A stretch of 64,000 nucleotides of DNA from Bdellovibrionales bacterium (GCA_965219095.1 CBDCMT010000001.1:1344001-1408000), one strand, 5' to 3'; shown: positions 1 through 64,000, counted from the stretch's first letter. The notes: generated from the sequence alone by a model not told the origin. Program-made: numbers and translations.

Positions 1-42
1 CTTTCTTTTACCTCCATTTTATGGAGACTTTAAGAGAAAATT

Positions 43-70
43 GACTGTCCGCAGAAACAGGGGAAGTTCA
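43..70. mobile_element. IS3-family-like terminal inverted repeat remnant
   Basis: Reverse complement TGAACTTCCCCTGTTTCTGCGGACAGTC resembles IS3-family TG...CA ends; it truncates the IS110 frame. Confidence 0.4.
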
Positions 71-1423
71 GCTTACCTCACTTCTTCCTAAATACTCTGA
101 TAAGGTTTCTATAAGTCTAGCAGTGTTAATCTTTAACCTCTTTACATACTCGCCCCCCTTGTCTTTTATACACAGAGAAGATGTCTCCTTATGGAAATCA
201 ATCCCTATATAGTGCTTCCGTTTAGGTTTTCAGTTTCCTAAGATAGAGAAGTTATCAGTTATCAAAGTTTCTAATTTAGATCTGTGTTTTCGTATTCCTC
301 TAAAAAATTGACTTAAACTTCCCTTGAAATCGTCATAGTTTTCATAATATCGATTCGCCGTGACCTCTTTTTTCATAAACTTCCAAAGCCTTTCTATAGG
401 ATTTAAATTCGGTGAGTACGGAGGAAGATAAATAAGCTTTATATTCAACTCTTTCGCTAACTTCTTGACAGACTTCGATCTATTGTATCCGGCCCCATCT
501 AAGATAAGATGAATCTCTTTTTCATCGGAATACTTCTTAATGAATATGATAGAGCATATCACATAGAAAAACTTCGTTAACTGTCTTATAACTCCTGACT
601 ACCGTCTTCAAACTATTGATCTCAATAGCTCCACAAACATTCACTCTTTTTCTCCAGCCTGAATTGGTCTTCACTTCAAACTTCTTACCCTCTCTTATCC
701 AACCATATGAAATCGTAGGGCCCCACTCAGGATGTGTGGAATCAGCAAAGTAAACAGGACCGTCTTTCTTCTTAATTCTCTTGTATTTACGCACAAACTT
801 TTTCTGCTCTTCTTTCTTTGCCTTACCCGGTATCGCTGTGGCTTTTTTATAAGAAAAACCAAGGCGATGGAGAAGATCAATTACACCACTTGTTAAAGTA
901 CGTAACACCAAAATTCTCCTCAATGAACTGAATAAGGGCCTGTGATGACGGAAAAATTCTTTTCTCTAATTCCTTTAAAAGCATTTTCTCCTCTTTCTTA
1001 GTTAAAAAGGACCTTTTAGGGTTATAATTGTCGTTGATTAAGCACTCTATCCCACCTTTGTTATAACGATCTCTACAGGCTCTTATCGTGCCCTCATCAA
1101 TGAAAAGAAAGCAGGCAATATCTTTACACAACTTACCTTTATCTAAATGGAGGATTGTCATAATCCTTTTTACGTATTTAAGATTTTTCTCTAGAGATAG
1201 TTCATAGAGTAAATCTTTTCGCTCTTTTTTTGATAGAAACCCTGACATATGAAACTATTTTTAAAAATAAATGACTTTTTATCAAGGCCTTAGAATAAAA
1301 ACTAGACCTCAACTCAAAAAAAACGGAAAACCTAAACGGAAGCACTATATAAAGAATCTGATTGCTATTGATGGGCTCTTTGTCTTTGACGACCTTTGAA
1401 TTATTTTTTGTTACTTGTTTCAT
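71..1423 (-). pseudogene. IS110-family recombinase N-terminal fragment, split by IS630
   Basis: Removing IS630 and one TA copy restores ...NQILYIGIDFHKETSSLCIKDKGGEYVKRLKI..., the first motif of the IS110 DEDD domain; GGAGG RBS upstream of 1423. Confidence 0.75.
210..1347 (-). mobile_element. IS630-family IS, transposase in three frames (877-1248, 537-923, 230-562)
   Basis: IR TAGTGCTTCCGTTTAGGTTTTC at both ends, TA duplication, motifs FADSTH, LDGAGY, LPPYSPNLNPIERLW. Confidence 0.92.
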
Positions 1424-1478
1424 GTTATTTTTCCTCCTTTAGTTGATTTTTGGCTTCTTTTTTGTTACTTTTTTTTAG

Positions 1479-1599
1479 CGTCTACCTCCTCAAACTATGA
1501 GTTCTTAGGCTCGATTTATTTATGAATTTTTCCTTCGGGAAAAAATTCGTTCTTTTAACTTAGGTTAAACAACCTAATTGTGCTTGGGGAGGTTAGACG
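1479..1599 (+). ncRNA. Candidate structured RNA (bridge/seek-RNA-like) in the IS110 non-coding end
   Basis: Closing stem 1479-1493/1584-1599 enclosing three hairpins, one with a C(UUCG)G loop; G-U wobbles favour the + strand. Confidence 0.45.
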
Positions 1600-1618
1600 G
1601 ATCTCCATAGCTAGAAAA

Positions 1619-1649
1619 CTGTCCACTTTTTTTTGGGGGGGAGAGATCA
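1619..1649. mobile_element. IS3-family-like end remnant
   Basis: CTGTCCACTTTTTTTTGGGGGGGAGAGATCA resembles IS3-family IRs. Confidence 0.35.
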
Positions 1650-1747
1650 AAATTGTTTTTTTCAAAGGAAAAATAGTGTTTCATAATAAGACAAAAAAGA
1701 ATTTAAGAACTAAAAGAAGAAAGCCGATAAAGGAGTAAGAGGTTTTT

Positions 1748-2629
1748 ATGAAAGAAGTGATAAAAAAAATCTGTATTTTTTTAGTTTCTTTATCCCTAGC
1801 CCTTCAGGTCTCTTTTAAAGCTCAAGCTAGTGGGAAAAAAGTGGCTTTATTTACTGCAGGAAGTTTTATTGCGTTTTCTGTGTTTACAGGAAAATTAGGA
1901 GTAAAGAAAATTAGTAAGGCTCTATCTTCCAATCCTGTAAACTATGGACTATTAATTATAGGTTACCTTCTTATACGTCAATCAGCAAGGGATAAAAAGA
2001 ATTCGGATAAAAGTAATGATGCCGTTAACATACTTGCATCTCCTGACGATGTAATCGGAGTGGGTAATGATCCTATAAGAAATAAAGCTTTAACAGAAAT
2101 AGCAAATAACAAAAGGAAATTAGAAGCTCTTTTAGAGAAAAATAAAGACAAACTTTCTAAACTTCCCTTTAAATATAATTCTAAAACGAACTCCCTTCAG
2201 TATAGAGATGGTTCTCCTATAGAGGCTAATATTGGTGACCTTAAAAAATTAGGTTTATCAGAAGAAGATGCAAAAAAAGTTCTTAAAGATTTAGAAAAAA
2301 ACTTCCACCTTGCAGCACAGTTAAAAGAACAGTTTTTAAAAAACATACCAAGAACAACAGCAAGCACAGAGAAAAAGGATGACATTATTACTGAAAATGA
2401 AGAAGAAAGTCTATCTCAGATGCTAAAAAATTTAAGCAAAAAAGAAGAGAAAAAAGTAGATGTAAACTCTCTTTATAAAAATATTAATGGAGAAAGAATT
2501 GGGCTTTCTGAGGGCGATATTTTCGAGATGGTTCATAAAATTTACAAAAAACGTCTTGATAACGAAGAATTTTTTCTCGAAGAGAATGAAAAAAAAGGCT
2601 CCTCCCGGGAATCTGTGGGTAAAAAGTAG
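1748..2629 (+). CDS. Hypothetical exported/membrane protein; C-terminus supplied by ISL3 left end
   Basis: 293-aa ORF, signal peptide ending AQA, hydrophobic segments, GAGG RBS. Confidence 0.8.
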   Translation: MKEVIKKICIFLVSLSLALQVSFKAQASGKKVALFTAGSFIAFSVFTGKLGVKKISKALSSNPVNYGLLIIGYLLIRQSARDKKNSDKSNDAVNILASPDDVIGVGNDPIRNKALTEIANNKRKLEALLEKNKDKLSKLPFKYNSKTNSLQYRDGSPIEANIGDLKKLGLSEEDAKKVLKDLEKNFHLAAQLKEQFLKNIPRTTASTEKKDDIITENEEESLSQMLKNLSKKEEKKVDVNSLYKNINGERIGLSEGDIFEMVHKIYKKRLDNEEFFLEENEKKGSSRESVGKK

Positions 2630-2762
2630 CTAGAAATCCCCCAAAAAGGCTCATATTAATCAAAGCAAGAGTAAGACATCCTATCTTGTATTTTTGAGTT
2701 CTTTGAGGCCCTTACTGGCCTCTATCACCTCCGGTGATTGAACTCAAAAACATTCATTTTAT
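2597..2762 (+). mobile_element. ISL3 left-end fragment truncated by IS66
   Basis: GGCTCCTCCCGGGAATCTGTGGGT end matching the other ISL3 copies. Confidence 0.9.
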
Positions 2763-4295
2763 GTAACTGCTCACTCTCGTAAGTTTTTATTTAAAGCCAT
2801 AGAGATGGTTTCTAAAGAAGAATACCCTCTATTTCTCATTGTTTTAACATAGCTGGTAATGCGACAAAAATATTTCGCCATTTCTTCTGTTCTGAAACAC
2901 CCTGACACTTTCTTTTTCACCTTAGTCATTCTTAGATCTCTTTCAGCTCTGTTATTAGTAGGATCTACGTTCTTTCTTTTAGCAAAACACAGTATTTCTG
3001 CTTCATACTTTTTAAATCGCAGCCAAAGGTTTTGAGCTTGTGTATGCTTTATTCGTCCTTTCTTGCCATTTTTCTTAGGAAATTCTGGAAGCTCTTTTAA
3101 GCCTTTTGTAAGAATACTCCTATACCTTCTCTGAAGAGTTTCGTACTCTTTTTGAGTCAGAACTCTTGACTCTTTTTTATGAACTAACTCCACAGTCTCT
3201 TTAAGAAGTTTTTTGAGATTTGTAGCCCATTTGAATCCATTGCTTTCTTCTATAAATTTAAGCTCTCTCAAAAGGTGAGCCACACACAAAGCATGAGTTA
3301 TCTTATCATAACAAAAGTAAGGACTCCAACAATCATGCACAAGCACTCCTGCATATCTATCCAAGAGACCAATATCTTTTATGGCTTCCTTTCCACCTGA
3401 AAGGTGGAGAAACTGCAAGACTAATTCTCCTGAACTATAAGTATGAATCCAGTAGTTTTTACCCTTAACCCTCATAGAGGTCTCATCAACATGAATGACC
3501 TCTGATTCAAGTATCTTTTCTTTCATCTGCTCTTCCCAACTTTTAAGAAACTCTCCTAATTCAGCAATGTATCTCAACATAACTGCAGGAGAAATCATTC
3601 GACCTATAAGCCCCATGTAATGTTCCCCAACACGCTCTAAAAGACAGCATCTGAACTATAATGAAATTGATGATGGAAGCTCTAATGCCTATACCATACT
3701 GAAGAGGACCACTCATACCTTTAGGGAATTGACCTTTATTTCTAGCTCCACATGAGGGACAATCCTTAACTTCAGAAGTTACAGTATGGGTCTGAATTTC
3801 ATAAAAAATATCAATCTTTTTACGCTTCTCAAGGCTTTTTACCTCTGCTGTCTTTAAACACATCCCACACTGAGAACACTCTGAGGGAGAGACAGTCTCC
3901 TCACTGTTTGTATCTTTACTGTTATCAAGTCTAGAGCCCTTTTTCTGACTCCCACTAGCTTTCTTATTACGATTCCCTTGACGACTAAAATCTTGCGAAG
4001 GAGGAAGACCGCTGTTGCTGGAATTTTTTCGAACCTGTTTTTCTAAAAGCACAGCAATCAGAATGTTCACAACCTTAAAGAGAGATTCAACAATCACAGA
4101 AATCTCAGTAGGCACAGAACCTTTCTTTGCAAACTTATCAAAGTCACTTCTTATATTTTCAATCTCATTTCTGATGGAGGTCTTATTTATTGTCATTTGA
4201 AAAAAGTATTTAAAAGAAAATCTGTAAGAGCAAGACTTTTATCTTAAAACAGGTCTAAAGTTAAGGATAACTGAACAATGTAGGTGAGCAGTTAC
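2763..4295 (-). mobile_element. IS66-family (single-ORF, ISBst12-like) IS, frameshifted transposase (3561-4196 + 2771-3616)
   Basis: IR GTAACTGCTCAC, CxxC zinc finger, HVDETS, VHDCW, CVAHLLREL, TNNRAERDLR. Confidence 0.92.
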
Positions 4296-4348
4296 AATAA
4301 AACAACCTTATAAAATCATCTGTTTAAAGTTTCTTGCATAGTAAGTAA

Positions 4349-5865
4349 GCATCCTCAAAAGAATCTGTGGGTTCCCGGAGGTTCTGGCAGTTTTCCAAGG
4401 TTATGATATAAGGCGATTTTTATAGCTTTAGAGGTTCTAAAGCCGTAAGATTTTCTCATAGTGAGTTTTACTTTGTTGTTTAAACCCTCTACAATCCCTG
4501 AGGAGAAGGCTTTTTTAGCCTTGAAGTAATTAAGAATAAGTAGCTTATGTCTTCGTATGGTTTTTGCTTCTCTTTTCATAGGTTCAATTTTTGAAAGCAT
4601 GACTCGTCTCGTCCAACTGTCTATAAATTTACCAGCCCAAGTTGGTGAAACATAGGTCCATAACTGTCGGAAGTCTTCTTTTAAAAAATAACAGCGGATA
4701 CTTTTTAAATTGTACTGTATTAAATGCCTTAATTTTACTTTTTCATAAGATTTTAAATTTTCTGCATTTTTTAACAAGGGCCATCTAGCTTTTGTTAAAA
4801 GGGGTTCATACCCGTCTTCTTTCATTTTTTTGTGTTCTGAAGCTCTCACTTCATCTAAAGCCTTATTGAGTCTTGCTACGATATGAAACCGATCTAATAT
4901 GTGTAAAGCTCCACTTGCCCTCTCCTTTATGACTTTTAAATAAGGCTTCCACATATCAGAACACACAAACCGTATATCTTTTGACTTCTCTCCTAGTAAA
5001 TCAAAGAATTTTCTAAAACTCTTTTCTGTTCTTTTTTCTCCTATCCACAACAAGCGTACACGGGTTTTGCTTATTTCATAGACTAAGGTGAGATACTGAT
5101 GGTTCTTTTTCCATTGTATTTCATCTACACCTATAGCTTGTATTCCCTTTAAAACCCTTTGTTTTAAACCATATTCTACGACCCATTCTACCGAAGCATA
5201 GACCTGATTCCAACTGACATGAAACTTACAAGAAACCTCTTTCCAAGACAGGTGACGACACCAGTCTGCTAAGTACTTCATGTAAAAGATCGTTAAACTC
5301 TTCTTACCATCGGCCCAAGGTAAATGTTCAACTTTTACCCCACAGCAAGGACAATTGACTCTTCTTACAGCATAAACAAAGAACACCCTGTAACTTAAAA
5401 TAGGAAGGGATTCAAAGTCCCATGATGATTTACTGCTGTCATACACTGAACAGGGCTTCTTACAAACACTACAAAAAGCTTGGCCATTTTTACGAGCCTT
5501 AATAGGAACATTAATTGACTTTCTATCTTTTGAAAAATAAATGTCTTCGTACACAAAAGACTTCCATCTTAAACAATCATTTAGTATAGTCTTCAAAAGC
5601 ATCTCTTCCCTCCTTTTTTTTTTTGAATAACATTTTAAGGCATCTGGGAAGTAGGTGCTTCTTTTTTAAAATTTTAATGTAACACAGCAAATAAAAGCAA
5701 ATAAAATGAATGTTTTTGAGTTCAATCGCCAAAGGCGATAGAGGCCAGTAAGGGCCTCAAAGAACTCAAAAATACAAGATAGGATGTCTTACTCTTACTT
5801 TGATTAATATGAGCCTTTTTGGGGGATTTCTACTACTTTTCACCCACAGATTCCCGGGAGGAGCC
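4349..5865 (-). mobile_element. Complete ISL3-family IS
   Basis: About 24-bp imperfect IRs; 8-bp TSD GTAAGTAA (4341-4348, 5866-5873). Confidence 0.95.
4355..5602 (-). CDS. ISL3 transposase (intact)
   Basis: CxxC finger, IGVDE, SDMWKPY, DRFHIV, EGLNNKVK...YGFR. Confidence 0.95.
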   Translation of the reverse strand: MLLKTILNDCLRWKSFVYEDIYFSKDRKSINVPIKARKNGQAFCSVCKKPCSVYDSSKSSWDFESLPILSYRVFFVYAVRRVNCPCCGVKVEHLPWADGKKSLTIFYMKYLADWCRHLSWKEVSCKFHVSWNQVYASVEWVVEYGLKQRVLKGIQAIGVDEIQWKKNHQYLTLVYEISKTRVRLLWIGEKRTEKSFRKFFDLLGEKSKDIRFVCSDMWKPYLKVIKERASGALHILDRFHIVARLNKALDEVRASEHKKMKEDGYEPLLTKARWPLLKNAENLKSYEKVKLRHLIQYNLKSIRCYFLKEDFRQLWTYVSPTWAGKFIDSWTRRVMLSKIEPMKREAKTIRRHKLLILNYFKAKKAFSSGIVEGLNNKVKLTMRKSYGFRTSKAIKIALYHNLGKLPEPPGTHRFF

Positions 5866-6217
5866 GTAAGTAACAATACAAATAATGACTTTATGAGGTG
5901 AGGATAGATAGCTTAATTAGAGTGATATTTATAAAAAATTCATTTCGACGAATAGCACATCCTCTATTCCTGAAATTTACTATAATCTAAGGTTTTAAAT
6001 CTTTGGAATTCATGATTTAAAACTAAAAAAGGTTCAGATAGACGCATAATAGGAATATGTTTGTTTTACAATGTGTAAAGGAAGAGTCATTAAAAATGGA
6101 AAGGAAATGCAGAAAGTTTTCTCTTAGGTGATTAGAATATTCGTGACCGTATACAAAAAAAATTTTTTATATTTTTTGTAAATGGAGAAGTGTTTTTTCT
6201 TGACATACTTTTTGATA

Positions 6218-6304
6218 GACACTCTAAAAATTTAACAGAGTTTGATTAAAAAGCCAGGAGGCTATACGTTAAAAAAATGTCGAATTAATTTTTGGAAATG
6301 GTAT
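6218..6304 (-). mobile_element. Left-end remnant of the second IS630 type
   Basis: Near-identical to 41474-41559. Confidence 0.8.
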
Positions 6305-6354
6305 TATAACAAAGATAGGGGGATCAAAACATGCAACAAAGTCGCCAGAAAATC

Positions 6355-6810
6355 TTAACCTTCTAAAAAACTTCCTACAATTTCACATTCGGAAACAAGT
6401 TTGTCTTTGACTTGACAAAAAGCCTTCATGCAAACCATGGATTTCAAAGAACGAATGACTTCAGCTTGAATTTTTAGAACATCACCTGGCTCAACTAAAG
6501 ACTTAAACTTTGCTTTATCAATTTTAGCTAAAACAAAGTCTTTGGATTCTTTGTCTTTTTGCCCGTCTAAGAGACAAGCTAAAGCAGCTGCCTGACACAT
6601 AGCCTCTATTTGTAAAACTCCTGGCATAATAGGTCTATGAGGAAAGTGGCCCAAGAAAAAAGGCTCATTAAAACTAACATTTTTGATGGCAAGAATGGTG
6701 TTTCCTACTTTATCAGAACTTCCCTTGCTGTCAAATTTTTCTACTCTATCAATCAATAAAAAGGGATATCTATGGGGAAGATGCTTTAGAATCTCTGAAA
6801 GACCTAACAC
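6355..6810 (-). CDS. fabZ: 3-hydroxyacyl-ACP dehydratase
   Basis: LPHRYPFLLID, NEPFFLGHFP..PIMPGVLQIEAMCQ. Confidence 0.97.
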   Translation of the reverse strand: MLGLSEILKHLPHRYPFLLIDRVEKFDSKGSSDKVGNTILAIKNVSFNEPFFLGHFPHRPIMPGVLQIEAMCQAAALACLLDGQKDKESKDFVLAKIDKAKFKSLVEPGDVLKIQAEVIRSLKSMVCMKAFCQVKDKLVSECEIVGSFLEG

Positions 6811-6813
6811 TTT

Positions 6814-7314
6814 TTACCTATGTTTTTTATTGTAAGCTTTTATGATTTCTCCTGTAAGATCTTTTCCTCCCTTAGAGTACAAAACGACCTCTTTATTCAA
6901 AACAAGAACATATTTATGTTTTTTACTATAATCTTCGATGATTTTTTGAATTTTTCCCACCATAGGTAAAGTAAGATCCCTTTCTTTTTTTTGAAGTTCA
7001 GTTTGAGCCTGAGATAAAGATTTATCGTAATTAACTTTTGCCATTTGGTGTTGTGCTACTTTATCCTCGAAAGCTTTTTTAGAGAGAATCCCTCTTTGTT
7101 TTTGAAGAGCTTTAAACTCAGCTTCAAGTTTTTTTCCTTCACGTTGAAGGATTTTTTTTCTTTTGTTAAAGAATTTTTCCAAACTTTTTTTAGCTCTTTT
7201 TCCTTCTTTAGTGACTCCTATTACAAGACTTACATTGACAAAGCCTGTTTTTGAAGTTTCAGAAAACGACGAAACACTCAAAGCTAAAATCACAAATATA
7301 ATTATTTTTTTCAT
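6814..7314 (-). CDS. skp: OmpH/Skp periplasmic chaperone
   Basis: Signal peptide, basic coiled coil, GFVN and DLT..IIK motifs, located after bamA. Confidence 0.9.
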   Translation of the reverse strand: MKKIIIFVILALSVSSFSETSKTGFVNVSLVIGVTKEGKRAKKSLEKFFNKRKKILQREGKKLEAEFKALQKQRGILSKKAFEDKVAQHQMAKVNYDKSLSQAQTELQKKERDLTLPMVGKIQKIIEDYSKKHKYVLVLNKEVVLYSKGGKDLTGEIIKAYNKKHR

Positions 7315-7364
7315 AACAACTCCTTTAGGTAATAAAATACAATCCCTTTACTTATAAAAGTATA

Positions 7365-9680
7365 CTAAAAAGACGGCCCCATCAAAATATAAGGTTGACT
7401 CGATGAGTTATTCTCGTCCCCTATAGGAAAACCCCAACCAAAACGTAAAGGACCAATAGGAAGCAACATAAGTATTTCAAAACCAAAGTTACTACGTAAC
7501 TTGTCTAAGTCAAAATTGTTGCCTGCTGTTCCTATATCGTAAAAAACAGAACCAAAAAAATTCAACTCTTTAAAAATAGGAAACTGAAGCTCTGTATTAA
7601 GGTAAAACTGTTGTGTCCCTCCGTAAGCTACTGTAGCTAGAGCTGTAGCTTGTTCTTCTGTTATATCCTCCCTTTCTTTAAGAAGTTTGTCTCTGTAGGC
7701 TTTTGACAATTTTTTAGGGCCTATAGCAGACCAAGAATATCCCCTTAGGCTAAAAGGCCCTCCTACTAACAAAAGCTCATCAAAAGGAATTTTTTCTCCT
7801 AATAAAACGCTATAAGACATGTTATTTCTCCAAATCAGACCTTCTGAAACCTTTTTATAAAATCTGTAATTAGATTGGACTTTTGAATAGGATGTGCTAC
7901 TTCCAGTAAGGTTTGTGAAGACAAAACCCACACTTGCATAATGACCTTTTGTTGTGATAAATCTATCGTTTCTTCCATCGTAAGCTATCCTAACATCAGC
8001 AATCCTTCGATTTTTATTGGCTAAACTAATATCGTAAATATCGGCTAAAGTTTCATCCCCCAGTTTAGTACTTATGGCATTAAGAGAAAACCCTCCAGAA
8101 ACAACTACATGAGATGAAAGATAGCGTCCTGAACGCAGGCCTATACTATTTTTTGTACGTGAAAAAAGAGTGATATTTCTTGAGCGAGAAAAACTACTGC
8201 GAGATAACTCAAAAGTCGCAAAATACTTAGAGCTTAAAAAATAAGGCTCTGTGAAAGAAAATTCAAAAAAATTAGATACACGGGATGCTAAGTTAAAACT
8301 TAAATCAAAGATCTGCCCTTTTCCTAAAAAATTCTGTTCTTTTATCTGACCTGTAAAAGAAAAGCCTTGAGAAGGAGCATAAGTCCCTCCAACATTAATA
8401 AACCCCGTATGAGGTCTTTCTTTCACAAAGATTTCTATATCCACTTCTTTTTTTTTCGTTTTAGACAGTTTGTTATTCAAATTGATCTGATTGGGCTCGA
8501 AAAATCCAAGTCTCCTTAAATTAATTTTAGAGGCTGTTTTTTCTTTTTCGCTGTAAAGACTTCCTTCTTCTATATCTAACTCTCTTAAAAGAACATAATC
8601 CCTTGTATGATGATTTCCTTTGATAGAAAACCTTCCAAAGTTAAATTTCTGTCCTATTTCAATTTTGAATTTGACATAAACTTTATCTCCTTTAAAGGTT
8701 TCTAAAGGTATCACATTACAAAAAGCGTATCCATAATCCCCGTACAGAGATTTAATGCTAAGAAGTGTTTTTACCATGTCTCCGTAGGAATAAGGACCTC
8801 CTAGTTTGAGTTTAACAAGAGGCTTTAGATCATTTTTAGACAGAAACCCATTGTTGATAAAGTCAAAACCTCCTAAATAATACTTTTTTCCCTCTTCAAT
8901 TCTAAAAACTATACTTAAAGAAGATTTATCTTGACTCACAAACACTTGGGGTGGAAGAATTTTCACTTGCAGGTAACCTTCATTTAAATACATGAAATTC
9001 AATCGTTCAAAATCTCTTTCTAAAGCTTCTTTTTTATAAGTACTACCACCAAAAAGAGAGGAAAAAAGACCTGAGCTTGTCTTTGTTTCTATGTTTTCTT
9101 TCAAACGCTCTGTAGGTATTTTCTGATTTCCAAAAAATTGAATCTCTTCAATTTGAATTCTATTGTTCTCTTCGATGGTAAAGACAAGATTGGTTTGATC
9201 TTTTTTTCTTCTTTCGAGTTTGTAAGAAATTTTAACTAAAAAGAAGCCCTCTTCTTCGTACATTTTTTTCATCTCGTTTATGAAGTTTAAAATCTGATCG
9301 GCATCAAAAATACGAAGATCCTTAATGGATAATTTCTCTATCAGTTCACTGTCCTCAAACTCATCATTCCCTTCAAAAACAATGGATGAGATCATAGGTT
9401 TTTCTTTAAATTCATAAGTGAGAATAACTCCTGAAGCACTTTTTTTTCTACTAACTTTTATGTCGAAGAAAAACCCTGTAGAAAAAAGAGCTTTTACATC
9501 TTGTGTAACTTTTTTTAATGAATAATCTTTTCCCTTTTTTAAAGACATTTTTGATCGCACAACTGAAACCTGGACCCTTTTTAATCCTTTGATGCGAACT
9601 TCCTTGATGATAAGAGCTTTAGCAAAAACGGAGGTACTCAGCAAGGTGAAAAAACAAAAAAAATAAAACAGTTTTCTCAT
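7365..9680 (-). CDS. bamA: Outer membrane protein assembly factor BamA
   Basis: POTRA repeats, LRGY motif, PIGPLRFGWGFP, C-terminal F; start inferred at MRKLF. Confidence 0.95.
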   Translation of the reverse strand: MRKLFYFFCFFTLLSTSVFAKALIIKEVRIKGLKRVQVSVVRSKMSLKKGKDYSLKKVTQDVKALFSTGFFFDIKVSRKKSASGVILTYEFKEKPMISSIVFEGNDEFEDSELIEKLSIKDLRIFDADQILNFINEMKKMYEEEGFFLVKISYKLERRKKDQTNLVFTIEENNRIQIEEIQFFGNQKIPTERLKENIETKTSSGLFSSLFGGSTYKKEALERDFERLNFMYLNEGYLQVKILPPQVFVSQDKSSLSIVFRIEEGKKYYLGGFDFINNGFLSKNDLKPLVKLKLGGPYSYGDMVKTLLSIKSLYGDYGYAFCNVIPLETFKGDKVYVKFKIEIGQKFNFGRFSIKGNHHTRDYVLLRELDIEEGSLYSEKEKTASKINLRRLGFFEPNQINLNNKLSKTKKKEVDIEIFVKERPHTGFINVGGTYAPSQGFSFTGQIKEQNFLGKGQIFDLSFNLASRVSNFFEFSFTEPYFLSSKYFATFELSRSSFSRSRNITLFSRTKNSIGLRSGRYLSSHVVVSGGFSLNAISTKLGDETLADIYDISLANKNRRIADVRIAYDGRNDRFITTKGHYASVGFVFTNLTGSSTSYSKVQSNYRFYKKVSEGLIWRNNMSYSVLLGEKIPFDELLLVGGPFSLRGYSWSAIGPKKLSKAYRDKLLKEREDITEEQATALATVAYGGTQQFYLNTELQFPIFKELNFFGSVFYDIGTAGNNFDLDKLRSNFGFEILMLLPIGPLRFGWGFPIGDENNSSSQPYILMGPSF

Positions 9681-9784
9681 AGAAACTTTTCTGAGATTAA
9701 CGAGAAAGTGTCCGTTTGTCAAAGTCAGAAAACATGGACCTATCTCCCTAACAACTTAAAATGATAGTTTTTTTAGCCACGCCC

Positions 9785-10468
9785 TCAAGATAAAGCCCAG
9801 GAGCCATCCTTAAGATTCAAAAGACGACTAAAACAAGAAGCAAACTCCCAATCATGGGTGACGCAAATGAGGGCAAAATTTCTCATTTTATGAATTTCAA
9901 AAAAAAGCTCTTCTATCATGCGACTGTTATAGCTATCTAGATTACCTGTAGGTTCATCGGCCAAGAGAATTTCAGGTTCATTGAAAAGAGCTCTTGCCAC
10001 AGCTACTCTTTGTTTTTCTCCCCCTGAGAGTTGAGAAGGGTAGTGTCTAACCCTATGAGCTAAATCTAAAGTTTTTAAAAGCTCATAGGCCTTAGACTCT
10101 ATTACTTTAAGATCTTTATAAGCAATGCGTCCCGGTAACATCACATTCTCTAAGGCTGTAAGCTCTGGTATAAGATGATGAAACTGAAACACAAAGCCTA
10201 GTTTTTGGTTTCTAAACAAAGCTAACTGTTTGTCTTTTTTTAAAAACAAATCTTCGTTGCGGTAAAACACTTTACCTTTTGTAGGAACATCTAAAGTGCC
10301 AAGAATGTGAAGCAAAGTGCTTTTTCCAGCACCTGAAGCCCCTACAATGCATAACGATTCACGCTCTCTTACGTCTAGGTCTAAACCCTTTAAAACCTCT
10401 AACTTCTTATTATCATGGGTTTGAAAGGATTTAAAAAGGTGTTCTACCGACAATAGCATTTCACTCAT
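9785..10468 (-). CDS. lolD: Lipoprotein-releasing ABC ATPase LolD
   Basis: GASGAGKST, GFVFQFHHL, LSGGEKQR, DEPTGNLD. Confidence 0.93.
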   Translation of the reverse strand: MSEMLLSVEHLFKSFQTHDNKKLEVLKGLDLDVRERESLCIVGASGAGKSTLLHILGTLDVPTKGKVFYRNEDLFLKKDKQLALFRNQKLGFVFQFHHLIPELTALENVMLPGRIAYKDLKVIESKAYELLKTLDLAHRVRHYPSQLSGGEKQRVAVARALFNEPEILLADEPTGNLDSYNSRMIEELFFEIHKMRNFALICVTHDWEFASCFSRLLNLKDGSWALS

Positions 10469-11669
10469 AACGAAGTCCTTTAGCAATAAGATGCCGTGCT
10501 CCTTTTAAAGAAGGACCATAAGAGGCAAGAAAGCAGATAAAGAGCGAGGAGAGGACAATCAGTAAAATATCAGAAAAAAGAAAATTCACTTCTAAAACGG
10601 ACACATGATAAGTCTTTGAAGGTAGAAAGGACCAAATGTTTTGTGCCTTTGTGAATAAATAGGCTGCTAAAAACCCTAAAAAAACTCCTAAACAAGAACC
10701 TATAAGTCCTATAAAAAGACCTTGAAGACAAAAAACAAAAATTATTTTTTTCTCAGTAAGTCCCATGGATTTTAGAAGACTGATATGAGAGAATTTTTTG
10801 ACCACATTCACATATAAAGTTGATGAAATGTTAAAAGCTGCAATACAAACCATAAGAAGTAAGACAAAAAACAAAGTCATTTTTTGAATTTTAACAGCTT
10901 CAAAAAGATTCGCATAACGTTGCTTGTAATGAAGGATGTCATAATCAAGGCCTTGAGTGAAAAGAATGTTCTTTTTAAATTCTGATGCTTTTTGAGGATC
11001 TTTTAATTTCAAACGAAGCCCTGAAACTTGAAAAGGTTTTTTAAGAGCTTTTTGAAATACCTTAAGATCTGTCATAATGAATCTTTGGTTGTAATCAAAA
11101 CGGCCTAAATCCAAAACCCCTTTAACCCTTAACTTAATTTTTTTAAACTCTCCTTCTGTACCTTGAGCTATGAATAAAACTATAGAAAAAACATCTCCTA
11201 AGGTAAGTTTCATTTTTTTGAAAAAATCTTTGCCTACAAAAGCCCAAGCCACCCCTTCTTGGTAATCATCCATAGAAAAATGGCCCTTTAAAAAACGCTT
11301 CTTAAGGTTTAAAACATGCTTTACACTTTGAGGGCTTACTCCTTCTAACACCACACCAGAAATCTGTCCTTTATGGGTTGCCACTCCATCCATAAGGATA
11401 AAAGGTGTTGAAGCTTCTAGGTCATCTTCAAGGTGTTTGTAGGCTTTTTTTAAAGAATTTTCAGAACTCCAGTATTTTTGTGAAATCACTAGATGTCCAA
11501 AAGAATCTATAAGGCTAGTTTCTAAAGTTTTCTCAAAACCACTCACAATCGACATAGATAAAATCAAAGCTCCTACACCTAAGCTCAAGCCTAAAACTCC
11601 TAGCTGCAAAGTTTTCTGCTTCCAAAAGTTTTTCGATAAAAAATATTTTGCACTTAAAAATAAAATCAT
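10461..11669 (-). CDS. lolC: Lipoprotein-releasing ABC permease LolC/E
   Basis: FtsX/MacB-type topology, MSIVSGF, AAFNISSTL, adjacent to lolD. Confidence 0.88.
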   Translation of the reverse strand: MILFLSAKYFLSKNFWKQKTLQLGVLGLSLGVGALILSMSIVSGFEKTLETSLIDSFGHLVISQKYWSSENSLKKAYKHLEDDLEASTPFILMDGVATHKGQISGVVLEGVSPQSVKHVLNLKKRFLKGHFSMDDYQEGVAWAFVGKDFFKKMKLTLGDVFSIVLFIAQGTEGEFKKIKLRVKGVLDLGRFDYNQRFIMTDLKVFQKALKKPFQVSGLRLKLKDPQKASEFKKNILFTQGLDYDILHYKQRYANLFEAVKIQKMTLFFVLLLMVCIAAFNISSTLYVNVVKKFSHISLLKSMGLTEKKIIFVFCLQGLFIGLIGSCLGVFLGFLAAYLFTKAQNIWSFLPSKTYHVSVLEVNFLFSDILLIVLSSLFICFLASYGPSLKGARHLIAKGLRYE

Positions 11670-12773
11670 GATTCTTTTAAAGACCATCTTAAAAAGGAAT
11701 CCACGAAACTTTGCAAATCACCATCTAAAACTTCATGAGGTTTAGAGGATTCACAAGAGGTGCGATGATCTTTGACCATCTGATAGGGAACTAAAACATA
11801 AGACAAAATCTGACTGCCCCATTCATTGGCTTTTTTTAAAGCATCCATCTTTCCTTTTTCTTCATCCCTTTTCCTAAGCTCTCGTTGGTAAAGGGCAGCC
11901 TTTAACATTTTCAAACACTCTTGTCTGTTGGCTAATTGGCTTCTTTGGCTTTGGCATTGAACTGTTGTATGAGTGGGAAGATGAACCATACGAACTGCTG
12001 AATCGGTACGATTCACATGTTGTCCTCCTTTTCCACCAGCTCTATAAGTATCAACTCTTAAATCCTCATTTTTAATTTCAATTTCAATTTCATCATCCAC
12101 TTCAGGCCACAAAAACACAGCTGCAAAACTTGTGTGTCGCCTTTTATTGGCATCAAAGGGGCTGATTCGCACCAAACGATGCACTCCCGAAAAGGCTTTC
12201 AAGTAACCGTAGGCAAAACTTCCCTCTACTAAAACCTGAACCGATTTGAGACCAGCCTCATCACCCTCTGTTAAGGAAAGAATTTTCGCCTTAAAACCTT
12301 GTTTTTCGCTATATTTGAGAAACATTCTCAATAAAATTTCAGCCCAATCAGAAGCCTCCGTTCCCCCAGCTCCAGAATGAATGGAAAGATAACTATTATG
12401 AGAGTCCATTTTACCACTTAATAAATTCTTGATTTCTAAATGAGACATTTCTTTTTTCATAAACTCAATGTTCTGAAACAATTCTTCTTGCATAGAATGG
12501 TCATAGTCTTCTTGTAAAATTTCAACTAAGGCTTCAGAATCTTCAAAGCATGAAGCTAAACTCTCCCATTGTCCTAACACTTTTTTTAACAAGGATTTTT
12601 CTTCATTGATGTTTTTAAGTTTTTTATGATCATTCCATACTTCGGGAAGCTCAATTTGTTTTCCTAACTCTTTAACTTGAGATTTTTTAGTCTCAATGTC
12701 AAAGATACCCCCTAAGATGTTTGAGCCCTTCCCTTATTTCCTGCAAAATTTGAATTTGTTCTTCGATTGGCAA
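11666..12773 (-). CDS. prfB: Peptide chain release factor 2 with programmed +1 frameshift
   Basis: TTG start at 12773 after AAGGAG; AGGGGG-TAT-CTT-TGA-C shift site; SPF and GGQ motifs. Confidence 0.97.
12698..12713 (-). promoter_or_regulatory. prfB frameshift signal (internal SD AGGGGG + CTTTGAC)
   Basis: Matches the canonical RF2 autoregulatory site. Confidence 0.95.
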
Positions 12774-13495
12774 AAGGCTTAAAACTCCTTAAAAAATTTA
12801 ACTTTTCATAGGAGGGCTGGAAAACCCTCTATAAAAATTAAGATAAACCAATTCCTCTCTGAAAAGCAAGCTCTCAAAACCTATTTTTCAAGAGAAAAGC
12901 CTTTTTAGCAAAAAAAGCTAAGGCCTTTAATGTCCTAAATATGGGGGCTTTTCCCACATGAGTTTTTTTGAAAACTTCAAAAGTACTGTTTTTTTCAATA
13001 AGTAATTTCTCTAATTTTTCCTGCTACATAAGGGGGATTATGGTTTATGAAGTCATCTCGAACTTGAAATTTCCTTTAATTTTTCTCACTTTTTACTTTT
13101 TTCTTTTTCTCATTGATTTTAGGCCTTAGAGATTTAAACAAAAACCCATTCCTATACTAGACATTTTTAAACCAAAAGAATAAAACCTCACCCTTTCATG
13201 CCCCCAAAACGCTTTCTTAAAATCCTTAACAAAATGAGAAAGAGCTTCTTCTTCAAAACCCTTTCTTAAGAGTCCTTGAAGGGGGCTTTTGTAAAACAAG
13301 ACCTACTAAGACCTGCAAAGATAAGAAGAAGGCTTCAACAACTTTTGTCACTATATGTCATTCTCTTTTAGACTAGACAAAGCCTCTTAATTTACTTATC
13401 TTAATGCAGAGTAAAACTAAGTGCAAGGAGTGTGAAGTTGTAAGAGGTCAAAAAGAGTTTTTGTTTAAAAGCCACCTCTTACTGAAAAGATTTTT

Positions 13496-13687
13496 ATGAA
13501 ACAGAAAACCCATAGTGGGGCCAAAAAACGTTTTAAGGCTTTATCTAAAGGCAAGATCAAGAGAAAACAGGCAGGAAAGAGGCATTTACTTTCTCCTCAC
13601 TCATCAAAGAACAAAAGGCAACTAGGTCTTACAAAATATGTCCATCCCACAAATAAAAAAGCCATCAAAGCTCAGTTGGTTATATAA
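13496..13687 (+). CDS. rpmI: 50S ribosomal protein L35
   Basis: [16 protein letters not shown]. Confidence 0.97.
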
Positions 13688-13697
13688 GGAGTTTGTT

Positions 13698-14048
13698 ATG
13701 AGAGTGAAAAGAGGGGTTGTTGCCAGACGAAGACGTAAGAAAATTTTAAAAAGAGCTAAAGGTTATTATTCAGCAGGTAGCCGGTGTTTTATTACAGCTA
13801 TAGAAAGATCTGATAGAGCTTTGGCTTACGCTTATCGTGATCGTCGTCAAAGACGTAGAGAGTTTAGAAAACTTTGGATTCAGAGAATTAACGCAGCCAC
13901 TAGACAAAATGGCACTAATTATTCGCTCTTTATGGGTGCTTTAGCTAAGTCAAAGGTGTGTCTTAATCGGAAAACATTAGCTGATTTAGCAGTTCATGAT
14001 AAGACAGCTTTCAGTATCTTAGTACAACAAGTCACTTCAACCTCTTAA
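13698..14048 (+). CDS. rplT: 50S ribosomal protein L20
   Basis: [34 protein letters not shown] before 13698. Confidence 0.97.
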
Positions 14049-14060
14049 AACTTAAATAAA

Positions 14061-15344
14061 ATGCTTGATTTGAAAGGTTTTTCTAAGCTCAATCGTAAAG
14101 AAAGATTTAAAAAGCTCATTGAAATAGGGGCTTTAACTTTAGAAGATGTTAAGTATTTACAAACCTCTAGCGGTTTGGATTTAAACTTAGCTGAACATTT
14201 CATTGAAAATGTTATTGGCTATTTCCACTTGCCTTTAGGTGTGGCTACGCACTTGGTGATTGACAAGAAAAAGTACACCGTCCCTATGGCCGTTGAAGAG
14301 ACTTCTATTATCGCAGCTTTAAGTAAAACAGCTAAATGGCTTGTTAAACAAAAAGCAGAGATCACAACAGAGGTCATAGGTCATAACCATATAGGACAGG
14401 TTCAAATTTCTGAAGTGAAAAACTTTAAAAAACTTTCAAATTTTTTAAAACAACAGGGAACAAACCTCATTGAAGACGTTAATAAAAAAATAGCTTATGG
14501 ACTTGTTCGTAGAGGCGGAGGAGTGAAGCAACTCTCTTTAAGAAAGATTCAACGTTCTGACAAAAAAACTATGGCTGTTGTTCATGTGGAGGTGAACACC
14601 TGCGATGCTATGGGAGCTAACATCATCAACCAAATTGTAGAGTATCTAAAACGTCCCTTAGAAGATGCTACTGGTGAAACTGTAAGTATGTGCATTTTAT
14701 CTAATCTTGTGGATACAAAAGTCACAAAAGCTTATGTAAAAATCGATCATCTTCCCGGAGCTTTTTGTAAAAAAATTGAAGAGGCAAGTCTCTTTGCAGA
14801 ACATGATCCTTATCGTGCTACAACTCACAATAAAGGGGTACTCAACGGTATTGATCCTCTCCTCATTGCTACAGGAAACGACTGGCGTGCTGTAGAGGCA
14901 GGAATCCATGCCTATGCCACACGCAAGGGCGGTTATCAACCTATTACTATATGGAGAAAAAAATCCACAAGTCTTTTAGGAACATTTCAAGCTCCTGTGA
15001 TTGTTGCTACTGTAGGAGGGGTTACGCATCTTCACCCTACAGCACAAATTAGTTTAAAAATGCTGGGAGTAAAGACATCTTGTGAGCTTTCAAGAGTTTG
15101 TGCTGCTGTAGGCTTAGTACAAAATTTAGGAGCCCTACATGCTCTTGTCACAAAAGGCATTATTGAAGGTCATATGAAGCTTCATATTAAAAATTTGATT
15201 TTAGGTGCAGGTGCAAAGAATGAAGAGATTCATGACTTAGAAAATAAATTGGAAAAAATTTTAATGTTTCATAAGAAAGTTTCTTTAAAGGATGCTGTAG
15301 AAGCTTTAAAAGATATGAGAAGAGAGCAGGATTGTTTAAATTAA
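14061..15344 (+). CDS. mvaA: HMG-CoA reductase, class II
   Basis: ENVIG, PMAVEETS, DAMGAN, ATTHNKG, GNDWRAVEA, GHMKLH. Confidence 0.95.
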   Translation: MLDLKGFSKLNRKERFKKLIEIGALTLEDVKYLQTSSGLDLNLAEHFIENVIGYFHLPLGVATHLVIDKKKYTVPMAVEETSIIAALSKTAKWLVKQKAEITTEVIGHNHIGQVQISEVKNFKKLSNFLKQQGTNLIEDVNKKIAYGLVRRGGGVKQLSLRKIQRSDKKTMAVVHVEVNTCDAMGANIINQIVEYLKRPLEDATGETVSMCILSNLVDTKVTKAYVKIDHLPGAFCKKIEEASLFAEHDPYRATTHNKGVLNGIDPLLIATGNDWRAVEAGIHAYATRKGGYQPITIWRKKSTSLLGTFQAPVIVATVGGVTHLHPTAQISLKMLGVKTSCELSRVCAAVGLVQNLGALHALVTKGIIEGHMKLHIKNLILGAGAKNEEIHDLENKLEKILMFHKKVSLKDAVEALKDMRREQDCLN

Positions 15345-16216
15345 AGACAAATCCAGCAAAATCTTTTTCAGTACCTAGTAAAACCTTTATTTTAGGTGAG
15401 TATGCTGTTTTGCTTGGAAAACCTTGCGTATTTGTTAACACACAGCCTCGATTTCAAATGGTTATTAAAGAAGGCTCAGGGCAATTTAAAAACATGGATG
15501 AGCGAGCCTGCTTATGGATTAAAAAGAAAGCCTCTCATTTTAAAAACTTTGACTTTGAGTTTCAAAATGATTGTTTCTCAGGAGGCTTAGGGGCTTCTAG
15601 TGCTCAATTTCTCATACTTCACCAGTGGATGAAAAAAACAAAGGCTCAAGAACTTTTAGAAGACTATAAAACACAAACAACACAAGATCACAGATCAAAA
15701 TTTTCCCCTAGTGGAGCCGACCTTATGGCTCAGTTCTCAGGGGGTTTAGGTGTTTACAGGCCTAAGCCTTTTAGTTTAGAAACACTAGGCTGGCCTTTTA
15801 AAGAGTATAGTTTTATGATTCTTAGAACCTCTTATAAAATAAACACCTATGAACATTTACAAAATTTAAAAGTCTTGTCCTCTTGTTTCTCAAATAACCT
15901 CTCCGTTCTTATAGAGAAATCCATTGAGGGTTTTAAAAAGGAAGACATTTTTTTATTTTGTGAATCTTTGAAGCAATTTTATAAAAACCTTCTTTTAGAG
16001 GGTTTAGTTTGTGAAATGACAGAGGCTTTAATCGAAGAATTTCAAAGAAGCTGTCTTTTTTTAGCTTCAAAAGGCTGTGGAGCCTTAGGAGCGGATACTG
16101 TTTTTTGTGTTTTCCGAAAGGAAAAAGCTAAGGATGTGAAAGAGTGGTTAAGAAAAAAAGATTTAAGATTTATAGCCTCTGAAGAACATATTTCAGAAGG
16201 CTTAAAAGAGTTATGA
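15332..16216 (+). CDS. GHMP kinase (mevalonate or phosphomevalonate kinase)
   Basis: PSKTFILGEY, GLGASSA, PSGAD, KGCGALGAD; between mvaA and mvaD. Confidence 0.85.
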   Translation: MFKLKTNPAKSFSVPSKTFILGEYAVLLGKPCVFVNTQPRFQMVIKEGSGQFKNMDERACLWIKKKASHFKNFDFEFQNDCFSGGLGASSAQFLILHQWMKKTKAQELLEDYKTQTTQDHRSKFSPSGADLMAQFSGGLGVYRPKPFSLETLGWPFKEYSFMILRTSYKINTYEHLQNLKVLSSCFSNNLSVLIEKSIEGFKKEDIFLFCESLKQFYKNLLLEGLVCEMTEALIEEFQRSCLFLASKGCGALGADTVFCVFRKEKAKDVKEWLRKKDLRFIASEEHISEGLKEL

Positions 16217-17118
16217 GAAAAGTCTTTCGAGTACAAGCACCTTCTAACGTAGCTCTTATTAAATACATGGGGAAAAAAGATTTCTCTTTGAATATACCTT
16301 ATAACTCATCCCTATCCTACACTCTTGAAAACTTTTTTACTTGTGTTGAAATTACAGAGTCTCAAAAAAATCAAGATCACTGGAAACCTCTTAAGAAAAA
16401 GGGGCTTTATCCTATAAGCCTTTCTCAAACAGCCCAAAAAAGATTTCTTAAACACTTTCAATTTTTAAAAGAACATTTAGGGATTAAAGGGGTTTTTACT
16501 GTTTCTTCAGCTAACAACTTTCCCTCTGACTGTGGTTTAGCAAGTTCTGCTTCTAGCTTTGCAGCTCTCACAGCTTGTGTTAATGAAATGTTAGAAAAAA
16601 AACTTGATCCTCTTAAGTTAGCACGTCTGAGTCAAAGAAGTTCAGGTTCATCATGCCGTTCTTTTTTTTCTCCTTGGGTTCTTTGGCAAGAAAAGAGTAT
16701 AAAACCTTTGAACCTACCTGAATTAGAACACAGTCTTATCTTAGTGAATTCTCAAAAAAAGCACATTTCATCTTCTCAAGCTCACAGAAGGGTTTTGACA
16801 AGCCCTTTCTATCCACAAAGAGTTGATAGCACTCAAAAAAGAATTCAAAAGCTCATAGAGTGTTTAAAAAAACACCTCTGGCAAGAGGCTTTTCATATTT
16901 GCTGGGATGAATTTGAAGACATGCATCAGCTTTTTGAGACCAGCTACCCTGCTTTTTCCTATAAAACTTCAAAAACTAGGGCCATTTTAAAAGAGATTAA
17001 AAAAAGATGGAATCAATTAAAAGATGGGCCTCTTGTCACCATGGACGCAGGCCCCAATATCCACCTTTTGTGGAGAAAAAACTCACCCCACAAAGACTCT
17101 TTTTATTTTAAACCATAA
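16213..17118 (+). CDS. mvaD: Diphosphomevalonate decarboxylase
   Basis: NVALIKYMGK, GLASSASSFAA, SGSSCRS, TMDAGPNIH. Confidence 0.93.
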   Translation: MRKVFRVQAPSNVALIKYMGKKDFSLNIPYNSSLSYTLENFFTCVEITESQKNQDHWKPLKKKGLYPISLSQTAQKRFLKHFQFLKEHLGIKGVFTVSSANNFPSDCGLASSASSFAALTACVNEMLEKKLDPLKLARLSQRSSGSSCRSFFSPWVLWQEKSIKPLNLPELEHSLILVNSQKKHISSSQAHRRVLTSPFYPQRVDSTQKRIQKLIECLKKHLWQEAFHICWDEFEDMHQLFETSYPAFSYKTSKTRAILKEIKKRWNQLKDGPLVTMDAGPNIHLLWRKNSPHKDSFYFKP

Positions 17119-17120
17119 CC

Positions 17121-17146
17121 TGTCAGATTAAGTCACAACTATTACA
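17121..17146. mobile_element. IS481-like end remnant (second copy at 42401-42426)
   Basis: Reverse complement TGTAATAGTTGTGACTTAATCTGACA, TGT terminus, repeated. Confidence 0.45.
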
Positions 17147-17409
17147 ATTAAGTCGATACAAAAGAAAACTTCACAGAAGAAGAAGTTCAGTTGAGGCAAT
17201 CATTGGTCATATGAAAATAGATTCTCGTATGGGAAGAAACTTTCTATTAACCCGAGTTTCGATTTTTATATAGTGCTTCCGTTTAGGTTTTCCTACAGAC
17301 AGCCGTCTTTATTACAAAGCTTTGAAGACTTTAGTTCACAGGGCTAAAAAAGAGGGTTTAGTTTTACGTCAAAGCTATAAAAGAAAGGCCAAGGAGTGTT
17401 TGTTTAAGA

Positions 17410-17489
17410 GTAACTGCTCACTCTCGTAAGTTTTTATTTAAAGCCATCTCTATGGCTTTAAATAAAAACTTAAAGGGGTGAGCAGTTAC
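17410..17489. repeat. 80-bp palindromic mini-element made of two IS66 right ends
   Basis: GTAACTGCTCAC...GTGAGCAGTTAC joined at AAGCCAT-CTCT-ATGGCTT. Confidence 0.85.
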
Positions 17490-17866
17490 AAATCGATGTG
17501 GAATCAATAAATGATATGCCGGTGGTTTTACTCATAAGGCTTGTCGAGAAAAGAAACATCAAAAAAGCCATGTCTTTTTTGATGTTCACAAATCGGGAGT
17601 AAGACAACATTTTAGGAAAATAAGATTTAAGATAGACTTCTGCAAACTGATAAAAGGCTTTAAAATTCCTAAAGCCAGAACTTTGGAAAAGCAAGATAGA
17701 GAGTGATAATTTCGCTGGGAGATAAGCAGAAGAAAAACCTCCTTTATTTTTGGCAAACCAGTTCTGGATGCTGCTGTATGAGAGGAGTTAAAATCATCGA
17801 CAAGAACATAAATTGATATGATATAATTAGAATTAAACATCTTAGACCTCCTTGTATGTTTTTTTA

Positions 17867-19388
17867 GGCTCCTCCCGGGAATCTGTGGGTGAAAAGTAGT
17901 AGAAATCCCCCAAAAGAGCTCATATTAATCAAAGTAAGAGTAAGACATTCTATCTTGTATTTTTGAGTTCTTTGAGGCCCTTACTGGCCTCTATCACCTC
18001 CGGTGATTGAACTCAAAAACATTCATTTTATTTGCTTTTATTTGCTGTATTACATTAAAATTTTAAAAAAGAAGCACCTACTTCCCAGATGCCTTAAAAT
18101 GTTATTCAAAAAAAAAAAAAAAAGGAGGGAAGAGATGCTTTTGAAGACTATACTAAATGATTGTTTAAGATGGAAGTCTTTTGTATACGGAGACATTTAT
18201 TTTTCAAAAGATAGAAAGTCAATTAATGTTCCTATTAAGGCTCGTAAAAATGGCCAAGCTTTTTGTAGTGTTTGTAAGAAGCCCTGTTCAGTGTATGACA
18301 GCAGTAAATCATCACGGGACTTTGAATCCCTTCCTATTTTAAGTTACAGGGTGTTTTTTGTTTATTTTGTAAGAAGAGTTAATTGTTCTTGCTGTGGAGT
18401 AAAAGTTGAGTATTTACCTTGGGCAGATGGGAAGAAAAACCTAACAATTTTTTACATGAAGTACTTAGCTGACTGGTGTCGTCACCTGTCTTGGAAAGAG
18501 GTTTCTTGTAAGTTTCATGTCAGTTGGAATCAGGTCTATGCTTTGGTAGAATGGGTCGTAGAATATGGTTTAAAACAAAGGGTTTTAAAGGGAATACAAG
18601 CTATAGGTGTAGATGAAATACAATGGAAAAAGAACCATCAGTATCTCACCTTAGTCTATGAAATAAGCAAAGAAAGTGTTCGTTTGCTATGGATAGGAGA
18701 AAAAAGAACAGAAAAGAGTTTTAGAAAATTCTTTGATTTACTAGGAGAGAAGTCAAAAGATATACAGTTTGTGTGTTCTGATATGTGGAAGCCCTATTTA
18801 AAAGTAATAAAGGAAAGGGCAAGTCAAGCTTTGAATATATTAGATCGGTTTCATATCGTAGCAAGACTCAATAAGGCTTTAGATGAAGTGAGAGCTTCAG
18901 AACACAAAAAAATGAAAGAAGACGGGTATGAACCCCTTTTAACAAAAGCTAGATGGCCCTTGTTAAAAAATGCAGAAAATTTAAAATCTTATGAAAAAGT
19001 AAAATTAAGGCATTTAATACAGTACAATTTAAAAAGTATCCGCTGTTATTTTTTAAAAGAAGACTTCCGACAGTTATGGACCTATGTTTCACCAACTTGG
19101 GCTGGTAAATTTATAGACAGTTGGACGAAACGAGTCATGCTTTCAAAAATTGAACCTATGAAAAGAGAAGCAAAAACCATACGAAGACATAAGCTACTTA
19201 TTCTTAATTACTTCAAGGCTAAAAAAACCTTCTCCTCAGGGATTGTAGAGGGTTTAAACAACAAAGTAAAACTCACTATGAGAAAATCTTACGGCTTTAG
19301 AACCTCTAAAGCTATAAAAATCGCCTTATATCATAACCTTGGAAAACTGCCAGAACCTCCGGGAACCCACAGATTCTTTTGAGGAGGC
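17867..19388 (+). mobile_element. Complete ISL3-family IS (transposase 18135-19382)
   Basis: IRs, 8-bp TSD TTTTTTTA, intact ORF. Confidence 0.95.
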
Positions 19389-19702
19389 TTTTTTTATAAC
19401 TCTCAAGTAGTTTTTCCTTGTAAGTTGCTTCTTCAAGAAAATCTTACAAAGGTCTGAGGTGTTTGTTGATATCAGCTAACCTTTGGCCATGAAAAAAGTC
19501 GAAACTCGGGTTAGTAGTTGCAACTTATGACAAATTTTGGTAGTTTTTAAAGGGTACCGGGTACGACTCACTTATTGACTCTTTTAATTGGGTCTATTGA
19601 AAATATATGAACGTTATGCATTAAAAATGCCAAGCTAACCTTTGTAACTGGTATAATGGCTTGTCAAAGAAAATTTTTTTTGTAAAATTTAAGAAATAGG
19701 GA

Positions 19703-20194
19703 ATGAAGGAGAAAATCACTATGAATGAAATTAAAGAAAAACCAAAAAAGAAAAGAAGTATTAAAAACATTTTAATATACTCTAGAGGGCAATTACCTCT
19801 TATTATATTTACATCAATTTTCACAATTATTTTATTTCAATTTTTCTTGTTCTCTAGTAATTCTGTTCAAACTCATTTATCTAGAATATTAGATGTATAC
19901 CTCCTTGGATTTGAGAACAAAACAATCATCATGACTCAAGTTGATAAAGAGCTTTTCAGATATTTATCTATGGTAGTGTTGATTATGGGAGGGTTTCTTA
20001 TTTTGATGAACACTGCTCTTCTCATAGAAACACATAGAGTCTTTGGAGCTGCCCGAAACATAAAAAGATATATTGATGAAAAGCTTTGTAAGAAAAGGTA
20101 TGATGATCCTCTAAAACTTCGTAAAAATGATTATTTACAAGATGTCGCAAAAAGCCTCAATGGGCTAAGAGAAAAGTTAAAGGACTCTAAATAG
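19703..20194 (+). CDS. Two-TM membrane protein with HAMP-like C-terminus
   Basis: Two hydrophobic helices followed by THRVFGA...LRKNDYLQDVAKSLN. Confidence 0.7.
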   Translation: MKEKITMNEIKEKPKKKRSIKNILIYSRGQLPLIIFTSIFTIILFQFFLFSSNSVQTHLSRILDVYLLGFENKTIIMTQVDKELFRYLSMVVLIMGGFLILMNTALLIETHRVFGAARNIKRYIDEKLCKKRYDDPLKLRKNDYLQDVAKSLNGLREKLKDSK

Positions 20195-20560
20195 TCGAAC
20201 GTGAAAAATGCACAAACAGCTAAAAACACTTGTTTTTTTGTAATTTTTGCATAAAAATAATTGCAAGGAAGTGGAAAAACAGATAAAAAACCTTGCAAAA
20301 CAGAAAGGAAAAAAGATGAGGCCAAAAGACATGTTCAGCACACAAAAGAGAAGCCCTCTTAATTTTAGAGTAAACGACATTGTTCATAAGAAGCATCCGC
20401 TTGTCATTTTAGCTAATAAAATAGACTGGGATCGTTTTGATAAAATTTTTGGTTCGAAGTATGATGAAAAAAAAGGTCGTCCAGGTCTTTCAACTCGTTT
20501 AATGGTGGGACTTCAGTGCTTGAAATACATTTATAATTTAAGTGACAAGAAGACAATAGA
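20193..20560 (+). mobile_element. IS5-family left fragment (same element as 52784-54349)
   Basis: TAGTCGAACGTGAAAAATG end and truncated transposase N-terminus. Confidence 0.9.
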
Positions 20561-20561
20561 A

Positions 20562-21299
20562 TTATTGGCTCCTCCCGGGAACCCACAGATTCTTTTGAGG
20601 AGGCAATTGTTTTAAAAACTCACTAACTTGTTTTTTATAAAGAGATTCACAGTCACTAATTCCTCTTAGATGGGGACAGTTTAAATTTAAAGCTCTAAGA
20701 TTCAAATGCCTATGAGGTTTAAAGAGATCCTCTATAGCATAAATGGGTGTTATTTTATCTTTTAATCCTCGAATACTAAGTATAGGGACAGAAGGAGGAA
20801 AAGATTTTATCTCCTTTAAAACTCTTTTGTTTTTAAAGAACCCACCCCATAAGAAATAGTCTGTAAACACAAAAAAAACCCTTTTGGGTAAAAATTTTAC
20901 TTTCTCTGCATAAAACATATAATTGAACAAACACTCTAAAAAGTAAGTAAAGGGTCCTCCTTCGCAAACCCAAGCTTTCACATTGACATCTTTAAATTTG
21001 AACATATAGTTTAAAACCATAAATGAGGGGGCTGAAAAACTGTAAAAAATGATTTCTCTTTGTCTTATGTCATTCTTATAAAGCCATTCATTTAAATCAT
21101 ATGACCATCTGTCGATGAAATTGGATTTCAAACCTCCTGTTAAAATACTTTTTAAAACATCTCTAAAGGGACGTCCGTAATAAGGAGGTTCAAAAACTTT
21201 TGTTTCAAAATGCAAGCTTTCGATAAACTCAACGTTTTTTCTAATATTCTTTATTTTTGCCTTAAAGTACGGAATAAAAATAACAGTAGGTTTTTTCAT
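20562..21299 (-). CDS. Alpha/beta-hydrolase-fold-like protein
   Basis: YSFSAP elbow-like motif, later D (KDKIT) and H (PHLRG); ATGA overlap with aceE stop. Confidence 0.6.
   Translation of the reverse strand: MKKPTVIFIPYFKAKIKNIRKNVEFIESLHFETKVFEPPYYGRPFRDVLKSILTGGLKSNFIDRWSYDLNEWLYKNDIRQREIIFYSFSAPSFMVLNYMFKFKDVNVKAWVCEGGPFTYFLECLFNYMFYAEKVKFLPKRVFFVFTDYFLWGGFFKNKRVLKEIKSFPPSVPILSIRGLKDKITPIYAIEDLFKPHRHLNLRALNLNCPHLRGISDCESLYKKQVSEFLKQLPPQKNLWVPGRSQ
20567..20604. repeat. 38-bp ISL3 scar (left end fused to right end)
   Basis: GGCTCCTCCCGGGAA|CCCACAGATTCTTTTGAGGAGGC joined at the shared CCGGGAA. Confidence 0.85.
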
Positions 21300-24052
21300 T
21301 TTTGAAAGTTTGATCCCCAAAGTTCTTTCCAATTCGTATAAGATTGAGATGATTTTGTACGTAAAACACCCTCTCTAACTTGAACTGATTCTAAAGCTGT
21401 TTCAGCTAAAACTTTACCTACAGCTTCTATAATAGAGCCATTATCAATGCGATGAAATTTATAAATATCAGAAGGCCTCCCACACTTTGAATGTTGTCTT
21501 ACAGCTAAGGCCTCTTGTTTTACACCTATGAGGGAACCTATGTTGTCCAACAAACCAGGCTCTCCATCATGAACACTTACAATAGGTATCCTACGACCTG
21601 CTAAGAGTACCCAATCTCCTTCATAGGAAACTTTCTTTAAATGTAAATCTCCGTTAATACCTAGACCATTTTTTAAATGAAAGTAATTGTTTTTCAGGCC
21701 AAGATTTCCTAGCAACAAATCGTGGCTTGTGACAACAATTATATGGGCGTAGATACCTTGTTTAAGAAGCTTTTCAGAGGCTTTAAGTGCCTCTGTTGTA
21801 GGAGAACCCATAGAAAAAATATACACTACATTATCCCCAGGTTCATAATCGACATAGCCCCTATAATCCTTTAAATAATAAGCTCCCTTAAGGACATCCT
21901 TTCTCAGTCTTTCTAAAATTTTATCTTCATCAATGTTTTCCACTTCATTTTCTCTCATAATTCCTGACTTATCTAACACACTATCTTGAGAACAAAGATG
22001 CCCTTCAAAAGATTTTTTAAAAGTTTTCTGTGTTTTCAAATGACTCATAAGTCCTTTTTGATCTACACCTCTTGTCACACAACGAATATGAACTCCCATA
22101 CGATCCTTGTTGTCTTTTTGGAAATGTCGTTTTAAAGCATCTAAAAAGATCCAATCCAACTCTATGCAATAAAAAGGCTCCCAAGTGATCTGTCTTGGAA
22201 TTTCAAAATTAGACTTCCAGCCATGTTGTGCCCCTTCTGGAGAAAGAGTTACTCCGGAAGGTGTTCCACAAAGAAGAAAACTTGAACCCCAATACAGATT
22301 GTAAAAATGTTGATCTAAAGCTCTTTTTATAAAAAAGTCATAAATTGTCATAAGAGGAAAAAAAGGAATTCCTAGGATGTCATTAAGTTTACCAAAAGAT
22401 CCTAAACAGCTTGTAGAGTTAGCTTCTGTAATATCAAAACGAATGAAACGACTTGAAGCTTCTTCTCTAGGTACAAGATCAGGAGACTTTTTGTCTTTCA
22501 CATTCATAGCCTTTTCAAAGTCATCAACTTCAGTAGAAAAGATCTTTCCATCAAAAGCAGGATTCAAATTAGTACTTGTTGCCACATCAGGAGACATTTG
22601 TACAAATAACTCACTCATCTTTTTAAACTTTTTTTCAGAAGATTTCAGATCAGACTCATCAGTTACAGCAATTCTTGAAAGTTTTGCTGTAACCTGTCCT
22701 AACATCCATTGTGTATGGGGATAACTTACAAGTTTTAAATTAATACCAAAACTTTCCGGAAAATCTTGAAGAGAAATTTTATTTTTTACAAAAATCTTAT
22801 TTTTTTTCTTTATTTCACTTTGTTCTAATATCTCTTTATAAAGCTCATCTGATCTTCTTTTTAAAAACTGACCTTCTTTTGTTGATTTGTCAAAAGTTTT
22901 AAATTCATCCGTTTCTTTAAGTCCTGTGTTCTTTCTTAGTCTTAACATTTCCTCTTGACTGGGAAGACTTGAGTGATTAGCTTGTAGAGCCACCATATCC
23001 AAGCCCCAACCCTTTAAAGTATGACAAATGACTATGGAGGGTTGGTCCTTTGTTTCCTTGGAAGCTCTTAAAGCCTTTTCTATCAAAGACAGGTCATGCC
23101 CTCCTAAATCCCTTAAAGCTTCATAAAACTCCTCATCAGTTACAAAATCTAAAAAAGGTTTTAATTTTTTATGAGTTTCTAAAATTTTTTTCTTTAGGAA
23201 TTTTTTATCTTTGATCATTAAAAGTGCTTGAAGTTCATAATCATCAAGCTCTTTTTCTAAAAAAGTTTGAAACATTTGGCCTTGCTTTTTTCTAAATAGT
23301 TTTTGTCTTTTTTGACCATGGCACAGGTCTATAACATGCCACCCATTAGACTTCATGGTGTTGTAAATACGATCACTATCATTACCACTAAAAGCCTCTT
23401 TATGACGAATTCTATGGCCATCAAGTCCTTGTCTATTATAATCTATAATCCACGTAATCTCTCCTAACTTTCTTTCAGCAAAATCAGGAGCTGCTTCCAG
23501 TAAAGAACCTTCACGAAACTCAGCATCCCCTGCCACAGCCCAAAAATGAGCCTTCTTAGGAACCAAATAATTTTGTTTTCCAGCCATACGATAAGCCAAA
23601 GCCAAATAACCTAAACTCACAGGCGGAATTCCCACAGTTCCTGAAGGTAAAAAATTATGAAAATCAGGATCATAAGGCGAATGGTAGGACTGGAATACAA
23701 ACTCTCCTGATTGAGAAAAAGCTCTTAAACCTTTCATGGATCGATCAAATTCTTCTTCCAAACACCGTGAAAGATCTTTTTTTAAAAAAAGCCTCAACAA
23801 GTAATTAAAGGCATGATCACAGGGGGAAGCATGAGGTTTGTTAACAATAAAATCAAAACCTGTTTTTACCAGTAGATGAAGAACTCCTAAAATGTGTAGC
23901 GCACTTGCCGATCCTGAACTATGGCCTCCTACTTTAGGATCCCCCTTCTCTTTATTTTTGCGATGATTGGCCATAAAAATCATCTGGTTGAACAAATAAT
24001 GAGCTCTTTGAATGATGCTGTTGATTGTTTTTAAATCATATGTCACTTTCAT
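21296..24052 (-). CDS. aceE: Pyruvate (2-oxoacid) dehydrogenase E1, homodimeric AceE type
   Basis: KVGGH, KPHASP, GDAEFREG..NRQGLD TPP motif, TLKGWG, PEGAQH. Confidence 0.85.
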   Translation of the reverse strand: MKVTYDLKTINSIIQRAHYLFNQMIFMANHRKNKEKGDPKVGGHSSGSASALHILGVLHLLVKTGFDFIVNKPHASPCDHAFNYLLRLFLKKDLSRCLEEEFDRSMKGLRAFSQSGEFVFQSYHSPYDPDFHNFLPSGTVGIPPVSLGYLALAYRMAGKQNYLVPKKAHFWAVAGDAEFREGSLLEAAPDFAERKLGEITWIIDYNRQGLDGHRIRHKEAFSGNDSDRIYNTMKSNGWHVIDLCHGQKRQKLFRKKQGQMFQTFLEKELDDYELQALLMIKDKKFLKKKILETHKKLKPFLDFVTDEEFYEALRDLGGHDLSLIEKALRASKETKDQPSIVICHTLKGWGLDMVALQANHSSLPSQEEMLRLRKNTGLKETDEFKTFDKSTKEGQFLKRRSDELYKEILEQSEIKKKNKIFVKNKISLQDFPESFGINLKLVSYPHTQWMLGQVTAKLSRIAVTDESDLKSSEKKFKKMSELFVQMSPDVATSTNLNPAFDGKIFSTEVDDFEKAMNVKDKKSPDLVPREEASSRFIRFDITEANSTSCLGSFGKLNDILGIPFFPLMTIYDFFIKRALDQHFYNLYWGSSFLLCGTPSGVTLSPEGAQHGWKSNFEIPRQITWEPFYCIELDWIFLDALKRHFQKDNKDRMGVHIRCVTRGVDQKGLMSHLKTQKTFKKSFEGHLCSQDSVLDKSGIMRENEVENIDEDKILERLRKDVLKGAYYLKDYRGYVDYEPGDNVVYIFSMGSPTTEALKASEKLLKQGIYAHIIVVTSHDLLLGNLGLKNNYFHLKNGLGINGDLHLKKVSYEGDWVLLAGRRIPIVSVHDGEPGLLDNIGSLIGVKQEALAVRQHSKCGRPSDIYKFHRIDNGSIIEAVGKVLAETALESVQVREGVLRTKSSQSYTNWKELWGSNFQK

Positions 24053-24129
24053 AAACAATACCTTATAAAAAGCTCTTTTATTATTATATAAAAACACAGG
24101 TAGGGTCAAAGATAGGATTCAACTTAACT

Positions 24130-24897
24130 TCAAGCCTCTACAATAAAACTCCATTCAAAGCGGACTTGGCCCTCATTTTGGATTTGTTGAGGCGGGTTAG
24201 GAAAGGGTGCGACTTCATAAAAACTCTCTACAGCGGCTTGATCCACAAAAGAAGAGCCACTAGATTGAACCACCTCAATACGAAAGATGGCTCCTCTTTG
24301 ATCTAAAAGCACAATCAATTTTGTCATACGAAACCGAGAAAATAGATTTTGTTTATTATAGGCTAGGCCTTTATAATAGGCTTCTCTTATACGACGATTC
24401 CAGATAGGACGCAGTTTCATGCGAATCTGATGATAATAAGTATAAAAGACATAGCTTTTTGTATTCAAATGAGTTTGATCACCTTCTCGGATGTTTTTTA
24501 AAAAATCATCTGTTTGACTGGTTTGAGAATTTTGAGATGATAAGGTCCATGCAGGGCCTAAACCGGCTCCTATTTTTTTTGTAAAACTCCTTCCCCCTCT
24601 TTCTTGGTTCTGAAATGATCCTATGCGAGAGGCTTTTGTTTGTATTTTCACTCTCTTATCCACAGCACTTAAAAAAAGTTTTTCACTTTCTTTGTCTTCA
24701 AGTGAATCGGTTTTATCTTGCTCTACAATTTGTCGATAGATAAGCTCCACTTCTATTTTTGTTTCTTCCTGTTTAAAAAAACTGGCCTTAGGATTCTGAG
24801 ACAGAAAAAAACCCCCTAAAACGAGGAGAAAATGACATCCTAGAGAGGTAGAAAAATACAAAAAAGCCATGCGTCTCATTATAAGCTTTGTCGGCAT
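24130..24897 (-). CDS. TonB-family energy transducer
   Basis: N-terminal TM with SxxxH, C-terminal SSG...D.AA...PFPNPP. Confidence 0.85.
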   Translation of the reverse strand: MPTKLIMRRMAFLYFSTSLGCHFLLVLGGFFLSQNPKASFFKQEETKIEVELIYRQIVEQDKTDSLEDKESEKLFLSAVDKRVKIQTKASRIGSFQNQERGGRSFTKKIGAGLGPAWTLSSQNSQTSQTDDFLKNIREGDQTHLNTKSYVFYTYYHQIRMKLRPIWNRRIREAYYKGLAYNKQNLFSRFRMTKLIVLLDQRGAIFRIEVVQSSGSSFVDQAAVESFYEVAPFPNPPQQIQNEGQVRFEWSFIVEA

Positions 24898-24941
24898 TTT
24901 TTGTTAAAAACTTGAAAACAAAAATAAAAAATTGTAACCTT

Positions 24942-25670
24942 ATGTTTATGAACCTTAAATGTCATTCTTTATGCGATATCGGTCTTGTTAGACAAGACAA
25001 CCAAGACAGCATCTATACAAATGAGGACTTAGGCCTTTTTATAGTGGCAGATGGTATGGGAGGGCATGAAGGAGGGCAAGTAGCCTCTCAAATGGCCATT
25101 GAAGCAATCTCCGAGTACATTAAAAAAAACCTCAACCAAATATCTTCCCCTGTTGAACTTTTAGAAAAAGCTATCAAGAAGGCCAATACAGATATCTATG
25201 AAACTGGCTGTTACGAAAATCCTGAACTTATGGGCATGGGAACTACAGTGGTGTCAACATTTTTCTTAGGTCAAAAAGTTTATATTGCCAATGTAGGAGA
25301 TTCTAGAACTTATCTGTTTCAAAAACCTCGTTTGTGGCAACTTACCGATGATCATTCTCTTTTGTTTGAACAGGTTAGAAATGGGATCATTTCTGAAAAA
25401 CAAAGCCAATTGATTACGGGAAAAAGCATTCTCACAAGAAGTGTAGGTACAGAAAGTTTTATCGATGTAGATACTTTTATTTTTTCCGTTCCCATTGGTG
25501 GCCTTTTGATGCTATGCTCCGATGGACTTTGTGGCCTTACAACAAACCTTGAAATCATGAAAGCTATGGATAGTGCTGAAAACAGCCAACAAATGATCCC
25601 TCTTTTGTTCAATTTAGCTAAAGAAAATGGAGGGCATGATAACATTTCCATTCTTATTATTGAAATATAA
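24942..25670 (+). CDS. PP2C-family Ser/Thr phosphatase
   Basis: R..NQD, VADGMGGH, MGTT, NVGDSR, CSDGL, GGHDNIS. Confidence 0.95.
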   Translation: MFMNLKCHSLCDIGLVRQDNQDSIYTNEDLGLFIVADGMGGHEGGQVASQMAIEAISEYIKKNLNQISSPVELLEKAIKKANTDIYETGCYENPELMGMGTTVVSTFFLGQKVYIANVGDSRTYLFQKPRLWQLTDDHSLLFEQVRNGIISEKQSQLITGKSILTRSVGTESFIDVDTFIFSVPIGGLLMLCSDGLCGLTTNLEIMKAMDSAENSQQMIPLLFNLAKENGGHDNISILIIEI

Positions 25671-25743
25671 ACCTTCCTATGGTAATCAGCCACTAAAAGA
25701 AAGAGGATTTTAAGTTAAAAACAAGGTTTAAAACAAAAAATAT

Positions 25744-26715
25744 ATGAAAAAAAAAAGCTTCACTGTTTTCCTTGTTTCAAACAAACAAGACCGTACAAAA
25801 ACTTTCCATATCTCTGGAAAAATGATTTCAGTTCTAACCCTTTCTCTAAGCTTTCTGTGTTTTTTTCTCTTAGCTCTTTTGGTTGATTACACACACATAC
25901 AACTTGATACAAGTGAAAATAAAAAACTCAGAGAAAAAAACTTTTTTCTTGAAAACAAACTCTCTCACGTTGAAACACGCCTCATAGACTTAGAAAGAAA
26001 TTTGCACAAGTTACAAACACTTTCCGCAAAAATTAAAACCATTACCAATTCAGAAAGCAAAACCAGTCTTTTGAACACAGCTTTAGGACATGTTCCTATA
26101 GAATTTCAAGATCAAATCTCCTCCGAATCCTATACAGAAAAAAGCTATGAAAGGGGACATCCTGTTGAGAATTGGAGAGGAAGTCATATAGAGCTTCGTA
26201 TCGAAAAAGCTCTTGTCAAAACTCAACTAGAACAAGTCAAGCAAGTAGAACTTTTAGAAGATCTTTCACAACAAACCACTTTCTTAGCTGCCTTACCCAG
26301 CATTTCTCCTGTAAAAGGCTGGCTGAGTTCTGTGTTTGGATATAGAAAACATCCTATTACAGGACAACTTCAAATGCATTCAGGAATCGATATTGCCAGT
26401 TCCTTTGGAAAAGCAGTTCAGGCCCCTGGAGGAGGTGTTGTAAGCTTTATAGGCTATGATCCTGGATATGGAAAAACTTTTTTCATAGACCATGGTTATG
26501 GCTTACAAACCCGTTACGCTCATCTTTCTGATATTTTCGTCAAAATCGGTCAACGTGTGAAAAGAGGTGATGTTCTAGCTACTATAGGTTCTACAGGTCG
26601 CTCTACAGGACCTCACATCCACTATGAAATACGTCTTTATGGTGTACCTCTTAATCCTGTTAATTATATTTTGGATTTACCTCTTAGTTCAAAAATATCT
26701 TTTGCTAAAAAATAA
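25744..26715 (+). CDS. M23 family peptidase
   Basis: HSGID, YAHL, STGPHIHYE; N-terminal TM plus coiled coil. Confidence 0.95.
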   Translation: MKKKSFTVFLVSNKQDRTKTFHISGKMISVLTLSLSFLCFFLLALLVDYTHIQLDTSENKKLREKNFFLENKLSHVETRLIDLERNLHKLQTLSAKIKTITNSESKTSLLNTALGHVPIEFQDQISSESYTEKSYERGHPVENWRGSHIELRIEKALVKTQLEQVKQVELLEDLSQQTTFLAALPSISPVKGWLSSVFGYRKHPITGQLQMHSGIDIASSFGKAVQAPGGGVVSFIGYDPGYGKTFFIDHGYGLQTRYAHLSDIFVKIGQRVKRGDVLATIGSTGRSTGPHIHYEIRLYGVPLNPVNYILDLPLSSKISFAKK

Positions 26716-26744
26716 GCCTCTTGTTTTTGTAGCAAGGTAAAATT

Positions 26745-27533
26745 TTAGAAAAGTTGATAAGTAACCATATAAATAACAGGAGAGGCAAAATAAAGGCTAT
26801 CCATCCTATCTAAAATACCTCCATGACCAGGTAAAATATACCCTGAATCCTTAACTCCTGTTTGTCTTTTTAAAGCTGATTCCACAAGATCACCTATTTG
26901 TGCTGTAATATTGGCTAAAAGAAAAAACACAATCCAAGAAACTAAAGAAACCTCATCTAACAAAACATAGGCCATACTCAAGCCTACAATTAAAGATCCT
27001 AAAAAGCTCATTCCAAACCCTTCCCAAGTTTTCTTAGGTGATATAGAGGGAGCAATAGAATGTTTCCCAAAGAAACTTCCTCCTAAAAAGGCTAATGTAT
27101 CAGCACCTATAATAGAAGATAGCAAAACGAAAAAATAAGCCAAATTTTTCTCAAGTGCAAGATAGCAGATCCCAGGTAAAAGACTACACAGAAAAAATCC
27201 AAAAACAATAACCGTTGTCTTTTTAAAAATGAATTCATTTTTAAAAAATAAATTTAAAATGAAAAAACCTATAAGAGGAAAAAAGCCTAAAACAGGATGA
27301 AAAAAGACTATAAGAACATAGGAAAGAGACAAGCAAGCTGTGAGTCCATATAAACTTACCCGGGTTTTAAAAACCATACGAGAGAACTCATAAGCACCCA
27401 GCATTACAATCACGAATGCAAATATTTTCATATAAGGATTAAAATAAAGGGTTGTGATAACAAAAGCTATGAAGAATAAGAAGGCTGTAAAGGTTCTCAT
27501 TCTAAGACCTATTGACTTCACAAACTCCTCCAT
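26745..27533 (-). CDS. cdsA: Phosphatidate cytidylyltransferase
   Basis: SPKKTWEG, GDLVESALKR..GVKDSG..LPGHGGILDRMD. Confidence 0.95.
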   Translation of the reverse strand: MEEFVKSIGLRMRTFTAFLFFIAFVITTLYFNPYMKIFAFVIVMLGAYEFSRMVFKTRVSLYGLTACLSLSYVLIVFFHPVLGFFPLIGFFILNLFFKNEFIFKKTTVIVFGFFLCSLLPGICYLALEKNLAYFFVLLSSIIGADTLAFLGGSFFGKHSIAPSISPKKTWEGFGMSFLGSLIVGLSMAYVLLDEVSLVSWIVFFLLANITAQIGDLVESALKRQTGVKDSGYILPGHGGILDRMDSLYFASPVIYMVTYQLF

Positions 27534-28209
27534 AACGTCTTTCTATTTTTTTATAATACAATAAGGCTTCATCTAAATCACTTTCATTAAAATCAGGCCA
27601 CATTTTAGACGAAAAAAACAGCTCACTATAAGCAGTTTGCCATATAAGAAAATTAGAGAGCCTTCTTACACCTCCTGTGCGAATCACAAGATCAGGATGA
27701 GGGAAACCGTAGGTATCTAAATGAGCTTCAATAGTTTCTAAACTCATTTTATCTTCAGAAACCCCCTTGTCTTTCATTCTTTTAAAAGCCTTTAGGATTT
27801 CCTGACGTCCCCCATAACTTAAAGCTAAGATAAGGGTAAAATGTTTATAGACTTCAGTTTCTTTCTTAATAGCATGAATCTTCTCTTGCAAAGAAACAGG
27901 AAACTTTTCAATATCTCCTATAACATCAACTTTTATTTTATTTTCATGAAAAAAAGATTTCTTACAGCCTAAAACCTCTTCGCAAAGTCTAATGATCATA
28001 GAAATTTCTTTTACAGGACGTCTCCAATTTTCTGCACTAAAGGCAAAAAGAGTTAGATAAGGAATTTTTCTCCTCTGAACTCCTAATATAAGCTTTTGTG
28101 CTGTCTTCTGTCCTTTTAAATGTCCCTGAATTCTAGGCTGTTTCTTAGTTTGAGCCCAACGTCCATTACCATCCATAATGATTGCTACATGAGAAAGTGT
28201 TAAATTCAT
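27502..28209 (-). CDS. uppS: Undecaprenyl diphosphate synthase
   Basis: HVAIIMDGNGRWA, FSAENW, RTGG..RLSNF. Confidence 0.97.
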   Translation of the reverse strand: MNLTLSHVAIIMDGNGRWAQTKKQPRIQGHLKGQKTAQKLILGVQRRKIPYLTLFAFSAENWRRPVKEISMIIRLCEEVLGCKKSFFHENKIKVDVIGDIEKFPVSLQEKIHAIKKETEVYKHFTLILALSYGGRQEILKAFKRMKDKGVSEDKMSLETIEAHLDTYGFPHPDLVIRTGGVRRLSNFLIWQTAYSELFFSSKMWPDFNESDLDEALLYYKKIERRYGGVCEVNRS

Positions 28210-28232
28210 AATTTAATTAAGTTATTGAAACT

Positions 28233-28787
28233 TTAAATGGTTTTTAAATCCGCTTCTTTTTTTTCACATATGGTATCTACTTTTTTTATATAATCATCAA
28301 TAATTTTTTGAACCAGATCTATATCTGTTTTTTTCTGATCTTCACCGATCTCTTTATCCTTAAACTTTTCTTTGATTTTTTCATTAGTATCTCTTCTGAT
28401 CATACGCAAAGACACCCTTCTATCTTCTGCCATCTTTTTGATTTGCTTTATAAGATCCAAACGTCTTTGTTCGGTGAGTTCAGGAACTTTTAAACGAATG
28501 AATTTCCCATCATTTTGAGGCGACATTCCTAAATTACTTTTCACAATAGCTGCCTCAATATCTTTTAAAGTAGAACTCTCCCAAGGACTTATAAGAAAAC
28601 TTCTAGCATCAGGACAAGAAATACTCGCCACTTGATTCAATGGCGTCATATTGCCATAGTAAGATACTTGAACAGAATCAAGCATAGCCACATGGACTCT
28701 TCCTGTTCTGACTTTTTTAAGTTCTGAGCTAAAACCGTCAACACACTCATTCATAGATTTTCTTATACTATTTTCATCGATAGACAT
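28233..28787 (-). CDS. frr: Ribosome recycling factor
   Basis: RTGR, YYG..PLNQVA, PELTEQRR. Confidence 0.97.
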   Translation of the reverse strand: MSIDENSIRKSMNECVDGFSSELKKVRTGRVHVAMLDSVQVSYYGNMTPLNQVASISCPDARSFLISPWESSTLKDIEAAIVKSNLGMSPQNDGKFIRLKVPELTEQRRLDLIKQIKKMAEDRRVSLRMIRRDTNEKIKEKFKDKEIGEDQKKTDIDLVQKIIDDYIKKVDTICEKKEADLKTI

Positions 28788-28801
28788 ATCTTCCCTCCTT
28801 T

Positions 28802-29521
28802 TTAAATAGATACCATTGTTCCTACAGATTCTCCTCTTAAAATACGTTTCAAATTACCTTTATGATGTAAATTAAAGACATTAATTGGTAGCTTATTGTC
28901 TTTACATAAACTAATGGCTGTAGAATCTATAACCTGCAAATCCTTCTCTAAAACCTCTAAATAAGAAAGTTTTTCAAAAAATTTTGCATCCTTAAACTTC
29001 AAAGGGTCTTTATCATAAAGACCCTCAACTTTTGTGGCCTTAATAAGAATGTCAGCATTGATCTCCATAGCCTTTAGTGCGGCTGCTGTATCAGTTGTAA
29101 AATAAGGTCGACCTGTCCCTGCAGCAAAGATTACTAAACGACCTTTTTCAAGATGTCTGAGAGCACGTCGTCTTATATAAGGTTCCGCAATTTCAGACAT
29201 TTCAATAGCAGTCTGCACTCTTGTATCAATGCCATGGTGTTCAAAAACATTTTGTAGGGCTAAGGCATTGATACAGGTTGCTAACATTCCCATATAATCA
29301 CAACTCGCTCTGTCCATACCAGTAGCCTCTGAAGCGGAAAGACCTCTAAAAATATTTCCACCACCTATAACAATTCCTATTTGAATGTTTTGTTCATATA
29401 CAGATAAAACCTCTCTTGCCATAATCTCAATCGTATTTGAGCAAATACCAAAATCCTTCTTTCCGGAAAGATCCTCGCCACTTAGTTTAAGTAAAATTCT
29501 TTTGTACTTAACACTTGACAT
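28802..29521 (-). CDS. pyrH: UMP kinase
   Basis: [29 protein letters not shown]. Confidence 0.97.
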
Positions 29522-29527
29522 AGTTTT

Positions 29528-30181
29528 TCAAGAGTTTTTCATTTGTTGAGCTACTTCTTCAGCAAAATTTTTCTCATCTTTTTCAATTCCTTCACCTAAT
29601 TCAAACCGCACAAATCTTCTTATAACGATTCTTTCTCCTGTTTTAACAATTAACTCATTAAGGTGATCTTTGACCTTTTTATCTTGATTCTTAATAAAGG
29701 GTTGTTCTAAAAGGCAAATATCAGACATCCACTTTTTGATTTGTCCTTCTAAGATTTTATCTAAAAATTCTTTTTTCTTACCTTCTTTAAGAGCTCTTTG
29801 ACTTAAAATAGATCTTTCTTTTTCTATTTCATGCTGAGGAACATCTTCATAGCTCACATATTGAGGAGATGAAGCAGCAATATGCATGGCTATATCTTTC
29901 GTAAAAGTCTTGAACTCTTCATTTCTAGCAACAAAGTCAGTTTCTGAATTGACTTCTAAAAGAACACCTATACTTCCTTCTGCATGAATATAAGAAGCTA
30001 CAACTCCTTCAGCTGCAATTCTTGATGATTTTTTAGCTACTTTAGTTATACCATTTTTTCTAAGCCACTCCACAGCCTTGTCTATATTTCCTTTTGCTTC
30101 TTCTAAAGCTTTTTTGCAATCTAACATACCTGCACTTGTTTTTTCTCTTAACTCTTTAACTAAACTTTGTGTTACATTCAT
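29528..30181 (-). CDS. tsf: Elongation factor Ts (short form)
   Basis: VKELREKTSAGMLDCKKAL, NSETDFVA. Confidence 0.97.
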   Translation of the reverse strand: MNVTQSLVKELREKTSAGMLDCKKALEEAKGNIDKAVEWLRKNGITKVAKKSSRIAAEGVVASYIHAEGSIGVLLEVNSETDFVARNEEFKTFTKDIAMHIAASSPQYVSYEDVPQHEIEKERSILSQRALKEGKKKEFLDKILEGQIKKWMSDICLLEQPFIKNQDKKVKDHLNELIVKTGERIVIRRFVRFELGEGIEKDEKNFAEEVAQQMKNS

Positions 30182-31134
30182 TTCTTCTCTCTTTCGTTAT
30201 CATCATCATTTTTACTATGATCATCATTCTTATCGTTCTTATTGATGCTTTTATTTACATTTTTTTCATTATGTTCTCCTTGCTTAGAATCAAGCTCCAT
30301 TTCAATTTCTACATCTTCAGCCGTTCCTGCAGCCACCACCATACGAGTTTTAGTTTTTATCACACGAGGACCCTCTGAACTTCCAGAGTCTTTCATATCT
30401 TGAATACTATCATCTTCACTGTCTTTTTGCTCCTCTGATAAATGCCGTTCATACTCCTCATAACCTTCTAAATAAGAATCTGCTACAAAATCGCAAAAGA
30501 GTTTAATAGACTTTAAAGCATCATCATTTCCAGGAATAGGATAGTCTACCTCATTAGGATCTGTGTTGGTATCCACAATTCCTACAACAGGAATTCCCAA
30601 CTTACGAGCTTCTTTAACAGCAATTTTTTCACTATTAATATCTACCACAAAAAGAACATCAGGAGCTTTGTTCATATCAGGTATGCCCTCTGCGAAAACT
30701 AAAATCTTCTTATACTCTTTAAGTATTCTTGTCTGCTCTTTTTTAGTGTAATAATTTAAAATTCCTTTTTCTTTCATCTGATCAATTTTTTTCAACCGAT
30801 CCACTCTTGCTCGTATGGTTGCAAAATTGGTTAAAGTTCCTCCCAGCCATCTCTTCACAACATAAAATTGACGACATTTTTGAGCGGCTTGTTTGACTAA
30901 ATCTTGTGCTTGTTTTTTTGTTCCTACAAAGCAAATCCTCCCTCCTCTTCGCCCTACAGACTTGATAAAATCACTTGCCTTAAGAGCTGCTTGATAGGAT
31001 TTTTCTAGATCAATAATATAAATACGACCCTGCTGTCCATAGACATAAGGCTTCATAGAAGGGTTCCATTTGTTAGTTTGATGTCCAAAATGAACTCCCG
31101 CATTTAACATATCTTTAATTGTAAGTTCCGGCAT
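30178..31134 (-). CDS. rpsB: 30S ribosomal protein S2 with acidic C-terminal extension
   Basis: GVHFGHQT..WNP, RWLGGTLTN, PGNDD. Confidence 0.97.
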   Translation of the reverse strand: MPELTIKDMLNAGVHFGHQTNKWNPSMKPYVYGQQGRIYIIDLEKSYQAALKASDFIKSVGRRGGRICFVGTKKQAQDLVKQAAQKCRQFYVVKRWLGGTLTNFATIRARVDRLKKIDQMKEKGILNYYTKKEQTRILKEYKKILVFAEGIPDMNKAPDVLFVVDINSEKIAVKEARKLGIPVVGIVDTNTDPNEVDYPIPGNDDALKSIKLFCDFVADSYLEGYEEYERHLSEEQKDSEDDSIQDMKDSGSSEGPRVIKTKTRMVVAAGTAEDVEIEMELDSKQGEHNEKNVNKSINKNDKNDDHSKNDDDNEREKK

Positions 31135-31210
31135 ACTGTTCTCCTCGGTTAAGCCTCCTTCTCACAAACTCCTTTTAAAGAGACCAAGGAAATGTCCTGA
31201 GAAGTGTGGT
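31135..31210 (-). promoter_or_regulatory. Probable rpsB (S2) leader RNA
   Basis: CACAC-CTTCTCA...TGAGAAG-GAGG stem directly upstream of rpsB. Confidence 0.5.
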
Positions 31211-31303
31211 CTGCTTATTTCTAGTAGTAAATAGCATAGGAAAAATTCTAAATCAAGCTTTTTAGCAAGATTTCAAAGGCTTATTTTAACCGATTAGGGG
31301 CGA

Positions 31304-32320
31304 CTAAGGTGAAACTTTCTGATCCCAGATTTTTAGAGTCTCAAAAGCCGATTGAATGTAGGCTAAAACGCCTTCGCTTTCACAGTTTATAGGAGAGGCA
31401 AAGTACAGATTCTCAGGAGTTTGAAGTTCTGAAATTCTTCCATAACTATGGGGTTTCAAGCACAGAAATTCTTTTGAAACACTTTTATACCACTCAGGTT
31501 TTATTTTTTGAACCATAACTTTTATTTTTTTTAAATGCCCTACTACAGAGTCAGGCTCCGTATCTTCCACAACACTAAGCCACTGGGATGTTTGATGATC
31601 CCTAAATTTTACCATAGCAAACACCTCAGGATGAGAGGACTTCAAAGAACTCAGTAAATAAAACAGATCGTGAGGGTTTTCCTGAAGCGGGACTTTGTGA
31701 CTCCAATTAAAATACAAAAGAGATAGGATAGAAAAGGGATTAGGAGATCGAATATGAGGCATAAGTTGTTTTAGACGTTCTAAGGAGCTTGTCCAAAACA
31801 CATATTTAGAAACAATTTTTTTCTCATTGAGAGAAAAAGAAAAGCTTTTGTCTGGTTTTTCTTGAAGGGAGGTGATTTGAGCTCTCAACTTCTTTTTTCC
31901 TTGAAAAAACTGTTTTGTCTTCTCTAACCAATAAGAGGGGAAGCTCTGTAAAGTTAAAGCACGAGGTTTAAGAAAAAAATCATACAAAAAAACTGATGAA
32001 GACTTCCATAAAAAAGGCTTTACATCTTTACTCACTCGTTCCATAGCCCAATGGTTTAAACTATGAGAGCCTGTGTGAAGAGGTTCATCGAGCAATTCTT
32101 CAAGCCAAGGCAAAAGGTAACGGGCTTCAGGAGTTTCAGGTAGAAATTCACAAAACAATTCCATTTGAGAAGAATTATCAAAATGACCTAAAGACAACTC
32201 TTCTTCATAAAGCCATAAAGTTTTAAGACCTTTTCTCTGACACTCTAAGGCAATAAGTCCTGAAGACAAATCATTTCCTACAACAAAGGCTTCATAAAAG
32301 GAAGGGGCTAGATTCTCCAT
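31304..32320 (-). CDS. Hypothetical protein, degenerate Rossmann-like N-terminus
   Basis: 338-aa ORF; VVGNDLSSGLIALECQRKGLKTLWL. Confidence 0.7.
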   Translation of the reverse strand: MENLAPSFYEAFVVGNDLSSGLIALECQRKGLKTLWLYEEELSLGHFDNSSQMELFCEFLPETPEARYLLPWLEELLDEPLHTGSHSLNHWAMERVSKDVKPFLWKSSSVFLYDFFLKPRALTLQSFPSYWLEKTKQFFQGKKKLRAQITSLQEKPDKSFSFSLNEKKIVSKYVFWTSSLERLKQLMPHIRSPNPFSILSLLYFNWSHKVPLQENPHDLFYLLSSLKSSHPEVFAMVKFRDHQTSQWLSVVEDTEPDSVVGHLKKIKVMVQKIKPEWYKSVSKEFLCLKPHSYGRISELQTPENLYFASPINCESEGVLAYIQSAFETLKIWDQKVSP

Positions 32321-32486
32321 AAGTTCATTGTGGCATAGCTTTTTTTAAAGTTCTATTGCGTTGAAAAAACCCCCTTGACTTAAGTAAAGACAAGTTCTTG
32401 AAATATACTCATATGGATGACCAGGTTTTTTTCTGCTTAGCATCAGGACAAAAATATAAGAACAGGGCATAAAGAAAGAGAGGCTA

Positions 32487-34226
32487 ATGATAAGAGTTCT
32501 TATAGGCCATAGAGGTGCAGGGAAAACAAGTTTCCTAAAAAAGCTTTTAAAAGAAAACCCTCATCTCTTAGGTTTTGATTTAGATGAAGAGATCGAAAAA
32601 GAAATTTCTATTGAAAGTTTTTTCTTAAAGCATAAAGAACACGAGTTTAGAAAAAAAGAACAAGAAGTTTTTAAAGCTCTTGCTGTTAACAAACCTGATA
32701 TTATTTGTTTAGGGGCAGGCTTTGATTTAAGCTCCCTTAGTTCTGACTTTGAAATCCTTTGGATCAGAAGAGAAAGTGATAAGGAGTATCGTATTTTCTT
32801 TGATAGGCCTCGTCTCAAACCTCAGCTATCAGCTCTTGAAGAATCAAAAGCTCTTTTTTTAGAAAGAAACTCATACTACAAGAAAAAAGCTCATAGAGTT
32901 TTGACTCTTCCCGAAGGACAAAAGGGATTTAAAGCATCTGAGTTTTTGCAACCTAAAGATTTTTCTTCCCTCTCTACTACAGTGTTAGATAAAAAAGAAT
33001 CTAAAGCATTTTCAAAAAATAATTTTAAATTTTTAGAACTGCGAAGTGATTTGTTTAAAGACTCAACCGAAAAGGAATTAAAAGAACTTCTCTCATTCAT
33101 TGATGAGACAAAAAGACTTCTTAGTTTTCGCTCCCAAGATCATTTAGATTTCCTAGCCTCTCAGAAAGGTGCAAAAGATTGGCCTTTAGAATTAAAAAAT
33201 CCTCCCTCTTCAATAAAAGTTGACATTTTCTCCCTTCATGAAAGCTCTTCTATGGAAGAAGCAATTAAAAAATTAAACTCATTAAATTTACAAGAAAATC
33301 AGCACATAAAACTTGCTGTTGAAGTTAGAAGCTTTAAAGATCTAAAGAAAGGACATCTTTGGCAACAAGCTCAACCTAAGAGACGATCGTTTTTACCTCG
33401 TTCACAGTCTGGACGTTGGAGGTGGTATAGAGTTTTTATGCAAAAAAAACAGAAACTAAATTTTTTCAGAGCAGGAGAATCAAATTTTTTAGACCAACCT
33501 TTTTTCTTTGAATTGAGAGAAAAACCTTTTTTTCTTTTTGCTGCTATTTTAGGAAACCCTGTGGAACACAGCCTTACACCTTCTGAACATAAAAGCTTTT
33601 TTGAAACATTTAACCAGCCTGTTTTAACGATTCCTATGAATAAAGAAGAAGCCTCTTATGAAAGTTTCAAGTTTTTAAAGTCTCTAGGTTTAAGGGCTTG
33701 TGCCATAACCTCTCCTTTAAAGAAAAAAGTCTATAGGCTTTTTCCCCATGACAATAACGAAGGATCTTACAACACCCTGTTTTTAAGAAAAAACAAAATC
33801 GTTGGAGGTAATACAGACATTGATGGATTTCGATGGATATTTAACACCCTTCCACAAAACACAAAAGAGGTTGTTTTATGGGGAGGAGGGGGTGTAATAG
33901 AACCTTTTAAAAAAGTTTTTTCTCAAGGCCTTGTTTATTCTTCCAAAAAAGGAGAACCTAAAAAAAACTCTTCACCAGCTTACAGGCCTGATGTTCTCAT
34001 TTGGGCTGTTCCCCCTCACAGACCCTTTCAAAAACCACCATCATTTTGGAAATTCAAAGCAATTTTTGATCTCAACTACAAGCACAACTCTTTTGCAAAA
34101 CAATTAGCCCTTCAAACAAAAGCTGACTATTTTTCTGGACACAAATTTTTTGAAAAACAAGCCTTAGAACAAAGAAAATTCTGGAAGCCTTTGATCCATA
34201 AGGAAGGATTTTCATCTGAAAGTTAA
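32487..34226 (+). CDS. Shikimate kinase / dehydroquinase-like / shikimate dehydrogenase fusion
   Basis: GHRGAGKT and DLD..FR (AroK); ELR.D, SLH, KLA (type I AroD-like); GNPVEHSLTP, TSPLK, NTD, DLNY (AroE). Confidence 0.8.
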   Translation: MIRVLIGHRGAGKTSFLKKLLKENPHLLGFDLDEEIEKEISIESFFLKHKEHEFRKKEQEVFKALAVNKPDIICLGAGFDLSSLSSDFEILWIRRESDKEYRIFFDRPRLKPQLSALEESKALFLERNSYYKKKAHRVLTLPEGQKGFKASEFLQPKDFSSLSTTVLDKKESKAFSKNNFKFLELRSDLFKDSTEKELKELLSFIDETKRLLSFRSQDHLDFLASQKGAKDWPLELKNPPSSIKVDIFSLHESSSMEEAIKKLNSLNLQENQHIKLAVEVRSFKDLKKGHLWQQAQPKRRSFLPRSQSGRWRWYRVFMQKKQKLNFFRAGESNFLDQPFFFELREKPFFLFAAILGNPVEHSLTPSEHKSFFETFNQPVLTIPMNKEEASYESFKFLKSLGLRACAITSPLKKKVYRLFPHDNNEGSYNTLFLRKNKIVGGNTDIDGFRWIFNTLPQNTKEVVLWGGGGVIEPFKKVFSQGLVYSSKKGEPKKNSSPAYRPDVLIWAVPPHRPFQKPPSFWKFKAIFDLNYKHNSFAKQLALQTKADYFSGHKFFEKQALEQRKFWKPLIHKEGFSSES

Positions 34227-34926
34227 GCTTTGTTGAATGAATACCTCCATCAGCATACAAGCTTATTCATGAGTTCAGAGGTAGGCTAAAATTATATACT
34301 GCTTTAAATTTTGGCTCCTCCCGGGAATCTGTGGGTGAAAAGTAGCTAGAAATCCCCCAAAAAGGCTCATATTAATCAAAGCAAGAGTAAGACATTCTAT
34401 CTTGTATTTTTGAGTTCTTTGAGGCCCTTACTGGCCTCTATCACCTCCGGTGATTGAACTCAAAAACATTCATTTTATTTGCTTTTATTTGCTGTGTTAC
34501 ATTAAAATTTTAAAAAAGAAGCACCTACTTCCCAGATGCCTTAAAATGTTATTCAAAAAAAAAAAGGAGGGAAGAGATGCTTTTGAAGACTATACTAAAT
34601 GATTGTTTAAGATGGAAGTCTTTTGTGTACGGAGACATTTATTTTTCAAAAGATAGAAAGTCAATTAATGTTCCTATTAAGGCTCATAAAAATGGCCAAG
34701 CTTTTTGTAGTGTTTGTAAGAAGCCCTGTTCAGTGTATGACAGCAGTAAATCATCACGGGACTTTGAATCCCTTCTTATTTTAAGTTACAGGGTGTTTTT
34801 TGTTTATTTTGTAAGAAGAGTTAATTGTCCTTGCTGTGGGGTAAAAGTTGAACATTTACCTTGGGCAGATGGGAAGAAAAACCGTAACTCGGTTGTATGA
34901 CCGCCCTATCCAAGATTAAATTTTTC

Positions 34927-36283
34927 GCCTCCTCAAAAGAATCTGTGGGTTCCCGGAGGTTCTGGCAGTTTTCCAAGGTTATGATATAAGGCGATTTTTA
35001 TAGCTTTAGAGGTTCTAAAGCCGTAAGATTTTCTCATAGTGAGTTTTACTTTGTTGTTTAAACCCTCTACAATCCCTGAGGAGAAGGTTTTTTTAGCCTT
35101 GAAGTAATTAAGAATAAGTAGCTTATGTCTTCGTATGGTTTTTGCTTCTCTTTTCATAGGTTCAATTTTTGAAAGCATGACTCGTCTCGTCCAACTGTCT
35201 ATAAATTTACCAGCCCAAGTTGGTGAAACATAGGTCCATAACTGTCGGAAGTCTTCTTTTAAAAGATAACAGCGGATACTTTTTAAATTGTACTGTATTA
35301 AATGCCTTAATTTTACTTTTTCATAAGATTTTAAATTTTCTGCATTTTTTAACAAGGGCCATCTAGCTTTTGTTAAAAGGGGTTCATACCCATCTTCTTT
35401 ATCTCTTTTGACTTCTCTCTTAGTAAATCAAAGAATTTTCTAAAACTCTTTTCTGTTCTTTTTTCTCCTATCCACAACAAGCGTACACGGGTTTTGCTTA
35501 TTTCATAGACTAAGGTGAGATACTGATGGTTCTTTTTCCATTGTATTTCATCTACACCTATAGCTTGTATTCCCTTTAAAACCCTTTGTTTTAAACCATA
35601 TTCTACGACCCATTCTACCGAAGCATAGACCTGATTCCAACTGACCTGAAACTTACAAGAAACCTCTTTCCAAGACAGGTGACGACACCAGTCTGCTAAA
35701 TACTTCATGTAAAAGATCGTTAAACTCTTCTTACCATCGGCCCAAGGTAAATGTTCAACTTTTACCCCACAGCAAGGACAATTAACTCTTCTTACAAAAT
35801 AAACAAAAAACACCCTGTAACTTAAAATAGGAAGGGATTCAAAGTCCCGTGATGATTTACTGCTGTCATACACTGAACAGGGCTTCTTACAAACACTACA
35901 AAAAGCTTGGCCATTTTTACGAGCCTTAATAGGAACATTAATTGACTTTCTATCTTTTGAAAAATAAATGTCTCCGTATACAAAAGACTTCCATCTTAAA
36001 CAATCATTTAGTATAGTCTTCAAAAGCATCTCTTCCCTCCTTTTTTTTTTTTTTGAATAACATTTTAAGGCATCTGGGAAGTAGGTGCTTCTTTTTTAAA
36101 ATTTTAATGTAATACAGCAAATAAAAGAATGTTTTTGAGTTCAATCACCGGAGGTGATAGAGGCCAGTAAGGCCTCAAAGAACTCAAAAATACAAGATAG
36201 AATGTCTTACTCTTGCTTTGATTAATATGAGCCTTTTTGGGGGATTTCTACTACTTTTCACCCACAGATTCCCGGGAGGAGCC
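34927..36283 (-). mobile_element. ISL3 with internal deletion, nested in IS66
   Basis: IRs, 8-bp TSD AATTTTTC; deletion near 35400. Confidence 0.93.
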
Positions 36284-37300
36284 AATTTTTCTTATAAGTT
36301 TTTCTTAAGAGGAGGGATTTTATGGAAGAAGGGATTAATTTAAAAAAGAAGATACAGCTTTGTCGAGAGGAGAATTCCAACAAGAAGCTTATCCGCTACC
36401 CAGAAGCTCTTAAGAGAGAGATTCTAGATTTTTTGAAAGAGAGAAAGGTTTCTAAATTTTGTAAAGAGACAAAGGTCACCTCTTCCACGATCAATAACTG
36501 GAAGAAGTCTTATGTTTCAACAGTTTCTCACAAGAAGTCTCTTTTTAAGGCCGTTTCTTTGAAAAAGGAAAAGTCATGTGATGAAAGAGAAGGTCTTAGT
36601 CTTAAAGGGTCTAGATTGGGAAGAGGTTTTAGAGTTAGTGAGGAGTTTATGATCTTTTTATCTGAAGGCTACCGTATTTTTGTCTGCTCTCAAAAGATAG
36701 ACATGCGATGGAGTTTTGAGAGGTTAAGTTATCTGGTAAGAAGTGAGATGAAAGGAGAGATCAACTTGGGAGATCTTTATCTTTTTCTAGGTTTTAACAG
36801 AAAGAGATTAAAAGGGCTGTTCTATGATGGGAGTGGTCTTGTTTTACTAACAAAGAGGATGGAGAAAGAAAGGTTTATGAGTTTAAGTGATTTAAGTTCT
36901 CCCGAGTTAACAAGGAGTGAATTGAATCTTTTAGTTCATGGTTCGATTTTAAGAAAGTACGAGCTTAAGAAAAGATAATTTTTTTAGATTATTTTTTTAA
37001 ATTTTTTTTATTTTTTTTTAAAAAAAGCTTGCAAAACAAAAACAGACATGTTGACATTAATGTATGCAGATGAGTCTTTTTCCTTATTTAAAAAAAAGCG
37101 AAAACCCTGAATACAAACATCTTCCTTCATTTCTTCAAGAGGAAAAAGATCTGGAAAATGTAAAGTTGATTTCTAATGAACTCATTCACCTTTATAAAAA
37201 AGAAAATAATCTTTTAAAAAGAGAGTTAAATGAGCTTAAGAAGAAAAAGGCCAAAGAAGATCAATTAAAGCTTTTTAATGATGAGCTACTTAGTAAGTTC

Positions 37301-38831
37301 GTAACTGCTCACCTACATTGTTCAGTTATCCCTAACTTTAGACCTGTTTTAAGATAAAAGTCTTGCTCATATAGATTTTCTTTTAAATACTTTTTTCAAA
37401 TGACAATAAATAAGACCTCCATCAGAAATGAGATTGAAAATATAAGAAGTGACTTTGATAAGTTTGCAAAGAAAGGTTCTATGCCTACTGAGATTTCTGT
37501 GATTGTTGAATCTCTCTTTAAGGTTGTGAACATTCTGATTGTTGTGCTTTTAGAAAAACAGGTTCGAAAAAATTCCAGCAACAGCGGTCTTCCTCCTTCG
37601 CAAGATTTTAGTCGTCAAGGGAATCGTAATAAGAAGGCTAGGGAGAGTCAAAAAAAGGGCTCTAGGCTTATCAGTAAAGATACAAAACAGCGAGGAGACT
37701 GTCTCTCCCTCAGAGTGTTCTCAGTGTGGGATGTTTTTAAAGACAGCAGAGGTAAAAAGCCTTGAGAAGCGTAAAAAGATTGATATTTTTTATGAAATTC
37801 AGACCCATACTGTAACTTCTGAGGTTAAGGATTGTCCCTCATGTGGAGCTAGAAATAAAGGTCAATTCCCTAAAGGTATGAGTGGTCCTCTTCAGTATGG
37901 TATAGGCATTAGAGCTTCCATCATCAATTTCATTATAGTTCAGATGCTGTCTTTTAGAGCGTGTTGGGGAACATTACATGGGGCTTATAGGTCGAATGAT
38001 TTCTCCTGCAGTTATGTTGAGATACATTGCTGAATTAGGAGAGTTTCTTAAAAGTTGGGAAGAGCAGATGAAAGAAAAGATACTTGAATCAGAGGTCATT
38101 CATGTTGATGAGACCTCTATGAGGGTTAAGGGTAAAAACTACTGGATTCATACTTATAGTTCAGGAGAATTAGTCTTGCAGTTTCTCCACCTTTCAGGTG
38201 GAAGGGAAGCCATAAAAGATATTGGTCTCTTGGATAGATATGGAGGAGTGCTTGTGCATGATTGTTGGAGTCCTTACTTTTGTTATGATAAGATAACTCA
38301 TGCTTTGTGTGTGGCTCACCTTTTGAGAGAGCTTAAATTTATAGAAGAAAGCAATGGATTCAAATGGGCTACAAATCTCAAAAAACTTCTTAAAGAGACT
38401 GTGGAGTTAGTTCATAAAAAAGAGTCAAGAGTTCTGACTTAAAAAGAGTACGAAACTCTTCAGAGAAGGTATAGGAGTATTCTTACAAAAGGCTTAAAAG
38501 AGCTTCCAGAATTTCCTAAGAAAAATGGCAAGAAAGGACGAATAAAGCATACACAAGCTCAAAACCTTTGGCTGCGATTTAAAAAGTATGAAGCAGAAAT
38601 ACTGTGCTTTGCTAAAAGAAAGAACGTAGATCCTACTAATAACAGAACTGAAAGAGATCTAAGAATGACTAAAGTGAAAAAGAAAGTGTCAGGGTGTTTC
38701 AGAACAGAAGAAATGGCGAAATATTTTTGTCGTATTACCAGCTATGTTAAAACAATGAGAAATAGAGGGTATTCTTCTTTAGAAGCCATCTCTATGGCTT
38801 TAAATAAAAACTTACGAGAGTGAGCAGTTAC
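37301..38831 (+). mobile_element. Second single-ORF IS66 copy (pseudogene) nested in tnpC
   Basis: IR GTAACTGCTCAC, TSD GTAAGTTC, frameshifts and a TAA at 38440. Confidence 0.93.
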
Positions 38832-40150
38832 GTAAGTTCAAGAAAATAGTATTTGGAAAATCCAGTGAAAAAAGAAAACTATCTTCTCGTAGTAGAAAGA
38901 AGCTTAAAAAGACAATTCTTCTTGAATCTGAGAGTTTAGTTCCTGCTCCTAAAGAAGGGGAGGTGAAGGCCTTAAAAGAGATAAGAGTAGATCATAAGCT
39001 CACAGACGAAGAACTTTCTGATATAGCACAGCAGTATGGTTATCCTAAGGACAGTGAGTGGGAGGAATTAAAGATTCAAGACGTGTCAAAAGAGGTTGAT
39101 GTTCATGTAAGAAGCTATGTTAGAAAGACGCATCGTCTTTAGAAGTACCGTCTGAAGGCAAGCAAAGTGGGAGAAAAAGAGATCATAGTATCAGCTCCTG
39201 TTCCTAAGAAAATTGTTCCAGGATCTAAGTACTCCCCAAAATTTGCAATAGAAGTAGCGAGTCAAAAGTACTTGTATCACCTTCCTTTAGAGAGAGTAAG
39301 AAGAATGATGGAATCAGATGGTTTGAAGGTGAATTGTAGAACTCTTTATAATCTTTGTTATTTTGTGAGTTGTTATTTAGAGCCTGTGAGAGAAAAGATC
39401 AAAGAGGAACTTCTTAAACTAGACAGAACGATTCATATTGATGAAACTCCATGGCCTATTAATAATTCACATCAAAAGGACGGCTACATGTTTGTTATAA
39501 GTCATCAGGGAGGAAGTTTTTATTACTTTAGTGAGAGCCGTTCAGCCTGTTCTATTAAAAAACTCTTAGGCTCTTATAAGGGGCCTATTTTAACAGATGG
39601 ATACGTTAGTTATAAAACACACTTTAAGGGTGAAAAGGGAATTGATCTTGCTTTTTGTTGGTCTCAGTGATAAGAAAGTTTATTGACATAGAACAGAATT
39701 ACCCTGAGGAGTGTGGAAAAGTATTAAAGCTTATGGGGAAGATTTTTAAAGTTGAATCAAAGGCAAAAACTTATGAAGAGCTCAAAAGTTTAAGACAAAC
39801 AGAATCAAAGGATTTAGTTCTTTCTCTGCAAGATCTGTATTATAAACTTTATGGAGAAGCTCGTCCTGAGAGTGGGTTAAAAAAGGCTATTGATTATAGC
39901 TTTAATCACTGGGATGGCTTAAATTTATTCTTAGAAAATGAGAAAATTCCTATGACAAACAATGAAGCAGAAAGAACGATTCGACATTCTGTGATGGGAA
40001 GAAAGAACTTTCATGGGTCAAGGACTCAGAGAGGAGTTGAAACAGCATCAGTACTTTACAGTATTGTGGAAAGTTGTAAGAAGGTGGAATTAGATCCTAA
40101 GGACTATATTTTAATGGTTGTGGGAAACTCCCTCGATAAGATGCCTATTA

Positions 40151-41559
40151 TACCAATTACAGAAATTAATTCGACATTTTTATGTTCAAATTTAAAATTT
40201 TAAAATTGACTTAAGGAAAAGTTTCAATTAGGAGGCTTTAAAAAAGTTTTTTTTGAAGGGAGGTTGAGTTTTCATAAGATATGTTTATTTTATGTATATC
40301 TATTGTTGTGTGAATCGATTGATGGGTTAAAATAAGTGTAAAAAAGTGAGGTTAAGATGTAAAATGAAAAAAATCAGTTACGCAATTTAATTTATAGGTT
40401 CAAATTAATTTACAAGCTTGATTCATCTTGTTGTTTTGCCCAAGATCGAGTGCATAATTTTTTAATCCTGCCCTCCTGATCGCAAAAAGTATTCCAGGCC
40501 TCACAACAAGTATTCAGTATATGGTCATAGTTTTTAAAACATGCATTCGATAATTTGATCCTTCGTAATTGTTGCCAGACTTGTTCCATGGGATTTAATT
40601 CTGGACTATAAGGAGGTAAAGGCATCAGGGATAAATTCTTAGGAACTATCAAAGTCTCTGTGGTATGCCAACTGGCTCTGTCCATTAAAACAATTCCATG
40701 ATAGTTTTCTTGAATATTTTTAGATATCTCATCTAAGTGAATTTGCATCATCCCTGAATTACATTCCGGTAAAACCCAAGCACAGCCTTTATCTTTATCC
40801 GGACAAACTGCTCCAAAAATATAAGTAGATAAAAATTGTCTTTGTCTCACAACTCTAGGTCGTGTGCCTTTTCTTGCCCAAATCCTGCTTAAAGAACCTT
40901 GCTGGCCTATTCTGCATTCATCCTGCCACCAAATCTCTATTTTATTAGTCTGAATCTTTTCCTTTATTTTCTCCACCTCTTCTGGAAAATGTTCCTTAAA
41001 CTGTTCCATAGCTTCTTGTGAAGTTTTAGGATGAAGAGAACGACCACTGATCCATACAATATTAAGACGGTCTAAAAGAGCATAAACCCCAGAAAGAGAA
41101 TAGCAACAGTCAAATTCATTTGCTAAAAGTTCCTGTATTCCCTTTGCTCCTATGCTTCCTCCTTCTCTCTTGTCTTGAATTTCATCTAACTTGATTTTGA
41201 AGTTCTCTTCTTCTGTCACTGGTAAACGAGGCTTGCGCCCTCTGCCTTCTCGATCTATCAACCCCTCGTAATCAAAGTCTACAAAAAAAGACTGTAACCA
41301 GGATTTGATACTGTGACGGTGATAGAAAACTATACTTGCTGTTTCTTGAATCGATTTTCCTTCTTGCATATGCTGCAAAGCTTGGAGTTTTATCTTGATG
41401 TTGGCACTTCTTTCTACTTTGTAAGTAGCTAGAAAATCATACCCTTGAATTTGTGTAACTAAATCTTTTTTCGACACTCTAAAAATTTAACAGAGTTTGA
41501 TCAAAAAGCCAGGACGCTATGCGTTAAAAGAATGTCGAATTAATTTTTGGAAATGGTAT
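40151..41559 (-). mobile_element. IS630-family IS, intact transposase 40410-41477
   Basis: TA TSD, imperfect IRs, WQDECR, DRASWH, LPPYSPELNPMEQVW. Confidence 0.93.
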
Positions 41560-42426
41560 TAAAACGCCTTTTGAGTATACAAGTGAGCTTCGTTCTTAAA
41601 GAATAAAGCACAAAAAAAATCAAAATTACGAAAAAAAACTAAGAATTATTCTTTTAAGAACTTCTCTAATACTTTTGTAACAGGGAAGGCCTTAGGAAAA
41701 CGTCTTACAACACCGTTTTACAACAAGATCAATAAAAACTTCTCCTTTAAAATCTAAGAAATATCCTCCTCAGTAGAAGTCAAGGGCTGTTAAAAAACCG
41801 ACTTACGAAAAACCTAACAATTTTTTACATGAAGTACTTAGCAGACTGGTGTCGTCACCTGTCTTGGAAAGAGGTTTCTTGTAAGTTTCAGGTCAGTTGG
41901 AATCATGTCTATGCTTCGGTAGAATGGGTCGTAGAATATGGTTTAAAACAAAGGGTTTTAAAGGGAGTACAAGCTATAGGTGTAGATGAAATACAATGGA
42001 AAAAGAACCATCAGTATCTCACCTTAGTCTATGAAATAAGCAAAGAAAGTGTTCGTTTGCTATGGATAGGAGAAAAAAGAACAGAGGAGAGTTTCAACAA
42101 ACTCTTATCCTTAATTACTTCAAGGCTAAAAAAACCTTCTCCTCAGGGATTGTAGAGGGTTTAAACAACAAAGTAAAACTCACTATGAGAAAATCTTACG
42201 GCTTTAGAACCTCTAAAGCTATAAAAATTGCCTTATATCATAACCTTGGAAAACTGCCAGAACCTCCGGGAACCCACAGATTTTTTTGAGGAAGCATTCT
42301 TTCTTGATATGTCATTTTTGTTATCCTTTCTCCACCCTTTGGGGTGGTATTGTTTATTTAAAAGGGTAACCTCTTTTCATCTCTTTGACATTTCGAGACG
42401 TGTCAGATTAAGTTGCGACTATTACA

Positions 42427-42738
42427 GTTGAGGCAATCATTGGTCATATGAAAATAGATTCTCGTATGGGAAGGAACTTTTTATTAGGATCACAAGGGGA
42501 TGCTATTAATAGTCTTTTATCAGGAGCTTCTCAAAATTTTAGAAAGTTAATGCTAGAGGTTGCGTCTTTTTTCGTTTTTTTCACTGAAATGGCTTAAAAG
42601 GCCTGTACGCCTTCTTGAAAACTACTGTTTTGTTTAAGTTATGAAAAAATATTTAACCCTCTATAGTAGAAAGTAACAGGAATAAAGATCATACAGCATA
42701 AAAATCCTAGGCTTTTGTCAATTTTTCACGTTCGACTA
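42427..42738 (+). mobile_element. IS5-family right-end fragment
   Basis: Matches 54039-54349, ends CACGTTCGACTA. Confidence 0.9.
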
Positions 42739-42940
42739 AGTTATAGGCTGTGTCAAAAAATGATTTTTTCCTGAGCTTGAACGATTGAACAACCTTTTGC
42801 AGGAAACGGACTGTTATATGACAACTTATGTGACAACTTAGATTTTTTAACTCAATGGGTCATCAAGGTCAATTCATTGTTATTTTTACAATTCTTTTTG
42901 AAAATTATATGTCTACTTCTGTCCACTTCTGTCCACTTCA
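42737..42940 (+). repeat. Cassette promoter module copy A (others about 51244-51448, 54348-54544, 61562-61802)
   Basis: About 200-bp near-identical non-coding block with TGACAACTTA x2 (12-bp period) and GT(C/A)CACTTC(A/T)-type repeats x2-3 (10-bp period). Confidence 0.9.
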
Positions 42941-43133
42941 ATATGTTTGAAAAGCATCTATGAAAAAGTATAAGTACTTTAAGAAGGGAGGAGAATGGTT
43001 CTTAAATAACTGAAGCCAAAAGATAGGGATAAGAGTTCTTTAGCCTAAGTAAATAGAACTCAAAATAAATTAAATAACAGAAGGATGTTAACTTTTTAAG
43101 TTTCACATCTTTCATAGAACATAGGAGAAAAAT

Positions 43134-43802
43134 ATGAAAATTATGAATTTTATTAAAATCATAGCAGTTACTTTTTTAGTATCTCTGTCCAGCTTTGCTT
43201 TTGCCATGGATAAAAGTCACTGTAGTGAAGGATTGCCACTTTGCTTAGAAAAAATATCTGATATATCTGAGAGCACTCTTAATGTGGGGAGAATATTTGC
43301 TGAAACTTTTGATGCAGACATTGGATTTTGGAAGAGTATCTTATCTAGTTGTGGTGGTTCTAGTTGTGAAATACATGCTAGTACAAGGCTTTTAAGGAAT
43401 CTAATAGAACAGGGTAATGACGACAAAAAAGGTATGAGTAGTATTAGTTTAATTCTTTCAGACTGGCTTAGAGACGTTGAAAGTTTTGTTAAAGAATGTG
43501 CTAAAAGTCACTGTAATAAAAAATTGCCAAGTTACATAGAACTAATATCTGATACATCTAAGGATATTCTTGACGAGGGCGTATTCTATTCTAAATATAA
43601 TGATATGTACATCTGGCTTTATGAGAAGGCCTTACCTTTTTGTCAGGATAATGGTCTATGTACAATAGTCTATAAACGAAGCACGGTAAGGAATCTGATA
43701 GAATCTACAAGTAATATCAAAGAAGAAAAAATGAGCATATTTCACTTATTATCAGACAATCTTAAAAACATTGAAAGTTTTGTTAGAGAATGTGTTAAAT
43801 AA
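43134..43802 (+). CDS. Secreted two-repeat cysteine-patterned hypervariable protein, paralog 1
   Basis: AGGAG RBS, signal peptide ending AFA, two ~98-aa repeats KSHC..LP..C..C..RNLIE..ESFV.EC. Confidence 0.88.
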   Translation: MKIMNFIKIIAVTFLVSLSSFAFAMDKSHCSEGLPLCLEKISDISESTLNVGRIFAETFDADIGFWKSILSSCGGSSCEIHASTRLLRNLIEQGNDDKKGMSSISLILSDWLRDVESFVKECAKSHCNKKLPSYIELISDTSKDILDEGVFYSKYNDMYIWLYEKALPFCQDNGLCTIVYKRSTVRNLIESTSNIKEEKMSIFHLLSDNLKNIESFVRECVK

Positions 43803-43816
43803 TTCGATTAATTTAC

Positions 43817-43840
43817 GAGCCTGTAAATTACAGGCTTTTA
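43817..43840 (+). terminator. Hairpin AGCCTGTAA/TTACAGGCT + T-run after paralog 1
   Basis: Stem with a short loop followed by TTTT, 15 bp after the stop. Confidence 0.55.
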
Positions 43841-44144
43841 ATTTACCCGAAAAGCCCCCCATGGAATCCATGCAATTCTTTTGAGGGGCTTAATTATACC
43901 AACTACAGAAATTAATTAAGCATTTTTTATTTTCAAATTCAAAATTTTAGAACTGACTTAAAGCTTCAGAGGTTACAAAAAGACGATTCAAGCAGTTCAT
44001 CTAAGGAAAGTTTATAGGCTTTCTGATTTTTATAAAACTTAAGATTTCCATAAACCTGTTGAGAATCTGTTTTGTCTCAGCTTGGCATTACAACTGCGCT
44101 AAGACTTGATTATTGGAAATTGATTGTAAGAGCCAGTTTATGAC

Positions 44145-44789
44145 TCAATGTACTTGATGCAGATGATAAACCATACTAAGAGTACAGGTGTCATAAATAG
44201 CATAGAGGTGTCGTAAATTAATTGACTTATAGGAATTTTGGAGGGTGGCGTTTTGAAAACGTCTATATTCATCATCAGTCATTTTGCAAGAATGATGAAA
44301 CAAATCTTTATATTTTTCAGAAAAATCTCCTCTGTTCAAATAAACCAAATCTTGCCTTATAGAAAATGATTTTCCTGAGTAAATCGTGTTTAAAAAAAAG
44401 TCCATGTTAAAATCTTTTTCTTTTCTTGAAAAATCATAAATGTACTCTGAGGATAATTCCTTTAGGCTTTCACATTTATGAATCATGCATTTTAAAATTA
44501 AATGATTTTTTGCTGCCTCTACAGTATTTCCATATCCTATTTTTTTTTCTGATTGTGTTGCAAACATACTCTTAAATGGAAAAAGCTTTGTAAATTGATC
44601 TACAGGAGTAGCCGTGTATAGAATTTTTTGATCCTTTTCTAGATCATAAACAGACTTTAGAAGAGAGTCTGTATCCTTTAACAGAAAATGCATTAAGATC
44701 TCTCTTTCTCCGTTCTGTTTTCGATATTGAGAGAAACCATTCAGTTCGAAAAAAAACATGATTAAGACAAAAAATATATATTTTTTCAT
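44145..44789 (-). CDS. Secreted hypothetical protein (copy 1)
   Basis: Signal peptide; protein identical to 56459-57103. Confidence 0.85.
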   Translation of the reverse strand: MKKYIFFVLIMFFFELNGFSQYRKQNGEREILMHFLLKDTDSLLKSVYDLEKDQKILYTATPVDQFTKLFPFKSMFATQSEKKIGYGNTVEAAKNHLILKCMIHKCESLKELSSEYIYDFSRKEKDFNMDFFLNTIYSGKSFSIRQDLVYLNRGDFSEKYKDLFHHSCKMTDDEYRRFQNATLQNSYKSINLRHLYAIYDTCTLSMVYHLHQVH

Positions 44790-44811
44790 AAATTACCATC
44801 CCCCTGAAAGT

Positions 44812-45945
44812 CTAGGCCTCGCCCCCCCCATACAAAATTTTTGATGTAGAAAAAAAGGCCCCTAATTGTATTTTGGATATTTGACGACAAAGATCACTCC
44901 ATCCATCTTTAAGGTTTACTTCTTTTAGCAATTCAAGGTTTTCTTGTGTTCGAGATTCAGCCTCCCTACACGTTAAAGGAGCGCTAGGAGGATTCCATTT
45001 ATAGAGAATGTGATTTTGAGTCACTTCATTATAAAGTAATTTGAAGTCTAAAAGAGCTCCGTTACCAAGAAGACCGTTCCATATGGCTAGAGAAAAAGGT
45101 TTTATTTTTTTTATAATTTCATCTATTTTTTTAACACAAGATGTTTCTTGTAAAAAACTTAAAGTTTCTTTTGAGTAAAAATAAGAAACATCTTTGTCAA
45201 TCATATCAGAAATTTCATTAATGATATTCCACTCAAGCTGAAAAGCTCTTAAGCTAGAAAAAGCGGACTGAAGAACAGGAGAGCCTAATAAAGGATCAAA
45301 TTTTTTCAGTTGATTATAATGGGGAGATGTTATTTTATCTGCAAAATGGGATTGATATTGAAAACCAGCATCTAATTGTATGGATAATTCGTGGACTAAA
45401 ATGGGAATTAACCTTTTTTCAGAGAAACTACTTTCATATAAAATGATTTCTCCTGTATGAGACCAAGAATCAAAAATATAAGAACTCTCTGAAAGGAAAT
45501 CTTCATTATTTATATAAAAATATTTCATCTTTTCATAAGTTGGAAAAAAAGTTGTTTTGTTAGATTGTAGTTTTACCTCAATAGGAAAGAAAGGTTTATA
45601 GGCCTTCTTTTTTGGAAGGGGTGCCTCTTCGCAGCCTAATAAAATATTAGAAATGTCGGACTCACCTAATCCTAAATAGATGTTGGCTATTTTTTTATCA
45701 CATAACAAAGTTTGACGAAGCATATAGTAGAGAGCTGTAGGGGTTGAAAGTATTGTCTTATAGGCAGAAAGTATTTTTTTATAATTTTCACTGCCCCTTT
45801 CAATTTCTCTCTTTTTTTCATGACTATGAAAAGAAATTCCATGAATCTTTTGACAACTATGCCGCCCTGTTTCAACAGAAGCGGCCTCCCTATTAAAAAA
45901 AGAAAAAAGCAGAACAAAAATAAATAAAAATTGAAAAGACGTCAT
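44812..45945 (-). CDS. Secreted hypothetical protein with HEL motif (copy 1, C-terminus shifted at G8)
   Basis: Signal peptide, ILVHELS, near-identical to 57107-58258. Confidence 0.85.
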   Translation of the reverse strand: MTSFQFLFIFVLLFSFFNREAASVETGRHSCQKIHGISFHSHEKKREIERGSENYKKILSAYKTILSTPTALYYMLRQTLLCDKKIANIYLGLGESDISNILLGCEEAPLPKKKAYKPFFPIEVKLQSNKTTFFPTYEKMKYFYINNEDFLSESSYIFDSWSHTGEIILYESSFSEKRLIPILVHELSIQLDAGFQYQSHFADKITSPHYNQLKKFDPLLGSPVLQSAFSSLRAFQLEWNIINEISDMIDKDVSYFYSKETLSFLQETSCVKKIDEIIKKIKPFSLAIWNGLLGNGALLDFKLLYNEVTQNHILYKWNPPSAPLTCREAESRTQENLELLKEVNLKDGWSDLCRQISKIQLGAFFSTSKILYGGGEA

Positions 45946-47312
45946 TTAACTCCTAATTTTATATGTTGGTTTTTTGATATTTTTATTTTCTGAACTTTGA
46001 AAACAGACTCCTCTCTTAAAGTTAATCCATAAATTCTTTTGTTTAATCTCTTAAAAAGGATTCTTGTTTTATCAATGGCCATAAAGCTAAGGGATTCGTT
46101 ATAGAGCAATTGGATCACTTCTTCCATTGAACAAGAGGTTTTTTCAGAAAAAATTTGAAAAACTTTTTCTACAACTTCAATGTTTTTTAAAAATACTTTT
46201 TGGTCTTTGAACACAAGACTTCCATCTCTCTTATGGACATAAATATAAAGCTCATCTAAGGGAATTTGTAAGTCAAGTTTTTTCCTCCAAAGATTTCTTG
46301 TTTTTTGAGAAAACTTATATAGAAGTAAATTTACAAAGTCTAACAAGGAGTCCTTGTTCTGAGCTCTTCTTAGAGATAGTACAGAAACTTTTAAAACCTC
46401 GGAAAAAATCATTTTGTTCTTTAGCTCCACAACTTCTCTAAGAGATAAGCTGTAATTTTTATTCTCAAGAAAATTAAGAAGAATTTTTTCATACAAAGTT
46501 AAAAATTCACTTTTCAGTATAGGCTTAATTGTCTTTAGATCTATGGGCTTATCATGGATCAAACAATGTTCAATGAATTCTGTCAGAAACAAATTGATAT
46601 CTGTTGGGTTTTTTATTTTACTGCTTTTCAAGACATTAAAAAGTCTTGCCTCTGCAAGACTTTGTTTTTTCACTCTCAACTCAGCTAAGAATAGAGCATG
46701 CTGTGTTTCAATGAATAAGGAATGATCACCCCCTATATCCGAATACTCTAATAAATTGAAATAAGCAGAGTTAATGTCTTGGGTCGTTCCACAAACGGAC
46801 TCTATTCTTAAAATTTGCGATAAGCAAAGAAGAACATCTTCTGTTTTTTGTCCTTTAAATATTTTCAAAAGATGTTTATAACTTTTTAAAGCTTCATAAA
46901 TATACCCATCAAGTTCTAGGAATTTGTTAATGTTGATCCTTGTTCTAAAAACAGTTCTTGGTTCTAAAAGAAAATGGTTTTTTCTAAGGTATTCTTCTAT
47001 CTTCTTCCATTTTTTTCTCCAACTTGAAAAATCTGACATTAAAAGGAATAAATTAGCCTCTTCACACAGCATTTTTACATGAGGAGGATGCCTTTCCTTG
47101 TGACCTTTTATAACCTCTAAAGCTTTTTCATATTTACCTTGAAGTAAAAAGTTTTTAGATTTTAAAAAATTTTTTTCACTCATGAGCTCATGATTTAAGC
47201 CTTCATCTTGAATGGTGTTGATGATGTTTCTATTTTTCTCAAAATCAGAATCTTCCAAAGCTTTATAAGCAGTTTGGAGTTTTTTTACTAAGCTCTTATT
47301 ATTGATATTCAT
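45942..47312 (-). CDS. TPR-like + C-terminal winged-helix putative transcription regulator
   Basis: Helical repeats (GKYEKALEV, GYIYEALKSY); C-terminus resembles OmpR-type wHTH (SMEEVIQLLY...TRILFKRLNKRI). Confidence 0.7.
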   Translation of the reverse strand: MNINNKSLVKKLQTAYKALEDSDFEKNRNIINTIQDEGLNHELMSEKNFLKSKNFLLQGKYEKALEVIKGHKERHPPHVKMLCEEANLFLLMSDFSSWRKKWKKIEEYLRKNHFLLEPRTVFRTRININKFLELDGYIYEALKSYKHLLKIFKGQKTEDVLLCLSQILRIESVCGTTQDINSAYFNLLEYSDIGGDHSLFIETQHALFLAELRVKKQSLAEARLFNVLKSSKIKNPTDINLFLTEFIEHCLIHDKPIDLKTIKPILKSEFLTLYEKILLNFLENKNYSLSLREVVELKNKMIFSEVLKVSVLSLRRAQNKDSLLDFVNLLLYKFSQKTRNLWRKKLDLQIPLDELYIYVHKRDGSLVFKDQKVFLKNIEVVEKVFQIFSEKTSCSMEEVIQLLYNESLSFMAIDKTRILFKRLNKRIYGLTLREESVFKVQKIKISKNQHIKLGVK

Positions 47313-47518
47313 CTTTGTATGCCTTCTTCTGAAATTCCTTCTCTGAATAAATCGTCTTAAATCTTATTTCCCTAAAACACAGTCAATTTTATCTAGGCCC
47401 GCAAACACCCTTCTATTCTAGCTTATCTTAGAGGATGTCCGTAATCCCGTTAGGGTTTCAGAAGGGACTTTTTCATAATTAAGCTATCTCCATTTGTTTT
47501 TCAAGGGTTATTTTATTT

Positions 47519-49911
47519 GCATCCTCGAAAGAATCTGTGGGTTCCCGGAGGTTCTGGCAGTTTTCCAAGGTTATGATATAAGGCGATTTTTATAGCTTTA
47601 GAGGTTCTAAAGCCGTAAGATTTTCTCATAGTGAGTTTTACTTTGTTGTTTAAACCCTCTACAATCCCTGAGGAGAAGGTTTTTTTAGCCTTGAAGTAAT
47701 TAAGAATAAGTAGCTTATGTCTTTGTATGGTTTTTGCTTTTCTTTTCATAGGTTCAATTTTTGAAAGCATGACTCGTCTCGTCCAACTGTCTATAAATTT
47801 ACCAGCCCAAGTTGGTGGAACATAGGTCCATAACTGTCGGAAGTCTTCTTTTAAAAAATAACAGCGGATACTTTTTAAATTGTACTGTATTAAATGCCTT
47901 AATTTTACTTTTTCATAAGATTTTAAATTTTCTGCATTTTTTAACAAGGGCCATCTAGCTTTTGTTAAAAGGGGTTCATACCCGTCTTCTTTCATTTTTT
48001 TGTGTTCTGAAGCTCTCACTTCATCTAAAGCCTTATTGAGTCTTGCTACGATATGAAACCGATCTAATATGTGTAAAGCTCCACTTGCCCTCTCCTTTAT
48101 GACTTTTAAATAAGGCTTCCACATATCAGAACACACAAACCGTATATCTTTTGACTTCTCTCCTAGGGCGTGTCCTCATTTGCCTAGACCTTTTTCAAGA
48201 CCTTAGGCCTGTTGAATATTTATAAAGATTGTAAAAAGCTCATAACAAAGGGGGTATTTATGTTAAGAAAAGTTTTAACAGATTCTATGTGAAAGGATCT
48301 GGAAGCTATTATAAGAGGGAAGGGCTGTTATCATTCAGCAAACAATAGAAATATTATGGAAGCCATTTTATGGAAATTACGTACAGGCAGTCCGTGGCGT
48401 GACATTCCTGAACAGTTCTGTCCTTGGAAGAGAGCATATAATCGCTTTAATAGGTGGGCACAAAAAGGGTTATGGAATGATTTTTTTTTGCTTTACAAGA
48501 AGAAGTTGATACAGAGTGGGTGTCCATCGACGGAAGTTACGTATCGGTTCATCAGCATGCTAGTGGAGCTCGGCGTGGAGAAAGTCGTGCTGTGGGAAAA
48601 TCTAGAGGTGGATCCACAACAAAAATACACATGGCCTCCGATGCGCATGGAAATCCACTCTGTTTTAAAATCACTGGGGGTGAAGTCCACGACAGTCAAG
48701 TTGCAGGTGATTTAATTGATGAGTTTCATAGTGAGTATTTGATTGCTGATAAGGCCTATGATTCAGATGAGATACGAGATAAAGCTCATAGTAAGAAGAT
48801 AAAGCCTGTAATACCGAGACGAAAAAATAGCAAAAAGAAAAATAAAGATTTTGATCGTCATATTTATAAATCTCGACATCAGATAGAAAACCTTTTTGCT
48901 CGTCTTAAACATTTTAGAGGCATTGCTACTCGATTTGAAAAGCTTGCTAGAAATTTCAAAGCTATACTATCTATAGCGTGTATGTTTATTTGGCTTAAAC
49001 TTCAAAGCAAAGGTCCAGTCAAATGAGGACACGCCCTAGTAAATCAAAGAATTTTCTAAAACTCTTTTCTGTTCTTTTCTCTCCTATCCACAACAAGCGT
49101 ACACGGGTTTTGCTTATTTCATAGACTAAGGTGAGATACTGATGGTTCTTTTTCCATTGTATTTCATCTACACCTATAGCTTGTATTCCCTTTAAAACCC
49201 TTTGTTTTAAACCATATTCTACGACCCATTCTACCGAAGCATAGACCTGATTCCAACTGACATGAAACTTACAAGAAACCTCTTTCCAAGACAGGTGACG
49301 ACACCAGTCTGCTAAGTACTTCATGTAAAAGATCGTTAAACTCTTCTTACCATCGGCCCAAGGTAAATGTTCAACTTTTACCCCACAGCAAGGACAATTG
49401 ACTCTTCTTACAGCATAAACAAAGAACACCCTGTAACTTAAAATAGGAAGGGATTCAAAGTCCCGTGATGATTTACTGCTGTCATACACTGAACAGGGCT
49501 TCTTACAAACACTACAAAAAGCTTGGCCATTTTTACGAGCCTTAATAGGAACATTAATTGACTTTCTATCTTTTGAAAAATAAATGTCTTCGTACACAAA
49601 AGACTTCCATCTTAAACAATCATTTAGTATAGTCTTCAAAAGCATCTCTTCCCTCCTTTTTTTTTTTTTTGAATAACATTTTAAGGCATCTGGGAAGTAG
49701 GTGCTTCTTTTTTAAAATTTTAATGTAACACAGCAAATAAAAGCAAATAAAATGAATGTTTTTGAGTTCAATCACCGGAGGTGATAGAGGCCAGTAAGGG
49801 CCTCAAAGAACTCAAAAATACAAGATAGGATGTCTTACTCTTACTTTGATTAATATGAGCCTTTTTGGGGGATTTCTACTACTTTTCACCCACAGATTCC
49901 CGGGAGGAGCC
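47519..49911 (-). mobile_element. ISL3 nested in IS256, split by IS5
   Basis: IRs, 8-bp TSD TTTTATTT. Confidence 0.93.
48166..49036 (+). mobile_element. IS5-family (IS427-like, two-ORF) IS
   Basis: IR GGGCGTGTCCTCATTTG, inserted at CTAG with TA duplicated; WRDIP, SRGGSTTKIH, ADKAYD, YKSRHQIE; early TGA at 48290. Confidence 0.92.
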
Positions 49912-51649
49912 TTTTATTTATTTCTTCTATAAATAGAGGGATTTGTTTATGTCCCCTGATAGTGCGAAATTTTTTCTCGACATGTAACAAGGAAGCTGCG
50001 ACCCATAAGGAGATTTGTCGAGGATTTTTTTTCCAATTCTTCACTCTTCCTGTTTGTTGACGAACGATAGAGAAGGCACTTTCTATTGGGTTCGTAGAGC
50101 TTAAAGTCTTTCGTAAAAGAGGAGGAGTTTTTAAACGAAGGACTGTCAATGTTTCTAAATGGGCTTCTTTAAGACTTTCTGAAGCTTCAGAGCTTATTTT
50201 TTTAAGCCACTTCAGAAGACTATCATGTTCTTTTTTAGCACTTTCATAATCTTCCAATCCATGAAGTTTTTTCCAACGTCTTTTAAACTCTAAGTGCTTT
50301 TCTTTGGGAAGATAGGAGAGGATATTCCTCTCCTTATGATGAATGCATCTTTGAACCAAAGAGTTCTGTCCAAAAACATCATTGATGGATTTGCGAAGAG
50401 CTTTGCTTCCGTCAGTCACAAACAGTTTTTTGCTATCTTGTGGAAGACCACGTTCTATAAGATTTTGCAAGAGGTCTGTCACGATGACAGCGTTCTCTGT
50501 AGAGCCTTCTCTGAGACCTAAAATCATCTTTTTTCCTTCACTTGTAATTCCAAGAACGCAAATCACTGTTCTTTTTGAAAATTCAATGCCGTCAATCATT
50601 AAAGCCACGAAACTTTCTTGTGAAAGATTCCGAGACTGAATGGCTTCCAAAGACTTTTGACAACTCATCTTGAAAGCTTTACTGACAGAGGATTTTTTTA
50701 AACCTAAGCCGTCTTCCAACTTCCTTTGTAAAGGCTCATAGTTTCTGGTGCTGACTCCTCATAGCCCTCATTACATCTTCACAGAGAAGATCAAAGCTCT
50801 GGAGAACTGTATAACTCTCCAGAGGAACTTCCTCTTTGTTTTTTCTAAGACGAGGACGTTGAACTCTTATCCTCTGTCCTTGAAGAATAACAGATCCTTT
50901 TCCACTTCCTCCTCTGTGACAGAGACCCTCTGACTTTTTGTGGGAAAAGGGCTTTCCGCAGAGTCTTTTTACTTCCTCTTGGAAAAGATCATGGACTAAT
51001 TTCAGCGTTGCTCCTTCAAGCTGCATAGCAATAAGCTGGCGAATCTTCTCATGTTTATTTTTTACCATTTGTAACTGGGATTGATATTGTGTATCTTTCA
51101 TTTGGGGCTCCTTTTTGGTTTGTTTATAATACCCTGAGTTTAGCTCAGGGGAGCCCCTTCTTCAAACCCTAACGACTTTACGGACAATCTCTTATCTTAT
51201 CTACTTAAAGAGAGCCTAAAATCTAATGATTAGGTTTATATCATAAGTTATAGGCTGTGTCAAAAAAATTATTTTTTCCTGAGCTTGAACGATTGAACAA
51301 CCTTTTGCAGGAAACGGACTGTTATATGACAACTTATGTGACAACTTAGATTTTTTAACTCAATGGGTCATCAAGGTCAATTCATTGTTATTTTTACAAT
51401 TCTTTTTGAAAATTATATGTCTACTTCTGTCCACTTCTGTTCACCTCAATATGTTTTAAAAGCGTCTATCAAAAAGTATAACTACTTCAAGAAGGGAGGA
51501 GAATGGTTCTTAAATAACTGAAGCCAAAAGATAGGGATAAGAGTTCTTTCCCCTAAGTAAATAGAACTCAAATGAATTAAATAAATTAAATAACAGAAGG
51601 ATGTTAACTTTTTAAGTTTCACATCTTTCATAGAACATAGGAGAAAAAT

Positions 51650-52324
51650 ATGAAAATTATGAATTTTATTAAAATCACAACAGTTACTTTTTTAGTATCT
51701 CTGTCCAGCTTTGCTTTTGCCATGGATAAAAATTACTGTAGTGAAGGATTGCCACTTTGCTTAGAAGAAATATCTTATATATCTAAGCAGTTTCTTCAAC
51801 TAAGAAAATCAAATTCTAAAGAGTATGATGCAGACATTAGATTTTGGAAGAATCTCTTATCTATTTGTGATGGTTCTACATGTACAATAGATGTTAATAG
51901 AAGGACTTTTAGGAATCTGATAGAAGTTAGCAATGACTCAAAAGAAGCTACAAGTAGTATTGTTTTAAAGCTTTCAAACCGGCTTAGAGACGTTAAAAGT
52001 TTTGTTAGAGAATGTGTTATAAATAAAAGTCACTGTAATAAAAAATTGCCAAGTTACATAGAACTAATACATTCAGTATCTGAAGAGGTTCTTATTATAG
52101 TAGGCAGATCCCATTCTAAATATACGGATTCAAGAATCAGTAGTTATGAGAGGGTCTTATCTTTGTGTGGTGCACCTCGATGTAGAGTAACTTATAACCT
52201 AAGTGTGGTAAGGAATCTAATAGAAATTACAAGTGACTTCAAAAAGGCTCTAAATGAGTATGATTTATATTTCTCAAAAACTCTTAAAAACATTGAAAGT
52301 TTTGTTAGAGAATGTGTTAAGTAA
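51650..52324 (+). CDS. Secreted two-repeat cysteine-patterned hypervariable protein, paralog 2
   Basis: Same signal peptide, framework and cysteine pattern as 43134-43802. Confidence 0.88.
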   Translation: MKIMNFIKITTVTFLVSLSSFAFAMDKNYCSEGLPLCLEEISYISKQFLQLRKSNSKEYDADIRFWKNLLSICDGSTCTIDVNRRTFRNLIEVSNDSKEATSSIVLKLSNRLRDVKSFVRECVINKSHCNKKLPSYIELIHSVSEEVLIIVGRSHSKYTDSRISSYERVLSLCGAPRCRVTYNLSVVRNLIEITSDFKKALNEYDLYFSKTLKNIESFVRECVK

Positions 52325-52466
52325 TTCGATTAATTTACCCACAGAGCCCCCCTGGAATCCATGCAATTCTTTTGAGGGGCTTAATTATACCAACTACAGA
52401 AATTAATTCAATATTTTTTATTTTCAAATTCAAAATGTTTAGAATTAACTTAAAGCTTTTAGATTG

Positions 52467-52615
52467 TAAAAATTTTTTTCACTCATGAACTCATGATTTA
52501 AGCCTTCATCTTGAATGGTGTTGATGATATTTCTATTTTTCTTAAAATCAGCATCTTCCAAAGCTTTATAAGCAGTTTGGAGTTTTTTTGCTAAGCTCTT
52601 ATTATTGATATTCAT
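52467..52615 (-). pseudogene. N-terminal fragment of the TPR-wHTH regulator
   Basis: MNINNNKSLAKKLQTAYKALEDADF..., upstream region matches 47313-47430. Confidence 0.85.
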
Positions 52616-52783
52616 CTTTGTATGCTTTCTTCTGAAATTCCTTTCTGATAAATCGTCTTAAATCTGATTTCCCTAAAACACAGTCAATTTTATCTAGGCC
52701 TGCAAACACCCTTCTATTCTAGCTTATTTTATCTCTTAAAAGAGCCTAAAATCTAATGAAATGATAAGGGTTACATCATAAGT

Positions 52784-54349
52784 TAGTCGAACGTGAAAAA
52801 TGCACAAACAGCTAAAAACACTTGTTTTTTTGTAATTTTTGCATAAAAATAATTGCAAGGAAGTGGAAAAACAGATAAAAAACCTTGCAAAACAGAAAGG
52901 AAAAAAGATGAGGCCAAAAGACATGTTCAGCACACAAAAGAGAAGCCCTCTTAATTTTAGAGTAAACGACATTGTTCATAAGAAGCATCCGCTTGTCATT
53001 TTAGCTAATAAAATAGACTGGGATCGTTTTGATAAAGATTTTGGTTCGAAGTATGATGAAAAAAAAGGTCGTCCAGGTCTTTCAACTCGTTTAATGGTGG
53101 GACTTCAGTGCTTGAAATACATTTATAATTTAAGTGACGAGAAGACAATAGAAATGTTCAAAGAGAGTCCTCAATGGCAGTATTTTTGTGGTCAGCCTTT
53201 TTATTCTTATGAAGATCCCTGTGATAGAAGTTCATTGACTAACTGGAGAAAGAGGATGGGGGCTGAGAAGATAGAAGTTCTCTTAGAGGAAACCATTGAT
53301 TTAGCTTTGAGAGAGGATTTTGTAAAAAAAAAAGAGTTTGAGAATGTAGTTGTTGATACAACTGTTCAAGAGAAAGCAATAGCTTTTCCTACAGACAGCC
53401 GTCTTTATTACAAAGCTTTAAAGACTTTAGTTCACAGGGCTAAAAAAGAGGGTTTAGTTTTACGTCAAAGCTATAAAAGAAAGGCCAAGGAGTGTTTGTT
53501 TAAGAATGCTCGTTATGCTCATACAAGAAAAATACGTTTAGCAAGAAAACAGCAAAGAAAGCTTCATACTTATCTAGGTCGTGTGATAAGAGATGTTACA
53601 AGAAAAGGAGGTCCTAAGTTCTTGGAAGAGAATACATCTTTAAAAAGATGTTTATCTTTATGTGTAAGAATTTATAACCAAAAAAGAGGGGATAAGAACA
53701 AGGTGTATAGTGTTCATGCTCCTGAGGTTTATTGCATAGGGAAGGGCAAAGCCCATAAAAAATATGAATTTGGCAATAAGGTGAGTGTGGCAACTTCATC
53801 AAAAAATTGCTGGGTTTTAGGGGTAAAGTCATTTGAAAAAAATGTATCAGATGTTCACAGTTTAAAGCCAGCCTTATCTCAAGTTGAATCCTTAACAAAG
53901 GTTAAGGCAAAAAATTTGTATGTAGATAAAGGTTATCGTGGCAAAGAGCATCATCCTTCGGGAGTTAATGTTCATATTGGGGGAATGAGTAAAACATTAA
54001 GTCCCTACAAAAGAAAACTTCACAGAAGAAGAAGTTCAGTTGAGGCAATCATTGGTCATATGAAAATAGATTCTCGTATGGGAAGGAACTTTTTATTAGG
54101 ATCACAAGGGGATGCTATTAATAGTCTTTTATCAGGAGTTTCTCAAAATTTTAGAAAGTTAATGCTAGAGGTGCGTCTTTTTTCGTTTTTTTCACTGAAA
54201 TGGCTTAAAAGGCCTGTACGCCTTCTTGAAAACTACTGTTTTGTTTAAGTTATGAAAAAATATTTAACCCTCTATAGTAGAAAGTAACAGGAATAAAGAT
54301 CATACAGCATAAAAATCCTAGGCTTTTGTCAATTTTTCACGTTCGACTA
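52784..54349 (+). mobile_element. Complete IS5-family IS (transposase about 52908-54248)
   Basis: IR (TA)GTCGAACGTGAAAAAT, flanking duplication within TAAGTTA; VDTTVQEK, KGKAHKKYEFG, VDKGY, VEAIIGHMK. Confidence 0.95.
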
Positions 54350-54658
54350 AGTTATAGGCTGTGTCAAAAAAATGATTTTTTCCTGAGCTTGAACGATTGA
54401 ACAACCTTTTGCAGGAAACGGACTGTTATATGACAACTTATGTGACAACTTAGATTTTTTAACTCAATGGGTCATCAAGGTCAATTCATTGTTATTTTTA
54501 CAATTCTTTTTGAAAAATTTATATGTCCACTTTAGTACACTTCAGTCTGTTTTAAAAGTGATCTCATTTGATTATGTTTGTGCTGGAATGTGTATACAAA
54601 TCAAAATGTGTAATGCAAATCACACATCATTTATAAAAACAAAAAAAAGAGAATAAAA

Positions 54659-55724
54659 ATGAATATAAAAACTTTTATACCACTTATATGTACTGGGCTC
54701 TGGGGATTTTCATCTCATGCTGTGTCCTATCACCACTCTGAATCTAAACACATAAAAGCTCTCCAGAATCCTCTTGTTTGCGATTTGATTCCTTATATAC
54801 CCAAATTCCACGCTAAAAATGATCACTACATTGCTCTAACATAGGATAAGTTCCATAAGACAGAAATTTTCCAGTAAAAATGGGGTTATTGCCCTTTTTT
54901 TCTGTGAAAAGCTCTTGCCATTCTATTTTTAAGTAGTTACCATAATGGTAACTACTATGAGTTTTATAAAGAAGATTAAAAGAGGAGGCAGCACTTATTT
55001 AGCAGAGGTGAGAAATATCCGAGTCAAGGGCAAGGTCGTACATCAGAATTTTAAAAGGAGTTACAAATTTAAATCCTGTACGACACTGGCTTTGCAACAG
55101 AGTAGTGGCTCATTTTTTTATTTGTTATTTATCTTATCTTCTGCTTTCCGTATTAAAGTTACATCTCTACAATTTGGATTTGGATATTTCGCCCATTCAA
55201 GCATTAAAAGAGCTAGAAAACCTGTACAAAGTTTATTTTTCTGATAAAAAGAAAAAAGTTCAAATGTCTCGGACAGTTGCTCTAAGCAAAATTCAAGAAA
55301 ATATCATAAAGGCTATTGACAAAAAGCTTCTCAGAGAAATGAAAACCAGTAGTGATCATTTTTAGCGTGGAATTTGGGTTATATAGTCTTACAAAAAAAT
55401 GAAGAAGCTATGAATAGCTATGAAATCAAAGACAGAGCAGGTATCTTATGGCATGGAAGTACTGTGGAGGTTATTGATAACAAGGTTTATACTGGCCTTG
55501 GCGTTCAGTTCGTCAAGGTTAGAGTTGTAAACAACTTGATTTCAAAATTAGATCGAGACAGGAAGCAAATACTTCTTCAAAATGGTAGCATTGGTCATCA
55601 AATGTGTGAAACTTGCACAATGGACAAAGTGTATCTAGCTAAAGTTGGAGAGGTAGGTTTTATAGACTTAGTTAGTGTGGGTCAAGAAACTGATTTACAT
55701 AGAAAACTTTGCGAGAGGATTTAA
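54659..55724 (+). pseudogene. Secreted protein (possibly SH3-like) split by a mini IS1634
   Basis: Removing 54800-55378 plus the TSD restores ...CDLIPYIVLQKNEEAM... in frame. Confidence 0.8.
54800..55378 (+). mobile_element. Internally deleted IS1634-like element
   Basis: 30-bp IR CCCAAATTCCACGCTAAAAATGATCACTAC, TTATATA duplicated, transposase N-terminus joined to its C-terminus (AHFFICYLSY). Confidence 0.88.
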
Positions 55725-55791
55725 GTTCACTCTAATTTATTAAAAACATTTAAGTTATGAATGAGTGAAAGTAAGAAGGGATAAAGAAAAT

Positions 55792-56037
55792 ATGAAAAAA
55801 ACCATTTTTACAGGATTTATTTTAGGTTTCATCTTGAGTTTTTCTACGCAAGCTATTGGGGGAAGTTTTGGGAATCCTGCAAATTTATCTGGAAGTTCGA
55901 TGCCAAACAAACAACGAAAAGCTAAAAGTAAAAAGCCTCCTCAAAAGAAGGGCAGAAAACAACAGCACAGCAAAAAAGAAGATCGAAGTAGAAAGAAGGA
56001 TTTAGAATTATGCAAATTATTTTCTCATAATTCTTAA
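55792..56037 (+). CDS. Small basic secreted peptide, possibly truncated
   Basis: MKKTIF... signal peptide ending TQA; K/R/Q-rich; 3' end lies inside a palindrome. Confidence 0.55.
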   Translation: MKKTIFTGFILGFILSFSTQAIGGSFGNPANLSGSSMPNKQRKAKSKKPPQKKGRKQQHSKKEDRSRKKDLELCKLFSHNS

Positions 56038-56098
56038 TATTTCTAAACATTTAGCTTTTTTATGAAAAAATAATTTGCATAATTCTAAATCTTTCTTT
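55992..56098. repeat. About 39-bp inverted repeat with a ~29-bp spacer (MITE/foldback-like)
   Basis: AAAGAAGGATTTAGAATTATGCAAATTATTTT...AAAATAATTTGCATAATTCTAAATCTTTCTTT. Confidence 0.8.
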
Positions 56099-56200
56099 TA
56101 AAGCTTTGGAAAATGATGATTTTAAGAAAAATAGAAACATCATCAACACCATTCAAGATGAAGGCTTAAATCATGAGTTCATGTGTGAAAAGATTTTTTA
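56099..56200 (+). pseudogene. Inverted fragment of the regulator N-terminus
   Basis: KALENDDFKKNRNIINTIQDEGLNHEFM. Confidence 0.8.
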
Positions 56201-56287
56201 CCTCCTCAAAAGAATCTGTGGGTTCCCTGAGGTTCTGGTAGTTTTCCAAGGTTATGATATAAGGCGATTTCTAGAGCTTTAGAGGTT
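56201..56287 (-). mobile_element. Diverged ISL3 right-end fragment
   Basis: CCTCCTCAAAAGAATCTGTGGGTTCCC... Confidence 0.85.
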
Positions 56288-56458
56288 TTATAAAAAGACA
56301 ATTCAAGCAGTTCATCCAAGGAAAGCTAATAGGCCTCTGATTTTTATAAACCTTAAGGTTTCCATAAACCTGTCAAGAATCTGTTTTGTCTCAGCTTGGC
56401 ATTACAACTGCGCTAAGACTTGATTATTGGAAATTGATTGTAAGAGCCAGTTTATGAC

Positions 56459-57103
56459 TCAATGTACTTGATGCAGATGATAAACCATACTAAGAGTACA
56501 GGTGTCATAAATAGCATAGAGGTGTCGTAAATTAATTGACTTATAGGAATTTTGGAGGGTGGCGTTTTGAAAACGTCTATATTCATCATCAGTCATTTTG
56601 CAAGAATGATGAAACAAATCTTTATATTTTTCAGAAAAATCTCCTCTGTTCAAATAAACCAAATCTTGCCTTATAGAAAATGATTTTCCTGAGTAAATCG
56701 TGTTTAAAAAAAAGTCCATGTTAAAATCTTTTTCTTTTCTTGAAAAATCATAAATGTACTCTGAGGATAATTCCTTTAGGCTTTCACATTTATGAATCAT
56801 GCATTTTAAAATTAAATGATTTTTTGCTGCCTCTACAGTATTTCCATATCCTATTTTTTTTTCTGATTGTGTTGCAAACATACTCTTAAATGGAAAAAGC
56901 TTTGTAAATTGATCTACAGGAGTAGCCGTGTATAGAATTTTTTGATCCTTTTCTAGATCATAAACAGACTTTAGAAGAGAGTCTGTATCCTTTAACAGAA
57001 AATGCATTAAGATCTCTCTTTCTCCGTTCTGTTTTCGATATTGAGAGAAACCATTCAGTTCGAAAAAAAACATGATTAAGACAAAAAATATATATTTTTT
57101 CAT
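56459..57103 (-). CDS. Secreted hypothetical protein (copy 2)
   Basis: Identical to 44145-44789. Confidence 0.85.
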   Translation of the reverse strand: MKKYIFFVLIMFFFELNGFSQYRKQNGEREILMHFLLKDTDSLLKSVYDLEKDQKILYTATPVDQFTKLFPFKSMFATQSEKKIGYGNTVEAAKNHLILKCMIHKCESLKELSSEYIYDFSRKEKDFNMDFFLNTIYSGKSFSIRQDLVYLNRGDFSEKYKDLFHHSCKMTDDEYRRFQNATLQNSYKSINLRHLYAIYDTCTLSMVYHLHQVH

Positions 57104-57106
57104 AAA

Positions 57107-58258
57107 TTACCATCCCCCTGAAAGTCTAGGCCTCGCCCCCCCATACAAAATTTTTGATGTAGAAAAAAAGGCCCCTAATTGTATTTTGGATATTTGACGA
57201 CAAAGATCACTCCATCCATCTTTAAGGTTTACTTCTTTTAGCAATTCAAGGTTTTCTTGTGTTCGAGATTCAGCCTCCCTACACGTTAAAGGAGCGCTAG
57301 GAGGATTCCATTTATAGAGAATGTGATTTTGAGTCACTTCATTATAAAGTAATTTGAAGTCTAAAAGAGCTCCGTTACCAAGAAGACCGTTCCATATGGC
57401 TAGAGAAAAAGGTTTTATTTTTTTTATAATTTCATCTATTTTTTTAACACAAGATGTTTCTTGTAAAAAACTTAAAGTTTCTTTTGAGTAAAAATAAGAA
57501 ACATCTTTGTCAATCATATCAGAAATTTCATTAATGATATTCCACTCAAGCTGAAAAGCTCTTAAGCTAGAAAAAGCGGACTGAAGAACAGGAGAGCCTA
57601 ATAAAGGATCAAATTTTTTCAGTTGATTATAATGGGGAGATGTTATTTTATCTGCAAAATGGGATTGATATTGAAAACCAGCATCTAATTGTATGGATAA
57701 TTCGTGGACTAAAATGGGAATTAACCTTTTTTCAGAGAAACTACTTTCATATAAAATGATTTCTCCTGTATGAGACCAAGAATCAAAAATATAAGAACTC
57801 TCTGAAAGGAAATCTTCATTATTTATATAAAAATATTTCATCTTTTCATAAGTTGGAAAAAAAGTTGTTTTGTTAGATTGTAGTTTTACCTCAATAGGAA
57901 AGAAAGGTTTATAGGCCTTCTTTTTTGGAAGGGGTGCCTCTTCGCAGCCTAATAAAATATTAGAAATGTCGGACTCACCTAATCCTAAATAGATGTTGGC
58001 TGTTTTTTTATCACATAACAAAGTTTGACGAAGCATATAGTAGAGAGCTGTAGGGGTTGAAAGTATTGTCTTATAGGCAGAAAGTATTTTTTTATAATTT
58101 TCACTGCCCCTTTCAATTTCTCTCTTTTTTTCATGATTATGAAAGGAAATTCCATGAATCTTTTGACAACTATGCCACTCTGTTTCAGCAGAAGTGGCCT
58201 TCCCATTAAAAAAAGAAAAAAGCAGAACAAAAATAAATAAAAATTGAAAAGACGTCAT
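57107..58258 (-). CDS. Secreted hypothetical protein with HEL motif (copy 2, G7, ends GGARPRLSGGW)
   Basis: 383-aa ORF; stop lies 3 bp before the next ATG. Confidence 0.85.
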   Translation of the reverse strand: MTSFQFLFIFVLLFSFFNGKATSAETEWHSCQKIHGISFHNHEKKREIERGSENYKKILSAYKTILSTPTALYYMLRQTLLCDKKTANIYLGLGESDISNILLGCEEAPLPKKKAYKPFFPIEVKLQSNKTTFFPTYEKMKYFYINNEDFLSESSYIFDSWSHTGEIILYESSFSEKRLIPILVHELSIQLDAGFQYQSHFADKITSPHYNQLKKFDPLLGSPVLQSAFSSLRAFQLEWNIINEISDMIDKDVSYFYSKETLSFLQETSCVKKIDEIIKKIKPFSLAIWNGLLGNGALLDFKLLYNEVTQNHILYKWNPPSAPLTCREAESRTQENLELLKEVNLKDGWSDLCRQISKIQLGAFFSTSKILYGGARPRLSGGW

Positions 58259-59215
58259 TTAACTCCTAATTTTATATGTTGATTTTTTGATATTTTTATT
58301 TTCTGAACTTTGAAAACAGACTCCTCTCTTAAAGTTAATCCATAAATTCTTTTGTTTAATCTCTTAAAAAGGATTCTTGTTTTATCAATGGCCATAAAGC
58401 TAAGGGATTCGTTATAGAGCAATTGGATCACTTCTTCCGTTGAACAAGAGGTTTTTTCAGAAAAAATTTGAAAAACTTTTTCTACAACTTCAATGTTTTT
58501 TAAAAATACTTTTTGGTCTTTGAACACAAGACTTCTATCTCTCTTATGGACATAAACATAAAGCTCATCTAAGGGGTTTTGTAAGTCAAGTTTTTTCCTC
58601 CAAAGATTTCTTGTTTTTTGAGAAAACTTATATAGAAGTAAATTTACAAAGTCCAACAAGGGATCCTTGTTCTGAGCCCTTCTTAGAGATAGCACAGAAA
58701 CTTTTAAAACCTCGGAAAAAAGCATTTTTTTCTTTAGCTCCACAACTTCTCTAAGAGATAAGCTGTAATTTTTATTCTCAAGAAAATTAAGAAGAATTTT
58801 TTCATACAAAGTTAAAAATTCACTTTTAAGCATAGGCTTAATTGTCTTTATATCTATGGGCTTATCATGGATCAAATAATGTTCAATAAATTCTGTCAGA
58901 AACAAATTGATATCTGTTGGGTTTTTTATTTTACTGCTTTTCAAGACATTAAAAAGTCTTGCCTCTGCAAGACTTTGTTTTTTCACTCTCAACTCAGCTA
59001 AGAATAGAGCATGCTGTGTTTCAATGAATAAGGAATGATCACCTCTTATATCTGAATACTCTAATAAATTGAAATAAGCAGAGTTAATGTCTTGGGTCAT
59101 TCCATAAACGGACTCTATTCTGAGAATTTGCGATAAGCAAAGAAGAACGTCTTCTGTTTTTTGTTCTTTAAATATTTTTAAAAGATGTTTATAACTTTTT
59201 AAAGCTTCATAAATA

Positions 59216-59285
59216 TAGCGAATACGCTTAGATTCTCCGGTCGATTCTCTAGAGAAAAAAACTGAAAACCTAAACGGAAACACTA
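59216..59285. mobile_element. 70-bp IS630-derived mini element
   Basis: TAGCGAATACGCTTAGATTCTC...GAAAACCTAAACGGAAACACTA with TA duplication. Confidence 0.75.
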
Positions 59286-59289
59286 TATA

Positions 59290-60989
59290 CCTAAGTTTGA
59301 GACAATTTTTACTCACTAGGATTTAAGAAAGTATGGAAGTGCGATTTCTCAAAATTCCTAAATCTATGGAATTCAGTATTTTTTCTTGCTTCTTATTTAA
59401 AGTAACAGTTTTCATCAACCTTACTTTTTTCTTTTTATCAGAAAAATAAACATTATACATTGTTTCCAGCTCCTCAATGGCTTTTTGTGGAGATATTCCA
59501 ACATTTTTATGATTTAATCTCATTTTTAAAATTGATAATAAAAGATAGGATAAATAACATATGAACACATGGGCTTTAACTTTTTTGTTTAGCCAAAATC
59601 TGATAGGTTGTATATTCGAGATACCTTTCAATACTTTAAAAGCTTGTTCTATAACATCCTTGTCAAAATAAATCCTTACCATTTCCTTTTCTGAAATGGA
59701 TTTCTTTGTGCAGAAAAGACAAAAAAATCCATCCAACTCTTCCTCTCTTTTTAAAAGCTCTGTCCTGATTCTGCCAGTGGCTGTTAAATATCTTTCAAAA
59801 CGTTCATTTATCTTTTTCCCTTTTTTTCTTAATTCTTGAGCCTCAAGAAGGCCCAATCTTCTTGATTCTGTTTCCTCTAATTTTTTCGATGCATTATAAC
59901 AAATTACCAATTTTCCACTAATTGAAGCTAATTTATAAGCAACTCCTCCCACATAAAAACTACTCTTATTGACTCGGACTATGCTTGATATGTTGTCCAG
60001 GAATTTTTTATTTGAAAACTTTCTTATAATAGCCTTTTCTTTCTCTCGAATGGGCAAGCCACATAAGGTATTTAAGCCTATTTCTCTAGAGGACATCAGA
60101 TTTTTTTTAGAAACTACACCCCGATCATAAACAAACAGTTGAGGACGAATTTGACTTTTTCGTAAATACTCTAGAACGCATGAAAGAGTTCTTGCGTCAT
60201 GAATATTTCCATCAAATGTTTTGTGAAATACAGGAACTCCTTCATTTTGTGTTGTCACCAAAGCTATTTGAATAAGATCATTTTGTCTTTGACCATCCTT
60301 ACTTCTTCCTTGTTTTCCCATTGAGCAGGCCTTTCCATGAAAATAAGTGTTTGTAGTGTCATAAACTAGACCTTTGGTATCTAATTTATATGTTCTCTTG
60401 ACCTTATTAAAGATGGTTTTCTGATAAGCTTCTATTTGCTCATCGTTAATATCGACTTTCTGTCAAAGAATCTAAGTTTAGAAGCAAATTTAAATCAGTT
60501 CTTTCATACCATTTTGGCATATTCCGTAAGCTTTTATAATTTATACAGTGAGCGTAAGTCATGCTTAGTATTTCGTTGGAGTATTCCCCCTAAAATTTCT
60601 GGAAGATTTATTTTTTTTGCAATGCTGTGAAAGGCAAGCAAGGGACCATAGATTTTTAACCATCCATTTGAATATCTTTTGATGAAAGAGAAATGACAGC
60701 CTCTTTATTAACTTCTTTTCCAATATGACGGATGTATTTCTGAACAACTTTACCTTTAACCCATCGATTTTCTACTTCTGCAAGATAAACGACACCACCC
60801 TTTTTGTATCTTCTAATAAAGCTCATGAACACCTCCTAGTGAGTATAATACTCACTATAAACCTAAGAAAAGTCAAGGCTTATTTTTCTTTGGATTGAAA
60901 ATTCCTGTATTTCCCCTATAGAAATGGAGTTTCTTTGAGGTGACCTAAAATGGAAAATCCTAGTGAGTAAAATTTATCTCGAATTTAGG
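59290..60989 (-). mobile_element. IS1634-family IS, frameshifted transposase (59323-60826)
   Basis: About 33-bp imperfect IR, TSD TATATA; YDTT, G.SKD, DRG, IEQAFKVLK, KAHVFICYL. Confidence 0.9.
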
Positions 60990-61661
60990 TATATACCCAT
61001 CAAGTTCTAGGAATTTGTTAATGTTGATCCTTGTTCTAAAAACAACTCCTGGCTCTAAAAGAAAATGGTTTTTTCTAAGGTATTCTTCTATCTTCTTCCA
61101 TTTTTTTCTCCAACTTGAAAAATCTGACATTAAAAGGAATAAATTAGCCTCTTCACACAGCATTTTTACATGAGGAGGATGCATTTCCTGGTGGTCTTTT
61201 ATAACCTCTAAAGCTTTTTCATATTTACCTTGAAGTAAAAAGTTTTTAGATTTTAAAAAATTTTTTTCACTCATGAACTTATGATTTAAGCTTTCATCTT
61301 GAATGGTGTTGATGATGTTTCTATTTTTCTCAAAATCAGAATCTTTCAAAGCTTTATAAGCAGTTTGAAGTTTTTTTGCTAAGCCCTTATTGTTGATATT
61401 CATCTTTGTATGCCTTCTTCTGAAATTCCTTTCTGATAAATCGTCTTAAATCTTATTTCTCTAAAGCACAGTCAATTTTATCTAAGCCTGCAAACACCCC
61501 TCTATTCTGGCTTATTTTATCTACTTAAGAGAACCTAAAATCTAATGATAGGTTTATATCATAAGTTATAGGCTGTGTCAAAAAAATGATTTTTTCCTGA
61601 GCTTGAACGATTGAACAACTTTTTGCAGAAAACGGACTGTTATATGATAACTTATATTTTT

Positions 61662-61709
61662 GCCTTCTCAAAAGAATCTGTGGGTTCCCGGAGGTTCTTT
61701 TGAGGAGCC
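61662..61709. mobile_element. 48-bp palindromic ISL3 mini element
   Basis: Perfect 8-bp TSD ATATTTTT; absent from the other three promoter-module copies. Confidence 0.9.
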
Positions 61710-61920
61710 ATATTTTTTAACTCAATGGGTCATCAAGGTCAATTCATTGTTATTTTTACAATTCTTTTTGAAAAATTTATATGTCCACTTCAGTACACCT
61801 CAGTCTGTTTTAAAAGTGATCTCATTTGATTATGTTTGTGCTGGAATGTGTAATACAAATCAAAATGTGTAATGCAAATCACACATCATTTATAAAAACA
61901 AAGAAAAAAGGAGAATAAAA

Positions 61921-62059
61921 ATGAATATAAAAACTTTCATACCACTTATATGTACTGGGCTCTTGGGATTTTCATCTCATGCTGTGTCCTATCACCACTC
62001 TGAATCTAAGCACATAAAGGCTCTTCAGAATCCTCTTGTTTGCGATTTGATTCCTTATA
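61921..62059 (+). pseudogene. Second copy of the MNIKTF... secreted protein, truncated by an IS630 end
   Basis: Matches 54659-54799; IS630 end at 62060-62106. Confidence 0.85.
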
Positions 62060-62106
62060 TAGTGCTTCCGTTTAGGTTTTCAGTTTCCTAAGATAGAGAA
62101 GTTATC

Positions 62107-62834
62107 GAGGATGTCCCATTTCTCGGTGGAATTCTGTTCAAAAATGGAGCAGATAAGAGGACTCCCTGGTGGATTTTTAAGTCCACCTAGGATTTAATAA
62201 ATATTTAGAATGAATTAAAAATTAAACAAAAGGAGTCCAAAATGAAGAATACAAAAGAAAAAATATCAATTCAAGAACTATCGGATCACAAGGAGATTCA
62301 AGATGCTGTTCATAACTATATGAAGCATAGAATTCTTGACGTAATCTACCGGATATTTAATGACGAAGTCACTAAGCTCTGTGGTCCACTATACGATCGA
62401 GAGGAAGAATGCATGCGAAATGGAAGCGATCCTGGGTCTGTTTATGCTCAAGGACAAAGAGTTTCGATTCGAAAGCCCAGAGTTAAAAAAGACGGAAAAG
62501 ATGTCAAACTGCGAACATACTCTGCTTTGAGAAACTACGATGTTTTCACTGAAAAGATTCAGAACCACCTTCTCCATGGAGTTTCAACAAGGGACTACGA
62601 TCCTCTTTTAGAGGAGATCTCTGGTGGCACAGGAGTTAAGAAGAGTTCTGTTTCTAGAGCTTTTGTAAATTCCTCTAAGAAGGCTTTAGATGAGATAAGC
62701 TCTAAGGACTTGTCTAAGCATGAGTTTGTTTCAGTCATGATAGATGGAGTAGGCTTTGGAGATCGTACAGTGGTGGTTGCTTTAGGTATCGACGTGACGG
62801 GCAAAAAGCACATTATAGGGTTACGAGAAGGAAC
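62107..62834 (+). mobile_element. Second IS256-family type, 3'-truncated (transposase from 62242)
   Basis: GAGGATGTCCC end, GVSTRDY, KKSSVSR, VMIDG. Confidence 0.85.
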
Positions 62835-62907
62835 GAGGATGTCCCATTTCTCGGTGGAATTCTGCTCCATTTTTGAACAGAATTCCACCGAGAAATAGGA
62901 CATCCTC
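62835..62907. repeat. 73-bp palindrome of two IS256 left ends, followed by an ISL3 right end (62908-62937)
   Basis: The 62107 end sequence joined to its own reverse complement at TCTG. Confidence 0.88.
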
Positions 62908-63130
62908 CCGGGAACCCACAGATTCTTTTGAGGAGGCAAAAAATCTAATTATATTAAATATTTATAATTATTGCATCGCTCCGAAACACTGAACTCAGGA
63001 TAAAGACAAAATCTTCATAACATAAAATCACTAAAACCCATAAATTAACTCTTGCTTTTCCTCCCATAACTCCTACTATAGAATAGAAGTTTAGACAGAA
63101 AAATTTAACAGAAGAAAGGGCTTTTTTATT

Positions 63131-63556
63131 ATGAGGTATATTTTGTTTTTGACTTCAGTGGCTTTCATGGCTTCAGGATGTTCTTCCTACAGTTACAGAC
63201 CTATTCTGTACAACAATGCAGAATACAGAAAAGTAGGACAAGCTGAAGCAGAAAGACAAGTAGATTTTTGCTTAGCCGAAGCTGATCGATTTTTAAAAGG
63301 GCCTAAGGCTATAGCCTTTAAACAAAATCTCAAACGTTCTATGACAGCAGGAGGAATTTTAGGTGGTGTTTTAGGTGCAACAACAGGAAAACCCTCCCAA
63401 GCCCTTAAAGGTGTTGCAGGAGGTGCTGCTGTTGGTGCCGGCTCGTCCCTTATTGATGAATCCATCAAAGACAAACTCACACCCGATCAACTCAAATCAA
63501 GATATGTCGTACGTTGCCTTAAAGACAAAGGATTTGAAGTAATTGGTTGGATGTGA
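63131..63556 (+). CDS. Glycine-zipper lipoprotein
   Basis: Lipobox ASGC, GGILGGVLGA/GGAAVGAG, YVVRCLKDKGFEVIGW. Confidence 0.85.
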   Translation: MRYILFLTSVAFMASGCSSYSYRPILYNNAEYRKVGQAEAERQVDFCLAEADRFLKGPKAIAFKQNLKRSMTAGGILGGVLGATTGKPSQALKGVAGGAAVGAGSSLIDESIKDKLTPDQLKSRYVVRCLKDKGFEVIGWM

Positions 63557-64000
63557 TTTTTAAACCAAAAGAAACTTTTGTCTCAAGTTTAAAAAAAGCA
63601 TGTTCTTTCCTAAAAGATCACTTTCCTGAATCTATCGCCTATAAAGAAACTTATGAAATAGCTTCTTTTGTTTTTAAAAAAACTAAAGAACAACTTATCA
63701 TAGATTCGAATAAAAACATCTCCCCTTCTGAATCTGAGACTTTATTTCGTCTGTTAAAAAAACGATCACAAAAATACCCTTTAGCTTATCTTCTAGAAAC
63801 AGAAGAATTTTGTGGCTTAAGATTTAAAACCGGTCCTGGAGTTTTCATTCCAAGACCTGAGACAGAACTTCTTGTAGAGTTTGGACTTGACTTTCTAAGA
63901 CGTATGCATAGAAAAGCTTCCAAGGTTCTGTGTTGTGACCTAGGTGCAGGAACAGGTTGCATTAGTTTATCCATAGCAAAAAACTTTCCCTCTTCTTTTT
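63553..64000 (+). CDS. prmC: Release factor glutamine methyltransferase (partial, runs off window)
   Basis: GTG start overlapping the upstream stop; YPLAY, VFIPRPETELLVE, DLGAGTGCI. Confidence 0.93.
   Translation, partial: MIFKPKETFVSSLKKACSFLKDHFPESIAYKETYEIASFVFKKTKEQLIIDSNKNISPSESETLFRLLKKRSQKYPLAYLLETEEFCGLRFKTGPGVFIPRPETELLVEFGLDFLRRMHRKASKVLCCDLGAGTGCISLSIAKNFPSSF

Follow-up and report, generated by a model that had tools for sequence, protein, structure and literature searches.

Two paralogous genes in a Bdellovibrionales genome share almost all of their upstream DNA and differ at a large part of the residues that they encode. What has rewritten these proteins, and what might they do? 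An earlier note on the locus had described secreted paralogs with extreme non-synonymous diversification on a fixed cysteine scaffold and had proposed strong diversifying selection or cassette conversion as the cause. We followed up both proposals in the 64,000-nucleotide stretch of DNA that carries the two genes (the window) and in the genome to which it belongs (G000).

Results

Three gene copies among transposase remnants

The features of the locus are listed below, in window positions except for gene C.

42737..43133, plus strand: region upstream of gene A common to gene B, with the ribosome binding site AGGAG at 43123-43127
43134..43802, plus strand: gene A, open reading frame of 222 aa
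about 43134-43205, plus strand: signal peptide of gene A, ending in AFA, by inspection only
43212..43502, plus strand: repeat 1 of gene A, made of a helix, a cysteine-bracketed loop with a short strand, and a helix
43503..43799, plus strand: repeat 2 of gene A
43817..43837, plus strand: terminator-like hairpin 3′ of A, also found 3′ of C and deleted 3′ of B
43894..43961, no strand assigned: short high-copy element resembling an IS end, downstream of A and also of B, with 98 hits in the genome
44145..47312, minus strand (duplicated unit 44145-47430): three convergent genes next to A, namely X of 214 aa, Y of 377 aa and Z of 456 aa (TPR-like)
47513..51101, no strand assigned: transposase remnants between the two units (open reading frames, multi-copy profile)
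51244..51649, plus strand: region upstream of gene B common to gene A, with AGGAG at 51639-51643
51650..52324, plus strand: gene B, open reading frame of 224 aa
51728-52018, plus strand: repeat 1 of gene B
52025-52321, plus strand: repeat 2 of gene B
G000:C2:169206-169865, minus strand: gene C, a third copy outside the window

Both open reading frames described in the earlier note, A and B, were recovered together with their shared upstream DNA, which is 95% identical over 406 nt. The two proteins begin with a hydrophobic N-terminus ending in AFA, which we read as a signal peptide by inspection. With the signal ending there, the first cysteine of the A-family protein is residue 30, and not mature position 1 as in a lipoprotein. 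Searching the rest of the genome (blastn and tblastn) yields exactly one further copy, gene C, which is 85% identical to B and 56% to A; all other matches are the three genes and their internal repeats. A, B and C each have the upstream region and a full open reading frame, and their upstream regions diverge by 2.5-3.4% (319 nt).

A lies tail-to-tail with X-Y-Z, B adjoins a fragment of X-Y-Z, and C sits amid transposases with none of X, Y and Z beside it. This placing points to IS-mediated duplication. The X-Y-Z unit is duplicated at 56272-61519 (98% identical, the second Z copy interrupted by a transposase) and served as a co-duplicated control: the X duplicates show 0 differences in 645 nt and the Y duplicates differ at 8 of 373 codons. 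Of 200 other genomes from the order, 3 also carry the Y-Z pair, which consists of a secreted protein with an HE motif and a TPR-like protein. X-Y-Z is probably not part of the A/B/C system.

Some further observations concern the window itself. At position 44822 a run of C has one extra base, which makes the end of Y shorter than that of the duplicate; the base is absent from the contigs of run X1, and an assembly error or a collapsed copy may explain it. At 54348-54838 the first half of the region upstream of A and B is used again, before a different short secreted open reading frame (start at 54659), which is cut by a transposase. Finally, positions 14061-17118 hold, by reading of the open reading frames, mevalonate-pathway genes, which we take to encode HMG-CoA reductase, a kinase and diphosphomevalonate decarboxylase.

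Two repeats with invariant cysteines

A, B and C each encode two repeats of 97-99 aa. Across all six repeats 24 columns are invariant and four cysteines per repeat are retained, which bears out the fixed cysteine scaffold proposed for A and B; a ninth cysteine, C37, is variable and is replaced by tyrosine in C. The two repeats of A are identical at 37 of 97 residues and have 6 silent differences compared to 21 expected at saturation. Repeat 1 and repeat 2 types form separate clades (support 99/99). All indels among the genes are in frame, and under random change the frame stays open in about 1.4% of trials (probability of no stop ~0.014). These last two results indicate that the gene has been kept functional.

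Positive selection acts on a class of codons

For repeat 1, a hand alignment in the earlier note had given 41 amino-acid changes in 84 codons and a single synonymous change among the 43 conserved residues, and our alignment returns exactly these counts (codons 40-123). For repeat 2, where about 3 synonymous changes had been claimed, we find 45 amino-acid changes and 3 silent changes in 53 conserved codons. Over the whole gene (221 aligned codons), A and B differ by 90 amino-acid changes and 4 of 131 conserved codons are silently changed. Counting conserved-residue codons only overstates the effect, and whole-gene dN/dS is modest at 1.6-1.9: the NG86 method gives dN 0.31 and dS 0.16 (ratio 1.94), and the M0 model an omega of 1.65 that is not significantly above 1 (p = 0.06).

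About 30% of codons make up the class that carries the selection signal of A, B and C. Based on a custom implementation of the codon models with three sequences and NEB posteriors, M2a is preferred over M1a (2dL = 54.6), with omega2 = 16.9 at 30% of 218 codons and 56% of codons fitting an omega of about 1. A model of all six repeats gives omega2 = 8.3 at 52% of 94 codons (2dL = 48). Multinucleotide mutations can mimic selection, according to 10.1101/165969; we therefore added such changes to the codon model, and 2dL is still 24.0.

In a symbiont genome undergoing decay, relaxed selection or hot spots of mutation might also replace many residues; G000 is IS-rich with many broken genes, and the M0 omega is not significantly above 1. 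Against this, a free omega beats a neutral hot-codon model, in which a faster-mutating class of codons has omega 1 (2dL = 11.5, p = 0.0007, omega2 = 6.2), so that the neutral model is rejected at p below 0.001. Moreover, the genes are without stops or frameshifts and the neighbouring duplicates have barely changed. We regard decay as an extremely improbable explanation. Together, the M2a value of 16.9 and the value of 6.2 in this control define the range of omega 6-17 that we give for the selected class; the dN/dS above 1 foreseen earlier thus holds for this site class and does not reach significance for the whole gene.

The deficit of silent changes is evident without codon models. A neutral simulation with an equal number of base changes puts the expectation for the two divergent tracts at 14.1 silent-only codons, compared to 3 observed (p = 0.00025). 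Silent changes affect 3 of 59 conserved codons in the tracts compared to 1 of 72 in the frameworks, a difference that is not significant (p = 0.33). Repeat 2 of A carries 20 of the 28 codons with a positive-selection posterior above 0.9.

One aspect of the data resists a simple account. Silent divergence is about equal in all pairs (A-B 4/131, A-C 6/125, B-C 6/192), as is upstream divergence, yet most replacements are common to B and C. Pure divergence offers no neat explanation for this: either there was a burst of replacement in very little silent time, or conversion homogenised the flanks or the B/C coding region.

A-B ranks first among the paralogs of the genome

We compared A-B with 210 paralog pairs of G000 that show 30-55% amino-acid change, drawn from 53 families of at most 12 members; larger families, mostly transposases, were left out. 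The silently changed share of conserved codons has a median of 0.365 over the 210 pairs and is 0.03 for A-B. Only three pairs fall below this value, all involving fragments of 114-125 codons. In a rate-controlled test on the longest pair per family (50 families), A-B comes first with an LR of 20.3. Strong diversifying selection on A and B, as proposed in the earlier note, is therefore upheld by M2a, by the multinucleotide and hot-codon controls and by the first rank in the genome.

Five further families exceed an LR of 6.6 with omega above 1, all of them signal-peptide-like by a crude rule. Across families, selection and signal peptide coincide in 6 of 33 compared to 0 of 17 families, which is not significant (p = 0.08), and the link of selection to secretion across the genome is only suggestive.

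Among these other families, a ten-member ankyrin family with signal-peptide-like ends reaches a family LR of 15.2. One of its pairs (G000:C1:7698-9179 and C2:2051406-2052896) differs by 26 amino-acid changes with 0 silent changes in 463 conserved codons; repeat shuffling may contribute to the pattern of this family. Four more secreted-looking families pass the rate-controlled test with LR 7.3-13.2 (G000:C2:208367-209089, 297645-299135 and 97554-103610; C1:52370-53602).

Selection without a new mechanism of variation

Next, we consider the second cause proposed in the earlier note. If A and B were old duplicates partly homogenised by gene conversion, or products of cassette or retroelement variation, there would be little true selection to explain. 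Long identical blocks (up to 51 nt) at the 5′ end, the repeat junction and the 3′ end suit conversion, as do the upstream divergence, which does not group B with C, and 6 swapped sites between repeats. However, conserved tract codons are nearly all identical, with the 3 silent differences among 59 comparing to ~34 expected if codon bias had masked saturation. Conversion therefore cannot give the codon pattern, and it may have shaped the flanks.

Cassette conversion is not supported: in G000 we found only three full genes, no silent donors and no reverse transcriptase. No template repeat outside the genes was found by blastn and tblastn of the genome. Promoterless or partial donor cassettes were likewise not found: a repeat HMM run on 22,667 six-frame open reading frames gives three hits, and the next best has E = 0.27. 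There are 0 matches to PF00078 (RVT_1) in the 94% complete genome, and the control was positive in 3 of 14 genomes. Adenine-specific change is also absent, with 56 of 154 differing sites lacking adenine in either gene; adenine is present at 102 of 280 invariant tract sites. With no reverse transcriptase or template repeat found in the 94% complete genome and no adenine bias, a diversity-generating retroelement target is not supported.

The CTA/CTG variant in the RNLIE motif is indeed swapped between the repeats of A and B, but the repeat exchange that it was taken to hint at is not supported. Among the repeats of the two genes (A1, A2, B1 and B2), informative sites divide into 30 vertical, 5 within-gene and 6 swapped and scattered. 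Given the scatter of the swapped sites and the separate clades of the two types of repeat, homoplasy is the best reading of the CTA/CTG swap. As a sole cause, conversion or cassette variation is largely refuted, and we hold that alternative to be very unlikely. Our verdict is strong selection without a new mechanism of variation.

In contigs from four runs, all belonging to a single study, the variable segments of A show no differences in three runs, and all 38 of the 38 variants listed on B are alleles of A or C. These contigs are of low depth and rare variants are dropped, so that they are weak evidence on population variants. One contig of run X2 looks like an A/C chimera, and we attributed it to the collapse of an assembly bubble.

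Selected codons cluster on one side of predicted helices

AlphaFold2, given all three sequences, returns a model of four long helices plus two short strands (pLDDT 88, pTM 0.80). A single repeat alone reaches a pLDDT of only 66, while two copies of one repeat give a homodimer score of 0.79 compared to 0.01 for the best control; runs agree on at least 97% of contacts and the pLDDT of the partner is at least 89. In calibration, 20 of 30 solved homodimers attained this mark, as did 1 of 23 monomers; these counts apply only roughly here. In the predicted dimer, helix 1 packs against helix 2 of the other copy, and the strands of the loops pair up. Each repeat is thus predicted to be a helical hairpin, and the two hairpins to pack into one long four-helix bundle.

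We let the interface of the single-repeat dimer stand in for the one between the two repeats. Of the 28 codons with a posterior above 0.9, 20 lie outside it, compared to 55 of 164 others (p = 0.00025; p = 0.0009 for the helical belt only). At a posterior of 0.5 the depletion is not significant (p = 0.15). One helical side holds 16 of 20 selected helix positions, with significant helical periodicity (p = 0.002 and 0.03), and the selected stripe is offset by 60-90 degrees from the hydrophobic moment. The check that had been suggested, whether variable sites map to one helical face, therefore comes out in favour of such a face, mostly outside the predicted interface. On this model, the stripe would form the outer rim of the two-helix face of each hairpin, with two variable faces back to back.

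These data also bear on escape, in which an exposed protein would keep a constant job at a conserved base while its outer faces change to evade recognition by phage or host. The surface bias of selection also fits escape, the base is nearly unchanged (in its middle, 0 of 25 codons exceed a posterior of 0.5), and fast evolution is general among secreted proteins, as PMC3506625 describes. Nevertheless, a stripe on one side suits a binding face more than escape all round, and the base would appear conserved even without constraint because silent divergence is low, with the 56% of codons at an omega of about 1. Escape also usually leaves allelic diversity, and none is seen in the contigs of the four runs of that one study, from which rare variants are dropped. 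We consider escape unlikely.

A scaffold with no homolog found outside G000

The earlier note had called the scaffold uncharacterised, and our searches agree: it is an exported scaffold (signal peptide by inspection) for which no Pfam or NCBIfam family and no homolog outside G000 was found. A has no significant match to either collection. A word-index protein search returned 3 hits among 274 candidates, all of them G000's own, and a profile of the single repeat gave 0 of 1832, while for longer forms the result was 0 of 7993. Among 1.84 billion representatives, HMMER retrieved the own protein and just 3 others, which we rejected because on inspection they are repetitive unrelated proteins. The ESM Atlas, searched twice, gave no homolog, nor did 40 relatives, 108 genomes of the family, or metagenome and viral contigs, plasmids and phages, and PDB sequences hold no match to A, B or C. 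Among 400 genomes of the phylum, 6 have weak partial matches (E 0.001-0.007, two with internal stops), which we rejected as chance. An Rfam search of the window was blank, and a promoter scan stayed at chance level. A literature search found no paper on the A/B/C family, which is unnamed and so not searchable by name. Fold searches return designed or generic bundles (best Z 13.7-14.1, rmsd 2.6-2.8, 145-163 aligned) and no specific family. Both the scaffold, without homolog in any collection searched, and the lineage are new; selected secreted paralogs as a phenomenon are already known.

Elsewhere in the genome, three identical copies of a 142-aa protein with a signal peptide (G000:C2:442378-447759; L039:4379-4807, 6854-7282, 9332-9760) have the same four-cysteine spacing as one A/B/C repeat. 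Each copy lies tail-to-tail with an open reading frame for a trypsin-like protease, in a tandem amplification between transposase remnants. The 142-aa protein is possibly a single-hairpin relative or a protease inhibitor. As a homolog it was rejected (hhalign probability 0.1, shuffle p = 0.26), and it has no homolog in 250 genomes or in the metagenome scan.

Periplasmic self-protection is a different role to consider: the bundle would bind and block toxins that enter or hydrolases that the cell itself secretes, with diversification of the copies to cover new targets. A signal peptide without a lipid anchor suits the periplasm, PMC4686830 provides a Bdellovibrio precedent in Bd3460, and the look-alike protein does lie beside a protease. 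But no neighbour co-diverges with A, B and C (the X copies are identical and the Y copies differ at those 8 codons), C has none of X, Y and Z beside it, and the look-alike has no sequence link to the family. This role therefore appears somewhat unlikely to us.

Comparison with known systems

The closest parallel in evolution is with the cysteine-rich Hcp/Sel1-like proteins of Helicobacter pylori, likewise a lineage-specific expansion of secreted helical repeats in a host-associated bacterium. As described in passages of PMC1941758 and PMC3608669, their helices are disulfide-bridged and positive selection between paralogs falls mostly on surface residues. A, B and C share positive selection between secreted paralogs (signal peptide by inspection), and with four invariant cysteines per repeat and DsbA-family proteins in G000, disulfide bonds may form. 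Unlike Hcp, they have no Sel1 match in Pfam and no homologs found elsewhere, and they consist of two long hairpins in a predicted single bundle instead of a solenoid of short repeats. The selected class comprises 30% of codons at omega 6-17, whereas for hcpG alleles the same passages give 2% at 4.5.

The best natural bacterial fold matches are from Borrelia: 8ec3_A (Z 10.6, rmsd 3.3, 142 aligned) and 7rps_A (Z 9.8, rmsd 4.5, 141 aligned), scores that are within the generic helical-bundle range and below several designed bundles. Borrelia BBK32, FbpB and FbpC are exported helical-bundle domains that bind host protein and inhibit complement, according to PMC6445466 and PMC10413161. Unlike A, B and C they are lipoproteins, and there is 7-8% identity and no sequence match.

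Two systems come from Bdellovibrio. The MAT adhesive fibres, from the same order as the source of A, B and C, are a surface recognition repertoire of trimeric fibres with mosaic variation at the tip, as set out in PMC10769870, whereas A, B and C are predicted to be small helical bundles, changed by point replacement. A matches no fibre family in Pfam and, at 222 aa, is predicted to be a compact bundle and not a long trimeric fibre. Bd3460 is a helical binder of protein targets, as proposed here for A, B and C; it has an ankyrin fold and binds conserved self enzymes, according to PMC4686830, while A, B and C are without ankyrin match or co-diverging neighbour.

Engineered binders offer a further analogy. 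Affibodies are engineered two-helix binding surfaces. In the RECK CC4 scaffold, an antiparallel helix pair of a disulfide-bonded four-helix bundle was randomised by phage display into general binders, as PMC11107207 reports. Both are artificial libraries of unrelated sequence, whereas A, B and C would be a natural, two-faced version.

A genome resembling those of host-associated relatives

G000 comprises 3.11 Mb in 2 contigs, with 34% GC and 94% completeness. The closest RpsB match is a Bdellovibrionales MAG (62%), and the source bacterium is likely a Bdellovibrio relative. About 21% of the genome falls within open reading frames that belong to families of over 12 members, for the most part transposases. 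Ankyrin matches number 45. Flagellin was not found in the search of G000 and is present in 34 of 60 genomes of the family.

For export, the genome encodes three secretins (GspD-like, PilQ-like and Tad), whose neighbours we read from the open reading frames as type II, type IV pilus and Tad genes; no T6SS sheath was found in G000, and a nucleotide-transporter search that gave no match anywhere is uninformative. A flagellar export remnant lies at G000:C2:942582-950337, with FlhA identified by Pfam and FliA-, FlhF-, FlhB-, FliR- and FliP-like proteins by reading, and might serve as a secretion route.

Passages of PMC9944714 describe sponge-associated Bdellovibrionota as AT-rich, non-motile and ankyrin-rich. 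G000 resembles them, and based on these genome features its bacterium is likely host-associated. Knowledge of non-motile, host-associated Bdellovibrionota comes chiefly from their genomes, according to the same passages of PMC9944714, which leave open what these bacteria interact with.

Discussion

We favour, with moderate confidence, the reading that A, B and C encode an exported two-repeat protein, predicted to form a disulfide-stapled four-helix bundle, whose outer faces were rewritten by positive selection after duplication, each copy likely binding a different, fast-changing partner of host or prey; the binding function is our inference. The family likely goes back to one hairpin that formed homodimers; internal duplication would then have fused two such hairpins and freed the two faces to diverge separately. 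The protein would be exported by Sec, acquire its disulfides from DsbA, and then be released via the type II system or displayed at the surface, although the signal peptide alone could equally fit a periplasmic location. Its outer faces may bind molecules of host or prey, and possibly two partners at the same time. IS-mediated duplication would have spread the copies. Duplication inside the gene, followed by duplication of the whole gene, would have allowed selection to retarget each face.

A bolder version, which we put forward tentatively and consider possible, is that of a natural bispecific affibody-like binder: a fused hairpin dimer with two independently retargeted two-helix faces back to back, used by a host-associated Bdellovibrionales in an arms race with its animal host or prey, and the extreme of a secretome-wide pattern in G000.

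The predicted scaffold tolerates replacement of ~60% of residues between repeats and is thereby a candidate natural binding scaffold. For the organism, so strong a signal of selection is the mark of a molecular conflict, and A, B and C can readily serve as baits for the partner.
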